From Candidatus Hydrogenedens sp. (GTDB taxonomy: Bacteria; Hydrogenedentota; Hydrogenedentia; Hydrogenedentales; Hydrogenedentaceae), in the NCBI GenBank assembly GCA_049968235.1, contig JBMFRC010000008.1, positions 79,157 to 143,156 of the forward strand: 64,000 nucleotides of DNA, read 5' to 3'. The notes beneath the pieces are model-generated. The model was not told the DNA's origin and did not search any database. It saw nothing but the letters and a program-made list of their open reading frames with translations. Below, one piece after another: positions 1 to 64,000 of the stretch. Position numbers and translations under genes: made by a program. Every line of letters begins with the position of its first letter. Within the stretch, counting starts at the first letter, position 1.

Positions 1-726
1 AATCTTGTTGTAATTGAAGATGCCTGTCATGCCTGGGGCGGAGCATGGAAAGGGAAAGGAGCAGGAACATTAGGGCTTGGAGGTGTATTTAGTTTCCAGA
101 TGTCTAAAAATATTACTGCAGGTGAAGGTGGAGCCATTGTTACTGATGATGAAAATTTTGCGGATATATGTCGTTCTATAAGCAATTGTGGTCGCTCAAA
201 AACGGGTCCCTGGTATTATCATGAACGAATTGGGACCAATGTGCGAATGAACGAGTTTACCGCAAATATCCTATTAGCACAGTTATCCCGAGCAGAAAAA
301 CAACTGCAAATTCGAGAAGCAAATGGTACTTATCTTACCCAGGCTTTAATGGATATACCCGGTATTTACCCCCAACCCTTAAGTAATCGCATTACACGAA
401 GGGCATATCATCTTATTTGTATTCGAATCAAAGAGGAAGAGTTTGGTTGTTCTCGAGAATTGTTTGTAAAAGCAGTACATGCGGAAGGATTACCTATAAC
501 ATCAGGTTATCCATATCCGATTTATAAACAGCCTGCATTCCAGAATGCTAACTTTTATGATTATTCACAAACATACTGTCCTATAACAGAAGATTTATGC
601 TATAAGAGTGGTACATGGTTACCCCATCATATTTTACTGGGGAAAGAAAAAGATATGGAAGACATTGTAAAAATTATCCGTAAAGTGCAGAAACATGCTC
701 CGGAATTAAAAAAATTGAATGCTTAA
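1..726 (+). CDS. DegT/DnrJ/EryC1/StrS-family PLP-dependent sugar aminotransferase; 5' end truncated by the window edge
   Basis: The frame is open from base 1 (NLVVIEDACHAWGGAWKGKGAGTLGLGGVFSFQMSKNITAGEGGAIVTDD...). This C-terminal half has the usual DegT family layout and ends at TAA 724-726. Confidence 0.8.
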   Translation, partial: NLVVIEDACHAWGGAWKGKGAGTLGLGGVFSFQMSKNITAGEGGAIVTDDENFADICRSISNCGRSKTGPWYYHERIGTNVRMNEFTANILLAQLSRAEKQLQIREANGTYLTQALMDIPGIYPQPLSNRITRRAYHLICIRIKEEEFGCSRELFVKAVHAEGLPITSGYPYPIYKQPAFQNANFYDYSQTYCPITEDLCYKSGTWLPHHILLGKEKDMEDIVKIIRKVQKHAPELKKLNA

Positions 727-865
727 AATGCCTATCGAACAATTCAGACCTGTCTGATATATTTGACTCGTCAGACTCGTCTGATTTGTTCGACTCATCA
801 TAATTACAAGGAGAGGTCCTATTACGAAGCAATCTTTCTGGATATTATTAATTCTTTTCTTAGGA

Positions 866-3800
866 TTGGGGTTAAGAGTCCTTTACCTTTCCGATGCAAT
901 AAAAAATCCGGATTTTTCAGCACCCCTACACGATGCGGAATTTAAAGATTACTGGGCAAGGGCTATCTTATCCGGTAATTATACACCTCCACGGAATGAA
1001 GGTAATCCATTTATGGAAGGTCATCCCCTTCCCAATCCACCGGGCTATCCCTTATTCCTTGCATTGATTTATTGGTTAACAGAAGGTAGTTATCTCGCCG
1101 TGCGATGGGTTCAAATTTGTATTGGACTTCTTAATATATTCCTTGTGTATCTATTAGGCAAAAACCTCTTTGATTATAAAGCCGGGCTTTTTTCTGCATT
1201 AGGAGTGGCTACCTACTGGGCGTTTGTCCACTATGATATGGAACTTAATCAGGTTACCATCTTTATAACCATAAATTTATTATGTTTCAATTTACTTCTA
1301 CAGGCATATAAAAAAAATAAATTAGGACTACTTTCCTTAGCAGGTCTTATATTCGGGATGGGGGCATGGTTCCGTGGCGAAGTGTTTATTCTCATTTTCC
1401 CGCTAACAATATTTGTTATGTTCCTTTTTTTTCATCCGGGACGGCTAAAAACTGTTTTTTACACAGGATTGTTATTCTTAGTTTCTGCACTACTATCTGT
1501 GCTTCCATTATCTTTATACAATTACTATCTTTGTGGTTCGTTTACTTCAGGCTCACATAATAGCGAATGTAGTATCTCCATCGCTTTTCACCCGGACACA
1601 CCCGAATACGGTTCATATACACCGGAGATGCTTCGATGGCTCAATAAAACGCCTGAGGATACGGTGGAAATATTTGATCTGGACGGAATGACCCTTGGCT
1701 TAGGAAAACAATTAGGATTGGAACGAAGAGCAACTTATAAGGAATGGAAAAATTATCTTATCTCCGGTGCTATACATAATATAAAAACATATCCATGGCT
1801 CAATCTTAAAAAATGCTTAAAACGATTTTTATGGACTTTTTCCCCACAAGAATTGGATGAAAATAAAGTGATTTATTATGAGCGAGAAGTTTCAACAGTA
1901 CTAAAATACTTACCTCGTTTTCCTCTCGCAATGAGTTTATTCACTTTAAGCCTTATTTTACTCGTTATCTCCTTGTCATCAAAAGGGGCTATACCGATAA
2001 AAATAAGCACTTGCTCCTGGAAATTCATATTCGTCTTGTTATTTTTTGTTGCAACAAATATCAGCATTTTTTCGCTTTTGATAGCAGGAAGTCGATATCG
2101 TATATCCCTTCTCCCCTATTTTTTTATTTTTGGTGGTATTGTTTTTTCGTCATTATGGGAAACGGTCTCGAACAAAAGATGGAATTGGGCTACTTTGATT
2201 ATTTTTGGTTTCCTTATTCTTTTTTCGTTAGCCCATGTTCCATTTTTCGATTACCAGCCCAACCGCTCCCGATGGTTAGATGAACGGCGAAAATGTTATC
2301 AGAGAATTGGAAAGATAGCGGAAGGAGTACAATTCTTTGAAAAATGGTTAGAAAAACATTCAGACGCAGATGCTCATTATCACGCGGGGGTCCTTTGTTA
2401 TGAACTCAATGAACTAACAAAGGCAGAAGAACATTTTTATACTTGTCTCAAATTATCACCTGACCATCCATCCGCTCCTTATAATTTAGGTTTGATTTTT
2501 GCAAAAAGAGGTGATTGGGCAAAAGCAGGAAAATATTTTGAGGAAGCCGTAAAAAGAAATCCGAGCAAAGCGGATATGTGGTTCGCATTAGGTTGGGCAA
2601 CTGAAAACAGTGGTGATTTATCTACTGCATTAGAGCATTACACACATGCATTGAATATAAATCCACACCATACTCAGGCATTAAATCATAGTGCCGTAAT
2701 TATGTTTCAAAAAGGGGAAGGAAAAACTGCAAAACAACATCTTGAACAGGCAATTCGCATTGACCCTAACTATGTAGATGCACGATTTAATTTGGGTCAA
2801 ATTCTCTTAGCGGAACGGAAACCTGCAGATGCCTTGAAGCAATTCATGACTGTTAAAGGGAAGTATCAACCGGAACATGAATTATTAAAATGTATAGGAT
2901 TATGTTATGTCCAGATGCTTGATTATAAGGAGGCACTAAATTATCTCTTAAAAGCAAAGGGAATGAACCCCGAGAAATGGGATGCAGAAGATAGTCTTGC
3001 TGTCTGTTACGCAGGATTAGGCATGCGAGAAGAATGTATACGAACAATTGAAATATTAGAGGATAAATTATCTAATTCAATACAGGTTTTTAATTTGGGG
3101 CATGCATGGGAATTACTGGGAGAATGGGATAAAGCAGAAACTTATTATAAAACTGTTATTGAAAAAGATAAAAACAATGCAGATACATACGCAGGATTGG
3201 GAAATATTTCTTTAATTCGTGGGGACAAAAACTCCGCTTACATGTATTTCAAACAGGCATTGGAAATTAACCCACATCAAGTTGGGGCATGGTTCAATTT
3301 AATTTTATCATGGGTAGAAAATCGAGAATGGGAAAAAGCAAAAACACAGTTAATAGAGTTTATAAATTATTATCCCGAACATATAGAGGCATACTATAAT
3401 TTAGGGATTGTAAATGAAGCCTTAGGCAATATTGAGGATGCAAAAAAGTCGTATGAAAAAGTGTTAGAAAAGAAATCAGACCATTCAGGGGCTTTATTCT
3501 CCCGCGCTACTATTGCTTTATCGGAAATGGATTTAGAAAATGCAAAAGAACTATTTGAGAAACTTAAGCCTATTGAACCGTTTAAATCTTTATATCATTT
3601 AGGAATTGTTTATTCATTAAAGGAGGATTGGAACAATGCACATGATTGTTTCTTAAATTCTTTTTTTATAAATCCTCAACCCTTTTATAATGATTATATA
3701 TATGCGTTTAATATCGGTAGAAGTTATGACCATCTTGACTGCTTATATGAGGCGGAGAAATTCTACCGTATTTCTTTTGAATTGAATAATAATTTCGTAG

Positions 3801-4858
3801 ATGCGAAAGATGCCCTCTCTTTTCTTCTTTTTCAACAAGGAAATACAGAAGAAGCATATTTTTTGTTAAATTCTATATTCTTATATCAAAAACCTACGAA
3901 CTGGTCATATTACCACTACTCCCTTGTCTGGGAACACATGAATGAACCCTCAATAGCGTTAAGTTTTGCAGAACAAGCCAATGCGATAATGCCGAATCAG
4001 TCGCCAATCCTTCATCAATTAGGGGGATTATATCGCAAATTGAAAAATTATAATCTCGCCGAACAATATTTAGAGCAGGCAATGACACTTAACCCTCATG
4101 ACGCAACAATTACAAAAACATTAGCCTTTTTACATTCCGACCTTGAGCGGTATAAAGAAGCAAAAGAATTGTTCATAACTTGCACAAATTTGCTTCCTGA
4201 CGACCCGGAGGTGTATGAAGGACTTGCTGATGTCTATATAAAGACCGGCGAATTAAAAAAGGCAGAAGAAAACTATCGCAAAGCATTAGCAATCAAGGAT
4301 ACCCCCACAGTAATTAACAAGTTAGGATTATTACTTGCTGATTTAAATAAAATCTTTGAGAGTGTTGGACTATTGGAAATAGCCGTTAAATACTTTCCGA
4401 ATGATGCCATCACACTTACACGACTTGCTGACTTGAAAGTGATTTTACACTCCGATATAGAAGCAAAAACACTTTATGAACGGGCATTGGCAATAGATAC
4501 TCAAAATTATCTAACTCATAGAAACTATGCAGATTTGTTAGTCCGTTCCGGTGAATATGAACTTGCCGAAAAACATTACAAACTTGCCATAGAACTTCAC
4601 CCCAAAGACCCAGTTGCACAAGCAGGACTGGGATTACTATATGCTCGTATAAATAAATATGAGGAAGCCAAAAAATATTTGATACCTCTGGCACAAGTGA
4701 AGACAGATTTACTTAATGTAAACCAACAACTGACTCAGATATTCCTTTCAGAAAATCAACCTGAAAAAGCCATTAAATACATCAAACGATGTATACTGGC
4801 ACAACCAGACCGAAAAGAATTCCGTGAACTTCTTCAACAGGCTACTCAGATGCGGTAA
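866..4858 (+). CDS. membrane GT-C-fold glycosyltransferase (GT39/PMT_2/ArnT-like) fused to a long TPR-repeat domain, 1330 aa
   Basis: The N-terminal ~480 aa are polytopic membrane protein with ArnT/PMT-like hydrophobic blocks. The remainder is more than 20 TPR-like repeats with recurring A..Y.....LG....G...A motifs. The start is uncertain: the ORF begins at TTG 866 and there is no upstream in-frame ATG before a stop at 782. Confidence 0.7.
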   Translation: MGLRVLYLSDAIKNPDFSAPLHDAEFKDYWARAILSGNYTPPRNEGNPFMEGHPLPNPPGYPLFLALIYWLTEGSYLAVRWVQICIGLLNIFLVYLLGKNLFDYKAGLFSALGVATYWAFVHYDMELNQVTIFITINLLCFNLLLQAYKKNKLGLLSLAGLIFGMGAWFRGEVFILIFPLTIFVMFLFFHPGRLKTVFYTGLLFLVSALLSVLPLSLYNYYLCGSFTSGSHNSECSISIAFHPDTPEYGSYTPEMLRWLNKTPEDTVEIFDLDGMTLGLGKQLGLERRATYKEWKNYLISGAIHNIKTYPWLNLKKCLKRFLWTFSPQELDENKVIYYEREVSTVLKYLPRFPLAMSLFTLSLILLVISLSSKGAIPIKISTCSWKFIFVLLFFVATNISIFSLLIAGSRYRISLLPYFFIFGGIVFSSLWETVSNKRWNWATLIIFGFLILFSLAHVPFFDYQPNRSRWLDERRKCYQRIGKIAEGVQFFEKWLEKHSDADAHYHAGVLCYELNELTKAEEHFYTCLKLSPDHPSAPYNLGLIFAKRGDWAKAGKYFEEAVKRNPSKADMWFALGWATENSGDLSTALEHYTHALNINPHHTQALNHSAVIMFQKGEGKTAKQHLEQAIRIDPNYVDARFNLGQILLAERKPADALKQFMTVKGKYQPEHELLKCIGLCYVQMLDYKEALNYLLKAKGMNPEKWDAEDSLAVCYAGLGMREECIRTIEILEDKLSNSIQVFNLGHAWELLGEWDKAETYYKTVIEKDKNNADTYAGLGNISLIRGDKNSAYMYFKQALEINPHQVGAWFNLILSWVENREWEKAKTQLIEFINYYPEHIEAYYNLGIVNEALGNIEDAKKSYEKVLEKKSDHSGALFSRATIALSEMDLENAKELFEKLKPIEPFKSLYHLGIVYSLKEDWNNAHDCFLNSFFINPQPFYNDYIYAFNIGRSYDHLDCLYEAEKFYRISFELNNNFVDAKDALSFLLFQQGNTEEAYFLLNSIFLYQKPTNWSYYHYSLVWEHMNEPSIALSFAEQANAIMPNQSPILHQLGGLYRKLKNYNLAEQYLEQAMTLNPHDATITKTLAFLHSDLERYKEAKELFITCTNLLPDDPEVYEGLADVYIKTGELKKAEENYRKALAIKDTPTVINKLGLLLADLNKIFESVGLLEIAVKYFPNDAITLTRLADLKVILHSDIEAKTLYERALAIDTQNYLTHRNYADLLVRSGEYELAEKHYKLAIELHPKDPVAQAGLGLLYARINKYEEAKKYLIPLAQVKTDLLNVNQQLTQIFLSENQPEKAIKYIKRCILAQPDRKEFRELLQQATQMR

Positions 4859-6422
4859 CAGTTTTCGGATGGCTTAAAACCCGCTCCAGATAAGGAATCA
4901 GAGTATCCGCCATAATTTTTGCTTTCAGTTTTACCCCTTCCTGACGCATGTGACAAATATCACCGAAATATTTTGTGCCCGCAGGCATATTCTCCGCAAC
5001 CGGAATATAAAGGAGCCCATTATTCTCACAATAATCTCGCAATTGTTGATTAAATCTCTTCATAACATCGGAATATTGCTGAAAAGAGGAATTCGCCCAG
5101 CCCCATTCCTTATCATAATAAAAATCATAATAATCACGTTCCTCCTTGTTTACTTTTTCACGGTAAGGGACACCAATACTGGAAATACACATATCTATAC
5201 CCCTTGACAAAAAAGAATGAAGTATATAATCAATATATCTAAAAATGTATTGATTGATATATTCATCTATCTCTTCTTGCGGATATTGTAAAACTGACCT
5301 TATTTGTCTTCGCATAAATAGAGAGAAAAGTAATGCAATACGTGTTATTACCCGTTTACTATCAAAAGCATGGGAAAATACTTCGTAAACTACATCGTTA
5401 ATTCCTTCATATAAAATCACCATGTCAGGTTGAAAATATAAATAATCCGGTAATTTCGCACAATGCTTCTTTAAAACCATACCAGAAATACCACAATTAA
5501 AGACTTCAATACGATTTTCTCCGAAATGTTTTTTCAATTCTTGCTCTAAGAATTTTGGATAGGTCTCTTGATTAGAAATACCCTCTTCCGTAGTAGACGC
5601 ACCAATACACAGGATGCGGAAAACTCCTTCGGGTTTCGGAACCTTAAAATCTTTATCTCTATAACCAAAATTATTGATTCGAAATGCCATCTCTGTAGAG
5701 TTCCGATGAGGCATATAGGAGAAATAATTTATGTCCCATAAGTCATTCACAGATAACTTTCCTACCCATGGATTGATAGAATCATTTTTCCCTCTATACG
5801 GTAGAGCAAACACATAGAAAGAGTAATTTTCAAGATTTTCGCGTAAAGGGTAGAAAAAAAATTTATATGGTTTTTCCTGCATCGTCTCATGCCATAAAAA
5901 AGCCCTATATGATTGAAACATATCCTTCGGAATTGTCTTTATAATTTCTTGATATATCAACAGATTGTCATTAATCCCAAAAGCCTTATCTGTGGGAGAA
6001 CACGTTATATCAAAACTTTTTTTATTAATGTTGAGTTTGAACTGCTTTATGTCATAAATAGTTCGGAAAGCCTCCTGAAAAGTTTCATCCTCATCAAAAT
6101 AGAAGTTAAAACGATAACTCCACATTTCTAATGGGTCGGGCTCTGGCAGACACCATTCATCGCCAACATATAATTGTTGCAGAGAAAACAAATTTTTCCC
6201 CTCCCCATAATGAACTCCTTCTTCTTTACCCTCGTCCCATTCCTTTATTAACAATTCACCACGACGGATACGAACAAATTTGTTTGTCTTTTCGATATAT
6301 TTCCACCTTAATCGTTCAAATAATTCTAGAGATAAACAGATGACAATAAACCAGAATAAAATGAAAAAACAATAACCCAAGATATAAACAAATCTCTTCG
6401 TTTTTTTGTGCTTCAACTCCAT
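4842..6422 (-). CDS. SGNH/GDSL-family hydrolase-like protein with N-terminal TM anchor
   Basis: Block I FRILCIGASTTEEG, block II NCGISGMV, block III EGINDVVY, block V GDICHMRQEG; the catalytic Ser/Asp/His are present. There is a single N-terminal hydrophobic helix. It is a paralog of 6422..7900. Confidence 0.6.
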   Translation of the reverse strand: MELKHKKTKRFVYILGYCFFILFWFIVICLSLELFERLRWKYIEKTNKFVRIRRGELLIKEWDEGKEEGVHYGEGKNLFSLQQLYVGDEWCLPEPDPLEMWSYRFNFYFDEDETFQEAFRTIYDIKQFKLNINKKSFDITCSPTDKAFGINDNLLIYQEIIKTIPKDMFQSYRAFLWHETMQEKPYKFFFYPLRENLENYSFYVFALPYRGKNDSINPWVGKLSVNDLWDINYFSYMPHRNSTEMAFRINNFGYRDKDFKVPKPEGVFRILCIGASTTEEGISNQETYPKFLEQELKKHFGENRIEVFNCGISGMVLKKHCAKLPDYLYFQPDMVILYEGINDVVYEVFSHAFDSKRVITRIALLFSLFMRRQIRSVLQYPQEEIDEYINQYIFRYIDYILHSFLSRGIDMCISSIGVPYREKVNKEERDYYDFYYDKEWGWANSSFQQYSDVMKRFNQQLRDYCENNGLLYIPVAENMPAGTKYFGDICHMRQEGVKLKAKIMADTLIPYLERVLSHPKTVTASE

Positions 6423-7900
6423 TAACTTTTTCCTGATTGTGCTTTAATATATTTCACCAAATATGGTGTCGCTAATTCTGATTTTTTTCGAATTCCTTGT
6501 AATTTTTGATGACATAAATCATTAAAATAGGATGGGGATTCGTTCTGAAACATTTCATACATCGGGATATATAGAACATTCTCATTATTAAACTTTTTGC
6601 TTAACAGTCTATTATATACATCCAGAACATGGCTATACATACGATAGTTTACGAAATTACCTCCCCACCATCTTTTTGTAACAAACTGGAAATAATCTTT
6701 CTCCTGCCATGTCATCGAGGAATAATTGGGGGCTGGCATACTCATTACTGCAAACAATATACCTTTCTGCTGAAGATAATTGTTTATTTTTTCTATCTGG
6801 CTTAATATATCTTTATTAATATCACTTTGTATTTGTATGTCGTTGGGAAGAAAGAATAGGGGAAAAATATTCCGGCATAAATTTGAATGGATAAGTATTT
6901 TTTTTATTCCGTTCAGATGATTTAACCAGTAAGGCAGTAAAATGTGGGTTATATCATTTGCCCCTTCACAATAGAGAACAAGATTTGGTTCCATCAACAG
7001 ATAATCTGGTAATCTCAGCCATAATTTATGAGCAGAAATGCCCGGTATTCCAGCATTAATCACTTCAATTTTATATTGTTGCTGGAATTGTTCCAATAAA
7101 AGTTTTTCCATGATATTTGGATAGGTTTCTTGCTCTGTAGGACCCTCTTCTGTGGTCGAACCACCGATACATACAATTCGGAACACACCTAATGGTTTAG
7201 GAACTACCACATCCTCATCACGAAATCCAAAATTGTTCGTATGAAATTCATAAGAGTTCAATTGTGCATGTTTCTTATACTCAAAATAAGGTATTTCCCA
7301 GATTCCGTTTCTATCCTTTATATTTCGGGGATAATTATTATTACCTGCTTTATACCAGCATACCATGACCCCACGATTTTTCGTGTCCATTTTATAATAA
7401 ACAAAAAGGTCGGAAATACTTTCCTCACCTTTTGCAAAAGAATGATAATATTTTGAATAAACTTCCTGGCTTTGAATTGGTATTTCCTTCTCTAATATAT
7501 TTATCAGTTCTTCATCAAAGTAATTTTTCGTAGTGGGTTCAGGCAGGTATGTAATTATCTCTTTTTTATCCATATCTTTTACAAGGGTGGTTATTTGATA
7601 AAAAGAAGAAAACAATTGTCTGTCGGTTTCATCCAATTGTAAGAAAAACTTTGCCCGATTGGCATACCATTGAGACATATCAGGAGAGTGAAACTTTTCT
7701 ACAGATTGCAGTGGTTTTTGCGACACAACTTCACTGTGGCTCCATGGAGGTTTATCATTCAAAGAGGAGATGAGAGGATTCTTTTGTATAACAAGATATT
7801 CATATATACGCACTACACATTCAGCAACTGCAATTGCAACAATAATCCAGAGAAAAAAAATCAATATTTTACCGATACTTTTTACGAAATGATATTTCAT
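6422..7900 (-). CDS. SGNH/GDSL-family hydrolase-like protein, a paralog of the previous gene
   Basis: FRIVCIGGSTTEEG, NAGIPGISAH, CEGANDITH, NDLCHQKLQG. There is an N-terminal TM helix. The stop and start abut the neighbouring genes, which suggests operon organisation. Confidence 0.6.
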   Translation of the reverse strand: MKYHFVKSIGKILIFFLWIIVAIAVAECVVRIYEYLVIQKNPLISSLNDKPPWSHSEVVSQKPLQSVEKFHSPDMSQWYANRAKFFLQLDETDRQLFSSFYQITTLVKDMDKKEIITYLPEPTTKNYFDEELINILEKEIPIQSQEVYSKYYHSFAKGEESISDLFVYYKMDTKNRGVMVCWYKAGNNNYPRNIKDRNGIWEIPYFEYKKHAQLNSYEFHTNNFGFRDEDVVVPKPLGVFRIVCIGGSTTEEGPTEQETYPNIMEKLLLEQFQQQYKIEVINAGIPGISAHKLWLRLPDYLLMEPNLVLYCEGANDITHILLPYWLNHLNGIKKILIHSNLCRNIFPLFFLPNDIQIQSDINKDILSQIEKINNYLQQKGILFAVMSMPAPNYSSMTWQEKDYFQFVTKRWWGGNFVNYRMYSHVLDVYNRLLSKKFNNENVLYIPMYEMFQNESPSYFNDLCHQKLQGIRKKSELATPYLVKYIKAQSGKS

Positions 7901-10113
7901 TGAGGTGCCGGGAAGGTTTGCTGAGGGTTATTTTTCAGTCGCTCCAATTCCGTGGCAGGACGAAGGTCTGTGGGGTCAAGTTCTATCGCTTTCTGAAAAT
8001 ATTCAATTGCTTTCTCATGATTTCCTAACCCTAAATATGCCCTACCCATACAGGTATGAGCAAATGAATCATTGGGTAATAATTGAAATGCCTTTTCCAA
8101 CGCTGAAATAGCTGATTCATATTGCCCTCGATTAATGTGAATATCAGCAATATTAATCCAGTTCCATGGGTATTGTTCCGGTTTCAATTCAACAGCCTTT
8201 GTAAACGCTTCGATGGCAAGGTCCCATTCCTGTAATTCTTTATAGGACATTCCAAGATAGGAGTATGCCTGTGCATAACCGGGGTCAAGTTGAATCACAT
8301 GTTTGCAGGTATCAACTGCAGACCAATAATCGTTAACTCGCCAGAATTCCAGAGCCATAGCACATAAATCTTCTAATAAGGCTACCGATTTCTTGTTGTA
8401 CGTTTTCACAGAGTCCTGTAAAGAAAATATCTGGTGGTAAACAACCACTCGCTGAATGCCAGCAAATTCCTCTGCTTTGTAAATAATCCCTTTTTCCTTT
8501 AAATATTTTTCAAAATGATAAAGCGGTGCAGACTCAAAATAATCCCCCTGAACAACAATCCATAATTTTGCATTGGGTCTTCGTACTGGCAACAGTTTTG
8601 TAATCAGAAATTCAGCAATTTCGGCAGTATTCTCAAACTGCGAACCATAACAAACAACATTGGGCACAGGACCTAAATTGTATAGGAAAACACGCTTCCA
8701 TAATTCATTGTTTACAAGGATAATGTCTTCCGCTTTTGCATTATGCTTGATAAATACACCTGCATTCTTCCAATCGGTGTGTTGCGGTTTCCCGAGGATT
8801 AAACTACCCTGGTACAAATACAAAAGTAGAAATGCGGTAAAGAGCAGTCGTTTTACCCATTTCTTACTTTCCACGCTATTAATAGTATAGCCAATAATCA
8901 GATACAGGGCAATCGAACTATGGAGAGTATATCTTGGCATAATACAGGGTCGCCATAAGTGCGAAATAAAGTATAAAAATAAAGGAGGAAATAGCCACCA
9001 GATACAATAGAGCAGGATAAAAGAATTATTTGTTTTTCCAATATTATTCGACTTTAATTCCTTATTATCTTTTTCCCTGAAAAAATAAGTCCAGATAGCC
9101 CCGACAAGGCAAAAGACATATAAAACTGCCATTACCCCCCCTATAAAATATTGCTGTGATACAATAATCCGTGCAGTTTCTTTGCTAAAAAAATGCATCC
9201 AGAAATCGGGTTCCGCACGAAGTTGGTAAGTCCAACCAATACAATCATCGGCAACAAGGTCGCCTATAAATTCACGGAGTGTCGGTATCTTCATCCAGGA
9301 AGAGGTCATATCCGGCGACCAAAAATTAATAGTTAGAATATACAACACAGAAGGTAGTGAAATAAGGAACAGAGGAATAGCCCATTTCATCAGAAAAAGG
9401 ATTTCTTCCCTCAAATAATCTTTATAAAACCACTCATTCGGTCTCCCATTGCGGTATCTCCAGGCACGAATGAGCAATCGGTCTACCAGTAAATATACCC
9501 CCTGAACCATAACAACCAGAGTCGCAAAGGGATGTGTCCAGAGAAGGAGAAATGTGATGATAAGGTAATAGATAAATGTTCTTCGTCTCTGTTCGCGATA
9601 CCAATATATAAAAAAAAGCATGGACAGAATAGATAGGAGGGTGAACAAACTATACATTCGTATCTCCTGTGAAAACTGCCGATGTATAGGCGACAGAGCC
9701 ACGAGAAGACAGGCAATAAGCCCCGTAGAAGCATTAAAACTTATATTTCCTAAAATGTATGTGCTATAAATAACCGTCAATCCAATAAAGACCGAAAGAA
9801 GACGGAGAGAATAATATGATTCATCAATATAGGTATGCCAAAAATATTCAATAGAATAATATAAAGGCATGGTAGCAGGGTCCATAGAGCGATTCTTTAT
9901 CAAGAAATGCAGGATATTCATTGAAGGTTCATAATGAACACCCTGAGCCCAACGCGTAAAATTCGGCGAAGATTCATACTCAGCCAGCGGTTTCAGGTGA
10001 ACAACACTACTAAATTCGTCCCACCATATAGATTCGTAACTTAAACCTACAGAACGATATAAATAACCTGCAAGTAAAATTAAAAATAAATATAGAAATA
10101 CTTTTGAATTCAT
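7897..10113 (-). CDS. membrane GT-C-fold glycosyltransferase (ArnT/PMT-like) with C-terminal TPR repeats, 738 aa
   Basis: The N-terminal ~520 aa are multi-TM with ArnT/PMT-like loops. The C-terminal ~200 aa carry TPR repeats (…YAQAYSYLGMSYKELQEWDLAIEAFTKAVELKP…). Confidence 0.7.
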   Translation of the reverse strand: MNSKVFLYLFLILLAGYLYRSVGLSYESIWWDEFSSVVHLKPLAEYESSPNFTRWAQGVHYEPSMNILHFLIKNRSMDPATMPLYYSIEYFWHTYIDESYYSLRLLSVFIGLTVIYSTYILGNISFNASTGLIACLLVALSPIHRQFSQEIRMYSLFTLLSILSMLFFIYWYREQRRRTFIYYLIITFLLLWTHPFATLVVMVQGVYLLVDRLLIRAWRYRNGRPNEWFYKDYLREEILFLMKWAIPLFLISLPSVLYILTINFWSPDMTSSWMKIPTLREFIGDLVADDCIGWTYQLRAEPDFWMHFFSKETARIIVSQQYFIGGVMAVLYVFCLVGAIWTYFFREKDNKELKSNNIGKTNNSFILLYCIWWLFPPLFLYFISHLWRPCIMPRYTLHSSIALYLIIGYTINSVESKKWVKRLLFTAFLLLYLYQGSLILGKPQHTDWKNAGVFIKHNAKAEDIILVNNELWKRVFLYNLGPVPNVVCYGSQFENTAEIAEFLITKLLPVRRPNAKLWIVVQGDYFESAPLYHFEKYLKEKGIIYKAEEFAGIQRVVVYHQIFSLQDSVKTYNKKSVALLEDLCAMALEFWRVNDYWSAVDTCKHVIQLDPGYAQAYSYLGMSYKELQEWDLAIEAFTKAVELKPEQYPWNWINIADIHINRGQYESAISALEKAFQLLPNDSFAHTCMGRAYLGLGNHEKAIEYFQKAIELDPTDLRPATELERLKNNPQQTFPAPQ

Positions 10114-10249
10114 ACCTAAGTTTTCGTTATCGCTTTATAGCCAAATCTTTTTATACCTCAAATTATTTATAATAACATATCATAATAAGGATTGAATATT
10201 TGATGAACGCATAATAGATGCTTTTTAATTAAACCTATGGAGTACGCCG

Positions 10250-11467
10250 ATGCGATCGTTTTTAAAAAATATATTATTAGCATTAGGGTCAATACTTGTG
10301 GTTCTTATATTGACCATGGTATTGGACCGACTGTTAGGGAACATCCTGCCCAAGCCATTTCCTGAAGGCACACATGATTTAATTTTTCCTCCCTTATCGC
10401 GACAGGAATTCGCCTCAGTTGATTTTAAATATGTGGTAGAAACTAATTCATTAGGGATTCGGGACCGAGAAATACAAAGACCTAAAAGCAGTAATAGTTA
10501 CCGCATCATAGCAGTTGGTGATTCCTATACTTACGGTTGGGGCGTGAATATTGAGGAAACCTGGCTCCGTGGACTGGAACAAAAACTGTTATTGGAGAAC
10601 AAACAGATTGAAACTGTGAATTTAGGCAAACCCGGGACAGGTCCTCCTTTCTATGCAGAAATTACCCGCACTATTGTCCCCTTACTTGAACCCGATTTGA
10701 TACTGGTCGGAATTTTACAGGGAAACGATATTGCTTCTTCAGGAACGGAAGGGTTAGAGCAAATGAGTTCGGGATTGGTCCGCTGGACAAAATTATTTTA
10801 CCCAAACTTTGTCCGTACAGTAGAAATGATGCAATTGACGCGTTCTCTTGAAACGCGGACACAGGAGCGACCCCCAGAAAAAACAACCGCAGAAGACAAC
10901 GCAAAATGGTCTGCCAATACCGCAAAGGATTTTTATGAAAAAATGTCCGCAGAGGAAAAACAAAGATTTGATAATTTCGATGCCGAAGTAAAACAAGCAT
11001 TTTTTGATGGGCTATTAAATCCTTATATGATTGACCTTGCATTGAAGAACAAACACATTTATACACTAACATTAAACCCTGATGACCCATGGATTCAGCA
11101 ATGTATTGGGAATATGGCAAAAGCATTACAAATCATAAAATCGGTAGCAAGTCAAAACGATGCTCAAGTTGCTGTCGTTAGTATCCCGGATGGCCCGTAT
11201 GTGAATGAGGTTGCATGGAAAAATATTCAGCGTGTTGGATTCGATGTAGTTCCAGACATGCTAACTTCCGATGCACCCGATAAAGTTATTCAGATTGCTT
11301 GTGAAAAGGTAGGTATCCCCTGTTATACCGTCTCCTTTGCATTTCGCCAGAGAAAACAAGACCCCAACTTGTTCTTTACACTGGATGGGCATTTGACCGC
11401 TGAAGGACATAAATTATTAGCAGAGACGCTTGCTCCTCAACTACAGAAGTGGCTAACCAAAAAATGA
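10250..11467 (+). CDS. SGNH/GDSL-family hydrolase with N-terminal TM/signal anchor
   Basis: YRIIAVGDSYTYGWGV (GDS block), NLGKPGTG, LQGNDIAS (GxND), DGHLTAEGH (DxxH). It ends at TGA 11465-11467. Confidence 0.6.
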   Translation: MRSFLKNILLALGSILVVLILTMVLDRLLGNILPKPFPEGTHDLIFPPLSRQEFASVDFKYVVETNSLGIRDREIQRPKSSNSYRIIAVGDSYTYGWGVNIEETWLRGLEQKLLLENKQIETVNLGKPGTGPPFYAEITRTIVPLLEPDLILVGILQGNDIASSGTEGLEQMSSGLVRWTKLFYPNFVRTVEMMQLTRSLETRTQERPPEKTTAEDNAKWSANTAKDFYEKMSAEEKQRFDNFDAEVKQAFFDGLLNPYMIDLALKNKHIYTLTLNPDDPWIQQCIGNMAKALQIIKSVASQNDAQVAVVSIPDGPYVNEVAWKNIQRVGFDVVPDMLTSDAPDKVIQIACEKVGIPCYTVSFAFRQRKQDPNLFFTLDGHLTAEGHKLLAETLAPQLQKWLTKK

Positions 11468-12618
11468 ATAAAACAACAATACAAAAAAATATAAGCAAGA
11501 AAAAAATTGTTCTATTTACCTTTTTACCCCTCGCTATCTTACTTTTTAGCCTGGAACTGATAGCACGAATCATAGAGATATGGCTTCCTCCTATGGTGAC
11601 AGATATCGGTTTAGGTTTTACAGAAGATTCCCGATTATTTATCCCTGACCCTTATGACAGCCGATATTTGATAACACATCCCAATAAGACTGTTGCTTTT
11701 CAAAATCAACGATTTCTAAAAAACAAACCATCAGGAACTTTACGCATATTTTTTCTCGGAGGTTCCTCTGTAAATTATGTTAACTACGAATTGCCAAATT
11801 TATCCGAACGATTGGAAGAAACACTTAAACCAAGATACAAAGAAGTCGAGATTATTAATTGTGGGGGACTTTCGTACGGGACACATCGACTTGTATTGAT
11901 TGCTCGTGAGATTGTGAACTATAACCCTGACCTTGTAATGATATATTCCGGACATAATGAATTTGAAGAAATTGAACAATTACATTTAGCACGAGTGCAA
12001 ATAACGAAATTACAACGGGTTTTGTTCTCCTCCGCAATGATGCGATTTATTCGCGACCGAATCGCAACCTACCAGATATCCCAATTGGAAAAAGAGCATA
12101 ATCGCAGAATGTTGGCTCAATCATTACCCGATGCAGGTAAAGGATGGAATCATATTTTCACACCCCAGGAAATTGCAGAACGAATGGAAAAATACAAAAA
12201 TAATCTCAACGAAATTATACAGTTATGTAAAGAGAAAAATATAAAAGTCGTTATTGCAACCGTTCCTTCAAACTATATAAAGCCCAATTTAATAGGGAAA
12301 ACTGCAGAAGAATATGAACAAGTGTTGCAGTTAATTAAAGAAGAGAAATATAAAAAAGCGTATGAATTAGGTAGGAAAATTATTCGTGAAACTTCGCCAC
12401 GACATCAATCTTCCGACCTTGAAAATAACATTGTGCGAGAACTCGCAGAGAAACATCATATTCCTCTGGCTGATGTTTTATCTGCAGTAGAGCGGGCAGA
12501 ACCCCACCACATTCCCGGTGAAACTTTGTTTAATGACCATTGTCACTTAAATCCAGAAGGCAATAGTATTATGATACATACATTTGAGGAAAAAATCTTA
12601 CAGGTATTGGCAGAATAA
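11449..12618 (+). CDS. SGNH/GDSL-family hydrolase-like protein
   Basis: LRIFFLGGSSVNY, NCGGLSYGTHR, YSGHNEFEE, FNDHCHLNPEGN. The true start is probably ATG 11464, which overlaps the upstream TGA as ATGA. Confidence 0.55.
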   Translation: MANQKMNKTTIQKNISKKKIVLFTFLPLAILLFSLELIARIIEIWLPPMVTDIGLGFTEDSRLFIPDPYDSRYLITHPNKTVAFQNQRFLKNKPSGTLRIFFLGGSSVNYVNYELPNLSERLEETLKPRYKEVEIINCGGLSYGTHRLVLIAREIVNYNPDLVMIYSGHNEFEEIEQLHLARVQITKLQRVLFSSAMMRFIRDRIATYQISQLEKEHNRRMLAQSLPDAGKGWNHIFTPQEIAERMEKYKNNLNEIIQLCKEKNIKVVIATVPSNYIKPNLIGKTAEEYEQVLQLIKEEKYKKAYELGRKIIRETSPRHQSSDLENNIVRELAEKHHIPLADVLSAVERAEPHHIPGETLFNDHCHLNPEGNSIMIHTFEEKILQVLAE

Positions 12619-12677
12619 CAAACGATTTTAACCACCATATACTTACAAGCAGAAGTGATTGAATGACAAGAAACTTT

Positions 12678-14684
12678 TTATTGGGGGGTAAGTTTTAATA
12701 AAGCGACACCATGACGGGGAATAGATGTGGAGAAACCTTTTTGGTAAACTCCCAAATCCTTTTGTCTCCATAAATCCCTGACTTTTTGATTTTCTACCAG
12801 TCCCAATTCCTTCCATTGTACGGCTACATTTTGTTCAATCTCATCCAGATTAAACAAACCTATAGCAGTGGAACCATCGAAAAGTGACTTTAACCATATT
12901 TCATAACATTTTTCTTTATTAATAATTATAGGATGTCCTTGAATACCCTTTGAATCCTGATTAATTTCGATAACTTCAGGATTACAGAGCACATTTTTTG
13001 TAAATTCATCCAATCGAGTCATATCTCCACTATAAAAAAGAGGAGAAGCCATAAGACACCATAAAGACATGTAAGAATATTGTTCACTAGGAGTTAGGGG
13101 GCAGGATTTAGGCTCACCCATCACACTGGCATCTCCGCTATAACCGATGAGAATATAATCTGGGTCATTCCATGCACCGGGACCTGCATATTCCCAGTAT
13201 CGAGCGTTTCTGCGTGCGACCTCATGATATTGTAATAACTCAAAACCGAGGTCGCCCGCTGTTCGCCAGCAATTTCCACCCACTTCTTTACCCCATTTCC
13301 AGACCTGTCCCATACCATACTGACACAAGTTAAAGACAATATCGCGGTCTAATTTCTTTAAGATAACTCCCATTTCTCTATAAGGTTTCTTTAGATTCTC
13401 AATTTTTTTTGGGGATAGGATATCTGTATAAGAACACCAGTCATATTTCAAAAAATCGAAACCCCAGTCTGCAAATTGTTTGGCATCTTGTTCCTCATGT
13501 CCATAGGTTCCTGTAAAGCCAGCACAGGTTTTAGGTCCCGGTGAGGTATATATGCCTGCACGAAGCCCTTTAGAATGAATATATGCCGTTAATCCCTTCA
13601 TATCAGGAAAGTATTTGTTGGGTAGAATATTCCCACTATCATCTCGTGCAGGACCGACACGCATCGGGTCACGATGATTTTCTGCATTTGCCCAGCAATC
13701 GTCAATACTTACATACTGGTAACCTACATCTGCCATACCGGATGAAACCATCAGGTCCGCAGATTGTTTCATTATATCCTCCGTAATTCTATCGTAATGT
13801 GTATACCAATGATTCCAGCCCATTGGGGGTGTTAATGCCAGTGTATCTCCAACCACAATATTTAAATAATTCTGGTCGCTACCATATTGGTTTTGTGCCA
13901 CGATTTTAACTGTATAGTTCTTCGGTTCACGACTTATAATAGTCCCATGTATAATTCCATCCGGGTCCACCGTTAATCCTTCAGGTAAACCTTCTAATTG
14001 AAACTGTATAGGTCTTTCTCCTGTACAGGGAATACGGAATATAAAAGGAGAGCCTGGTCGAACACCCGTAACACGCGGGCTATTTATTCTCGGAGAACGA
14101 GCGGGTGTCGGAGTAAGAATATAAGTTTCCTCTTCTGGTTTCATTACAAGTTCTGGTTTTCTCTCTGTCATTATAAAAACCGCTTCTGCTATATCGACAT
14201 GGTCATAAGAAATATCATCATAAGCATCATTAATAGAAATAGTGAAATAGGATATTCCCCGTAAATCAATAGAAACTTTTTCGGGTTCTTCTCCTCCTTT
14301 AAAAGTTCGCGTTGCATATAACAATTTGTTATCACCAAAAAATCGGGCGATTATAGACCCATTCCCTTCTGTTTCATCATCAACTCCTATAATGGCTTCA
14401 AATTTTGATGCATAACCATTGAGTTGAACATAGAAAACCACATTTGCATGTGTGCCAACACCACGATTATATATTGTTCCATGTAATTTTATCGGATTTC
14501 CCTGACAGGATAGATTTTTTTTAGGATGTTCTGCCCAGCCTTGTTTAACAATTTTCAAGTTCAGGTCATCTAAATATGTTATAGCCTCCTCGCAGTAACT
14601 ATTCCATATACAAAAAAACGCAATACAAATTACAGAGATGAATACAAATAGATGGAACTTGAAATTTGATGGAGCAAAAAACAT
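12678..14684 (-). CDS. GH27 alpha-galactosidase with N-terminal NPCBM-type carbohydrate-binding domain; secreted
   Basis: Signal peptide. An NPCBM-like block lies near the N-terminus. GH27 signatures are present: PPMGWNHWY, SIDDCWA, FLKYDWC. Confidence 0.8.
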   Translation of the reverse strand: MFFAPSNFKFHLFVFISVICIAFFCIWNSYCEEAITYLDDLNLKIVKQGWAEHPKKNLSCQGNPIKLHGTIYNRGVGTHANVVFYVQLNGYASKFEAIIGVDDETEGNGSIIARFFGDNKLLYATRTFKGGEEPEKVSIDLRGISYFTISINDAYDDISYDHVDIAEAVFIMTERKPELVMKPEEETYILTPTPARSPRINSPRVTGVRPGSPFIFRIPCTGERPIQFQLEGLPEGLTVDPDGIIHGTIISREPKNYTVKIVAQNQYGSDQNYLNIVVGDTLALTPPMGWNHWYTHYDRITEDIMKQSADLMVSSGMADVGYQYVSIDDCWANAENHRDPMRVGPARDDSGNILPNKYFPDMKGLTAYIHSKGLRAGIYTSPGPKTCAGFTGTYGHEEQDAKQFADWGFDFLKYDWCSYTDILSPKKIENLKKPYREMGVILKKLDRDIVFNLCQYGMGQVWKWGKEVGGNCWRTAGDLGFELLQYHEVARRNARYWEYAGPGAWNDPDYILIGYSGDASVMGEPKSCPLTPSEQYSYMSLWCLMASPLFYSGDMTRLDEFTKNVLCNPEVIEINQDSKGIQGHPIIINKEKCYEIWLKSLFDGSTAIGLFNLDEIEQNVAVQWKELGLVENQKVRDLWRQKDLGVYQKGFSTSIPRHGVALLKLTPQ

Positions 14685-14710
14685 CTAATTTTCCTTTTAT
14701 CTAAAAATAT

Positions 14711-15187
14711 TTATTTCGAATTGTTCTTACATGAAGTTCCTGTATGTCCAAAACCACCGGGTCCACGATTGGATGATGGTAGCGTAGGAACAGGTTCCCA
14801 TTGCACACGTGATACAGGTGCAACAATCATTTGGGCTATACGGTCTCCCCGCTTAATATGGAAAGGTTCCTGTCCCCAGTTTATGAGGATAACACAGATT
14901 TCTCCCCGATAGTCAGAATCAATGGTTCCGGGTGAATTCGGCATGCCAATACCATATTTAATCGATAGACCGCTTCTTGGACGTATTTGTGCTTCATATC
15001 CCGGAGGAAGTGCTATTCTAATACCTGTCGGAATTAATTTCCGCTCCCCCGGCATAAGAACAATTTCTTCTTTTATGACTGCATGGAGGTCCATTCCTGC
15101 TGATTCTTCTGTTTGATACTCGGGCAAAGAAATATCTTCCGTGCCGGGTTCACGATAGATTTTTACCTTAACAATATTCTCTGACAT
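14711..15187 (-). CDS. dut: dUTP diphosphatase
   Basis: [11 protein letters not shown]...ESAGMDLHA...[10 protein letters not shown]...RIAQ: all dUTPase motifs are present. I placed the start at the internal ATG (15185-15187) because the longer ORF would overlap the upstream gene. Confidence 0.85.
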
Positions 15188-15261
15188 AGCAATACTTACT
15201 TTCGTTAAATGATTTTTTAACCGATTAATTTTAACATAAAAATTTTTTTCACATAGAAGTG

Positions 15262-16146
15262 TTAATTTTGTGTGCATTCGGATTCTAATTGAGCAATTCG
15301 GTCTGGATAATCCGATAATATCCAATCCACTTCCGAAAAAATATACTTTTTTATATCCTCAGATTTGTTTACCGTGAATACAAGGATTTGAATCCCCTTT
15401 TCTTTTATTTTTTTCATTTCTTCAGGGGTTATCTTAAAATTTTCTGCCATTTTTTCATTGATGGCTAACATTTGAGCAGGAGGTGTGTAATTTGACCAAT
15501 TCTTACTTCGTAATGCAGACAAAAAACTAAGGGCATCAGAAACTGTAAAACAAGTTTTAATTTGAGGGTATTCTTTTCTTATTTTTTCAATTACTTGTGG
15601 ATGAACCGATGCGAGATAAACTCTGTCCTGCATATTTCGACTGATAATAGGTTCAACAATAGGTGCGAGGTCTTCTGTAAACGGTTTTATTTCAAACAAA
15701 AACATGTGCTCTGGAAATGCTTCCAATACTTCGTTCAGAGTTGGAACCGTAATTCCCTTACCACGAAATGGAAAAGTTTGCCCTCCATCATTAGAAAATC
15801 GGTATCCTGCATCTAACTCTTTAATTTCCTTCAAGGTTTTTTCTTTAACGGGACCCTGCCCATTGGTTGTACGGTCCACAGTAGTATCATGCATAAGAAT
15901 AGCAACATTATCCGCTGTAATCTGAACATCTCCCTCTAACAAAAAATTCCTCCAACAAGAAACCGCTTGCTGATAAGCATAAAGAGTATTTTCAGGTAAT
16001 AAAGCCTTACCCCCACGATGTGCAGCAACTTTTGTTTTACAGAATTTATCCTGTGTAAGTTTTTCATCATTATTCCCAAAAGATACTATCGTATAAATAC
16101 AAAGGAACAAAAGTGTTAAAAATAAAATAAGATGAGTTCTATTCAT
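15262..16146 (-). CDS. glycerophosphodiester phosphodiesterase (GDPD family), secreted
   Basis: Signal peptide, then HRGG...PENTL...E.DV..T.D...V..HD, the GDPD signature. Confidence 0.75.
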
Positions 16147-16254
16147 AATACAAAACCTCGTTTTTGATTATATTGACAAAAAAACCGTAAACTAAGTTTC
16201 ATGATAAAATATATGTATACTAAGTGCAAATAACAAATTGGAAAGGAGTTTACT

Positions 16255-17079
16255 ATGGAACAGTGGTTCAGTAATCAGGTGGTAATTGTTACAGGTGCAG
16301 GAAGAGGGATTGGTTTTTCAACTGCTAAATTGTTCGCTCAATATGGAGCCAGCGTGGTGATTAATGATTATGACGCAAACTGTGCCGATAATGCGGCTTG
16401 CGAACTCAAAAATGCAGGATACAAAGTATTGTCCGTTCCCGGAGATGTAACCGACCCGCAATATCCAGACATGCTAATGAAAAAGACCGTAGAAACTTTT
16501 GGTAAGGTGAATGTAATTGTAAACAATGCGGGGTATACATGGGATGGCATGATACATAAAATGAGTGATAAACAATACATGGCAATGTTAGAAATTCATA
16601 ATGTTGCTCCCTTCCGTATCATACGAGCAGCTTCTCCTTATATGCGTGAAGTAGCCAAGCAAGAAAAAGCAGAAGGTAAAACACCAGAACCGAGAAGTAT
16701 TGTCAATGTTTCTTCTCTTTCTGGCTTACATGGAAATACCGGGCAAGCCAATTATAGCACTGCTAAAAGCGGTATTGTGGGTTTAACAAAGACAGTAGCA
16801 AAGGAATGGGGACCATTTGGTATTCGTTGCAATGCAGTGGCGTTTGGTTTTATCGAGACGCGTTTAACCCAGGACCAGGAAAGTGGTGAACAAATAGAAG
16901 TAGAAGGTGAAAAAGTGCAATTGGGTATTCCATCGCATATGAAAGGAATGATAACCATGCTTATACCGTTAGGAAGACCCGGAACGCCAGACGAAGCAGC
17001 AGGAGCCATCGTTTTTCTTGCATCACCTCTGGCTTCATATATAACAGGTATTTGTCTTGAAGTTACAGGAGGATTATAA
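16255..17079 (+). CDS. short-chain dehydrogenase/reductase (SDR family)
   Basis: TGAGRGIG Rossmann motif, NNAG, and a YxxxK-type catalytic region. It ends 8 nt before the next gene. Confidence 0.85.
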   Translation: MEQWFSNQVVIVTGAGRGIGFSTAKLFAQYGASVVINDYDANCADNAACELKNAGYKVLSVPGDVTDPQYPDMLMKKTVETFGKVNVIVNNAGYTWDGMIHKMSDKQYMAMLEIHNVAPFRIIRAASPYMREVAKQEKAEGKTPEPRSIVNVSSLSGLHGNTGQANYSTAKSGIVGLTKTVAKEWGPFGIRCNAVAFGFIETRLTQDQESGEQIEVEGEKVQLGIPSHMKGMITMLIPLGRPGTPDEAAGAIVFLASPLASYITGICLEVTGGL

Positions 17080-17087
17080 GTTTAATA

Positions 17088-19172
17088 ATGATTCTTCGTG
17101 ACAACATACAACTGGTTCGAACTATTCCTGAACGGTGTCGTATTTGTTACACATGCGTTCGAGAATGTCCTGCTAAGGCTATTCGTGTGGTCCATGGACA
17201 GGCAGAAGTTATCCGTGAACGATGCATCGGTTGTGGAAATTGTGTAAAGGTCTGTAGTCAGCGTGCAAAAGAAATATATAGCCCGATTGAGAATGTTTTG
17301 CAATTATTAAAAGATAACAAACCATGTGTTGCGTTATTAGCACCGAGCTTCCCAGCAGAATTTACAGAGTGTTCTCCACATAAACTATGTTCTATCTTAA
17401 AACGATTTGGCTTTACCTATGTAGTAGAAGTAGGCTCAGGAGCCGACCTCGTTTCACGAGCCTACCGTCAATTATTAGCAGAAAATCCATCGCGTTCCTA
17501 TATTGCCACGACCTGTCCTGCGGTTGTCGCATACATCGAACGATATTTTCCTCAATTAATTCCATTTTTAGCTCCGATAGTATCACCAATGGTGGCTACT
17601 GCAAGAGCAGTCCGACGCATGTATGGAACGAATTTGTCCGTTGTGTTCATTGGTCCATGTATTGCCAAAAAAGGTGAAGCCCAATCCGAAGCATTAAGTG
17701 ATGAAGTAACAGAAGTCCTTACTTTTTCGGAAATGAGACAAATTTTAGATATGCACCTTCCGGAATGGGAACAGATTAATGAAGAACAAAACTTCGACCC
17801 ACCCATTTCCGGTCCGGGAAGCCTATTCCCTATAAGTCGCGGTCTAATACAATCCGCTTCAATTCCTGAAGATTTAACAACAGATAATGTTATTGTTGCG
17901 GAAGGTAGGTCAGATTTTGTAGAAGCAATAAGGGAATTTGACGAAGGACAATGCCGTCCCAATCTTTTGGAGATTTTAGCCTGTGAAGGTTGTATTATGG
18001 GACCCGGCTATTCCCAAAAAGCAACACTATACCGTAGACGAACTTATGTAAGCCAGTATGTTCGTGATAAACTTAAACATATTGATTGGCAGTTATGGCG
18101 GCAACAAATAGCCCTATTAGCACAAATCAACATGTCTCGTAAATATATCCCTTATGCACAACGAACTCCCGAACCTACCCCTTCACAAATCGAAGATATT
18201 ATGCATAATCTGGGTAAATTTAAACCTGAAGATGAATTGAATTGCGGTGCATGCGGTTATGACACTTGCATGGAACATGCTATTGCTATATATCACGGAC
18301 TGGCACAAACAGAAATGTGTCTGCCTTTTACTATTCAACGGTTAAGAGAAACTATCCAGAATCTTGCAGAATCCAATGAAAAACTGGAAAAAACGCAGGA
18401 AACTCTTATGCAAACAGAAAAACTTGCAAGTATTGGACAACTTGCCGCAGGAATTGCTCATGAACTAAACAATCCGTTAGGTGTTGTGCTTATGTATGCA
18501 CATCTTCTCCTGGATGAATATGGAACAGAAGAATCTTTGAAAGAAGATTTAAAGATGATTGCTACCCAGGCAGACCGCTGTAAGCGAATTGTCTCCGGAC
18601 TACTTCATTTTGCAAGACAGAATAAAATCTCGATAGAAACAACAAATATACCCAGGTTGATAGAACATGCATGCAAGCTGGTTATTATTCCATCTAATAT
18701 TCAGTTAAAAATAGCAGACCATATGCGAAATCCAATAGCAGAATTGGATAAAGAACAAATTACGCAGGTACTTACAAATCTAATAACCAATGCAATACAG
18801 GCGATGCCCAATGGTGGAACCTTAACCTTAATTACCGAAGATGCACCTGACGAAATTTATATAACTGTTGAAGATACCGGTACGGGTATCCCTAAGGAAA
18901 ACCTGCCCAAAATATTTGAGCCATTCTTTACCACAAAAGAAATGGGAAAAGGAACCGGAATGGGGCTTGCGATTACTTATGGAATTATAAAGATGCATCG
19001 TGGACAAATTACCGTAGAATCCAATGATAATCCTAAAGATGGACCTACGGGCACCCATTTCTACATTTCATTACCCCGATATGTAAGTTCTATCAATGGG
19101 ATTAAGGAAGTCGACATTAAAGAATGGTTTCACGAAGCAGAAATGATAGAGGATATGTCAAAACCTTCATAA
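17088..19172 (+). CDS. sensor histidine kinase: 2x[4Fe-4S] ferredoxin domain + sensory [FeFe]-hydrogenase-like H-domain + HisKA + HATPase_c
   Basis: [12 protein letters not shown] and [11 protein letters not shown] (two Cx2Cx2Cx3C motifs). H-domain motifs: L1 variant ATTCPAV (single Cys), L2 [11 protein letters not shown]3 [13 protein letters not shown]-terminal CGACGYDTC-x16-C motif (Cx2Cx4Cx16C). HisKA H-box [11 protein letters not shown] box [11 protein letters not shown]1 DTGTGI, G2 GTGMGL. RBS GGAGG upstream. Confidence 0.75.
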
Positions 19173-19195
19173 ATAATTAAGCGAGCAAGTAGTGT

Positions 19196-20362
19196 ATGAA
19201 GCAAGAAGTATTTCGTGTACTGGTTGTTGATGATGAACCCGGCATTCGTATTGGTGTCTCCCGTGTGCTCCAGAACTATTCCATTGAAATGCCAGAAGTA
19301 GAAACAAAAACATTATTTGAAGTAGAAGTTGTAGAAACCGCAGAAGAAGCTATCGAAAAAATTAAAGCAAAGCCTCCCCATATTCTACTGTTAGATAATA
19401 AACTTCCCGGAATGAGTGGGCTTGAAGCACTGGAAAAAATTGTTGCTATGAAACTATTGGAAACTTATACTGTTGTAATAACCGCATATGCCTCAATAGG
19501 AACCGCCGTTAAAGCCACAAAACATGGTGCCTATGATTTCTTACCCAAACCTTTTACTCCAACAGACCTTAAAAATACGATTCATAAAGTAGTAAAACAA
19601 TTAATCGTGGAACGCAAAGCGAGAGAATTAGCCAATGAGAAAAAACGGATTCGGTTTGAATTTATATCATTACTTGCCCATGAACTTAAAGCCCCTATAA
19701 ACGCAGTAGATGGTTATTTAAGAATTATAAAAGATATGAACATTGCGGATAATCCCCAACTCTGTCAGGACCTTGTAGAACGCTGTCTTATTCGAAATGA
19801 ATATATGCGGAAAATGATTAATGACCTATTAGACTTAACAAGAATTGAATCCGGACAAAAGGTAAGGAATATTGAAGAGGTCAATTTAAAAGATATCGCC
19901 CAAATGTCTATCGAAACATCGCAGGTAGAAGCACAAAAACGAAATATTACTATGACCCTTCATGCGGACGGACCAATCATGATAAAAGCAGACCAAAATG
20001 AAATGGAGATTATCCTCAATAATCTGGTGTCCAATGCAGTGAAGTATAACAAAGACAACGGTAAAGTTGATGTCTTTTTATCCCGGGAAGGGGATAAGAT
20101 TATATTACAGGTGAAGGACACCGGTATCGGAATGACTCCCGATGAATGTTCGCGTCTATTTCAGGATTTCGTCCGTATACGGAATAAAAAAACCGAGTCT
20201 ATTTTAGGGAGTGGACTGGGCTTGTCTACAGTAAAAAAATTAGCACAAATCTATGGAGGTGATGTATCTGTCCGTAGTACTCCTGATGAGGGAAGCACCT
20301 TTACTGTTGAATTACACGATTATGAAGAACCTGCGGAAAAACCTTCCATAATGGCAACTTAA
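19196..20362 (+). CDS. hybrid response regulator-histidine kinase (REC + HisKA + HATPase_c)
   Basis: REC: VLVVDDEPG, LLLDNKLPG, LPKPF. HisKA LAHELKAPINAV. HATPase N box NLVSNAVKYN, DTGIGM, and a GSGLGLS-type G box. Confidence 0.8.
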   Translation: MKQEVFRVLVVDDEPGIRIGVSRVLQNYSIEMPEVETKTLFEVEVVETAEEAIEKIKAKPPHILLLDNKLPGMSGLEALEKIVAMKLLETYTVVITAYASIGTAVKATKHGAYDFLPKPFTPTDLKNTIHKVVKQLIVERKARELANEKKRIRFEFISLLAHELKAPINAVDGYLRIIKDMNIADNPQLCQDLVERCLIRNEYMRKMINDLLDLTRIESGQKVRNIEEVNLKDIAQMSIETSQVEAQKRNITMTLHADGPIMIKADQNEMEIILNNLVSNAVKYNKDNGKVDVFLSREGDKIILQVKDTGIGMTPDECSRLFQDFVRIRNKKTESILGSGLGLSTVKKLAQIYGGDVSVRSTPDEGSTFTVELHDYEEPAEKPSIMAT

Positions 20363-21099
20363 TACTTCTCTTTATTCTTTTGTCTTTGAACCAGATTCCT
20401 TATATAAGTAATTTCCGCAGGAGTTAAATACCGCCATTTCCCTGTACGTAAGTTTCCCAGGTTTATACCAGCAAAAGAGATTCTTTTCAGGGAGGTTAGG
20501 GGGAAACCCACTGAATCACACATTCTTTTTACTTCTCGTTTTCTTCCCTCATGAATGGTTAATTGAATGGTGGACGACTTCAAGTTTTGCCGTAAAACTT
20601 TCACTTGAGCAGGACTGGTTTTCCCATCTTCAAGCATAACACCTTGTTCCAACTTTTTTACAGCAATAGTCGTTATAAAACCTTTTACAACCACAATATA
20701 GGTTTTAGGAATTTCATTACTGGGATGTAGCAACTTATTTGCCAGTTCCCCATCATTTGTAAGGAGTAAAGCACCCTCAACATCCAGATCTAACCTTCCG
20801 ACCGGGAATACTCTCACCTTCAGGTTTTTAATAAGGTCAATAACCGTAGGTCTGCCAAATTCATCATTGGTGGTAGTTACATATCCCTTCGGTTTATTGA
20901 GCAAGATATATACTTTTTCGGGGATTTTTAAAGAAACAGGTTTATTATCTAAAAAGACCCTATCCGTTTCAGGATTAATCTTTTGTCCCATAGAAGCGGG
21001 TAAACCGTTTACGGAAATTTTCCCTTCCTGAATAAAACGCTCAATTACCCGTCGTGAACCGATACCACATTCCGCAAGATATTTCTGTAATCTGACCAA
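20359..21099 (-). CDS. rluB: pseudouridine synthase, RsuA/RluB family, with S4 domain
   Basis: RLQKYLAECGIGSRR (S4 domain), LNKPKGYVTT, VGRLDLDVEGALLLTNDGELAN. Confidence 0.8.
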   Translation of the reverse strand: MVRLQKYLAECGIGSRRVIERFIQEGKISVNGLPASMGQKINPETDRVFLDNKPVSLKIPEKVYILLNKPKGYVTTTNDEFGRPTVIDLIKNLKVRVFPVGRLDLDVEGALLLTNDGELANKLLHPSNEIPKTYIVVVKGFITTIAVKKLEQGVMLEDGKTSPAQVKVLRQNLKSSTIQLTIHEGRKREVKRMCDSVGFPLTSLKRISFAGINLGNLRTGKWRYLTPAEITYIRNLVQRQKNKEKY

Positions 21100-21103
21100 G
21101 GGA

Positions 21104-21739
21104 CTACCTGAACTCCTTTAATTCTTCGACATTAGGCAAATCCTGCAAACTATTTAGCCCGAACATAAGCAAGAATTCATCGGTGGTTCTGTAGAGTTTT
21201 GGTCTACCGGGAAGTTCGGATACACCACAAACGCGAATGAGATTGCGTTCCTGAAGTTGTTCAAAAGCGTGTGCAACAGATACTCCACGAATGGCTTCAA
21301 CTTCAACACGAGTAATAGGTTGTTTATAGGCAATAATGGCTAATGTTTCAAGTAATGCAGGAGACATTCGCCGTGTCTTTTTAACTTGCAGGAACTTACG
21401 GATAAACGGCGCAAATAAAGGACGCACAAGTAATTGGTAACCACCAGCAATTTCTTTCAAAATATAAGGTAGATTGCTATCGTTTATCTCTGCTTTAATC
21501 TCTTCCAGCAAAGATTTTACCACTTCCGAATCTATATCCCCGACTATTTCCGCAATACGACTGACACTTAACGGTTTATCACTAACAAAAAGCAGTGCAT
21601 GTATGGCTTGTTTCGTCTGGTCTCGGTCAAGAGAAAAAAGGAGAACTTCCTCCTCGTTCATTTCTTCTTCGGGAAAGGCATTTGCAGGAGAAATGTTATC
21701 TTCAAAAGGGTCATTATCAGCCCTTATTTCCATGTCCAT
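21104..21739 (-). CDS. scpB: segregation and condensation protein B
   Basis: ALLFVSDKPLSVSRIAEIV...GGYQL, a winged-helix ScpB pattern. TAG stop. Confidence 0.8.
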   Translation of the reverse strand: MDMEIRADNDPFEDNISPANAFPEEEMNEEEVLLFSLDRDQTKQAIHALLFVSDKPLSVSRIAEIVGDIDSEVVKSLLEEIKAEINDSNLPYILKEIAGGYQLLVRPLFAPFIRKFLQVKKTRRMSPALLETLAIIAYKQPITRVEVEAIRGVSVAHAFEQLQERNLIRVCGVSELPGRPKLYRTTDEFLLMFGLNSLQDLPNVEELKEFR

Positions 21740-21775
21740 TTTGTTTATTTCTATCCTTAATTTCAGGGGGTTGTA

Positions 21776-22789
21776 TTATAGAGTCCTATCCATGATACCT
21801 ACAAGCGGTTTTATTTCATTCATCAACTTTTCAAATGTTTCCAGTTTCAAAGATTGAGCACCATCCGACAACGCTTCTGCAGGATTGGGATGAACTTCTA
21901 CAATAATACCATCCGCTCCTGCGGATACTGCCGCCCTTGACATTGGAATTACTAAATCCCATCTTCCACTGGCATGACTTGGGTCAATAACAACGGGTAA
22001 ATGGGAGTATTTTTTTACCAGAGGAACAGCCTGAATATCAAGGGTATTCCGTGTTTCTGTTTCAAAGGTTCTAATTCCGCGTTCACACATAATTACATTA
22101 GGATTCCCTTCTGCAATAATATATTCAGCAGACATAAGCCACTCATTAATTGTGGACATCATCCCCCGTTTTAACAATATCGGCTTAGTTAATTTGCCTA
22201 CTGCCCGAAGAAGCCCATAATTCTGCATATTTCGAGCACCTATCTGTATAATATCCGCATAATCTGCTACTACAGGAACCTGTTCCACAGTCATGGCTTC
22301 CGTAACTACGGGCAGGTCATACTTTTCGGAAGCCTCTTTTAACAAACGTAACCCTTCCAGTTCCATACCCTGAAAACTATATGGTGATGTCCGGGGTTTA
22401 TAAGCACCCCCTCGAAGAATATGGGCTCCACATTTCTTTACAAACTCTGCAGTTTGCATAATCTGTTCACGGGACTCTACCGCACAGGGTCCTGCCATAA
22501 TACAGAAAGATTTCGGTCCTATTCGGACTTTGCCAACTTGTATAACACTATCTTCTTTTTTAACTTCGCGACTTGCTAATTTATAAGGTTTTAAGACAGG
22601 CATCACTTTTTCTACATGGGGTAATGCCTCTAATGCTAAAACCCCCTGTAGAATCCGCTCATCACCAATTACTGCTATAACTGTTTTTTCAACACCCTCA
22701 AGAACATGGGGTTTTAGCCCTAATTCTTCGACACGGGTTACAACATAAGATACATCTTCGGGTTTTCTACTTGCCATTACTATAATCAT
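21776..22789 (-). CDS. 3-deoxy-7-phosphoheptulonate (DAHP) synthase, class I-beta, with N-terminal ferredoxin-like regulatory domain
   Basis: An ~85-aa N-terminal domain, then [13 protein letters not shown]...[17 protein letters not shown]...IGARNMQN...DPSHASG, typical of the I-beta AroA/KdsA family. Confidence 0.75.
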
Positions 22790-23052
22790 GACTTGCTTCC
22801 TTCCAACTTGATTAACTAATTTAACTATATCAAATATATTTCCGGGGGTCTATATTTCTGTCCCAATTTGGGATTATATAATACCTTTTTTAAGGTTTAA
22901 TCTTCAATATCCAATTCTATAAAGCACTGTTATTTTCAACCCATTTACTCTTTTATATTTCTCTATTCCTCATAAAAAATACATCTTATAGATGACCTAA
23001 ATGTCAATATTTAAAGGATAACTTCTTTTTCGTGTGTTTATATTTTGTATTA

Positions 23053-25221
23053 TTATTCAGGACGGGTAGGTGTTTCAGCGTGAATACGGACACGGTAAAA
23101 GTGGGCAAGAGCATTAATATAGAGAGCCAGAGTTTCAATGGAGATTCCAGCAGAATTCATATCCGGGTTTGAAGAAGATAAGTCGAGATAAGGAGCATCT
23201 GAATTTTTAGAAGTAGCACGAATTCCAAAAGGGATTACACCTACTAATTTTCTTGAATCTATGCCTGTTTTAACATAAGGATGAGCATAAACAGGTAGAT
23301 TTTTCGATCCTAATCCTTCAATAAAGCAAATCCCATAAGGATTTACCCCCAATACCCAGTTTATATGGTCAAAAAATAATCTCTTTGTTGTATCTTCGGG
23401 TATAAACCGAAATGCCTTCCCTGCTAATTGGGCAATTTGGAGGATATATAAATTATTCCCTTTTACGCCTTCTTCACTTTTTGTGGTTATCCCGAAGAAA
23501 TCCACTTCGGGTTTCCATTTCATTGGGCAAATTCCGAAAGGATTCTGATTTGCTTGTTCCGAATAAAGTTGAATTGCATTTTGCAAAGATTGAACTAATT
23601 CATAAGTTTTATTCTCGTAGGTAAAGGCATCATATCTGGGAATTGCTTCAGATACATTAAGAATATTCTCCGGCACACACGACTGTATAACAGATATGTT
23701 TTTCTCTATATTTTTTATTTCTTCAAGGTAAACAAGAGCAGAGAACAAACCCCAATTTTTCTTCCCCTGTACTATCACAGATTGGGTCAATTTCTCTGCC
23801 TTGTTAATATAAGGGCTTTCAGGGTTTATCTTCGACGATAAATAAGCAACATTCCCGAGAGCAGATATAACAAACTCTTCATCAGATACAGTTTCTTCAA
23901 TGGGTCTTTCGTCTGCTGTATTTAATTGATTATCTGTTTCTTCTTCAGGTTTCCTGATACTATTTTCTGGTTTTGAAAAGATATTGCCCAGTAGTGTACC
24001 ATCCTCTTTGATACGGTGGACAATATATTCAGCACCCCAATCTATCTCTTCACGCAACTTTGAAGCCAGGTCCTTATCCTTTAACAAACGCCACATGCAA
24101 ATATTGTAACTCTCAGCAAGCAGGTTCAAACAAAGAGCAGACTTCGTTTTGCTGTATGTCTCTCCATCATGCCACCCTCCTTTAAGTGAGATACCTTCAA
24201 ATGAATCATCTGCATGACAAAGTTCATGAATACCTTCTATTTTTGTGCCACAACGATGTAATCGAATTCCCTCCAATACTCTCGGAACCGTTTTTCCCCA
24301 GAGAAGGTCTTTGCCGATTAGAAAAGAGGGGCTGTAATACCTTTTTTCTCCAATAATTACCACAATCCGATAATTGCCTTCCTCGTTATAATCCGAAAAA
24401 TCTGCACGACAGAACCATTTTCCCCAGTCCGATTTGTGAATACCAACAATTCGCGACGGCTCACCGAAATGTATTTCTCGTATTTCACGGTCAGAGTCCC
24501 CTAAAAGGTACGAAGTTAGCCCTTCAGGTTTAAAATTTGTCGCAAGAATACATGTTTTGGGATACAGTAGGTCATATCCTACTTGATTAACAAATATATC
24601 AATAGTTTTAGGTTTTTCAATAATACCTGTAAAATTGGCTTCATCCCACCATACCGTCCCTGCCGTATTAAATTCGGTAATTAATCGGAATCGTACTGCA
24701 ATTGTACCCGAAGGGACAAATGTCTCTGATAGCATAAATCGTTTCCATTCAGAACCCGCATTTTCTATTAATCGTAACTCTTTCTTTTCTATAGATTCTT
24801 TGTTATTTAGCCATTCTATAACGACCTTTGATGGGAATGTTCCTCGATAAAAAATGCTACCTGTAATAGATACCATACCTGCGGGAATAGGTATATCTTC
24901 TGTCTTAACACTTACCTCTCCGTTACCTTCAACACGAAGAGAACTTTTACCGGAAAGATAAGTTTCATTATCCAGAGAAATTTTGTTTTCAGTATTGACG
25001 GAAGAACATTTCCAGTTATTTAATAGAGATACTGTATCCGTATCCTTCTCAAAAAGTTCAAAACCTCCATTGTAAACCAGGGGAACCGTTTCCCAGATAA
25101 AATCTTCATTATCATTTATAGGTGATGCGGATTCTCCACAAAGAGCAGGAAAAGCAGAGAATAATAGAGAACCTGCAATAAACAAAAAAAGAATTGATTT
25201 TTTTTCTAAAATCATGTTCAT
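23053..25221 (-). CDS. secreted (alpha/alpha)6 glycoside hydrolase, GH9-like, with N-terminal Ig/CBM-like domains
   Basis: Signal peptide. A CelD_N-like Ig block comes first. GGWHDGE resembles the GH9 GGWYDAGD motif. The C-terminal NWVLGVNPYGICFIEGLG...YAHP is GH9-like. The family assignment is tentative. Confidence 0.45.
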   Translation of the reverse strand: MNMILEKKSILFLFIAGSLLFSAFPALCGESASPINDNEDFIWETVPLVYNGGFELFEKDTDTVSLLNNWKCSSVNTENKISLDNETYLSGKSSLRVEGNGEVSVKTEDIPIPAGMVSITGSIFYRGTFPSKVVIEWLNNKESIEKKELRLIENAGSEWKRFMLSETFVPSGTIAVRFRLITEFNTAGTVWWDEANFTGIIEKPKTIDIFVNQVGYDLLYPKTCILATNFKPEGLTSYLLGDSDREIREIHFGEPSRIVGIHKSDWGKWFCRADFSDYNEEGNYRIVVIIGEKRYYSPSFLIGKDLLWGKTVPRVLEGIRLHRCGTKIEGIHELCHADDSFEGISLKGGWHDGETYSKTKSALCLNLLAESYNICMWRLLKDKDLASKLREEIDWGAEYIVHRIKEDGTLLGNIFSKPENSIRKPEEETDNQLNTADERPIEETVSDEEFVISALGNVAYLSSKINPESPYINKAEKLTQSVIVQGKKNWGLFSALVYLEEIKNIEKNISVIQSCVPENILNVSEAIPRYDAFTYENKTYELVQSLQNAIQLYSEQANQNPFGICPMKWKPEVDFFGITTKSEEGVKGNNLYILQIAQLAGKAFRFIPEDTTKRLFFDHINWVLGVNPYGICFIEGLGSKNLPVYAHPYVKTGIDSRKLVGVIPFGIRATSKNSDAPYLDLSSSNPDMNSAGISIETLALYINALAHFYRVRIHAETPTRPE

Positions 25222-25249
25222 ATATATCTATCCTATATTACTAATTATG

Positions 25250-26020
25250 TTATGTTATCTGAAATGGAGGTTCGTTTTGTATTTCTTGAAAGAGTTCATT
25301 TGCATAATCTTCTTGTTCTTCAGTTCCGGTAATAGCAAACCATAATGCCCCTTCCGCACCACCAACTCCACCACCCCCTATTAATTCTGTATCAGCACCG
25401 GTGAGTAGTTTTATAGCATCTATTTCTGTGAAAACTTCACCCGGAACAGGGAAAAACCGAGGACCATTTCCAGAAGCATGATTTATTTTCAATGCAATTG
25501 TGTCAAGATTTCCAGAAATTCGTTTTTCAAGACCAACAGGGATAATGAGTTTTACCCGACGCCCTATTACCGCTGGTATTGTAACGCCAATAGTTCCACC
25601 TTGAGGATGTGCAACAAAAATTCCAGCCCGTCGATTATTTATATCTAGTGCATTTGCCCCTTTCAGAATAATATCAAATTTAGTTAATTGTTGAGCCACA
25701 TCAAAAAGGTTCTTCCCTCGTTCCCAATTTCCTTTGACAATTACAACATCACCGGGAAAAGTCGATTCATCGGGTAATCTTCCCATTTCTGTTAGTGAAT
25801 AAAATGGAGGTAATGTAATACCCCTGAAAAAGCGTTTTTTCGGAAAGGGTTCATCATACCCTAAATATTTCAATATTTCCTCCGCGATATATCCATTTGT
25901 TGTTCCTGCAACAATAACTATCGTATGAGCATTTATTGCTCTCTGCACTTCCGGATGGCGAACTATTCCCCTTGCTATCAGCCGTTTACATGCAGACACT
26001 GTCAACGCTACTTGCAACAT
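25250..26020 (-). CDS. conserved hypothetical protein (glycine-rich GGGGVGGAEG motif)
   Basis: Clean 256-aa ORF ending in TAA. I do not recognise a family. Confidence 0.3.
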   Translation of the reverse strand: MLQVALTVSACKRLIARGIVRHPEVQRAINAHTIVIVAGTTNGYIAEEILKYLGYDEPFPKKRFFRGITLPPFYSLTEMGRLPDESTFPGDVVIVKGNWERGKNLFDVAQQLTKFDIILKGANALDINNRRAGIFVAHPQGGTIGVTIPAVIGRRVKLIIPVGLEKRISGNLDTIALKINHASGNGPRFFPVPGEVFTEIDAIKLLTGADTELIGGGGVGGAEGALWFAITGTEEQEDYANELFQEIQNEPPFQIT

Positions 26021-26179
26021 AAAAAACTTCTCCTTTTACTAATTTTTTGAAACAGGAATAGGTAGTAGTATATTTTATCCTAATATAAGAGATTATAAAA
26101 GGTAAGCCTCTTACTCCTTAAATTTTAACATTTGTGTAGAAAAAAGAGAAACCACGTTTTCAATGCTTTACTGGTATAA

Positions 26180-27040
<861 letters not shown>

Positions 27041-27382
27041 AATTTAATTGAAAAAGGGTATATCAAAATTGGGGAGTTCTTATATTCCAAAGATGGTAAA
27101 TACATCGCATGTGTTTTAGCAGATGTATCTATTCTTTACGATAACATAGCAGGTTCCATTCATAAGATAAGTGCTAAAATATTAGGAAAAGAAAATAATA
27201 ACGGCTGGACTTATTGGCATGTAAAAAGAGAAAATAAGATAATTTGTATTGACCAATTAAGATATGAATATGAAAAGAAATATCTTACGAGTTCTTTTGA
27301 TTATGGTATTTTTGACTTTGAAAAAGAATCTTCACTAACAGTCAAGGATGAAAGTTTCTTATATGAAAATAATGGAATATAA
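27041..27382 (+). other. in-frame continuation of the methyltransferase after the TGA, 113 codons encoding a CcrM-type C-terminal DNA-binding domain
   Basis: Same frame as 26213..27040 and open to TAA 27380-27382. It encodes …GSIHKISAKILGKENNNGWTYWHVK…, matching CcrM CTD motifs (GSIHKIGA…NGWTYWHF) as I recall them. Confidence 0.6.
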
Positions 27383-28235
27383 CGAATTTAAAATGATATT
27401 AAATAAAAACATATTCGAACGCTCAAAGGCGGACTTGCTTGAAAAAATTGCGAATTCTCCTTCAAGATATATTGGACTTTTTAGACCTACCAAACCAAAA
27501 GGTAAAATTCTTCAAGATATATTACAATCATACGAAATCCGTTTTGGAAATGCATTTGAGGAAGTTTTCGAAAAATATTTAGGATACATGGGATTTGAAA
27601 TACTAAAAAAGGTATATGTTGACAAAAACAAAGGTATTAAAAATATATTGTGCGTAGACCAATGTTTCAGAAAAGAAGAGAAAGTATATTTCCTTGAACA
27701 AAAGGTTAGAGATGACCATGATTCTTCCAAAAAAAGAGGGCAAATAAAAAATTTTGAGGAAAAATTAAATATAATGCTATCAAAATTTTCAGAAAAAGAA
27801 CTCGTTGGTATTTTTTATTTCTTAGACCCTGAAATTGTTAAAAATAAACTCTATTATGAAAATGAATTAGAGACAATGAAAAGGGACTACAATGTAGAAA
27901 CACATTTATTCTATGGTGAAAAATTATTTGAATTTTTAGGCTATCCCAGTGTATGGAACGAAATTCTTAACTACCTTTCCCAATGGAAAAGAGAAATACC
28001 AGACATGCCAGAAATCAATTTTGACATAGACTATGAAAACACTTTCAATGAAATTAAAGATTTAAAACCACTCATTTTTAGGAGTCTACTTACTGACGAT
28101 ACAATATACGATGAAATTATTTGCACATTATTTCCTGATGGGAGAACTTTTAAATTATTAAGACAATATTTTATGCTTAAAAAGGGTTCTATTTACGAAA
28201 GATTAGTTAATTTGATTGACAAACGTATAAAATAA
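27348..28235 (+). CDS. hypothetical protein; candidate cognate type II restriction endonuclease
   Basis: A 295-aa ORF immediately downstream of and overlapping the methyltransferase. It is very AT-rich (roughly 28-30% GC) and Lys/Glu/Asn-rich. I do not recognise the family. Confidence 0.3.
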   Translation: MKVSYMKIMEYNEFKMILNKNIFERSKADLLEKIANSPSRYIGLFRPTKPKGKILQDILQSYEIRFGNAFEEVFEKYLGYMGFEILKKVYVDKNKGIKNILCVDQCFRKEEKVYFLEQKVRDDHDSSKKRGQIKNFEEKLNIMLSKFSEKELVGIFYFLDPEIVKNKLYYENELETMKRDYNVETHLFYGEKLFEFLGYPSVWNEILNYLSQWKREIPDMPEINFDIDYENTFNEIKDLKPLIFRSLLTDDTIYDEIICTLFPDGRTFKLLRQYFMLKKGSIYERLVNLIDKRIK

Positions 28236-28321
28236 ATCCTTTTTATATATTTTTTGTTATATAACAATATTTAATATTAATTCTAACTCGTTTAAATGTA
28301 AAACGAAGAAAGGGATGAATT

Positions 28322-29065
28322 ATGTCAGGTTTGCGTATCACGGTTTGGAATGAAGGTGTTCATGAGAAAATTAGTGAAAAGGTGCAAAAGGTATATCCGA
28401 ACTCTATTGGACAACAAATTGCTCAATATCTGGAAAAACAGTCAGGAATTGAAAGTGTTCGTGTTGTGCAATTGGATGACACGGACCAGGGATTATCTGA
28501 TGAAATTTTGGAAAATACAGATGTAATGACATGGTGGGGACATCTGGCTCATGACAAAGTAACGGAAGAAAATGCAGAAAAAGTACAGAATCGTGTCTTG
28601 AATGGAATGGGGCTGGTTGTTTTACATTCCGGACACATGTCAAAACCATTTCGTCGTCTTATGGGAACGGGATGTATGTTAAAATGGCGAGAATGGAAAG
28701 GCGAAGGAGAACGAGAACGTGTCTGGGTGGTTGACCCTGCACATCCTATTGCAAATGGCATCCCTGAATATATCGAATTAGAACGCTCCGAAATGTATGG
28801 GGAACATTTTGATATACCTCAGCCAGACCAATTGGTCTTTATCAGTTGGTACCAAGGAGGTGAAGTATTTCGTAGTGGTTGTTGTTGGCATCGTGGATTG
28901 GGAAAGGTCTTTTACTTCAGCCCCGGGCATGAAACTTTACCGATTTATTACAATGAGCATATCTTAAAAGTTATTTATAACGGCGTGTTATGGTCTGCAC
29001 CTACAAGACCTGTGAATGGGGTACTTCGTGGGAATTTTGACCCACCTATTGAAAAAATAGGATAA
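28322..29065 (+). CDS. ThuA-like (trehalose-utilisation, class I glutamine amidotransferase-like fold) protein
   Basis: LRITVWNEGVHE…VVLHSGHMSKPF…FYFSPGHETLP; the ThuA signature layout. Confidence 0.7.
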   Translation: MSGLRITVWNEGVHEKISEKVQKVYPNSIGQQIAQYLEKQSGIESVRVVQLDDTDQGLSDEILENTDVMTWWGHLAHDKVTEENAEKVQNRVLNGMGLVVLHSGHMSKPFRRLMGTGCMLKWREWKGEGERERVWVVDPAHPIANGIPEYIELERSEMYGEHFDIPQPDQLVFISWYQGGEVFRSGCCWHRGLGKVFYFSPGHETLPIYYNEHILKVIYNGVLWSAPTRPVNGVLRGNFDPPIEKIG

Positions 29066-29070
29066 ATATT

Positions 29071-30090
29071 ATGAACAAAAAAAGGCAAAATTGTTGGATA
29101 ACTATATTACTATATATAGCCACCATCTGCTTATCTTCCTTTTCCTATGCAGATTCGACCAATCCACCAGGTTCACCCCCATTGTGGAAAAAAGCAGAGA
29201 TTTTCCAGCAAGACATGGAAGAACGGTTTCTGCTGGATGGACAGGCACTCTGTAAATTAATTCTCCCACAAAAGGATAGAGGATTGAGTTATAACATGCC
29301 AGACAATGCCTATATGACAGGTATTTATGTAGGCACTTTGTCCATGAAGTATTCCATAACAAAAAATGAAGAGGATAAAACAAAGTTAATTCTATCAATT
29401 AAAGCCCTAAATTTTCTGTGTCGTGCAAGTGGTATAGAAGGTTTACTTGCTCGAGCAGTTATACCTTCAGATTCACCATGGCAAGATAACGGAATATGGA
29501 GACCTACTCCTGATGGTAAGCATAAATGGCGAGGTGATGTTAGCAGTGACCAGGTGGATGGTGTTATGTTCGGTTTTTCATGGGCATATGAAACTGTTAA
29601 CGATGAATCTGTGCGGAAAGAAATAGCCAGGGATGTAACTGCAATTGTAGAGCATATATTAAGGAACGATTTGAAAATTATAGATGCAGACGGTAAACCT
29701 ACAACATGGGGAAAGTATTTTCCACAATATACAATGATAGAGCCGTTAAATGCTTTATTATGGTTACAAGCATTAAAAGTTGCACATCAAGTTTCCAATG
29801 ATAATAAATATGCTGACCTATATAAAAAGTATGCTATAGAAATGGACTATGCAAAGCGGGCTATTCAGGCAAGAAGAAATCTCGACCCCACACGGAGAGG
29901 TTTTGTTAACCATTCTAATGATGTTCTTTTCTTTTTAGGTATTGAACCTCTTTTACGGTTGGAACAGGACCCACAGATACGAGAATATTACATCCAGTCC
30001 TTAAAACATGCTTGGGAAGGCTCACCTCCCTTCCCGGGATTAAAACCTGAAGCAAACCTGCGTATTCATTTTTATCAGCAAAGTACTTGA
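29071..30090 (+). CDS. secreted hypothetical protein
   Basis: N-terminal signal peptide. Ends in TGA as part of an ATGA overlap with the next ORF. It may be the N-terminal part of a frameshifted longer gene. Confidence 0.4.
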   Translation: MNKKRQNCWITILLYIATICLSSFSYADSTNPPGSPPLWKKAEIFQQDMEERFLLDGQALCKLILPQKDRGLSYNMPDNAYMTGIYVGTLSMKYSITKNEEDKTKLILSIKALNFLCRASGIEGLLARAVIPSDSPWQDNGIWRPTPDGKHKWRGDVSSDQVDGVMFGFSWAYETVNDESVRKEIARDVTAIVEHILRNDLKIIDADGKPTTWGKYFPQYTMIEPLNALLWLQALKVAHQVSNDNKYADLYKKYAIEMDYAKRAIQARRNLDPTRRGFVNHSNDVLFFLGIEPLLRLEQDPQIREYYIQSLKHAWEGSPPFPGLKPEANLRIHFYQQST

Positions 30091-30410
30091 ATGATACATC
30101 TGAAATAGAGAATGCTATTAAAACACTGGAGTGGTTTCCTTTTTCTATTAAATGGAACAAAGATACCCTCGCAAAATATGAGCAACAACATAATATTCGA
30201 TTAATTTGGGACACACAAAGTCCGGAGCCAGAAAAAGGGAAACCAATACCTATTGATAGACGAGAAAATACATGGTCAACATGGGTACAGGACCCATACC
30301 TCTCCCCGGGTGACCCTTTGGAAGATTTCTTTGTGGAATACAATGGACATGACTATCTATTGGGGTATTGGCTGGGTAGACACTACGACTTTATTGATAA
30401 AAATAGGTAA
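30087..30410 (+). CDS. hypothetical protein; possibly the C-terminal continuation of 29071..30090
   Basis: 107 aa. Its frame is open from 30051, 37 nt before the upstream stop. Confidence 0.3.
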   Translation: MNDTSEIENAIKTLEWFPFSIKWNKDTLAKYEQQHNIRLIWDTQSPEPEKGKPIPIDRRENTWSTWVQDPYLSPGDPLEDFFVEYNGHDYLLGYWLGRHYDFIDKNR

Positions 30411-30532
30411 GTAAAATTTCTTCTATCCGGTATTTCAAATAGTTTGTTTCTGTCGTTTATTACTTACAATATACATCAAAAAATATGATACTTATAAAGA
30501 AATACCTATATTAAATTCATCAGGACAGAAAA

Positions 30533-31504
30533 ATGTTTATTTTTTATCTTCTTACTCTATTCATTTATTCCGGCGATTCCTCAGATACACAAAATTCCTT
30601 CCAGCAGTTAGAAAGCAAGTATGCAATTATTTATTATGTGGATACAGAAAGAACGGAAGCGGAAAAAGTGCAACGAGTAATTGAATCCGCATGGATTGAA
30701 TTTAATCACTATCTTCCCATTTCAAATAACAAACCCGTTCAGGTGTGGATTGTCCACACACCGGAGGATTTTTCAAAACTGTCATCCGGGCGTTCTTCTT
30801 TCCTTTACGGAGGTATAGCCCGACCAGGGTCAGGAATAATTGTTGTTAAATCTCCCCGACTAAGAAGTTGGGGTGAAGATTTTGTAGGTACCCTAAGACA
30901 TGAATTGGTACACATATTCTTAAATCGTGCTGGTTTAGATGAACGCATCCCTCTTTGGTTTAATGAAGGGCTTGCAATGTTCCTTGCAAACGAATATTAT
31001 TGGAGTGCTGGAATTCGCATGTCTCATATTGTACTGACAAACCGTCTAATTGATTACAAAGATTTAGACCGCGAATTAATGCTAACTACTTCTCCTGATA
31101 GAACAAGTAGCGCATATATTCAGTCCCTTTCAATGCTTCAATATCTCTATAATAAATTGGGAGAGAAAAAATTCTGGGATATGGTAAGAGGTTGCAAAAA
31201 TAAACGATTTGTCCAGTCATTGGAACAAATCGGAGGATTAAGTTTCGACAATTTCTGGCATGGTTACCGAAGGTCTTTATGGATAGTTACTTTAATGGGG
31301 GCATTAGCCACAGGTTCGATTTTTACACCCATAGCCATAATGGCTATTTTCGTTTTTCTATGGATATGGCGAAGAAATCGAAAAAAAATGAAGGCATGGG
31401 AAGAAGAAGAGGAGGAAGAGGAACGGTTGGGAATACGGACAATCCCATGGGAACACCTTACCCAGGAACCCTATGATTGGGAAATGCGAGACGACGATGA
31501 TTGA
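30533..31504 (+). CDS. peptidase-MA-like (HExxH) protein with C-terminal TM helix and poly-Glu tail
   Basis: RHELVHIFLNR…FNEGLAMF (HExxH + NEG, a Peptidase_MA_2-like pattern). Then a TM helix IFTPIAIMAIFVFLWIW. Then AWEEEEEEEERLG and a DDDD terminus. Confidence 0.4.
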   Translation: MFIFYLLTLFIYSGDSSDTQNSFQQLESKYAIIYYVDTERTEAEKVQRVIESAWIEFNHYLPISNNKPVQVWIVHTPEDFSKLSSGRSSFLYGGIARPGSGIIVVKSPRLRSWGEDFVGTLRHELVHIFLNRAGLDERIPLWFNEGLAMFLANEYYWSAGIRMSHIVLTNRLIDYKDLDRELMLTTSPDRTSSAYIQSLSMLQYLYNKLGEKKFWDMVRGCKNKRFVQSLEQIGGLSFDNFWHGYRRSLWIVTLMGALATGSIFTPIAIMAIFVFLWIWRRNRKKMKAWEEEEEEEERLGIRTIPWEHLTQEPYDWEMRDDDD

Positions 31505-31553
31505 TTTGAATCCAACCTATCCGCCCCGTCTGTCTTGTCCGACTTAGCATACC

Positions 31554-32549
31554 CTAAAGTTGTAAAGGCTCCATTTCTTCAAGAGCAGTACGAATAGCAT
31601 AAATATCTTTTTCATCTAAAACAATAGAACCCGCTTTTGCGTTTTCCTCAATCTGCAATTCGTCTCTTGCACCTACCAATGCAGTAGTAATCCCCGGTTG
31701 ATGTACCGTCCATGCAATAAAAAGTTGTCCAAGCGTAATCCCATATTTTTTTGCAATAGGTTTCACTCTTTCCAACATATTCAGAACTCGACGACGATTT
31801 ACAGGTGAAAACATCGATTTATCCCGACGTAAATCACCATGGGGAAATTCTCTATCCAATGTAACCTTACCGGTAAGCAATCCTTGAGCAATAGGACTAT
31901 ATGCCAGAACAGAAATGTTATTCTCACGACAGAACGGGAGTATTTCCGCTTCAATTTCACGTTCCAATGCATTATATTTGGGCTGATTACTCTCAATCTT
32001 TCCTTTTTTAAGACAGGTTCTCATCATTTCCACAGTAAAATTACTAACCCCGATATATCGTATTTTCCCTTCTTTCTGCAATGAGAGCAGTGCATCCATC
32101 GTATAATCTAACGGGGTCGTTTTATCAGGCCAATGACACTGATATAAATCAATTACATCTACTTTTAATCGACGCAGACTATTTTCACATTCTTTCCGTA
32201 TAGATGCTGGACGAAGGTTTTTATAAACTTTTAGGGATTCCCCATTACGGTCTACGGTATCAAAGAAAAATTCCCCTTCTTCTAAGTCCCATCGCAAACC
32301 ACATTTTGTCGCAACAAAAACTTTATCTCTTCGTCCCTGAATGGCTTCACCTACAATCGTTTCACTATGTCCAAAACCATAGACAGGAGCGGTATCAATG
32401 CAAGTTACACCAAGGTCAATACCTTTCTGGATAGCCCGTTTTGCCTCTTCATCATCCGTCCCCCCCCAAAGCCATCCACCAATTGCCCATGCCCCAAAAG
32501 ATACAACCGGTAATTTCACATTTGTCGTTCCCAGAGTCCTATATTGCAT
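31554..32549 (-). CDS. aldo/keto reductase
   Basis: AKR fold motifs: GAWAIGG, IDTAPVYG, and the catalytic region. Confidence 0.85.
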   Translation of the reverse strand: MQYRTLGTTNVKLPVVSFGAWAIGGWLWGGTDDEEAKRAIQKGIDLGVTCIDTAPVYGFGHSETIVGEAIQGRRDKVFVATKCGLRWDLEEGEFFFDTVDRNGESLKVYKNLRPASIRKECENSLRRLKVDVIDLYQCHWPDKTTPLDYTMDALLSLQKEGKIRYIGVSNFTVEMMRTCLKKGKIESNQPKYNALEREIEAEILPFCRENNISVLAYSPIAQGLLTGKVTLDREFPHGDLRRDKSMFSPVNRRRVLNMLERVKPIAKKYGITLGQLFIAWTVHQPGITTALVGARDELQIEENAKAGSIVLDEKDIYAIRTALEEMEPLQL

Positions 32550-32657
32550 GGTTATGCTCCTTTCATCACATCATTTCATTCTTATTATTTTAACGAATTG
32601 AATAAAAGATTATAAAATATTTTTGTATCAGAAAGGATAAAATCGGTATGATGTTAT

Positions 32658-33107
32658 ATGAAACTCTTTTGTCAGAAAAACTGTCATAAAGGAGAACAAA
32701 AAGTGCGAGATGTACTAATGAGTTTGCCTTTACTTTTTGTAGTTATAACATCATTTTATCTAGCTTTGCGAGCAATTGGTAGCGTATGGGTCAATTACCG
32801 TGTCCGATTGGCTCTGTTAGAACGACTTGAGAATTCTCCCGAACTGCTGGAAGATGTACCACAAATACGGGAATTATTTGAAGATGAGAACAAAGAGATT
32901 ACAAAACGATACCCAATTGACTTTGTTTTTACAGGCGTTTTCCTTGTCATTTTAGGTCTGATTTGTGTTATTTTTGATTTCCTATTAGGTACAGGACAGG
33001 TGGCTGTAGGTGCCTATTGGGGAGGTGTAATTTGTTCCGGGTTGGGATTTATTATCACCCTTTTGGGATTATTCCTACGTTTCCTTTCCACACCCGTAAA
33101 TATATAA
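32658..33107 (+). CDS. small membrane protein, hypothetical
   Basis: Three or four predicted TM helices. No recognisable family. Confidence 0.3.
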   Translation: MKLFCQKNCHKGEQKVRDVLMSLPLLFVVITSFYLALRAIGSVWVNYRVRLALLERLENSPELLEDVPQIRELFEDENKEITKRYPIDFVFTGVFLVILGLICVIFDFLLGTGQVAVGAYWGGVICSGLGFIITLLGLFLRFLSTPVNI

Positions 33108-33220
33108 AATCTTTATTTTGTATAAAATCACATAATTTAGTATATTAATAGCCAGGTGGATGTTTATTATAATAATATTATTTTTATTAGTAAACATTTT
33201 TTCATACGAAAGGAGTTTTT

Positions 33221-34165
33221 ATGTTTGAAATGCGGTATTGGATACTTATTACTCCGATGTTATGTTTCGGATGTGCTACGGGATTTGTTCCGGGAGCTCC
33301 TGAAGGCTGTATCGATGTTATTGCCCATCGTGGAGCCAGTGCCTATGCCCCTGAAAATACATTGGCAGCTTTTAAAAAAGCGATAGAATTAAAAGCAGAC
33401 TGGTTTGAATTGGATGTGCATCTTACCGCCGATGATAAGTTGGTTGTCATCCATGATGATGAATTAAAAAGAGTAACTGGAGTAGAAGGGAAAGTAACTG
33501 AGAAGAAATGGGAAGAGATAAAAGATTTATCTGCAGGTTCATGGTTCTCTCCTGAATATAGAAATGAAAAGTTGCCTTCTTTAGAAGATGCATTAAAAGT
33601 AGCAAAGGGGAAAATTGGTGTATATATTGAAATAAAAAGTAGTGATAATGACAACCCTGTTCTTCCATTAATTATGATGAATATCACCGGTAAGGATAAA
33701 ATGACACCTGAATTGAAAAAACAATTGGAAGATGTGATTTATGGAAGCAAATCACGAAACATTACATTAGCACGCGAAACCGTAAAGACCGTGCGAAAGA
33801 TGAAGATGGAAAAACAGGTAGTATTACAGACCTTTTCTCCTGTGATTTGTTTTACCTTAATTAATGAAGCACCAGATTTGCGAATAGAATTTTTAGGCGA
33901 AGAGTCAGAGGAACACCCGGAGTGGTGGAATTATTATGTCCTGTTTGGAAAATTACTGAATGTGGCAGGAATGAATGTCAATCGAAAACACCTCACAAAA
34001 GAACGGATAGACCAATTCCATGCAAATGGAGCAACTGTGTCAGTATGGACCGTAGATGAAATCGAAGAAATGAAAAAATTTGCAGAATGGGGTGTGGATG
34101 GTATTATTACCAACAAACCTAATGTCGCACTGAAAGTTCTGAAAGAAATGGGTAAAACCAAATAG
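33221..34165 (+). CDS. glycerophosphodiester phosphodiesterase (GDPD), probably a lipoprotein
   Basis: The lipobox-like LCFGC is followed by IAHRGASAYAPENTLAAF…ELDVHLTADDKLVVIHD. Confidence 0.75.
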   Translation: MFEMRYWILITPMLCFGCATGFVPGAPEGCIDVIAHRGASAYAPENTLAAFKKAIELKADWFELDVHLTADDKLVVIHDDELKRVTGVEGKVTEKKWEEIKDLSAGSWFSPEYRNEKLPSLEDALKVAKGKIGVYIEIKSSDNDNPVLPLIMMNITGKDKMTPELKKQLEDVIYGSKSRNITLARETVKTVRKMKMEKQVVLQTFSPVICFTLINEAPDLRIEFLGEESEEHPEWWNYYVLFGKLLNVAGMNVNRKHLTKERIDQFHANGATVSVWTVDEIEEMKKFAEWGVDGIITNKPNVALKVLKEMGKTK

Positions 34166-34244
34166 CGAATAACAATGTCTTCAATTTATTCTTGCCTTAA
34201 GAAAAATATATTTAGATACATCCAATACACAAAGGAACCTTTTT

Positions 34245-35555
34245 ATGTCCATTGAGATAAAACCCTTAGGTCCAGAGTACCGGATCTGGCGATGGAAAAT
34301 ATTGACCACCACATATATTGCTTATATCGGATATTACATGACCCGTAAAATTTTTACAATTTGCAAAACAAGAATTGCAGAAGATTTCGGTTGGGAATTG
34401 GGAGATACTGCATATATCTGGGCTTCTTTTCTTATTGCTTATGCTATAGGACAATTCTTAAATAGTTTTATTGGGAGAAAATGGGGACCTCGTGTAATTT
34501 TGCTTGGAGGATTGGGAATTTCAATTATATGTAATACTATCTTCGGCTTTTCCAATTCGTTCCCAAACTTTATTTTGTTTATGTTTATTAATGGTCTGGC
34601 ACAGGCTTCTGGCTGGCCTGGTTGCATCGGCGGTATTTCAAGGTGGCTTCGCAGTCATGAACGAGGTACCATTATGGGAATATGGACTACAAATCATATT
34701 GTCGCAAATATTATTTATAAGTCTATCGGCGGTTTCCTTTTAGCATCCATGGGATGGCGTTGGTCCTTTTTCGGAATGACCTTTTTAACTTTATTTGTCT
34801 GGGCATTGATTCTAATATGGCAAAAAGACCGTCCCGAAGATGTCGGACTGGCACCTATTATAGATAAAGATGAAGACTACGGTCAGGCAATAAAAGCATC
34901 TCAAGAAGACCATATTTCACTATCCGAATATTTCCGTGTAGCGTTTAATCCATTGATTTTCATTATGGGAATTGCCTATTTTTCTGTAAAGTTTCTCCGC
35001 TATGCTCTGGACTCATGGCTACCTTCCTTCTTGAATATTCAAGGATTACCTGTAGACCAGGCAAGTTATTATTCCATGATTTTTGATATTACGGGTGTTG
35101 TAGGAACTATCTTTGCCGGCTATGTACTTGACCGATGGTTTCGTGGAAATTGGGCAGGTGTCTGCTTTGTTTGTAGTATAGGCACAATTTTGGGGTATAT
35201 TGCAGTACTGTATGCAGGGGTAAATCCTATTATGATTGCTTTCTGTTTCGGAATTGTCGGTTTTATGCTGTATGGTCCAGATAGTTTGTTAACAGGTGCT
35301 GCAGCTGTAGCAGTTGCTGGCGAGGCAAATGCAGTCGCTATTACAGGAATTATTAACGGAATAGGAAGTATCGGACCCGTTATTCAAGAACTGGTTATAG
35401 GCAAGTTTATGAAAACTACTGATTTGCAAGTGGGTATAGACAGAACAAATATGTTAGGACTTATTATGAGCATTGCCCTTGCAGTATCTACTGCAATTTT
35501 GACCTGGTATTTATACCGTATCCATAAAAAAAATAACAAACCTGTGGATAAATAA
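34245..35555 (+). CDS. MFS transporter of the organophosphate:Pi antiporter type (GlpT/UhpT-like)
   Basis: The N-terminus RWKILTTTYIAYIGYYMTRKIF resembles the GlpT [22 protein letters not shown]. There are 12 predicted TM helices. Confidence 0.7.
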   Translation: MSIEIKPLGPEYRIWRWKILTTTYIAYIGYYMTRKIFTICKTRIAEDFGWELGDTAYIWASFLIAYAIGQFLNSFIGRKWGPRVILLGGLGISIICNTIFGFSNSFPNFILFMFINGLAQASGWPGCIGGISRWLRSHERGTIMGIWTTNHIVANIIYKSIGGFLLASMGWRWSFFGMTFLTLFVWALILIWQKDRPEDVGLAPIIDKDEDYGQAIKASQEDHISLSEYFRVAFNPLIFIMGIAYFSVKFLRYALDSWLPSFLNIQGLPVDQASYYSMIFDITGVVGTIFAGYVLDRWFRGNWAGVCFVCSIGTILGYIAVLYAGVNPIMIAFCFGIVGFMLYGPDSLLTGAAAVAVAGEANAVAITGIINGIGSIGPVIQELVIGKFMKTTDLQVGIDRTNMLGLIMSIALAVSTAILTWYLYRIHKKNNKPVDK

Positions 35556-35587
35556 ATTCATAAAAAAGAAATTAAAATATTTTAATT

Positions 35588-36601
35588 ATGCTCTCTTCTG
35601 TTCTAATTTTTGCTCCGAATTGGATTGGTGATGCGGTCATGGCAACACCGTTATTCCGGGTAATAAAGAAACAGTACCCTCACATTTCCTTGAATGTGTT
35701 AGCTAAAAAATACATCTGTGAACTTCTTCAAGGATTGCAGTATATTGATGAATTTATTGCTTTACCCAACAAATCTGTTCAACAGATATTATGTGCCCTA
35801 AAACTGAGAAAAAGACATTATTCTGCTGTGGTAATCTTACCTCATTCCTTCCGTTCTGCTCTTTTATCCTTTATATCAGGAACAAACCTTCGAATAGGCT
35901 ACAACTGTAATTCCCGTCGCTTTTTATTAACCCATCCTGTTCCTTTTCCCGTAGATGAATCAGGAAAGCGAAAAATTCAATATATGACCTACGAATATTT
36001 AAATTTATGTGAAATATTGGAGATTGTTCCGGACAACCAGGGATTGGAATTAGTTGCTCCAGAAAAAGACGAAAGGGAATGGAAAAAAGAATTAGATAAA
36101 CAAGAGATAAAAGGACCTATTATAGGAATAGCACCTGGCTCTTCATTTGGACCGAGTAAACGGTGGAATATAGAACGATTTGCACAGGTTACAGATGAAT
36201 TACAAAAAAAATATAATGCCTTCCCCGTCCTTATTACAGGACCGAACGAACAACCTATTCGCAAGCAATTTCTGAAACATTGTTCCGTAAAAGTTATAAA
36301 CCCGTTTACACAATCGCACAACCTCTCTCGATTAAAAGCAGTAATAAAGAACCTTGACCTATTAATATGTAATGATAGTGGACCGCGTCATATTGCTGTA
36401 GCATTTGGTGTTCCCACAGTATGTATTATGGGACCGACAAAACCCGAATATACAGATAGTCCATGGGAACGAGGTTCTGTTGTTCGGGTTCCAGTAGAAT
36501 GCGGTCCATGTCAATTACCAGAATGTCCTATAGACCATCGTTGTATGAAGTTGATTACTTCTCAAATGGTTTTAGAACAAGTAAGCAAAATTTTGCAATA
36601 G
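35588..36601 (+). CDS. glycosyltransferase family 9 (ADP-heptose:LPS heptosyltransferase-like)
   Basis: LIFAPNWIGDAVMATPLFRVIKK and the C-terminal NDSGPRHIAVAFGVPTV, typical of the RfaF/RfaC family. Confidence 0.75.
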   Translation: MLSSVLIFAPNWIGDAVMATPLFRVIKKQYPHISLNVLAKKYICELLQGLQYIDEFIALPNKSVQQILCALKLRKRHYSAVVILPHSFRSALLSFISGTNLRIGYNCNSRRFLLTHPVPFPVDESGKRKIQYMTYEYLNLCEILEIVPDNQGLELVAPEKDEREWKKELDKQEIKGPIIGIAPGSSFGPSKRWNIERFAQVTDELQKKYNAFPVLITGPNEQPIRKQFLKHCSVKVINPFTQSHNLSRLKAVIKNLDLLICNDSGPRHIAVAFGVPTVCIMGPTKPEYTDSPWERGSVVRVPVECGPCQLPECPIDHRCMKLITSQMVLEQVSKILQ

Positions 36602-36739
36602 GTATCATAATAACCATAGATCCCTTGATTTCCTCTATGGTATTATAAAATGGAAATAATAACCCGTTTTGCAAATAAAAACTTGCTCTTTTGTGCTCAA
36701 TTTGGTAAATTAATCTAATACAAAATAATACCTTTAACT

Positions 36740-37252
36740 ATGAGAGATACAAAGGTGCAAGAACGAAGAAAATTTATACGAAGACAGGCTGATAAAGACC
36801 TACTTCAGCGTTATCAGGCTCTACTTGCGAGAATGCAACAATTAGAAACAATGGCAAGTGCTGAAGAAAGCAGAGAACTTAGACATAAACGACGCAGAAT
36901 AATACGCCACTTATGTCATGTGAGAATAGGTCTACCTATTAGTTTTCAATCCGGTAGAGATGATGTCTGGACAGTAGAACAATTACCCATTAAAGGTAGA
37001 TTACTTGACCTGAGTGCTGAAGGATGTGCAATATTCACCCATCAGAGTTTTGATATAGGACAAAACATCAATTTCGATATTGAAGTAAGTGGAGGGAAAC
37101 ATATCAAAGCAATGGGGTCAGTTCGATGGACAAAACAATTACCGGAAAAAGGAGGCTTTGCCTCCGGTGTCCAATTCCAGAGGATGGGAGAAGATAGCCA
37201 GAAAGTCTTACATTACTTTTTAGATGAATTAGACCGAACAATAGGTTTATAG
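36740..37252 (+). CDS. PilZ-domain (c-di-GMP-binding) protein
   Basis: RRRIIRH (RxxxR) and DLSAEG (DxSxxG). Confidence 0.55.
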   Translation: MRDTKVQERRKFIRRQADKDLLQRYQALLARMQQLETMASAEESRELRHKRRRIIRHLCHVRIGLPISFQSGRDDVWTVEQLPIKGRLLDLSAEGCAIFTHQSFDIGQNINFDIEVSGGKHIKAMGSVRWTKQLPEKGGFASGVQFQRMGEDSQKVLHYFLDELDRTIGL

Positions 37253-37263
37253 GAATTATTTCT

Positions 37264-37539
37264 ATGAGAACAGTGTATGTTGTTACAATGTGGTCCGGCG
37301 GTAGACCTGCCAAAAAATGGAAATCCTTTGAATATCCAAATCTATTACCTCAAGGGACAGGTGTAGAATTTGTTTGCTGTGAGACAAAACTCAAAGTTCA
37401 GGTAATTGGTAGTGTCTCGGTTGAAGAATACGAATCAGGCAAAGAAGACCTTGAAATGGGGCTATATCGTGAACTAAACAATGATAAACCAAATAATAAA
37501 GATATCCATTCTCCAAATAATATCGAACGCTTATTCTAA
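37264..37539 (+). CDS. small hypothetical protein
   Basis: A 91-aa ORF immediately after the PilZ gene. No recognisable family. Confidence 0.25.
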   Translation: MRTVYVVTMWSGGRPAKKWKSFEYPNLLPQGTGVEFVCCETKLKVQVIGSVSVEEYESGKEDLEMGLYRELNNDKPNNKDIHSPNNIERLF

Positions 37540-37593
37540 TCTATTCATGAAAACAACAAACGATTTACCAATAAACAGAAGGAGTATGGCTTT

Positions 37594-39609
37594 ATGAAAA
37601 ATATCCTGTTTCCGTTATTTATTGTCCTAACTTATTGTGCTTCTGCACAAACTCCAAATTGGCATGAAGATAGTTTCTTTGGTATCCACTTTGACCTGCA
37701 TCCGAATGCTCACGACACAGAATTGGGCAAGGAGGTTGATGCAGAACAAATACGCCAATTTTTGATAAAGGTCAAGCCTGATTTTGTGCAATATGACTGT
37801 AAAGGGCATCCGGGCTATACAGGTTATCCCACAAAAATTGGGGCACCCTCTCCAGGAATTGTTAACGATGCTCTTCGTGTTTGGAGAGATGTCACAAAAG
37901 AAATGAATATTCCCCTATCCATTCACTATTCCGGTGTCTGGGATACTCGTGCTATCGAATTAAACCCGGATTGGGGAAGAAAAAAACAGGATGGCTCATT
38001 AGACCCTAACAATACCTGCCGAACCAGCGATTACGACACAAAATTAATGATACCTCAACTTCTGGAAATAATTCAGGAATATGACATTGATGGAATGTGG
38101 ATTGATGGTGAAAACTGGGCAAGTTATCCCTGCTGGTGTGACCGTTGTAAACAAAAATTTACAGAAGCGACAGAAATTAAAGAAATTCCAACGAAAAAAG
38201 ATGACCCCCACTGGGAAGAATGGACAGCATTCCATAGAGACTTATTTACCCGTCATGTCCAGCGGGTCGTTGAAGCAGTGCATCAAGCTAAACCAACTTG
38301 TATGGTATGTAGTAATTGGTTATACACAATGAGGCAACCAGAAGCCATTGTTGCAAATGTAGACTATCTTAGCGGAGATTTTACACCTTCTTTTGGTTCT
38401 CAGGAAGCATGTTATGAAGCCCGTTTCCTCGCATCACGAGGTAAGCCATGGGATTTAATGGCATGGAGTTTTATTCATTCATCCAGTATTGGAAAAGTAA
38501 TGAAAACAGTTCCTCATTTATGCCAGGAACTCTCAGAAGTGCTGGCACAGGGTGGGTCTGTATTTATTTATGATAATCCAAAACGGTCAGGGCGACTGGT
38601 AGATTGGCACACAGACCTCCTGGCAAAGACCGGAGAATTCTGCCGAGAGCGAAAAGAATGGTGTTTTAAGACAAAAACACTTCCTCAGATAGCAGTCCTT
38701 CATAGTGAAACAACATATTATAAAGAGAATGAAGCATTATACGGTAAATATGGAGCAGTTCTTCAGCCCGTAGAAGGAGCAGTAACAATACTACTGGAAA
38801 CAGGATATTCTGTAGATATATTGAACGAAGAAACATTGATAAAAGTTATATCCCAATATGCCGTGGTTGTTATACCTGAACGTTCTACAATCCCCGAATC
38901 AGTATTATCTGTCATAAAAGAATATGTCCAGAAAGGAGGAAAACTAATTCTTTCGGGCTCTTTTCTTGCCGAAAAATATGGAGAATGGTTGGGTATTGAA
39001 CCTGTAGAAGGTAAAATAAAAGGTTGGTTACCCGTTCCCGGAGGAAGTGCGGTTCCTACTGCTGGAGAATATCAAAAAGTTCGTCCAATTACGGCAAGAG
39101 GAATTTTTACTATCTTGAACAATCAAGAACAAGGAAGAGACGAAACAGAATTTCCTCCTGCCACATTAACAAAAAATGGTGAGGGAATTATCTTGGCTAT
39201 CCATGGTCCTTTCTTTAAATACTACGATTCGCATCCTGTTCCTGCTTATCGTCAAATATTATCATTCTGGTTAAATGAATTAGGGACAGAAACCCTAATA
39301 CATCATGAAGGACCATGGTATATAGAATTATCTGCACGACAACGCAATAATCAAATAGTGCTAAACTTCGTTAATCGTGGTGTTGAAGGATATTTAAGCC
39401 CCGAACGACACATGGTTGAAGGAGTTCCGATTGTTCAGGGGATTCGGGTGAATATCCCCAAAATTTGCATTCCCTCAGATAAAAAACCTGTAAGGGCTTA
39501 TATTGCCCCCGCTCAGATTCCTATCAATATCATTGAAGATACGAATCAATATACGATAGTTGTTCCTCAGGTGCATATTTATGATATAGGTGTAATTGAG
39601 TTAGAATAA
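37594..39609 (+). CDS. secreted TIM-barrel glycoside-hydrolase-like protein with a beta-galactosidase-trimerisation-like (GATase1-like) domain
   Basis: Signal peptide. The N-terminal FFGIHFDLH is a GH29/GH42-like start. The C-terminal YAVVVIPERS…GGKLILSG looks like a GATase1-like domain. The family is uncertain. Confidence 0.4.
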   Translation: MKNILFPLFIVLTYCASAQTPNWHEDSFFGIHFDLHPNAHDTELGKEVDAEQIRQFLIKVKPDFVQYDCKGHPGYTGYPTKIGAPSPGIVNDALRVWRDVTKEMNIPLSIHYSGVWDTRAIELNPDWGRKKQDGSLDPNNTCRTSDYDTKLMIPQLLEIIQEYDIDGMWIDGENWASYPCWCDRCKQKFTEATEIKEIPTKKDDPHWEEWTAFHRDLFTRHVQRVVEAVHQAKPTCMVCSNWLYTMRQPEAIVANVDYLSGDFTPSFGSQEACYEARFLASRGKPWDLMAWSFIHSSSIGKVMKTVPHLCQELSEVLAQGGSVFIYDNPKRSGRLVDWHTDLLAKTGEFCRERKEWCFKTKTLPQIAVLHSETTYYKENEALYGKYGAVLQPVEGAVTILLETGYSVDILNEETLIKVISQYAVVVIPERSTIPESVLSVIKEYVQKGGKLILSGSFLAEKYGEWLGIEPVEGKIKGWLPVPGGSAVPTAGEYQKVRPITARGIFTILNNQEQGRDETEFPPATLTKNGEGIILAIHGPFFKYYDSHPVPAYRQILSFWLNELGTETLIHHEGPWYIELSARQRNNQIVLNFVNRGVEGYLSPERHMVEGVPIVQGIRVNIPKICIPSDKKPVRAYIAPAQIPINIIEDTNQYTIVVPQVHIYDIGVIELE

Positions 39610-39650
39610 GATTATAGTTCTTTTTCGTGTAAACAAAAAGGAGATGTCTT

Positions 39651-40196
39651 ATGACGGAACTCAAAATTGGAAATAGTGTTATACAGGTTGTTCAAGGTGA
39701 TATAACCAAAGAAACAACGGATGCTATTGTTAATGCGGCAAACAAATCTCTTTTGGGAGGTGGTGGTGTTGATGGAGCCATTCATCGCGCAGGCGGTCCA
39801 GCCATTTTAGAGGAATGCAAAAAATTAGGTGGTTGCGAAACAGGTGATGCCAAAATAACCACTGGAGGAAGGTTATCTGCTAAATATGTAATTCATACTG
39901 TAGGTCCCGTATACCGTGATGGAAAGCACGGGGAACCAGAACTTTTAAAAAGTTGCTATATTCGTTCTCTGGAAGTGGCGGTTGAAAATAAAATTAAAAC
40001 GGTTGCTTTTCCAGCAATTAGTTGTGGCGTTTATGGATATCCTATACAGGAAGCCAGTAAGATTGCTATTTATGCTGTAAAAGAATTTTTAGAAAAACAT
40101 CCAGACTGTGGCATTAAACTTATACGTTTTGTAATGTTCGGTAATGATACCTACCTCTCCTTCAGTTCTACTCTTCGCGATTTAGGAGGGATGTAA
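39651..40196 (+). CDS. macro-domain protein (O-acetyl-ADP-ribose deacetylase, YmdB-like)
   Basis: [19 protein letters not shown]…[14 protein letters not shown]…[13 protein letters not shown]. Confidence 0.85.
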
Positions 40197-40209
40197 TAAA
40201 AAGTTAAAT

Positions 40210-41289
40210 TTACTTTTTCTGCTTTCGCAATTTTTTCGCAGATTCAAGAATTAGAGTTTCAGTTTCTTCCCAACCGAGACAAGGGTCTGTAATACTGACA
40301 CCATATTCAGGTTCTTTACCAGGAGGCGGAAAAGGCTGATTACCCGCCTTGATATTGCTTTCTAACATAGATCCCAAAAGGAAGGGATTCCCTTCTATGC
40401 GTTGCTGAACCACATCTCGCAAAACATGTGCCTGTAACGGGTATCTTTTGCCACAATTTGCATGACTGCAATCCACTACAATACGAGGAGGAAGCCCTGC
40501 CTTTTGCATCTGCTCAATAGATTCAATAACACTTACAGGGTCGTAATTCGGTCTACCTCTACCACCTCGAAGAATAATATGTGACATAGAATTTCCGGCA
40601 GTTTCAATTACGCACGAGCGTCCATCTTCATCAATACCTAAAAAATGGTGACTTCCTCGAGCAGAAATCATAGCGTCAATGGCAACCTGCAAATTTCCAT
40701 CCGTACTGTTCTTAAAACCGATAGGCATCGAAAAACCACTTGCCATCTCACGGTGCGTTTGAGACTCCGTTGTTCTTGCTCCAATCGAAGCCCAACACAC
40801 AAGGTCAGAAATATATTGAGGGACAATCGGGTCCAATAGTTCTGTTCCTGTCGGCAAACCTATTTCTGCTATGTTTATTAATATCTCACGAGCAAGTTTC
40901 AGTCCTTTTATAATATTATGTGTATTATCTAAATCAGGGTCATATATAAGTCCTTTCCAGCCCAAAGTAGTTCGTGGCTTTTCGAAATAAGTACGCATTA
41001 TGACAAAGCATACATCATTAACCTGTTTTTGAAGTTTTAACAGGCGCTCTGCATAATCCAATGCCACTTCTTTATTGTGTATCGAGCATGGACCTACTAT
41101 AAGAATAAATCGCGAGTCTTCACCTTCCAATATATTTCGAACCACCTCGCGAGAACTGGCTATATGTTCTTTAAGGTTATCTGAAACAGGGTAGATTTCC
41201 TTCATCTCCCGCGGTGAAATCAGCGGAGTAAATGATAAAACATTAATATTTTCAATTGCTTTCAACATCTGCTTTCCCATGAATAACAC
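40210..41289 (-). CDS. aroG: DAHP synthase, class I-alpha (AroG/F/H type)
   Basis: ILIVGPCSIHN…KPRTTLGWKGLIYDP…GARTTESQTHREMASG…VDCSHAN. Confidence 0.85.
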   Translation of the reverse strand: MLFMGKQMLKAIENINVLSFTPLISPREMKEIYPVSDNLKEHIASSREVVRNILEGEDSRFILIVGPCSIHNKEVALDYAERLLKLQKQVNDVCFVIMRTYFEKPRTTLGWKGLIYDPDLDNTHNIIKGLKLAREILINIAEIGLPTGTELLDPIVPQYISDLVCWASIGARTTESQTHREMASGFSMPIGFKNSTDGNLQVAIDAMISARGSHHFLGIDEDGRSCVIETAGNSMSHIILRGGRGRPNYDPVSVIESIEQMQKAGLPPRIVVDCSHANCGKRYPLQAHVLRDVVQQRIEGNPFLLGSMLESNIKAGNQPFPPPGKEPEYGVSITDPCLGWEETETLILESAKKLRKQKK

Positions 41290-41360
41290 TCCATTTGAAC
41301 AATTATTGGAAATGACATAGTATATATTTTATCAAATTATAGGTATATCTTTTTTATTCT

Positions 41361-41861
41361 TTACTCTCTTTCTAAACTATGTTCTATCTGGAGAAGTTTC
41401 TTTTTCCATTCCAAACCTGAGGAAAAACCACCTAAGGAACGGTTAGCGTTTAATACGCGATGGCAGGGAATAATAATTGGGATAGGATTCCTGTGTAAAG
41501 CCTGTCCCACAGCCCTTGCATATTTTGGAGATAAACCCGCTAAGTTTGCAAGTTCCGTATAAGTATATGTTTTTCCCCAGGGTACTTTTCGTAGAGCAGT
41601 CCACACCTTCTGTTGAAATTCTGTTCCACCCGATATGTCCAGAGGAACCTGCTTAAATTGCTCCGGTATCCCTGAAAAATATCTATCAAAAAGCATGGTC
41701 AAAAGCCTGCCCAGCAAAATATTTGGAGTTTCGTGGAGTACATAAGGTTTCGACAAGCCTTCATTAAAAAGTAATAATTTTTGCAATCCTTTGGAAGTAA
41801 TATATCCGTAAATAGTGCCGATACTTTGCTTGTAAACAAAATTAGCGGAAGTTAATAACAC
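41361..41861 (-). CDS. ogt: methylated-DNA--protein-cysteine methyltransferase
   Basis: PCHRVL active-site motif and a helix-turn-wing region. Confidence 0.8.
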   Translation of the reverse strand: MLLTSANFVYKQSIGTIYGYITSKGLQKLLLFNEGLSKPYVLHETPNILLGRLLTMLFDRYFSGIPEQFKQVPLDISGGTEFQQKVWTALRKVPWGKTYTYTELANLAGLSPKYARAVGQALHRNPIPIIIPCHRVLNANRSLGGFSSGLEWKKKLLQIEHSLERE

Positions 41862-41936
41862 CTATTCGTTTCCTTCAATAGTTATAAACATATTACAATA
41901 TATCCAAAATTATACCATGCATAGGAAAACGGCATC

Positions 41937-43397
41937 ATGGTTCCTATAATTCTTTCCACAATAACAGCCCGATATTCTCATTCTGCCTTTGGTTTGCGTT
42001 ATTTGCATGCAAATCTTGGCAAATGGAAAGAACAATCGCAAATAAAAGAATTCCACCTAAAACAATCCCCCTTATTCATTGCCGAAAGCATTTTGCAGGA
42101 TAAACCTAAAATTGTTGGAATAGGTGTTTATATATGGAATGTGCGTGAGATAACAGAGGTGGTTCAGATAATAAAAAAAGTATCTCCTCAAACTACTATT
42201 ATAATTGGTGGACCGGAGGTAAGTTATGAATATGAGGATATGACCATATTTAAAGAAGCCGATTATTTAATATGTGGTGAAGCGGAACATATTTTTCCTC
42301 AATTAGTTAAAATAATTATGTCGGGTCAATTACCCCCCCGAAAAGTATGGGAAGGAACCATTACGGATGTGAATTCTTTATTCCTACCCTATGAGGAATA
42401 CACATATGAAGATATAGCACACCGAATTATTTATGTGGAGAGTTCTCGAGGTTGTCCTTTCCATTGTGAGTTTTGTTTATCAGCAATAAAACCCGGTGTC
42501 CGCTTCTTTGATAGGGTCCAGTTTTTGAACGAAATGGAAAAACTAATACAGCGGGGAGCAAAAAATTTTACTTTTGTTGACCGAACTTTTAATATTCGGG
42601 AAGAACACGCTTTAGAAATTCTTCGATTTTTTTTGAAACATATCAAAGAAGGTATGCGGATTCATTTTGAGATTGTTCCTGATAAATTAAGTGAAAAGAT
42701 ATTGACAGAATTCACAAAGTTTCCAAAAGGAATTTTACATCTGGAAGTAGGTTTGCAGACCGTAAATTTGAAAACACAGGAGTTGATTTCACGACGGCAA
42801 GATTTATCAAAAACTTTTGAAGTTTTACGCTTCTTGAAAGAAAAAACGGGAGCAAAGATACACGCAGACCTTGTTGCAGGTATGCCTGCAGAAACATGGG
42901 ATAGTTTTCGCAAAGGGTTTAACTATCTTATCGAACTGGCTCCTCAGGAAATTCAATTAGGGATATTAAAACGACTACGCGGTGCTCATATTTCAAGACA
43001 TATTAAAGAATATCAAATGGCTTTTGCCCCTTTCCCTCCTTATGAAATATTACAGACAAGCACTCTATCTTTTGAAAAACTACAGAAATTAAAAAGAATG
43101 GCTCGCTATCTCGAACTCTATTATAACCAAGGGAATTTTCCAAACTCCTTAAAATTCTTATGGGAAACAGGGACTACCCCTTTTGATGCCTTTTCTGATT
43201 TCAGTGATTATATTTGGACAAAGACTGGAAAAACACATGAATTGTCTCTTTCCACTCTTGCTCATTTGTTGTTCTCTTATCTCCTTGCTATAAATAAGTT
43301 TCCACCCGATATTATTGAAAAAGCCATCCGTGAAGATTACAACCAAAAGCCAGGAAGAACTGAGAAACTAAATATATCAAAAAAAATCCCCAAATAA
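41937..43397 (+). CDS. B12-binding-domain radical SAM protein
   Basis: An N-terminal B12-binding-like Rossmann domain, then SSRGCPFHCEFC (Cx3Cx2C). Confidence 0.8.
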   Translation: MVPIILSTITARYSHSAFGLRYLHANLGKWKEQSQIKEFHLKQSPLFIAESILQDKPKIVGIGVYIWNVREITEVVQIIKKVSPQTTIIIGGPEVSYEYEDMTIFKEADYLICGEAEHIFPQLVKIIMSGQLPPRKVWEGTITDVNSLFLPYEEYTYEDIAHRIIYVESSRGCPFHCEFCLSAIKPGVRFFDRVQFLNEMEKLIQRGAKNFTFVDRTFNIREEHALEILRFFLKHIKEGMRIHFEIVPDKLSEKILTEFTKFPKGILHLEVGLQTVNLKTQELISRRQDLSKTFEVLRFLKEKTGAKIHADLVAGMPAETWDSFRKGFNYLIELAPQEIQLGILKRLRGAHISRHIKEYQMAFAPFPPYEILQTSTLSFEKLQKLKRMARYLELYYNQGNFPNSLKFLWETGTTPFDAFSDFSDYIWTKTGKTHELSLSTLAHLLFSYLLAINKFPPDIIEKAIREDYNQKPGRTEKLNISKKIPK

Positions 43398-43490
43398 AAT
43401 ACATATTTCTCTATCGATAATAATGTAGAAAAAGAATTCATTTTAAATGTAAAATAACACTGAAAAATATAACGAATAAAGGAGAAATAT

Positions 43491-43994
43491 ATGACAGTTC
43501 CAGAAAGGAAACCCACAGTAAGTGTCATTATGGGAAGTGCATCGGATTGGGATGTTATGTCAGGTGCAACAAAAATATTGAAGGATTTTGGCATTCCCCA
43601 TGAAGCCCGTGTTTTATCCGCACATCGCACCCCCGATATGTTAAGGGAATATGTAAAATTTGCGGAGGAACGCGGTGTAGAAATATTCATTGCAGGTGCT
43701 GGCATGGCTGCCGCTTTACCGGGTGTGGTTGCCTCCTGCACGATATTACCTGTATTAGGGGTTCCGATTCCTTCAGGTGCATTAAACGGATTAGATGCCC
43801 TCTACTCCATCGTGCAGATGCCCCCCGGTATCCCAGTAGGTTGCTTTGCAGTAGGAAAAGCCGGTGCTACCAATGCAGGGCTAATGGCGGTAGCCATCCT
43901 CTCTCAAAAATATCTGGAACTGAAAGAAAAATTAATAGAATATCGCGAAAAGCAGGCAAAGAAGATTTTAGAAACAAATCTTCCTGAGGAGTAA
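43491..43994 (+). CDS. purE: N5-carboxyaminoimidazole ribonucleotide mutase
   Basis: VSVIMGSASDW…SAHRTPD…AGAGMAAALPGVVA. RBS AAAGGAG upstream. Confidence 0.9.
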   Translation: MTVPERKPTVSVIMGSASDWDVMSGATKILKDFGIPHEARVLSAHRTPDMLREYVKFAEERGVEIFIAGAGMAAALPGVVASCTILPVLGVPIPSGALNGLDALYSIVQMPPGIPVGCFAVGKAGATNAGLMAVAILSQKYLELKEKLIEYREKQAKKILETNLPEE

Positions 43995-44020
43995 TTTTTC
44001 TACAAAATAGGAATCGTTTT

Positions 44021-44785
44021 TTGTTATCCACTGTGTTTGTCTTCTGTGCTTTCTTAATTGCAAGTTTTGTGCATGCAACAACAGGTTTTGGTTCTGCTTT
44101 AGTAGGTATGCCTATACTTGTTTTTGCAATTGGATTACAAATCTCCGCTCCCCTTTTGGCATTGTTAGGGCAGATTGTTAATTTAGGTGTGCTCTGGCAG
44201 AACTGGAAGAACCTTGACTGGAAACATGCTCTTCTATTGATTATCCCTTCTATTTTTGGCGTCCCTATTGGTTTACTATTTCTTAAAGGGGGAAACGAAG
44301 CCCTCTTAAATGCCGTGTTAGGAATAATTCTCATAACTTACGGTATCTATTCTTTCTTTTATGATGAAAAAAACGATAGCAGTAAAGGAATGTCAAATAT
44401 ACATTTCCCACATTTTTTTTGGGGAACAATTGCCGGTTTTTGTGCAGGTATATTAGGTGGAGCATACAATGCCAATGGTCCGCCAGTAATTATTTATGCA
44501 AGTATTACTCACAGAGATAAAGGCTCTTTCCGTTCTATATTACAGGCATTTTTCTTTATAAACGGTTTTATTATCATTGCAGGACATGCCTTTGCAGGTC
44601 TGATAACAAAAGAAGTTCTATATTATTCTTTATGGGGCTTACCCGGTCTTATTTTAGGGATGTGTCTGGGTTTCTATGTAGACCGTTTTATTACACCTCA
44701 GAGATTTCGGAAAATCATCATTGCGGGAATAGTTGTTTTGGGAGCAGGATTACTTATCCCCGTTTTTTATCCCTTGCTGTTCTAA
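44021..44785 (+). CDS. TauE/SafE-family sulfite/anion exporter-like membrane protein
   Basis: The ATTGFGSALVGMPIL motif and eight predicted TM helices. Confidence 0.7.
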   Translation: MLSTVFVFCAFLIASFVHATTGFGSALVGMPILVFAIGLQISAPLLALLGQIVNLGVLWQNWKNLDWKHALLLIIPSIFGVPIGLLFLKGGNEALLNAVLGIILITYGIYSFFYDEKNDSSKGMSNIHFPHFFWGTIAGFCAGILGGAYNANGPPVIIYASITHRDKGSFRSILQAFFFINGFIIIAGHAFAGLITKEVLYYSLWGLPGLILGMCLGFYVDRFITPQRFRKIIIAGIVVLGAGLLIPVFYPLLF

Positions 44786-45099
44786 TCCATATGAAATACT
44801 TCGGGGATGGGTATAAAACGAGGCTTACTCCCCTCCGTTTCCATCAGTAGATTTGTTTTTGCCCACCATTCTTTCATTATAGGTTCTTGAGCAATGCGTA
44901 TAAAACAACCCTCCGGGTCTTCTGATTCAAAATAAGCAAACAAATCCAATCCATGACGATATATAGAATAGTTCCGAAATCCGGCTCTTTGATGTGCCTC
45001 CAGTACCTCCTTGCCTATATTTTTATGTAATTGTTCATATTCTTCTAAAACACTTGCATCTTTAAGTCTCATCATAAATGCATATCGAAACATACTCAT
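44782..45099 (-). CDS. rhaM: L-rhamnose mutarotase
   Basis: 105 aa. FRYAFMMRLKD…YSIYRHG…WWAK…EVFHMD aligns with E. coli RhaM (IRKAFVMQV…YAIYLDK…WWKY…EVFYLP). Confidence 0.8.
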   Translation of the reverse strand: MSMFRYAFMMRLKDASVLEEYEQLHKNIGKEVLEAHQRAGFRNYSIYRHGLDLFAYFESEDPEGCFIRIAQEPIMKEWWAKTNLLMETEGSKPRFIPIPEVFHMD

Positions 45100-45187
45100 C
45101 TCCTTCGTTTTACTTTTTTTATATCTTATAAATTTGTATAATTTTATCTGTTCTTTAACTTTAATGTAAACAGAAAAGGTTTGAATA

Positions 45188-46750
45188 ATGTCTATCCTAT
45201 TGATACTTTTATTATTAACTACTGCTTTTTCACAAACAGAAAAAGAAACTCTTATACAAAATGCCTATCTTAATGGACAAGCCCTTCTTTTCTGTAGAAA
45301 TGTTCTCAATGGATGGATGCAATTTGCGGACCCGGATATAGATTTATTCCCGCGAAATTTGAAAGGAGATACTTATTGGAATGCAAAAGATTGTTCTGCT
45401 GATAACTATCCGTTTCTCACTTTAACTGCTTATTTCACAGACCGTTATATATTTGACACACGAATGAAAAATATTCTTAAAAATGAACAAAAATTTTGCA
45501 ACCGTATGGGCTGTCTTCCCGATGATTTTGACCTTATAAAAAAGGATTTCAGACAACCTGAAATGAAACTATCCGAAATTATTTTTGGTGCATCGGAATA
45601 TATTAAGGATGGGCTTTTACCCTTAACAGAATATCTCGGACCAACGGAATGGTCTGAACGAATGATAGGGCTTATGGATGATATTTGGAAAAATGCAAAA
45701 ATAGAAACAGAAGTAGGGTTACTTCCAGATGTTTCCCATGAAGTCGGGGGAGATTTGTTACAAGGGTTATGTCGAATATATTGGTTAACAGGGGATGATA
45801 AATATAAAGAATGGGCATTTAAATTGGGGGATTATTTCCTCCTGTATCATCTGCCAACAGATAGCGAATATTTCCAACTGGATGACCATGGTTGTGAGGT
45901 TTTTGGGGGACTTTCTGAGGCATATCTGCTGTCCGCATATAAAGCCCCTGATAAAAGGGAACAATGGAAAGAACCCATGCATCGGATGATTCAGAAAATA
46001 TTGAAAACAGGAAGGAACAAAGAGGGGCTATTTTTTGAGGCAATCAATCCGAAAGAGGAGAAAGTAATTCGGGATACCCTGACGGATAATTGGGGCTATA
46101 ACTATAATGCTATTGCTACTGTGGGGATTCTGGATAATCAGAAAGAGTATGTACAGGAAGTGCAAAATACTCTGGATAAGTTATGGGATTCACGGGATTA
46201 TCCGTGGGAGAATGACGGGGCGGATGGATTGGCAGATTCGCTGGAAGGTTGCCTCAATTTAATAAATCGATTTCCATCTGTAAATGCGGAACGATGGGCT
46301 GATTATACCGCACAGCGTCTTTTAAAGAAACAAAGACCCTCTGGAATTGTGGAAGGTTGGCATGGAGATGGAAATACGACAAGAACTATGTTAATGTATG
46401 CTTTCTGGAAATCGCAAGGATGCTATGTTCTCCCATGGAACGCAGAAGTATTTGTCGGTTCCACAAAGAATGAAACAAATAAACTACAAATTATAGTAAA
46501 ATCGAATTGGAAATGGAATGGGAAACTAATGTTTGATATACCAAGATATAGAGATTATTTCCATTTCCCTATAGATTATCCACGATTAAATCAATTCCCA
46601 GAATGGTTCACAGTTGATAAGGACAAAGAATACCTCGTTTATATGGAAGAAAAAGATGAAATAAAGATGAAAGGGGAAGAATTGCAAAAAGGATTACCCC
46701 TCGTTCTTGCACCTAATTCTTCCATTCATATTTCAATATCCATTTTATAA
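45188..46750 (+). CDS. secreted hypothetical protein, possibly an (alpha/alpha)6 glycoside hydrolase
   Basis: Signal peptide. No confident family assignment. Confidence 0.35.
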   Translation: MSILLILLLLTTAFSQTEKETLIQNAYLNGQALLFCRNVLNGWMQFADPDIDLFPRNLKGDTYWNAKDCSADNYPFLTLTAYFTDRYIFDTRMKNILKNEQKFCNRMGCLPDDFDLIKKDFRQPEMKLSEIIFGASEYIKDGLLPLTEYLGPTEWSERMIGLMDDIWKNAKIETEVGLLPDVSHEVGGDLLQGLCRIYWLTGDDKYKEWAFKLGDYFLLYHLPTDSEYFQLDDHGCEVFGGLSEAYLLSAYKAPDKREQWKEPMHRMIQKILKTGRNKEGLFFEAINPKEEKVIRDTLTDNWGYNYNAIATVGILDNQKEYVQEVQNTLDKLWDSRDYPWENDGADGLADSLEGCLNLINRFPSVNAERWADYTAQRLLKKQRPSGIVEGWHGDGNTTRTMLMYAFWKSQGCYVLPWNAEVFVGSTKNETNKLQIIVKSNWKWNGKLMFDIPRYRDYFHFPIDYPRLNQFPEWFTVDKDKEYLVYMEEKDEIKMKGEELQKGLPLVLAPNSSIHISISIL

Positions 46751-47545
46751 AATGGCACCCTCCAAATTATTGGATTTCATTTTACGAGCAATATGAACAA
46801 TCAGCACCAATATTAAAAATGCAATAATAATCCCTATACCTTTATATCCGACCTTTGATACGATAGACCAAATGGCACCAAAAGCAGACAAAGCAAAAGA
46901 AATACAAAGTAATATATTCCACAACCACCATTTGGCTCCCCGAGGCAAATCTTCCTTTAATAATTTTTCCTGATTTAACAATAGCCAGAAAGATAGATAT
47001 GCCAGAGGCAATAAGGTCATACAGAATACAGATGTTGGAATAGCAAGCCACATCTGGGCATCTTTCCAGAATAAAACACCAATAAGGCTCAGTGATACCA
47101 TTAACCCTCCGAAGAATTGTGTCCAGCCTCGTAATGGTCGGTTTAAAAGTTCACAAAAACATAGACTATTGATAAGCATTAACATTGTGGATGCTCCCAA
47201 ACCCATTCCCAATACACCGATACCAAAGATATATTGGGCTATTTTAGAACCGGTTAAAGGTTTAAGTGCATCAGAAAGATTAAATGCATCACGACGAACC
47301 ATCATTGCAGACAATTTTCGGTCGGATTCCGGTAAGTTTCTAACTCTTTCTTCTTTTTCCTCATTGGATAAACTATTCCATACCTGTTCACCTATTTCGT
47401 AGATAACTCTTCCCTCCATAAGTTTTTGAAAACTTCCTATTAAATTGGGGGCAGGTTGAATGATATTACCCTTTTCATCTCGTTCACCCAGGAAACCCGG
47501 TGCAGGTTTAGCATGGAACGTGCCGCAGAAGCAATTACTACGCAA
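46745..47545 (-). CDS. polytopic membrane protein; possible C-terminal half of a split NRAMP/APC-fold transporter
   Basis: Five predicted TM helices after a hydrophilic start. It overlaps the upstream ORF by 106 nt in a different frame. Confidence 0.35.
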   Translation of the reverse strand: MRSNCFCGTFHAKPAPGFLGERDEKGNIIQPAPNLIGSFQKLMEGRVIYEIGEQVWNSLSNEEKEERVRNLPESDRKLSAMMVRRDAFNLSDALKPLTGSKIAQYIFGIGVLGMGLGASTMLMLINSLCFCELLNRPLRGWTQFFGGLMVSLSLIGVLFWKDAQMWLAIPTSVFCMTLLPLAYLSFWLLLNQEKLLKEDLPRGAKWWLWNILLCISFALSAFGAIWSIVSKVGYKGIGIIIAFLILVLIVHIARKMKSNNLEGAIL

Positions 47546-48501
47546 CTTGTAGCAAGGATAAATGGAAAAAATAGTCCTGTAGACAGGTCAAATATCGCTA
47601 ATCCACGAAATTCACGGTCCCAACCTTTTCGTAACATAGAATAAGGTAACATAAAAGTCATGTTTATACCCACTGCTGTTGCAGCAGCACTTATCATTAC
47701 ATCGCGTTGTTGAGAGACGATTAGATTTGTCCAGTAAGAACGAAATTTTTCAGGAACCTGTTCAATATAAGGTATCAAGTCTTTAGAGGGATGAAATAGT
47801 AATGAAAAATCCGGAATAAATCCTGCTAAATATTTTTGCCAATGAACCTGTCCTGTTACAGTTAATACGACAACAACACCGAAAAAGCATATAACAACAG
47901 AGCCTACCATTGTTTTGATAATTATTTCGAATATTTTTACACCTTTTCCTCCTACGGTATACATGGTAAGGAATGTTAGATTAATTCCTAACACAATGAG
48001 CCCTGCCATAACCTTACCTGTAAAAGGTTCTACCGTTGGAGGACCAAAAACTTGAGGAAGTAAATTCTGTTGAAAGGAGGCGATGGCAATAGAATATTGA
48101 GGCATAGACCAAACCATGTTTGCCAACATGGAAGCGAACAACCAACTCCAGCCTAATACAGGGCTTACAAACTCATTGATTGTTCGTACCGGTCTTCGTC
48201 CTGTGGATAGTGTTACATACGCAATAGCACTTAACATAATTATTCCAGCAATCATTGCCAGAGGTTGTAACCATAAAAGTCCAAAACCAACTAGTACACC
48301 TAAATACATACTGGATGATAAGGACCCACCTCCTAATGTTATTGCACTCTGAAGCCAACCCGGACCCGAAAGACGGACAAATGTTTTAAATAACTTCCCT
48401 TTCCCTCCTTTGCGGGACTGTATTATCATTTCCCGTTCTCTCTGTATATGGGGTGCGATAGATTTCATTTGCTCTAATACAGGGTCTTTGTATTCCGACA
48501 T
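47440..48501 (-). CDS. NRAMP-like membrane protein (N-terminal TM1-7 region)
   Basis: …GPGWLQSAITLGGG… resembles the NRAMP GPGFL…DPGN region, with DPGN replaced. Seven predicted TM helices. Confidence 0.4.
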   Translation of the reverse strand: MSEYKDPVLEQMKSIAPHIQREREMIIQSRKGGKGKLFKTFVRLSGPGWLQSAITLGGGSLSSSMYLGVLVGFGLLWLQPLAMIAGIIMLSAIAYVTLSTGRRPVRTINEFVSPVLGWSWLFASMLANMVWSMPQYSIAIASFQQNLLPQVFGPPTVEPFTGKVMAGLIVLGINLTFLTMYTVGGKGVKIFEIIIKTMVGSVVICFFGVVVVLTVTGQVHWQKYLAGFIPDFSLLFHPSKDLIPYIEQVPEKFRSYWTNLIVSQQRDVMISAAATAVGINMTFMLPYSMLRKGWDREFRGLAIFDLSTGLFFPFILATSCVVIASAARSMLNLHRVSWVNEMKRVISFNLPPI

Positions 48502-48581
48502 AATATTTCCTTTTCTTTAAAATAAAGGGAATATCTTTTTTAAGGGTGTTCCCTGCATGGTAATTATTAAATTGTATATAA

Positions 48582-49898
48582 TCATCTTATATAATCATTG
48601 AGTATATTTTCCAATAATTCCTGACGACCACTTTGTAGTTTTGGTTCACCATGTTCTTCAGCATATTTTGCTAACTCGATGAAAGATACTTTTTTACTTT
48701 CAATTTTCTTACCTAAATCCTTGTTCCAGCCTGCGTACCGCTGTGCAATGGCGTTTTCGAATACCTTGTCCTTGAGGAGTTTTTCTGCTATTTTAAGCCC
48801 CCGAGCAAAAGCATCCATTGCACCAATATGCGCATAGAATAGGTCTATGGCTTCTATGGATTGACGGCGAACATGAGCATCGAAATTCAAACCACCTGTA
48901 GTAAACCCCCCTGCTTTCAAAATAATATACATTGCCAGAGTTGTATCATATAAGTCTGTTGGGAATTGGTCTGTATCCCAGCCTAATAATAAATCCCCAC
49001 GATTGGCGTCAACGGAACCTAACAAGCCATTTATTGCGGCAAATGCCAATTCATGGTGGAAAGTATGTCCTGCCAGCGTAGCGTGATTGGCTTCAATGTT
49101 CAATTTAAAATGTTCAACGAGTTTGTAATGCTGGAGAAATGCATAACAACTGGCAGAATCAAAATCATATTGATGTTTTGTCGGCTCTTTGGGTTTCGGT
49201 TCGATATAGAATTGTCCTTTAAATCCAATTCTCTTTTTATAATCTACAGCCATTTGTAAAAATAGAGCCAAATGGTCCAATTCACGCTTCATATCTGTAT
49301 TAAGAAGTGTATCATATCCCTCACGTCCACCCCAGAATACATAACCTGCACCATCTAATTCATGGGTTATTTCAAGAGCCTTTTTAACCTTTGCAGAGGC
49401 AAATGCAAATACTTCCGGAGAAGGATTTGTTCCGGCTCCTGCCATAAACCGGGGATGCGAGAAAAGGTTACAGGTGCCCCATAAGAGTTTTACACCCGTA
49501 TTCTTCTGGTATTTCTTTGCAAGTTTAACAATATGGTCTAACCGTTTATTGGTTTCGGATAGTGTATCTGCTTCGGGAGCAATGTCTGTGTCGTGAAAAC
49601 ACCAAAAACCAACACCTAATTTTTGATAAAATTCAAATGCCGCTTCAAGTGTCTGCTCCGCAATTTTCATTTCATCATTCCCACTGCGGAAATTACGAAA
49701 GAGGGTCTGAGAACCGAACATATCGGCTCCTGTTCCACGGAAAGTATGCCAGTAACATACTGCAAAACGGAGATGTTGTGCCATTGTTTTGCCCAGTACC
49801 TTTTCTTTGGGATTATAATACTTAAACGCAAGTGGATTTTTAGAATCGGGACCTTCATAAGCAATGGGTTTCTTTACTTCAGGGAAATATTCAGACAT
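48582..49898 (-). CDS. xylA: xylose isomerase
   Basis: [30 protein letters not shown]…[12 protein letters not shown]… matches the XylA N-terminus. WGGREG and the FHD motif are present. Confidence 0.9.
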
Positions 49899-49999
49899 AA
49901 CTAAAACCTCCTTTGATGGTTATTTTTAAGTCTATACATTATACTTACTCACTATTTTTAATTACATCTTTGTTTACAGATATTCTTTTTATAGAAGTA

Positions 50000-51787
50000 T
50001 TAATGTGGTGCATTCAGGATAAGAACCGTGCGTGGGAAATCATCACTACCCGAACCAGTATCGGGCATAAATTCTAACCAATGTCTTATCGGTTTTTCTC
50101 CGCTGGTATCAAGGTCATTCGCAATAAGCGAAAAAGTCGTTTTACTGCCTGCTTGTAGTTGGATAGGCGTTAGTTCTGAAGGAGGGAAGTGCACCTCATA
50201 AAAGGTATAGGGGGCTTCCCGTATTACTGCAAGATGAACAATATTATTAACGGTTTCTTCCTCACGACCGGGACCTACATAAAGAAAAACTTCGGGACCT
50301 TTGGCTGTTAATGTCAAACTCCATTCCCATTCTCCTAAAAACAGTTCCAGATTATCAGCACACCAGACAATATCACCTGCAAACGGCTGATAAAATTCAT
50401 TATCATAAACTCGAACTGCCATATAAATACCTTCTTCATTCCAGGCACATTGCCAGGACGCTTGCATGTCTTGTGTATTTTGTTCAGGGTCAAAACGGAT
50501 TGGATATAACAACGGATATTCGGGAATATTTACCCATTCCACCAGGTCCCCATCTATAGAAGGCTTATTCTGGATATAAGGAACAGAAATCAAAGGATAA
50601 ATAGGAAATTGAAAATCAAATGAGAGTGTGGAATTATTCTGGTTTACCGAAATTTTTGCTTTGGGAACAGGGTATAATTTTGGAAAACCCGTTTCCTTAT
50701 TTATCTTGATTATAGGTGAAATAGCCTGTTTACCAGCAAGTTGAAATTCATTGCAAGGGAAATATAGATTCCAGGAGGGAGGAATGTCCCAAAATACTTT
50801 TACTACTGCGGATTCGTCCGTTGGATTGTTTATTTGCATTGGAATTTCAATCTGAATAGGACTACCCCAGCCCCACTCAATAGGAGATATCTGGATGGAG
50901 GATTTCCATAAATTACGAAGGTCTATTTTTTCTTTTGAGACAATGTCCGCCGGTTCAATATTTCCCGGTTTAATAACCGACCAGGAAACATTATCTCCAT
51001 TTACATGAACCCATAGATAATGATGAAAACCACCTTCTTCAGGGTCTATACGAATTGGACCTCCACCCCCTCCGGAAATTACATATTGGATATTTCCCCG
51101 TTTGCCCACATTCAGATAGCGATGGTCATGTCCCGCAAATACAAATACACTCGGAAAGGGTTGTAACAGGGATTCAACCACAGACCACCCCGGATGCTTT
51201 GGGTCTACAAAATAAGGTTTATGAAAGAAGAGAAAAAGGTGCTTTTCCTTTACTTTTGCAAGTTCCTTCTTAAGCCATTCTATCTGAATCTCGGAAAAAC
51301 GGTCTACCTGTCCAGGTTCTTCTGTGTCTAAAAATATGAAGCGAGCATTTCCATACGAAAAAGCATAACATACAGGACCTATTCTTTCCTTATATATCTC
51401 TTCGGAATCTTTATCGGATATATCATGATTGCCAGGTGCCGGGAAAAAAGGGAGTTGCAGTTTAGCAATAATATTTTCAAATTCTGTCCACTGCGAATCC
51501 AATCCTTCAACCGCACCTCCTAAAATTAAATCGCCCAGACTTACAACAAACGGGGGGTGTAATATGTTCCATTCCTCTATCATTCGGAAAAAGAGTGGTG
51601 AAAACTCGTGAGGTTCTCCGGGCTGTGTATCTCCAACAACAATAAAATTAAATTGTTCGGGGCATGATGGGGAATTTCCTCGAAGGGATTCAAAAGATTT
51701 TTCAACAATATTCTCTGTATATCCAATAATAGAGAGAAAGAAAAATACGGGAAGAAAAAAAATGCCCAGGATTAATCTACTTAACAT
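50000..51787 (-). CDS. secreted calcineurin-like metallophosphoesterase with C-terminal beta-rich domains
   Basis: Signal peptide. VVGDTQPG, GDLI, GNHD, FFHKP, GHDHRY. Confidence 0.65.
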   Translation of the reverse strand: MLSRLILGIFFLPVFFFLSIIGYTENIVEKSFESLRGNSPSCPEQFNFIVVGDTQPGEPHEFSPLFFRMIEEWNILHPPFVVSLGDLILGGAVEGLDSQWTEFENIIAKLQLPFFPAPGNHDISDKDSEEIYKERIGPVCYAFSYGNARFIFLDTEEPGQVDRFSEIQIEWLKKELAKVKEKHLFLFFHKPYFVDPKHPGWSVVESLLQPFPSVFVFAGHDHRYLNVGKRGNIQYVISGGGGGPIRIDPEEGGFHHYLWVHVNGDNVSWSVIKPGNIEPADIVSKEKIDLRNLWKSSIQISPIEWGWGSPIQIEIPMQINNPTDESAVVKVFWDIPPSWNLYFPCNEFQLAGKQAISPIIKINKETGFPKLYPVPKAKISVNQNNSTLSFDFQFPIYPLISVPYIQNKPSIDGDLVEWVNIPEYPLLYPIRFDPEQNTQDMQASWQCAWNEEGIYMAVRVYDNEFYQPFAGDIVWCADNLELFLGEWEWSLTLTAKGPEVFLYVGPGREEETVNNIVHLAVIREAPYTFYEVHFPPSELTPIQLQAGSKTTFSLIANDLDTSGEKPIRHWLEFMPDTGSGSDDFPRTVLILNAPH

Positions 51788-51933
51788 TTTTTACTCCTTA
51801 CTGTTTGATAATATAAAATTCGTTACTATTTTATAACGAAAAAACTATTAAGGGAAAATTTTATAGTAGATAAATTGTTGTTTTCGCTAACTTACAGAAA
51901 GACTATAAAAAATATATAAGTGCATTAATAAAT

Positions 51934-52983
51934 TTATTGTTTAGAGATAGTCTGCCACACTGTATAAGCTAGTTTTTCAGTTCCATCTGTTTTAATCAAT
52001 CCTATTGTATCATTTTCATTTAAATCGTGAAGCCATGGCCAACCCAGCAAATACAAATTTATTCCTCTATCTTTCGTAAGCCTGTTAACTAATTGAGTAA
52101 TAAATTCTGCTTGTGCTTGTTCACCCCCAAATTCTTTGAGTGAGGTCCATGCAACCTCTGAGAAACCAAATGCTTTCCCGTGCATGTATTCTAAAGCCCT
52201 AAAATAATAATCATCGGGAATTAATGATGGATTTGTAATTCCAAGGGAATAAGGATAACTTGTAAAAACAAGTAAATCCATTTTATCGGGATTGAATAAC
52301 CGAAGTATTTCCAAATCTGCTTCCCTATTCTCCGAAACAATTTCCCGAGCAAAAACACAGAATAGTTTGATCTCTGGAGAAAGTTTTTTTGCATCATCAT
52401 AAATTTCTTCATAGAGGCTTATAAAATAATGGAAGCCATTGGGACCTTCCAGTCCATATTTTTCATACCATCTATTTACTTCATTGCCAACAGAAAGATA
52501 TAATGGTCGAACGGTTTTTATCACATCTAAAACCGCCTTTTTGTATTCGCTCCTCCATGTTACATCGCTTAAACTCGCATTCTCTATTCCAGGTGGAATT
52601 ACAAGAGTTAACCCGCTTCCGAAGAAGGATAGATGAATAATGGGAAACATACCTTTGTTACGAACTAAATCCTGTACAAAAACCTGACCCCATTCTCCTT
52701 TTAAGTCATTTGCAAGGTTATAAAAAGTAGAAGGTTTTCCCCACACAGGAACAAATTCTGAATAGTGGCTTGCTTGTAAATACGCATCTTCAAAAGATTG
52801 CCCCCGGGCGGGAATGGGTAATAATCCCATAAAGAAACCTCGTATAGGAAGTTGATGCATATCTAATGGGACTATTTCGGGCTCATCAGAAATTGGTTTC
52901 TTACAGCCCGTAGGTAAGAAAAATATACAGAAAATTATAATACCGATGAAAATAACTTGTTTCCGTATATTTACTCTGTACAT
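51934..52983 (-). CDS. lipoprotein, clan GH-A TIM-barrel glycoside-hydrolase-like
   Basis: Lipobox LPTGC. VGNEVNRW looks like the NEP acid/base motif. GFSEVAW looks like the nucleophile Glu motif. Confidence 0.45.
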   Translation of the reverse strand: MYRVNIRKQVIFIGIIIFCIFFLPTGCKKPISDEPEIVPLDMHQLPIRGFFMGLLPIPARGQSFEDAYLQASHYSEFVPVWGKPSTFYNLANDLKGEWGQVFVQDLVRNKGMFPIIHLSFFGSGLTLVIPPGIENASLSDVTWRSEYKKAVLDVIKTVRPLYLSVGNEVNRWYEKYGLEGPNGFHYFISLYEEIYDDAKKLSPEIKLFCVFAREIVSENREADLEILRLFNPDKMDLLVFTSYPYSLGITNPSLIPDDYYFRALEYMHGKAFGFSEVAWTSLKEFGGEQAQAEFITQLVNRLTKDRGINLYLLGWPWLHDLNENDTIGLIKTDGTEKLAYTVWQTISKQ

Positions 52984-53120
52984 CTATTTTATCTCAAAAT
53001 ACTTTATATAACATATTATATGATACACAAATATAGTGATTTATTTAATAAGAAACCATAAAACAAATAGAGGAGTAGTCCGGAAACTACTCCTCTATAT
53101 TTATTGAAATGATATAGGGT

Positions 53121-56015
53121 TTAGTTCTTCATAAAATCTGCTACTTTACGCCAACGTAGCAATAACAATCCGGAAACCAATCCTAACGTCAGCATATCTC
53201 CGACATGTGAACTATTTGTGCTACTTCCCGAACCGCACGATACGATGAAACGACGTTTTGCACCTTTGCTGATTACAAGGTTAACCGCACTTCCACGGTC
53301 TACTTGAGAACCGGCGGTTGGGGCTTGACGAATCACTTTACCTTTTGGAACTTTATCACTATATTCCTGAGTAATAGTGCCTACAATCAGACCTGCAGAA
53401 GTAATTAGAGACCTTGCTTCTGCTTCCGTTTTTCCGACCACATCCGGGACAGTAACTTTATTGCTTGGAGTTTCACCTTCACCTTCTATAGTTCCTTCCG
53501 GGCTCCCTTCGGGAGTTCCTTCAACTACACCCTCATGTGCCCCTTCGGGTGTCCCTTCGACTAAACCTTCAGAAGTCCCTTCCGGGGTCCCTTCCACTAC
53601 ACCTTCGGGAGTTCCTTCGGGGGTCCCTTCTCCTTCTGGGGTCGGTTCTTGTTTTAATATTTTCGGTGCTTTCGGGTCATTAAACATAGGAACATGTGCA
53701 TATATATCGTTAATCCGTACTTGTGCCAATACCAAATCCGCATTACCTCCATCACCTTTCATGGTAAACTGGATATTGACCAATACAACACCATCTCCCT
53801 TTGTCCCTATGTTCTCTTCACCTGCAGCACTGATTCTCAAACTACCACTGGAATTGACATCATCATTGTAAACTAATTCTAATCCACTGGCAGAAGAGCC
53901 TAATTCTACACTATCCACCTGGGCTAAATCTTTATCAAAATTAAGCACCATCGCAAAACCGGATATGTTTGCCACATTATCGGCTAATACAGATATAGTT
54001 TTCTGAGTTCCGGGTTCGCCTGTCAATGCTTCACTTAACCAGACATTTACAGATACATCTGATTTCTCTATCTCGGCTAAGATGGCTTCTGCGGATAAAG
54101 AGCCTGCATCGGCTAACCACAAAACATCCTTGAGATATTCATCATAACTCTTCATTAATTCTTTTTGCTTCGGTGGAGTAATATTTTTCCCGGCTAACCA
54201 ACGCTGTATTAAACTGGAGTCTGCACTATCTACCAATCCATCAAGGTTAATATCACCCGATTTCATAATGCATTCATTTCCGGCAACTTTCTTAACCCAG
54301 TAAGATAAGATGTACTGTGCATCTGCTTTCTCTACAACTTTGTTATTATCTGCATCACCATGGATACATCCGCCGGTTACACATAACTGGCCATCTTCCA
54401 ATTCCAAATCCAGAGGTTTTGTTTGAGCATTTATCTCACCTGTATTGGCTACATCATAAAGTCGGACACCATTTCCGGCTCCGTCATCAGGGATAAGATG
54501 TAAAGAACCACATTGTGTATCTTCCAAAGATAGGTTTGGTTTTGCCAGAATATTAAATAATGTTCCTGCTCCATATAAACTTCCACCTTGAACGCCTGCT
54601 GCAGCAATACGAACATTATAGATACCTGCTCCTGTATATATTGCATTCGCTGAAATCATCATACCTACGGTAATACCTGAAGGTGCTACTTCCATATTAT
54701 CCATATCTAAAAGTAAATCGGCAGGAAGTTCTGCATCTATCTGAATTGATGTAGTGGACACATCATAGACCGACCTGGAATTAACCGGAATACGCACTTG
54801 CCACTGTTGTGGGTCTTGCGGATTTCGCTCCCACAAATATAGACTGGGTTCTTTGTAGGCAACATCATCAGGGAAGAATATTGTCAAAAACTGCCCTTTT
54901 ACCTGTTCTGAAGCAGGGGATAGATTTGTATACCTATTCACATCACTAACAGCCTGTATTGCATATTCATAATAAGTAGAAGGTTGAACAGTAGTATCTT
55001 CATATTCCAGCCCTGCAATATAACCTTCATACGGTTGTGCGGAAGGATTATTTAATCTTTCCCAGACAGGATTTCCCACTACACGGCGATATACATTATA
55101 TCCCGCTATATTATATTCTGGATTTGTATCCCAGGCTACGCGAACACTATGCGGTCCACTATAAACACGCGGTTTACTCGGCACCTGTATATTACCAGGT
55201 TCCAATTCCACAAGGACATTTGCACCAGAATTAACAGGTTGGACTGTCTTGGACTTATATTTACGTTTTGTAAAATCTAACCGATAAGGCGGGTTTAATG
55301 TGCCTAAATTAGGGAATGAAAAGCGTCCATTGGCATCGGTAACGACTGGTGCGGTGCTTTGCTTATCTGCAATGCTAATTTCAACAGTAACGCCCGCAAC
55401 GGGTTTTTTGCTAATACTATTGACAACTACTCCTTGAACCGTATTTGTTGTTTCTCCTTCAACAGTTCCTTCTGGCACCCCTTCCGGTGTACCTGTATAT
55501 TCACTCGTAAAATTAAAAGTTTCTGTGTTTGAATATAATTGTCCACCCGTTAAGCGGTACAAAGCCTGCGATTGGATTTGGGCAGGTCCTTGAGCCGAAG
55601 ATGGGATGCTTACATTTATACTTAGCTTGAAAGGGAAAGAGGGTACAAATATCCATCCGAATTCTAATGGATTTATCCCATCTGAAGCAGTACCAACCTG
55701 AGGAGCAATAGGAGGCTGATTTGTTCCTCCCTGATATTGCCATCCCGCAGGGAGCAAACAGGTTAAGCCTAATGCAGTTATCGTCTCCGATGTGTTTTTG
55801 TTAAATGTAATATTTACATTGATTGTGCTACCGGGGACATATTGGTTTTGCCCAACTGCATCCCCAAATACTCCTTGAACAATGCTAACTTCACTTGTCT
55901 GGGCATTTCCTTCTGCAATTATAACTAATGAAAAAAACATTAGTATCAAAGAAATACCTACGCTTTTCCCCCATAAATTGGGGAAAGCACTTGTCTTGAA
56001 AAATTTTTTAGTCAT
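53121..56015 (-). CDS. giant secreted multidomain protein: CarbopepD_reg-like, FN3-like, dockerin-like, TPEG linker, PASTA, C-terminal sorting-like tail
   Basis: Signal peptide. GVTVEI…TDANGRFSF (CarbopepD_reg-like). RVAWDTNPEYNIAGYNVYRR (FN3). GDADNNKVVEKADAQYIL and GDINLDGLVDSADSSLIQRWLAG (two dockerin calcium-binding loops). A TPEG repeat stretch. VPDVVGKTEAEARSLITSAGLIVG…GSAVNLVISKG (PASTA). The tail is RFIVSCGSG-TM-RWRK. Confidence 0.6.
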   Translation of the reverse strand: MTKKFFKTSAFPNLWGKSVGISLILMFFSLVIIAEGNAQTSEVSIVQGVFGDAVGQNQYVPGSTINVNITFNKNTSETITALGLTCLLPAGWQYQGGTNQPPIAPQVGTASDGINPLEFGWIFVPSFPFKLSINVSIPSSAQGPAQIQSQALYRLTGGQLYSNTETFNFTSEYTGTPEGVPEGTVEGETTNTVQGVVVNSISKKPVAGVTVEISIADKQSTAPVVTDANGRFSFPNLGTLNPPYRLDFTKRKYKSKTVQPVNSGANVLVELEPGNIQVPSKPRVYSGPHSVRVAWDTNPEYNIAGYNVYRRVVGNPVWERLNNPSAQPYEGYIAGLEYEDTTVQPSTYYEYAIQAVSDVNRYTNLSPASEQVKGQFLTIFFPDDVAYKEPSLYLWERNPQDPQQWQVRIPVNSRSVYDVSTTSIQIDAELPADLLLDMDNMEVAPSGITVGMMISANAIYTGAGIYNVRIAAAGVQGGSLYGAGTLFNILAKPNLSLEDTQCGSLHLIPDDGAGNGVRLYDVANTGEINAQTKPLDLELEDGQLCVTGGCIHGDADNNKVVEKADAQYILSYWVKKVAGNECIMKSGDINLDGLVDSADSSLIQRWLAGKNITPPKQKELMKSYDEYLKDVLWLADAGSLSAEAILAEIEKSDVSVNVWLSEALTGEPGTQKTISVLADNVANISGFAMVLNFDKDLAQVDSVELGSSASGLELVYNDDVNSSGSLRISAAGEENIGTKGDGVVLVNIQFTMKGDGGNADLVLAQVRINDIYAHVPMFNDPKAPKILKQEPTPEGEGTPEGTPEGVVEGTPEGTSEGLVEGTPEGAHEGVVEGTPEGSPEGTIEGEGETPSNKVTVPDVVGKTEAEARSLITSAGLIVGTITQEYSDKVPKGKVIRQAPTAGSQVDRGSAVNLVISKGAKRRFIVSCGSGSSTNSSHVGDMLTLGLVSGLLLLRWRKVADFMKN
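53470..53650 (-). repeat. in-frame low-complexity tandem repeat encoding (T/S)PEG(V/T)xEG linker units
   Basis: Reiterated cccttc(g/c)gg… units on the + strand. They encode PTPEGEGTPEGTPEGVVEGTPEGTSEGLVEGTPEGAHEGVVEGTPEGSPEGTIEGEGE. Confidence 0.8.
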
Positions 56016-56089
56016 GTCTGTCTCCTTTCGGTTATTTGTTTCTGTGTTTTACATATCTAAACTAATTTTATCATAACTAAAATACATTT

Positions 56090-56098
56090 GTTGTAAAC
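56090..56098 (-). promoter_or_regulatory. candidate extended -10 element (TGTTATAAT on the minus strand) upstream of 53121..56015
   Basis: attataaca on the + strand is TGTTATAAT on the coding strand, about 75 nt upstream of the start codon. No clear -35. Confidence 0.25.
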
Positions 56099-56190
56099 TA
56101 TTATAACAAGAGCAAAAAGAATATAGAGGTATCCTCTTTTATAGCCAGTAGGATGCCTCATTGTTTCATTATAATGCTTCCTCTGTATTT

Positions 56191-58515
56191 TTAGTTAAGA
56201 AATGGGGATTTGATTTTCCGTCCTACGCGAATAAGAAGTAAACCAGAGGTCAAACTAAGCAGGATTATATCTGCTAGGTATGAACTATGGGTGTTATTGA
56301 GACCACAGGATACGATAAATCTGGGTTTTGCTCCTTTGCTTACTACCAGGTTTACAGCAGACCCAGAATTTACCTGTGTTTGAGCGGGAGGATTTTGACT
56401 AATTACTTTGCCTGCAGGGACAGTATCACTATATTCCCGAGTAATAGAGCCTACAACCAGACCTGCAGAAGTAATTAGAGACCTTGCTTCTGCTTCCGTT
56501 TTCCCAACCACATCCGGGACGGTAACTTTACTTAGAGTTTCCCCTTCTGTTGTTCCTTCGGGAGTCCCTTCTGTTGTTCCTTCCTGCGTTCCTTCTGGAG
56601 TCGGTTCCTGCTTCAAAATTTTCGGAGCTTTCGGGTCATTAAATAACGGAACATGGGCATAAACATCGTTAATTCTTACCTGGGCTAACACTAACTCCGC
56701 ATTTCCACCATCATCTTTCATTCTGAAACGAACCTTTAATAATTCAACGCCGTTCCCTTTTACACCTATATTATTTTCACCCGCAGCACTTACTCTGAGA
56801 TTGCCACTATCGTTTACATCAGAGTTATAACTTAGTTGTAACCCTGTTGCAGCATTACCTAACTGAACACTTACTACCTCTGCTAAATCTTTATCGAAAT
56901 TCAACATCATGTTATAACCCGATATATTAGCCACATTATCTGCTAATACAGATATGGTCTTTTCGGTTCCCGCAGTACCTGTTAATACATCACTTAACCA
57001 AACATTAACAGTAACATCTGCTTTCTCTATATCTGCCAAAATTGCTTCTGCGGATAATGACCCCGCATCTGCTAACCATAAAACATCCTGGAGATATTCA
57101 TCATAACTCTTTTCTAATCCTTTAGTTTTGGGTGGTGTTATATCTTTTCCTGCCAACCAGCGTTGAATTAAACTGGAGTCCGCACTATCTACCAGTCTGT
57201 CAAGGTTAATATCACCTGATTTCATGATACATTCATTGCCATTGTTCTTCTTTACCCAATAGTCTAATACATATTGAGCATCTGCTTTCTCTACAATTTT
57301 GTTATTATCTGCATCACCATGGATACATCCACCTGTCACGCAAAGTTCTCCATCTTGTAATTCCAGGTCCAGTGGTCTCGAGATCGAGGTTACATCATAT
57401 AGACGCACTCCATTTCCTGCACCATCATCCGGAATAAGATGTAAAGGACCACATTGTGTCCCTTGAACAGATAAATTAGGGCTCGCAAGAATATTAAATA
57501 ATGTTCCACTTCCATATAAACTACCTGCTTCTACCCCTGCAGCTGCTATGCGAACACTTATCTTATTATTCTGATAGGTTGCATTTGCAGATATTATCAT
57601 ACCCGCTGTTATCCCTGACGGCTGAACATCTATAGTATTCGGGTCTAATAATAATCCAGAAGGTAATTCTGCATCTATTTGCACTGATGTGGCAGATACA
57701 TCATAAACCGATTTCGAGTTTACTGGAATACGCACCTGCAATTGTTGTGGGTTTTGTGGATTTCGCTCCCACAGATATAGACCCGCATCATTATAATTTA
57801 CTTGTTCTGGGAAAAATACCGTTAAGAATTGTCCTTTTACCTGTTCTGAAGCGGAGGATAAACCTGTATAACCGTCAACATCACTAACAGCCTGAATTGC
57901 ATATTCATATAAGGTGGAAGGTTGCACTGTTTTATCTTCATATTCAAGCCCGGCAATATAATTTTCATACGGCTGAGAACTAGGGCTGTTCAATCTTTGC
58001 CACGTTTGCGTTCCTGCTATACGACGATAAACATTATACCCCGCAATATTGTATTCCGGATTAGCGTCCCATCCTACACGAACGCTACGAGGACCACTAT
58101 ATACACGCGGAATCGCTGGTGTTTGAATGTTGCCCGGTTCTAATTCTACCTGAATATTCGCACCAGAATTAACAGGTTGAACGGTTTTGGGCTTATATTT
58201 ACGCTTTGTAAAATCTAACCGATAAGGCGGGTTTAATGTGCCTAAATTAGGGAATGAAAAGCGTCCATTGGCATCGGTAACGACTGGTGCGGTGCTTTGT
58301 TTATCCGCGACACTGATTTCTACTGTGACACCTGCTACAGGTTTTTTACTGATACTATTGATTACCTGTCCTTGAACATTGTTCACAGATTGACCCTCAA
58401 CATGAGCAATAAAAATTGTGCTGGATGTTAACCCTATTAATAATGTAATTATGGCTAATACAAGAACTTTTGTTAAAGATGATTTGACACATAATACACT
58501 TTTAAACATACTCAT
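56191..58515 (-). CDS. paralog of 53121..56015, lacking the first ~190 aa; same CarbopepD_reg/FN3/dockerin/PASTA/C-terminal-tail architecture
   Basis: Long stretches are identical or near-identical to the upstream copy at both protein and nucleotide level. It has its own signal peptide. Confidence 0.6.
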   Translation of the reverse strand: MSMFKSVLCVKSSLTKVLVLAIITLLIGLTSSTIFIAHVEGQSVNNVQGQVINSISKKPVAGVTVEISVADKQSTAPVVTDANGRFSFPNLGTLNPPYRLDFTKRKYKPKTVQPVNSGANIQVELEPGNIQTPAIPRVYSGPRSVRVGWDANPEYNIAGYNVYRRIAGTQTWQRLNSPSSQPYENYIAGLEYEDKTVQPSTLYEYAIQAVSDVDGYTGLSSASEQVKGQFLTVFFPEQVNYNDAGLYLWERNPQNPQQLQVRIPVNSKSVYDVSATSVQIDAELPSGLLLDPNTIDVQPSGITAGMIISANATYQNNKISVRIAAAGVEAGSLYGSGTLFNILASPNLSVQGTQCGPLHLIPDDGAGNGVRLYDVTSISRPLDLELQDGELCVTGGCIHGDADNNKIVEKADAQYVLDYWVKKNNGNECIMKSGDINLDRLVDSADSSLIQRWLAGKDITPPKTKGLEKSYDEYLQDVLWLADAGSLSAEAILADIEKADVTVNVWLSDVLTGTAGTEKTISVLADNVANISGYNMMLNFDKDLAEVVSVQLGNAATGLQLSYNSDVNDSGNLRVSAAGENNIGVKGNGVELLKVRFRMKDDGGNAELVLAQVRINDVYAHVPLFNDPKAPKILKQEPTPEGTQEGTTEGTPEGTTEGETLSKVTVPDVVGKTEAEARSLITSAGLVVGSITREYSDTVPAGKVISQNPPAQTQVNSGSAVNLVVSKGAKPRFIVSCGLNNTHSSYLADIILLSLTSGLLLIRVGRKIKSPFLN
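56540..56630 (-). repeat. shorter TPEG-type linker repeat in the second paralog
   Basis: Encodes PTPEGTQEGTTEGTPEGTTEGE. Confidence 0.75.
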
Positions 58516-58607
58516 TCTCCTTTAATTTTAATTTTAATTTTTTTACCGCTTTTACGATGAGTCCCTCTAATCCCATCGTACTCTCCCATACTAGAGAGGT
58601 CATTTAA

Positions 58608-58616
58608 ATTATAACA
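58608..58616 (-). promoter_or_regulatory. candidate extended -10 element (TGTTATAAT on the minus strand) upstream of 56191..58515
   Basis: The same 9-mer as upstream of the paralog, about 95 nt upstream of the start codon. Confidence 0.25.
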
Positions 58617-58914
58617 CAAATTTCAAAAGTTTGCATAAATTTTTATAATTCTTTATAGATAGTGTTAAAATGTAAGATTTTCTCTCCGAGTAAGAGGCCT
58701 ATTTCAATATAAATCATACAAAATACCATTTCTACATGCTATTTATAGTAAATATATGCTATTTTTTACTGTTATAATGAAACCTTACATCAAATTAAAA
58801 CTCTATTATAAAAAATCTATCTGATTATAGTATTCATTGATATAAATTAATGTGAGATGTAATCGAAGTATTAACTCACTTGTAATTACTTTTCTTTTCT
58901 TGTAATTAAGAATA

Positions 58915-60345
58915 CTATTTTTTAATAGGAATTTTGTATTCTCTCATTTTTCGCCACAGCGTAGAACGCGAGATACCTAATATTCGTGCCGCTTCAGTTT
59001 GGTTATGATTAACTTTTTCCAGCACTTTTTGAATATGGTTTGCCTCTACTTCTGCCAGGGGTAGAAGCCCATTATCCTCTTCATGAGGAAGTGCAAGTAT
59101 CTTAAACCTACCCCGTTGTATATTCTCAGGCAAATCATATACACGGATAATCGGTTCTTCTGCCATAATAACCGCATGGGCAATGATACTTTCCAATTCC
59201 CGGACATTTCCCGGAAATGGATAAGTTCTTAATACAGCAATGGCGGAATTATCAATCCCCTGAATATTTTTTCCAAATTTTTGATTGTACCGTGAAATAA
59301 AATGCTGGATTAAAGTGGGTAATGCATCTATTCGTTCACGCAGAGGAGGAATACGAATTTGAATGACATTTAGTCGATAGAACAAATCATCACGGAATCT
59401 ATGTTTCTCGACCTCCTCCTGTAAATTTTTATTTGTAGCAGACAGAATGCGGACATTTACTTTTTGTATTATATTAGAACCTACAGGGCGAATTTCGCCA
59501 TTTTGTAAAACACGAAGTAGTTTTGCTTGTGTGGATAATGCCATATCGCCGATTTCATCTAAAAAAACCGTTCCTCCATCTGCCTCTGCAAATAGTCCTC
59601 GCTTATCTTTTTCTGCCCCGGTAAAAGCCCCCTGAACATGTCCAAAAAGTTCACTTTCTAATAAATTTTCAGGTAATGCGGCACAATTAATCGCAATAAA
59701 AGGTTTATCACTACGAGAACTAAGCCGATGAAGTATCTGAGCAACGACTTCTTTTCCAACACCGCTTTCACCTAAAATCAGAACCGTACTGTCTGTAGGA
59801 GCTACTTTACGTATAATTTCCACAACACGACGCATCTGAGCATTATTACCGGATAATTCTTCAAATAAGATTTGTTCAAACCCGGCTTCTTGTAATTTTT
59901 CTCTATGATGTTCCAATACAGCCCGATGAACCATTACCGCAATATCCGTAGGGTCACACTTCTTAGGGATATAAAAATATGCCCCCATTCGAATACCTTC
60001 AAGGGCTTGTTCTATTTGTTCCATATTGTAAAGGAGAATTAATTTTACGGAGGGGAACTTCTGCCTAAGAAAGGAAACAAGATTAATATTACCTTTGTAT
60101 TCTATGGATAAATCTAAAAGAATTACATCACATACGGTTCGACGGGAACATGTCAAAATCTGCTCCGTAGAACTGCATAAAATAACAGTATGCCCCGTTC
60201 CTTCGATAAAGCGAGAAACAGTACTGAGGTAATCCATATCAGAGCCAATGATAAATACAGTCCCCTGTTCTCGAGCAAGAGGTGGCTCATTCTGTTCAAA
60301 AAGTTTCAAATTGATAATATCTTTTTTTGTTTTTTTATCGGTCAT
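58915..60345 (-). CDS. sigma-54-dependent response regulator (REC + AAA+ sigma-54 activator + Fis-type HTH)
   Basis: GESGVGKE Walker A, GAFTGA motif, ESELFGH, and a C-terminal HTH. The receiver is atypical: GSD in place of the DD pair, with a phospho-acceptor-like D in VILLDLS. Confidence 0.85.
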   Translation of the reverse strand: MTDKKTKKDIINLKLFEQNEPPLAREQGTVFIIGSDMDYLSTVSRFIEGTGHTVILCSSTEQILTCSRRTVCDVILLDLSIEYKGNINLVSFLRQKFPSVKLILLYNMEQIEQALEGIRMGAYFYIPKKCDPTDIAVMVHRAVLEHHREKLQEAGFEQILFEELSGNNAQMRRVVEIIRKVAPTDSTVLILGESGVGKEVVAQILHRLSSRSDKPFIAINCAALPENLLESELFGHVQGAFTGAEKDKRGLFAEADGGTVFLDEIGDMALSTQAKLLRVLQNGEIRPVGSNIIQKVNVRILSATNKNLQEEVEKHRFRDDLFYRLNVIQIRIPPLRERIDALPTLIQHFISRYNQKFGKNIQGIDNSAIAVLRTYPFPGNVRELESIIAHAVIMAEEPIIRVYDLPENIQRGRFKILALPHEEDNGLLPLAEVEANHIQKVLEKVNHNQTEAARILGISRSTLWRKMREYKIPIKK

Positions 60346-60527
60346 AATTTTCCCATATATTTATTCTTAAAATTAATTGTATCAAAAATAAAGAGGCAGT
60401 TTAAGGATTTATTGTTTATTTTTTATATATACGAACAAAATTTTCGGGAATAGGACTAATCTATACACATCACCTCACATACAAAAAAAAATAGTTTTTC
60501 CTCCCTTTTGATGGTTTAAAATAAGAA

Positions 60528-60581
60528 CGCCACGACAGGCTTCTGTCATGGCGCTATTCTGGATGCTTGCCCTTGCGGGCA
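60528..60581. other. two adjacent GC-rich stem-loops in a divergent intergenic region; possible structured RNA or regulatory element
   Basis: cgccacgacag-gctt-ctgtcatggcg is an 11-bp stem with one C/T (G-U capable) position. ttgccc-ttgc-gggca is a 5-bp GC stem. Both sit in a locally GC-rich patch within an otherwise AT-rich 530-bp spacer. Confidence 0.3.
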
Positions 60582-60878
60582 TTTCTGACTTCCGTGTCTT
60601 TTGCCTCAACCTCCATGTGTCGGCTTCCATTATATATTATCGGCAAAGAAAATATTTTCTTTAATGTACATTTATTCCCAATTTGCGGATATATAAATGG
60701 AAATAATCAAAAAACATTCATAATTTCATTATTGAAACAATAAAATGGTTAAACTCTAATTTTGGAAAGGTATAGTCTATATAACAAAGTTCATAAAAAA
60801 GATACAAAGGGTTTGCCTTTTACAAAGTTTTTTTATTAGACTTTTATTTCCAGGTCAAATAATAACAAGGGGAAGTTT

Positions 60879-61835
60879 ATGAAAATATTAATTACAGGTG
60901 TAGCAGGATTTATTGGTTCCAATCTTGCAGATCGACTTATTGAATGCAAATATGAGGTTATTGGAATTGATGATTTCAGTCCCACTTATGACCCACAGAT
61001 AAAACGAAAATATATAGAAAATGCTTCCCAATCTCCACTGTTTGTAATGTATGAAGCAGATATATGTGATAGAGAGACAATATATGATATTTTTGAAACA
61101 CAAAAGCCGGATGTAGTCGTTCATCTTGCTGCACGAGCAGGAGTTCGTCCCTCTCTTGAAAATCCTGAAGAATATTACCGCATAAACATTATAGGTTCGC
61201 AAAATATACTTGATGCCTGTCGGGATATCCGTCCTTCTCATCTAATATTTGCATCCAGTTCATCGGTATATGGTGGAAGTAAATCCATCCCTTATGCGGA
61301 AGAGGACCCTGTAATGTATCCCATCAGTCCTTATGCAGTAACTAAGCGAACAAATGAACTTCAATCTCATGTTTATAGTTCCATTTATGGACTGAATATA
61401 ACCATGCTTCGTTTTTTTACGGTATACGGCCCACGACAAAGACCTGATATGGGAATACATAAATTTACAAAACAAATTATCGCGGGGAAACCTGTTATTC
61501 TTTTCGGCGACGGAACTTCCGCTCGTGATTATACTTATATTGATGATATACTTGACGGGATTATGAAAAGTATAGAGAGACCGTTCCAGTATGAAATCTT
61601 CAATCTGGGTGAAAGTCGAACAACAAAACTTATTGACCTTATAGAAATCATTTCAAAATGTGTGGGAAAGCCCGCTGAAATAGAATGGCAACCTTATCAG
61701 CCAGGAGATGTAGAAATTACTTATGCAGATATTACCCATGCCCGCACTTTACTCAACTATAAACCTTGTATCCCCGTAGAAGAAGGTATTCAACGATATG
61801 TTCACTGGTTCAAGAAGTTTTATAACATTGATTAG
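60879..61835 (+). CDS. NAD-dependent epimerase/dehydratase, UDP-glucuronate 4-epimerase-like
   Basis: ITGVAGFIGSNL, and RFFTVYGPRQRPDMG, which resembles the RFFTVYGPWGRPDMA hallmark of UDP-GlcA epimerases. Confidence 0.75.
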   Translation: MKILITGVAGFIGSNLADRLIECKYEVIGIDDFSPTYDPQIKRKYIENASQSPLFVMYEADICDRETIYDIFETQKPDVVVHLAARAGVRPSLENPEEYYRINIIGSQNILDACRDIRPSHLIFASSSSVYGGSKSIPYAEEDPVMYPISPYAVTKRTNELQSHVYSSIYGLNITMLRFFTVYGPRQRPDMGIHKFTKQIIAGKPVILFGDGTSARDYTYIDDILDGIMKSIERPFQYEIFNLGESRTTKLIDLIEIISKCVGKPAEIEWQPYQPGDVEITYADITHARTLLNYKPCIPVEEGIQRYVHWFKKFYNID

Positions 61836-63778
<1,943 letters not shown>

Positions 63779-64000
63779 TCACATGATTTTGTGGAAATGT
63801 AATTCAATGGATTAAAAGAAGGCTTAAAAAGAGAAGGATTCTTATCGGAAAATAAAATGATTCTTCCTTAAAACCCTCTTTTAGGGAAATTTCTTCTTCC
63901 GCAACATTAAATACTGTTGTATTGGCAAAATATGTTTAACCTAAATGTAGAACAGGGATTCTGTCTGTATTTTACAATCACAAGCGAGATGCTTGTGTTC

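What the first reader, a model, noticed from the sequence alone, without database searches (positions are those of the whole stretch)
53121..53262. Conserved C-terminal tail (RFIVSCG – hydrophobic helix – R-x-x-RK) on both paralogs: candidate protein-sorting or anchoring signal
The first protein ends …AKRRFIVSCGSGSSTNSSHVGDMLTLGLVSGLLLLRWRKVADFMKN. The second, at 56191..56332, ends …AKPRFIVSCGLNNTHSSYLADIILLSLTSGLLLIRVGRKIKSPFLN. Each has a short conserved motif with an invariant Cys, then a spacer, a single TM helix and a basic cluster. This is the grammar of sortase, exosortase, archaeosortase and rhombosortase C-terminal sorting signals. It lacks their known motifs: there is no LPXTG, PEP, PGF or GlyGly. 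It may be the tag of an uncharacterised sorting system. The motif Cys could be a lipidation or processing site.
Basis: seen in the sequence. Interest (0 to 1): 0.55.

Follow-up and report, generated by a model that had tools for sequence, protein, structure and literature searches.

The report
New Cys-type C-terminal sorting tag
The two tails are copies of a portable ~46-residue C-terminal tag (basic residues, Ile-Val-Ser-Cys-Gly, polar spacer, Asp, short membrane helix, basic cluster) carried by many unrelated secreted proteins of the candidate phylum Hydrogenedentota; it is most likely an undescribed relative of the MYXO-CTERM class of surface-sorting signals.

Summary
Both paralogs (964 and 774 aa, 72% identical, Candidatus Hydrogenedens sp.) end in K-x-R-F-I-V-S-C-G, a 10-11-residue polar spacer, Asp, a 13-residue hydrophobic run and a basic cluster. 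The tail is not confined to these paralogs. It sits at the extreme C-terminus of at least eight unrelated secreted-protein architectures, several per genome. These include an M4 metalloprotease, giant Ig-repeat adhesins and cohesin-bearing proteins. Among 65 aligned distinct tails only Cys and Asp are invariant (Lys and Gly above 90%), and Cys-to-Asp spacing is 11-12 in 57 of 70. In one orthologous protease family the tail is replaced by a dockerin or by Cys-free TM/Arg tags in other lineages. All eight of Haft's operational criteria for a tripartite sorting signal are met. No NCBIfam or Pfam model describes the tail; one diverged variant scores 18.6 bits against MYXO-CTERM (cutoff 20). No processing enzyme was found next to any client, and processing itself is untested. 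Best reading: a new lineage-specific member of the Cys-containing sorting signals, with Cys lipidation and intramembrane cleavage inferred by analogy.

The parts
53121..56015 (-). W1: 964-aa secreted protein. Layout: signal peptide, unassigned N-terminal module, CarboxypepD_reg, dockerin-like, cohesin, acidic EG(T/V)PEG linker, PASTA, C-terminal tag.
   Evidence: ORF; Pfam; signal-peptide-like N-terminus by inspection.
53232..53258 (-). W1 signature motif KRRFIVSCG (Cys codon at 53235-53237).
   Evidence: Across 70 detector-matched tails, position -3 is Ile in 57, -2 is I/V/L in 63, -1 is S/G/A in 57 and +1 is Gly in 66. Cys is invariant and Lys and Gly exceed 90% in the 65-tail alignment.
53199..53231 (-). 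W1 polar spacer SGSSTNSSHVG (Ser/Thr/Asn/Gly-rich).
   Evidence: Cys-to-Asp spacing is 11-12 in 57 of 70 tails. The equivalent stretch in W2 is an irregular, lower-confidence linker in the AF2 model.
53196..53198 (-). W1 invariant Asp at the start of the membrane helix.
   Evidence: Invariant in 65 of 65 aligned tails. The equivalent Asp in W2 lies in the first turns of the predicted helix.
53157..53195 (-). W1 hydrophobic run MLTLGLVSGLLLL (13 aa, with small Gly/Ser residues mid-helix).
   Evidence: The run is 13-15 aa in 61 of 70 tails.
53124..53156 (-). W1 basic cluster and short cytoplasmic end, RWRKVADFMKN.
53265..53456 (-). W1 PASTA domain immediately upstream of the tag.
   Evidence: Pfam PF03793, E = 2e-20; coordinates.
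56191..58515 (-). W2: 774-aa paralog, 72% identical to W1 but lacking W1's extra N-terminal module; same C-terminal tag.
56302..56328 (-). W2 signature motif KPRFIVSCG (Cys codon at 56305-56307).
56272..56301 (-). W2 polar spacer LNNTHSSYLA.
   Evidence: AF2 model residues 78-95 are irregular with pLDDT 57-69.
56269..56271 (-). W2 invariant Asp (D749).
56230..56268 (-). W2 hydrophobic run IILLSLTSGLLLI.
   Evidence: The AF2 helix spans model residues 96-119, which is SYLADIILLSLTSGLLLIRVGRKI.
56194..56229 (-). W2 basic cluster and C-terminal end, RVGRKIKSPFLN.
56335..56526 (-). W2 PASTA domain immediately upstream of the tag.
   Evidence: Pfam PF03793, E = 8.9e-21; AF2 pLDDT above 90.

Best explanation
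The tails are two copies of a portable, lineage-specific C-terminal sorting/anchoring domain of the candidate phylum Hydrogenedentota. Its grammar is: a basic residue or residues, three hydrophobic residues, a small residue, Cys-Gly, a 10-11-residue polar spacer, Gly/Ala-Asp, a short 13-15-residue hydrophobic helix, then a Lys/Arg cluster. [quoted passage not shown] SHOWN: the module, its portability, its strict C-terminal position, its invariant Cys and Asp, its exchange with dockerins and other tags in orthologs, and its absence from current domain libraries. INFERRED BY ANALOGY with the myxosortase model: after Sec export the helix holds the protein in the inner membrane of this diderm. The Cys sits in a lipobox-like I-[IV]-S-C context on a flexible linker about 7 residues from the helix, and it is lipid-modified. 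An intramembrane protease, most likely a CPBP/Rce1-type myxosortase homolog encoded elsewhere in the genome, then removes the Asp-containing helix. The protein is left C-terminally lipid-anchored for envelope or surface display. For the two window proteins, which carry cohesin and dockerin modules, the tag would act as the membrane anchor of a scaffoldin-like surface protein.
For: Portability: the tail occurs on the W1/W2 family, on 1.9-kaa DUF7948/Ig/CarboxypepD_reg proteins, on an FTP-M4 protease-TIG protein, on Ig-repeat plus HYDIN/VesB-like Ig proteins, on a 192-aa single-Ig protein, on 4xPASTA giants, on a GLUG-5xPASTA-cohesin protein and on PKD proteins. With the tail removed, many pairs share no BLAST similarity. 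Several copies per genome: at least 4 in Ca. H. terephthalaticus and 4 in MAG CAKZKR01. Every profile hit above 10 bits in 662 kb lies within 15 residues of a C-terminus. Cys and Asp are invariant, Lys and Gly exceed 90%, and the spacing is fixed. All full-length members have signal-peptide-like N-termini. In one orthologous M4 protease family, members at 68-100% identity carry the tail. Members at 34-56% carry diverged Cys-Gly...Asp-TM-basic versions. About 55 members carry a dockerin instead, and more distant ones carry Cys-free TM/Arg tags. One diverged tail reaches 18.6 bits on MYXO-CTERM TIGR03901 (cutoff 20), aligned from its G-C-G. A variant ending GGCGCG-x15-Asp-TM-KKQRK shares a contig with a standard tail. 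The AF2 model places the Cys motif in an irregular linker outside the PASTA fold and the Asp in the first turns of a single 24-residue helix. The envelope is diderm (LptF/G; MlaDEF), so a bare C-terminal helix would trap these adhesin- and enzyme-like proteins in the inner membrane. Many-client housekeeping sorting enzymes are not expected next to their clients (Haft 2023). The mechanism for MYXO-CTERM is described in PMC11980579.
Against: No cleavage, lipidation or localisation data exist. No CPBP, exosortase, rhomboid or sortase gene was found in the window or within 10 kb of any of about 40 client loci, and whole genomes could not be searched. The window tails score nothing on MYXO-CTERM or any other sorting model. 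MYXO-CTERM lacks charged residues in its helix, whereas Asp is invariant here. A PASTA domain directly before the tag in most members would also suit a permanent inner-membrane anchor near peptidoglycan. Position -1 is Phe, Trp, Asn or Met in about 15% of tails, which does not fit a lipobox. Distant homologs P0017 and P0022 keep Gly-Asp-helix-Arg without a nearby Cys motif.
Confidence: 0.6

Rival explanations
1. The tail is a permanent type I membrane anchor. It is an uncleaved stop-transfer helix with a conserved juxtamembrane module. The protein stays in the inner membrane, PASTA contacts peptidoglycan, and the Cys serves for disulfide pairing or S-acylation. The Asp would mediate helix-helix contacts with a partner membrane protein.
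For: No processing enzyme was found near any client. PASTA domains directly precede the tail in most members. The cytoplasmic ends can be long and Lys-rich, up to about 18 residues.
Against: The hydrophobic run after the Asp is only 13-15 residues, with a charged residue in the helix, which is weak for a permanent anchor. The cargo consists of adhesin-like giants, a secreted M4 protease and cohesin proteins, and orthologs use a dockerin instead, which points to extracellular display in a diderm. A fixed Cys-Gly...Asp geometry conserved down to about 35% cargo identity is typical of an enzyme recognition site.
Confidence: 0.25
2. The tail is a sorting signal read at the Gly-Asp/helix boundary by an exosortase-, archaeosortase- or rhombosortase-like enzyme, or by an unknown enzyme. 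The Asp would play the role of the Glu in PEP-CTERM, and the Cys motif would be an accessory feature rather than the modification site.
For: Asp is as invariant as Cys and sits where PEP, PGF and GlyGly motifs sit, at the start of the helix. Distant homologs P0017 and P0022 keep G-D-[LV]-[IL]-L-L...Arg-Arg without a nearby Cys motif. More distant M4 protease homologs carry Cys-free VPxxP-TM-RRR tags.
Against: No hit to PEP-CTERM, GlyGly-CTERM or PGF-CTERM models, even at E <= 10. No exosortase or rhomboid gene was seen in any neighbourhood. The Cys is strictly invariant, which in the four known Cys-type signals correlates with CPBP proteases. JDVT-CTERM shows that a conserved Asp in the helix is compatible with a CPBP enzyme.
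Confidence: 0.12
3. There is no functional module. The similarity is only shared ancestry of two tandem paralogs, or chance.
For: Within the window only the two 72%-identical paralogs carry the tail.
Against: The same tail occurs on proteins with no other similarity to W1/W2, with profile E-values down to 1e-15 against 1.84 billion proteins.
Confidence: 0.01

Closest known systems
MYXO-CTERM (TIGR03901), sorted by the myxosortase MrtX, a CPBP/Rce1-type intramembrane glutamic protease
   Same: Both have the tripartite design with an invariant Cys followed by Gly, a membrane helix and a basic cluster. Both have many unrelated secreted clients per genome in a diderm, and clients are not adjacent to the enzyme. 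One diverged Hydrogenedentota tail scores 18.6 bits against the 20-bit cutoff, aligned from G-C-G, and one variant has GCGCG.
   Different: The window tails do not register on the model at all. This tag has an upstream Lys/Arg plus Ile-Val/Ile-Ser lipobox-like context, a longer 10-11-residue polar spacer and an invariant Asp in the helix. MYXO-CTERM has no charged residues in its helix. The phylum differs, and myxosortase homologs were previously reported only in Myxococcota and Bradymonadales.
JDVT-CTERM (NF033191), sorted by MrtJ
   Same: Both have a single invariant Cys followed by a conserved Asp further downstream in or at the helix. Four diverged tails even read D-x-x-P. Weak sub-threshold matches occur for 3 of 65 tails.
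   Different: [quoted passage not shown] Here the Asp lies 12-13 residues after the Cys at the helix start, usually with no Pro, there are several clients per genome and no adjacent protease.
GlyGly-CTERM/rhombosortase (e.g. Vibrio VesB) and PEP-CTERM/exosortase
   Same: The overall grammar and cargo types match: secreted proteases and adhesins. P0044 and P0046 have a HYDIN/VesB-like Ig domain directly before the tag, as VesB does. The invariant acidic residue sits at the helix start, as in PEP.
   Different: There is no Gly-Gly or Pro-Glu-Pro motif and no model hits. The invariant Cys is not a feature of those signals.
Anchoring scaffoldins of cellulosomes (SLH- or LPXTG-anchored cohesin proteins; from my own knowledge)
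   Same: W1/W2 and the L037 protein combine cohesin modules with a C-terminal cell-anchoring device. Orthologs of a tail-bearing protease carry dockerins instead.
   Different: The anchor here is a Cys-type membrane tag in a diderm, not SLH or sortase. Cohesin-dockerin pairing was not tested.

Membership tests
Tripartite C-terminal sorting signal (Haft's operational criteria, 10.1101/2023.06.07.544157 section 5) | 1. [quoted passage not shown] | tested here: met
   All 36 distinct profile hits above 10 bits in 662 kb end 0-15 residues from the stop codon.
Tripartite C-terminal sorting signal (Haft's operational criteria) | 2. [quoted passage not shown] | tested here: met
   Two in the window. 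At least 4 in Ca. H. terephthalaticus (L003 twice, L012, L014) and 4 in MAG CAKZKR01. These are lower bounds, because only a strict pattern was scanned.
Tripartite C-terminal sorting signal (Haft's operational criteria) | 3. [quoted passage not shown] | tested here: met
   In the 65-tail alignment Lys exceeds 90%, Cys is 100% and Gly exceeds 90%; among 70 detector-matched tails position -3 is Ile in 57 and +1 is Gly in 66. Asp is also 100%.
Tripartite C-terminal sorting signal (Haft's operational criteria) | 4. Strongly hydrophobic transmembrane segment | tested here: met
   An uncharged run of 13-15 residues follows the Asp. AF2 predicts a single 24-residue helix. The segment is short, with the Asp inside.
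Tripartite C-terminal sorting signal (Haft's operational criteria) | 5. Basic cluster at the end | tested here: met
   Two to four Lys/Arg residues follow the helix directly in all members. Low-GC genomes are Lys-rich and high-GC ones Arg-rich.
Tripartite C-terminal sorting signal (Haft's operational criteria) | 6. N-terminal signal peptide on most members | tested here: met
   All full-length members start with a basic n-region and a hydrophobic h-region. This was by inspection; no SignalP was run.
Tripartite C-terminal sorting signal (Haft's operational criteria) | 7. Pairs of members with no similarity outside the signal | tested here: met
   Body-only all-against-all BLAST finds no hit for the M4 protease against all others, for W2 against P0044/P0046, or for the small L019 protein against the W family.
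Tripartite C-terminal sorting signal (Haft's operational criteria) | 8. Homologs elsewhere lack the signal or carry a different one | tested here: met
   Among M4 protease orthologs, about 55 end in a dockerin and others in Cys-free TM/Arg tags. W-family homologs P0017, P0018, P0022 and P0023 have other tails.
Tripartite C-terminal sorting signal (Haft's operational criteria) | A cognate sorting enzyme co-occurs with the signal | tested here: inconclusive
   None was found within 10 kb of about 40 client loci or in the window. Genome-wide profiling was not possible with these tools.
Tripartite C-terminal sorting signal (Haft's operational criteria) | The signal is actually cleaved or modified | not testable with these tools
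   This needs proteomics or genetics.
MYXO-CTERM (TIGR03901) | Scores at or above the model's 20-bit cutoff | tested here: not met
   The window tails give no hit at E <= 10. One of 65 tails matches, at 18.6 bits.
MYXO-CTERM (TIGR03901) | No charged or Pro residues in the helix; a second Cys is frequent (GCGC) | tested here: not met
   Asp is invariant in the helix and almost all members have a single Cys. The one exception is the GCGCG variant in L037.
MYXO-CTERM (TIGR03901) | A myxosortase core domain (NF040914) is present in the same genomes | not tested
JDVT-CTERM (NF033191) | Model cutoff of 27 bits; Asp-Pro nine residues after the Cys; one client per genome with an adjacent MrtJ | tested here: not met
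   The best score is 13.6 bits, over the TM/Arg part only, and 3 of 65 tails give weak hits. The Asp lies 12-13 residues after the Cys, usually without Pro. There are several clients per genome and no adjacent CPBP.
LPXTG / PEP-CTERM / GlyGly-CTERM / PGF-CTERM | The signature motif is present and the domain model is matched | tested here: not met
   The motifs are absent from the sequences and no model hits any Cys-type tail.
Bacterial lipoprotein lipobox (Lgt/Lsp substrates; consensus [LVI][ASTVI][GAS]C from my own knowledge) | Lipobox residues at -3 to -1 before the Cys | tested here: inconclusive
   I-[IV]-S-C fits, and 57 of 70 tails have S/G/A at -1. However, 7 have Phe, 2 have Trp, and Asn, Met, Cys and Arg also occur.
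Bacterial lipoprotein lipobox (Lgt/Lsp substrates) | The lipobox follows the h-region of an N-terminal signal peptide | tested here: not met
   The motif is C-terminal and precedes the helix instead of following it. It is preceded by Lys/Arg and only 3 hydrophobic residues.

The most novel reading that the evidence does not exclude
This is a previously unrecognised sorting system of a largely uncultured diderm phylum. Its C-terminal tag combines a true lipobox-like Cys site with a second invariant determinant, an Asp in the first turn of the membrane helix. It would be read by a dedicated enzyme or enzyme pair that does not belong to any described myxosortase subfamily. The system would tether a cohesin-dockerin surface assembly of scaffoldin-like proteins plus dockerin- or tag-bearing enzymes to the envelope. 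That would give the first sequence-level support for Lgt-type lipidation of C-terminal Cys signals.
Probability: 0.3. Interest if true: 0.7.

Novelty: new member of a known kind. Interest (0 to 1): 0.5.

Why it matters
C-terminal sorting tags determine which proteins a bacterium displays on its surface, and each new class has led to a new processing enzyme: sortase, exosortase, rhombosortase, myxosortase. This tag is absent from NCBIfam release 20.0 and Pfam, so Hydrogenedentota surface proteins are currently named only by incidental domains such as "PASTA domain-containing protein". A model of the tag would mark the surface proteome of an uncultured phylum common in anaerobic digesters. It would also provide the query profile for finding the cognate enzyme by phylogenetic profiling. 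Its unusually clear lipobox-like context around the invariant Cys bears on an open question in the myxosortase field, namely which enzyme lipidates the Cys. The swap between tag and dockerin in orthologous proteases also points to a cohesin-dockerin surface system in a diderm phylum.

Tried and rejected
1. A tail-only profile of the two window tails against the 5.8-billion word-indexed database returned nothing. This was a limit of the word index, because the exhaustive search later found the same proteins at E of about 1e-15.
2. A 15-tail alignment was too diverse for back-translated genome scanning. An 8-tail alignment worked.
3. I searched for a sorting enzyme in the window and in all client neighbourhoods. 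I used a hydropathy and CPBP-motif screen, Pfam scans and precomputed annotations. Only PMT-type glycosyltransferases, MFS, TauE, Nramp, MatE, DUF502 and cytochrome b561 turned up, with no CPBP, exosortase, rhomboid or sortase.
4. I could not obtain a real myxosortase sequence to use as a probe.
5. Known sorting-domain models were tested on 12, then 10, then 65 tails. Nothing reached a cutoff.
6. A sigma-54 promoter upstream of the paralog pair, suggested by the adjacent sigma-54 activator gene, was not found. Pattern matches were at chance level and none lies in 58516-58914.
7. The idea that FIVSCG is the last strand of the PASTA fold was rejected. The motif occurs without PASTA, and AF2 leaves it as an irregular linker.
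8. Literature searches for Hydrogenedentota plus sorting signal, exosortase, CAAX or dockerin gave nothing specific.
Full report
OBSERVATION. The two genes lie on the minus strand: W1 at 53121..56015 (964 aa) and W2 at 56191..58515 (774 aa). The plus-strand translation of the given ranges is full of stops. Each tail divides into five elements (coordinates verified):
- Signature motif: K-R/P-R-F-I-V-S-C-G (W1 53232-53258; W2 56302-56328).
- Polar spacer of 10-11 residues.
- An Asp (W1 53196-53198; W2 56269-56271).
- A 13-residue uncharged run with Gly/Ser in the middle.
- A basic cluster followed by a few more residues.
The proteins are tandem paralogs, 72% identical over 758 aa. Each has a signal-peptide-like N-terminus, CarboxypepD_reg, a dockerin-like segment, a cohesin, an acidic EG(T/V)PEG linker and a PASTA domain directly before the tail. 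No third copy exists in the window. Inside the window, therefore, paralogy alone could explain the similarity.

ORGANISM. Neighbouring genes are identical to genes in two NCBI MAG assemblies. Homologs are named Candidatus Hydrogenedens sp. or Hydrogenedentes bacterium. This is the phylum Candidatus Hydrogenedentota in the FCB group. LptF/G and MlaDEF genes next to related client genes show a diderm, LPS-type envelope.

IS THE TAIL PORTABLE?

Full-length homologs keep the tail down to about 35% identity. At that distance it reads K-x-R-[IV]-L-F-C-G ... G-D-[IL]-[IL]-L-L ... R-K-R.

A genome scan with K[RP][RK]FI[VI]SCG found 37 pattern matches. By my calculation, about 33 are expected by chance in 596 Gb. 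Twelve of the matches continue into the rest of the tail, and all twelve lie in five Hydrogenedentota-type MAGs, with up to four per genome. The metagenome scan added 26 loci.

The ORFs ending in these tails include orthologs of W1/W2, and also the following:
- Proteins of about 1,900 aa with DUF7948, Ig-like repeats and CarboxypepD_reg.
- Proteins of about 1,750 aa with four PASTA domains.
- A 1,234-aa FTP-M4 metalloprotease-TIG protein with no PASTA and no BLAST similarity to W1/W2.
- A GLUG-5xPASTA-cohesin protein.

An exhaustive profile search of 1.84 billion representatives returned only 22 hits, two of them repeat artefacts. It added Ig-repeat proteins whose last domain before the tail is a HYDIN/VesB-like Ig domain, as well as PKD proteins. 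A 192-aa single-Ig protein next to one of these also carries the tail.

With tails removed, many pairs share no similarity. Every profile hit above 10 bits in 662 kb of collected sequence lies within 15 residues of a C-terminus. The tail is therefore a portable C-terminal module, not a by-product of paralogy.

ANATOMY. A regex detector matched 70 distinct tails, one of them spurious; 65 distinct tails were aligned. The counts over the 70 are:
- Position -3 is Ile in 57.
- Position -2 is I/V/L in 63.
- Position -1 is Ser, Gly or Ala in 57; Phe in 7 and Trp in 2.
- Position +1 is Gly in 66.
- A Lys lies about 7 residues upstream in more than 90% of the aligned tails.
- Cys-to-Asp spacing is 11-12 in 57 (range 11-17).
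- The residue before the Asp is Gly or Ala in 51.
- The uncharged run after the Asp is 13-15 residues in 61.
In the 65-tail alignment only Cys and Asp are invariant.

An AlphaFold2 model of the last 125 residues of W2, built with 13 aligned sequences, gives a confident PASTA fold. Residues 78-95, which hold the Cys motif, form an irregular linker with pLDDT 57-69. One helix spans residues 96-119 and starts four residues before the Asp. The Cys motif is thus not part of the PASTA fold, and the Asp sits in the first turns of the membrane helix.

EXCHANGE WITH OTHER ANCHORS. The M4 protease family gives an evolutionary series within the phylum:
- Members at 68-100% identity carry K-R-R-F-I-I-S-C-G...G-D-TM-K-K.
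- Members at 53-56% carry I-L-[NCW]-C-G, 13-15 residues, Asp, TM and Lys.
- Members at about 40% carry C-L-G-C-G-A-G-G, M-M-G-C-G, A-L-A-C-G and similar, then G-D-TM-R-R.
- Members at 34-36% carry L-L-G-C-G...[YIQ]-D-[LF]-x-P-TM-R-R-R.
- About 55 orthologs end in a dockerin instead.
- More distant homologs, some from Planctomycetota-labelled MAGs, end in Cys-free VPxxP-TM-RRR tags.
Replacement of a tag by another attachment device in orthologs is Haft's eighth criterion for a sorting signal. It also links the tag to the cohesin modules of W1/W2.

COMPARISON WITH KNOWN SIGNALS. All eight of Haft's operational criteria are met; the membership table gives the detail. No NCBIfam release 20.0 model reaches its cutoff on any of 65 tails, and the window tails give no hit even at E <= 10. 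Pfam shows nothing over the tail.

The nearest approach is one diverged protease tail at 18.6 bits on MYXO-CTERM (cutoff 20, E = 0.0018), aligned from its G-C-G. A GGCGCG variant also shares a contig with a standard tail. JDVT-CTERM is the known signal with a Cys followed by a conserved Asp. There, however, the Asp-Pro lies nine residues after the Cys in mid-helix, there is one client per genome and the protease is adjacent. None of that holds here. No paper links this phylum to any sorting signal or sortase-like enzyme.

MECHANISM. Shown: the module, its grammar, its portability and its exchangeability. Inferred: processing.

For the four known Cys-type signals, the cognate enzymes are CPBP/Rce1-type intramembrane glutamic proteases. 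For MYXO-CTERM, MrtX-dependent and Cys-dependent cleavage has been demonstrated. The working model there is Sec export, lipidation of the Cys (Lgt is suspected), cleavage distal to the Cys and T2SS-dependent surface display.

I propose the same sequence of steps for this tag. The I-[IV]-S-C context fits the lipobox consensus in most members. That is notable because the lack of a defined lipobox was cited as a difficulty for Lgt in MYXO-CTERM. The strictly conserved Asp and the small residues in a short helix fit recognition by an intramembrane protease (argument). That no protease is adjacent to about 40 client loci is expected for a many-client housekeeping enzyme, but it leaves the enzyme unidentified.

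Three rival readings remain:
- An uncleaved inner-membrane anchor, favoured by the adjacent PASTA domains.
- A signal read at the Gly-Asp/helix boundary by an exosortase-like enzyme, favoured by homologs P0017 and P0022, which keep G-D-helix-Arg without a nearby Cys motif.
- Mere paralogy, which is refuted.

VERDICT. The interpretation as a candidate sorting/anchoring signal is supported and sharpened. The tail is a lineage-specific, so far undescribed member of the Cys-containing tripartite C-terminal sorting signals. It has two distinctive features: a lipobox-like Cys context with a fixed spacer, and an invariant Asp in the helix. Processing and the enzyme remain to be shown. Interest is moderate. 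It is a useful new domain definition and a good handle on the surface biology of an uncultured phylum, but it is of a kind that is already well populated.

Noticed in passing
window 53121-56015 (-) and 56191-58515 (-); P0067-P0127: W1 and W2 each combine a dockerin-like double Ca-loop segment with a cohesin domain. About 55 orthologs of the tail-bearing M4 protease end in a dockerin instead of the tail. This suggests a cohesin-dockerin surface assembly in Hydrogenedentota, with W1/W2 as membrane-anchored scaffoldin-like proteins.
   Followed up: partly
L003 512-1102; L020 6421-7011; P0004/P0005/P0006: The W2 ortholog in Ca. H. terephthalaticus and two other sources is split. There is a 582-aa N-terminal product ending GGERQWC and a separate 197-aa ORF carrying PASTA plus the tail. 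A recurrent frameshift or pseudogene is likely.
   Followed up: partly
window 46745-48501 (-), around 47520: The Nramp transporter gene is split into two overlapping ORFs (266 and 353 aa) by a 1-bp deletion relative to the otherwise near-identical MAG GCA_049971155.1, where it is a single 585-aa gene. This is either an assembly error or a real pseudogene.
   Followed up: yes
window 41937-43397 (+): This is one 486-aa ORF (B12-binding/radical SAM plus DUF4080) in the window, but two genes of 242 and 244 aa in the sibling MAG. It is the opposite case of an assembly or frameshift difference.
   Followed up: no
window 866-4858 (+) and 7897-10113 (-); L041 5389-7317: Two very large PMT_2 (GT-C glycosyltransferase) plus TPR membrane proteins lie in the window. 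A PMT-type glycosyltransferase also lies directly upstream of a tail-bearing gene in L041. The tail spacers are Ser/Thr/Asn-rich with frequent N-x-S/T, so the spacer may be glycosylated.
   Followed up: no
window ~55530-55856 (W1 residues ~54-162); P0044, P0046, P0014: W1's extra N-terminal module (ITALGLTCLLPAGWQYQGG...) has no Pfam match. It is homologous to repeated N-terminal modules of the Ig-repeat tail-bearing proteins P0044 and P0046 and to a C-terminal segment of P0014. It is an unassigned domain shared among clients.
   Followed up: partly
P0017, P0022 (distant W-family homologs): These keep G-D-[LV]-[IL]-L-L, a helix and Arg-Arg at the C-terminus, but have no Cys motif within about 40 residues upstream. 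The Asp-helix-basic part may be the older core of the tag.
   Followed up: no
window 58516-60345 (-): A sigma-54-dependent response regulator gene lies directly upstream of W2. A similar regulator lies near the M4 protease in L046. No -24/-12 promoter consensus was found in the 400-bp gap.
   Followed up: yes
L006; P0101: A MAG labelled 'uncultured Nitrospirales' and a protein labelled 'Nitrospiraceae' carry Hydrogenedentota-type tail or dockerin genes. Contigs are probably mis-binned or mislabelled.
   Followed up: no
window 51934-52983 (-): The gene just downstream of W1 encodes a 349-aa protein with no Pfam hit. Its N-terminus (…FFLPTGCKKP) looks like a classical N-terminal lipoprotein signal with a lipobox. 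This shows what a conventional lipobox looks like in this organism.
   Followed up: no
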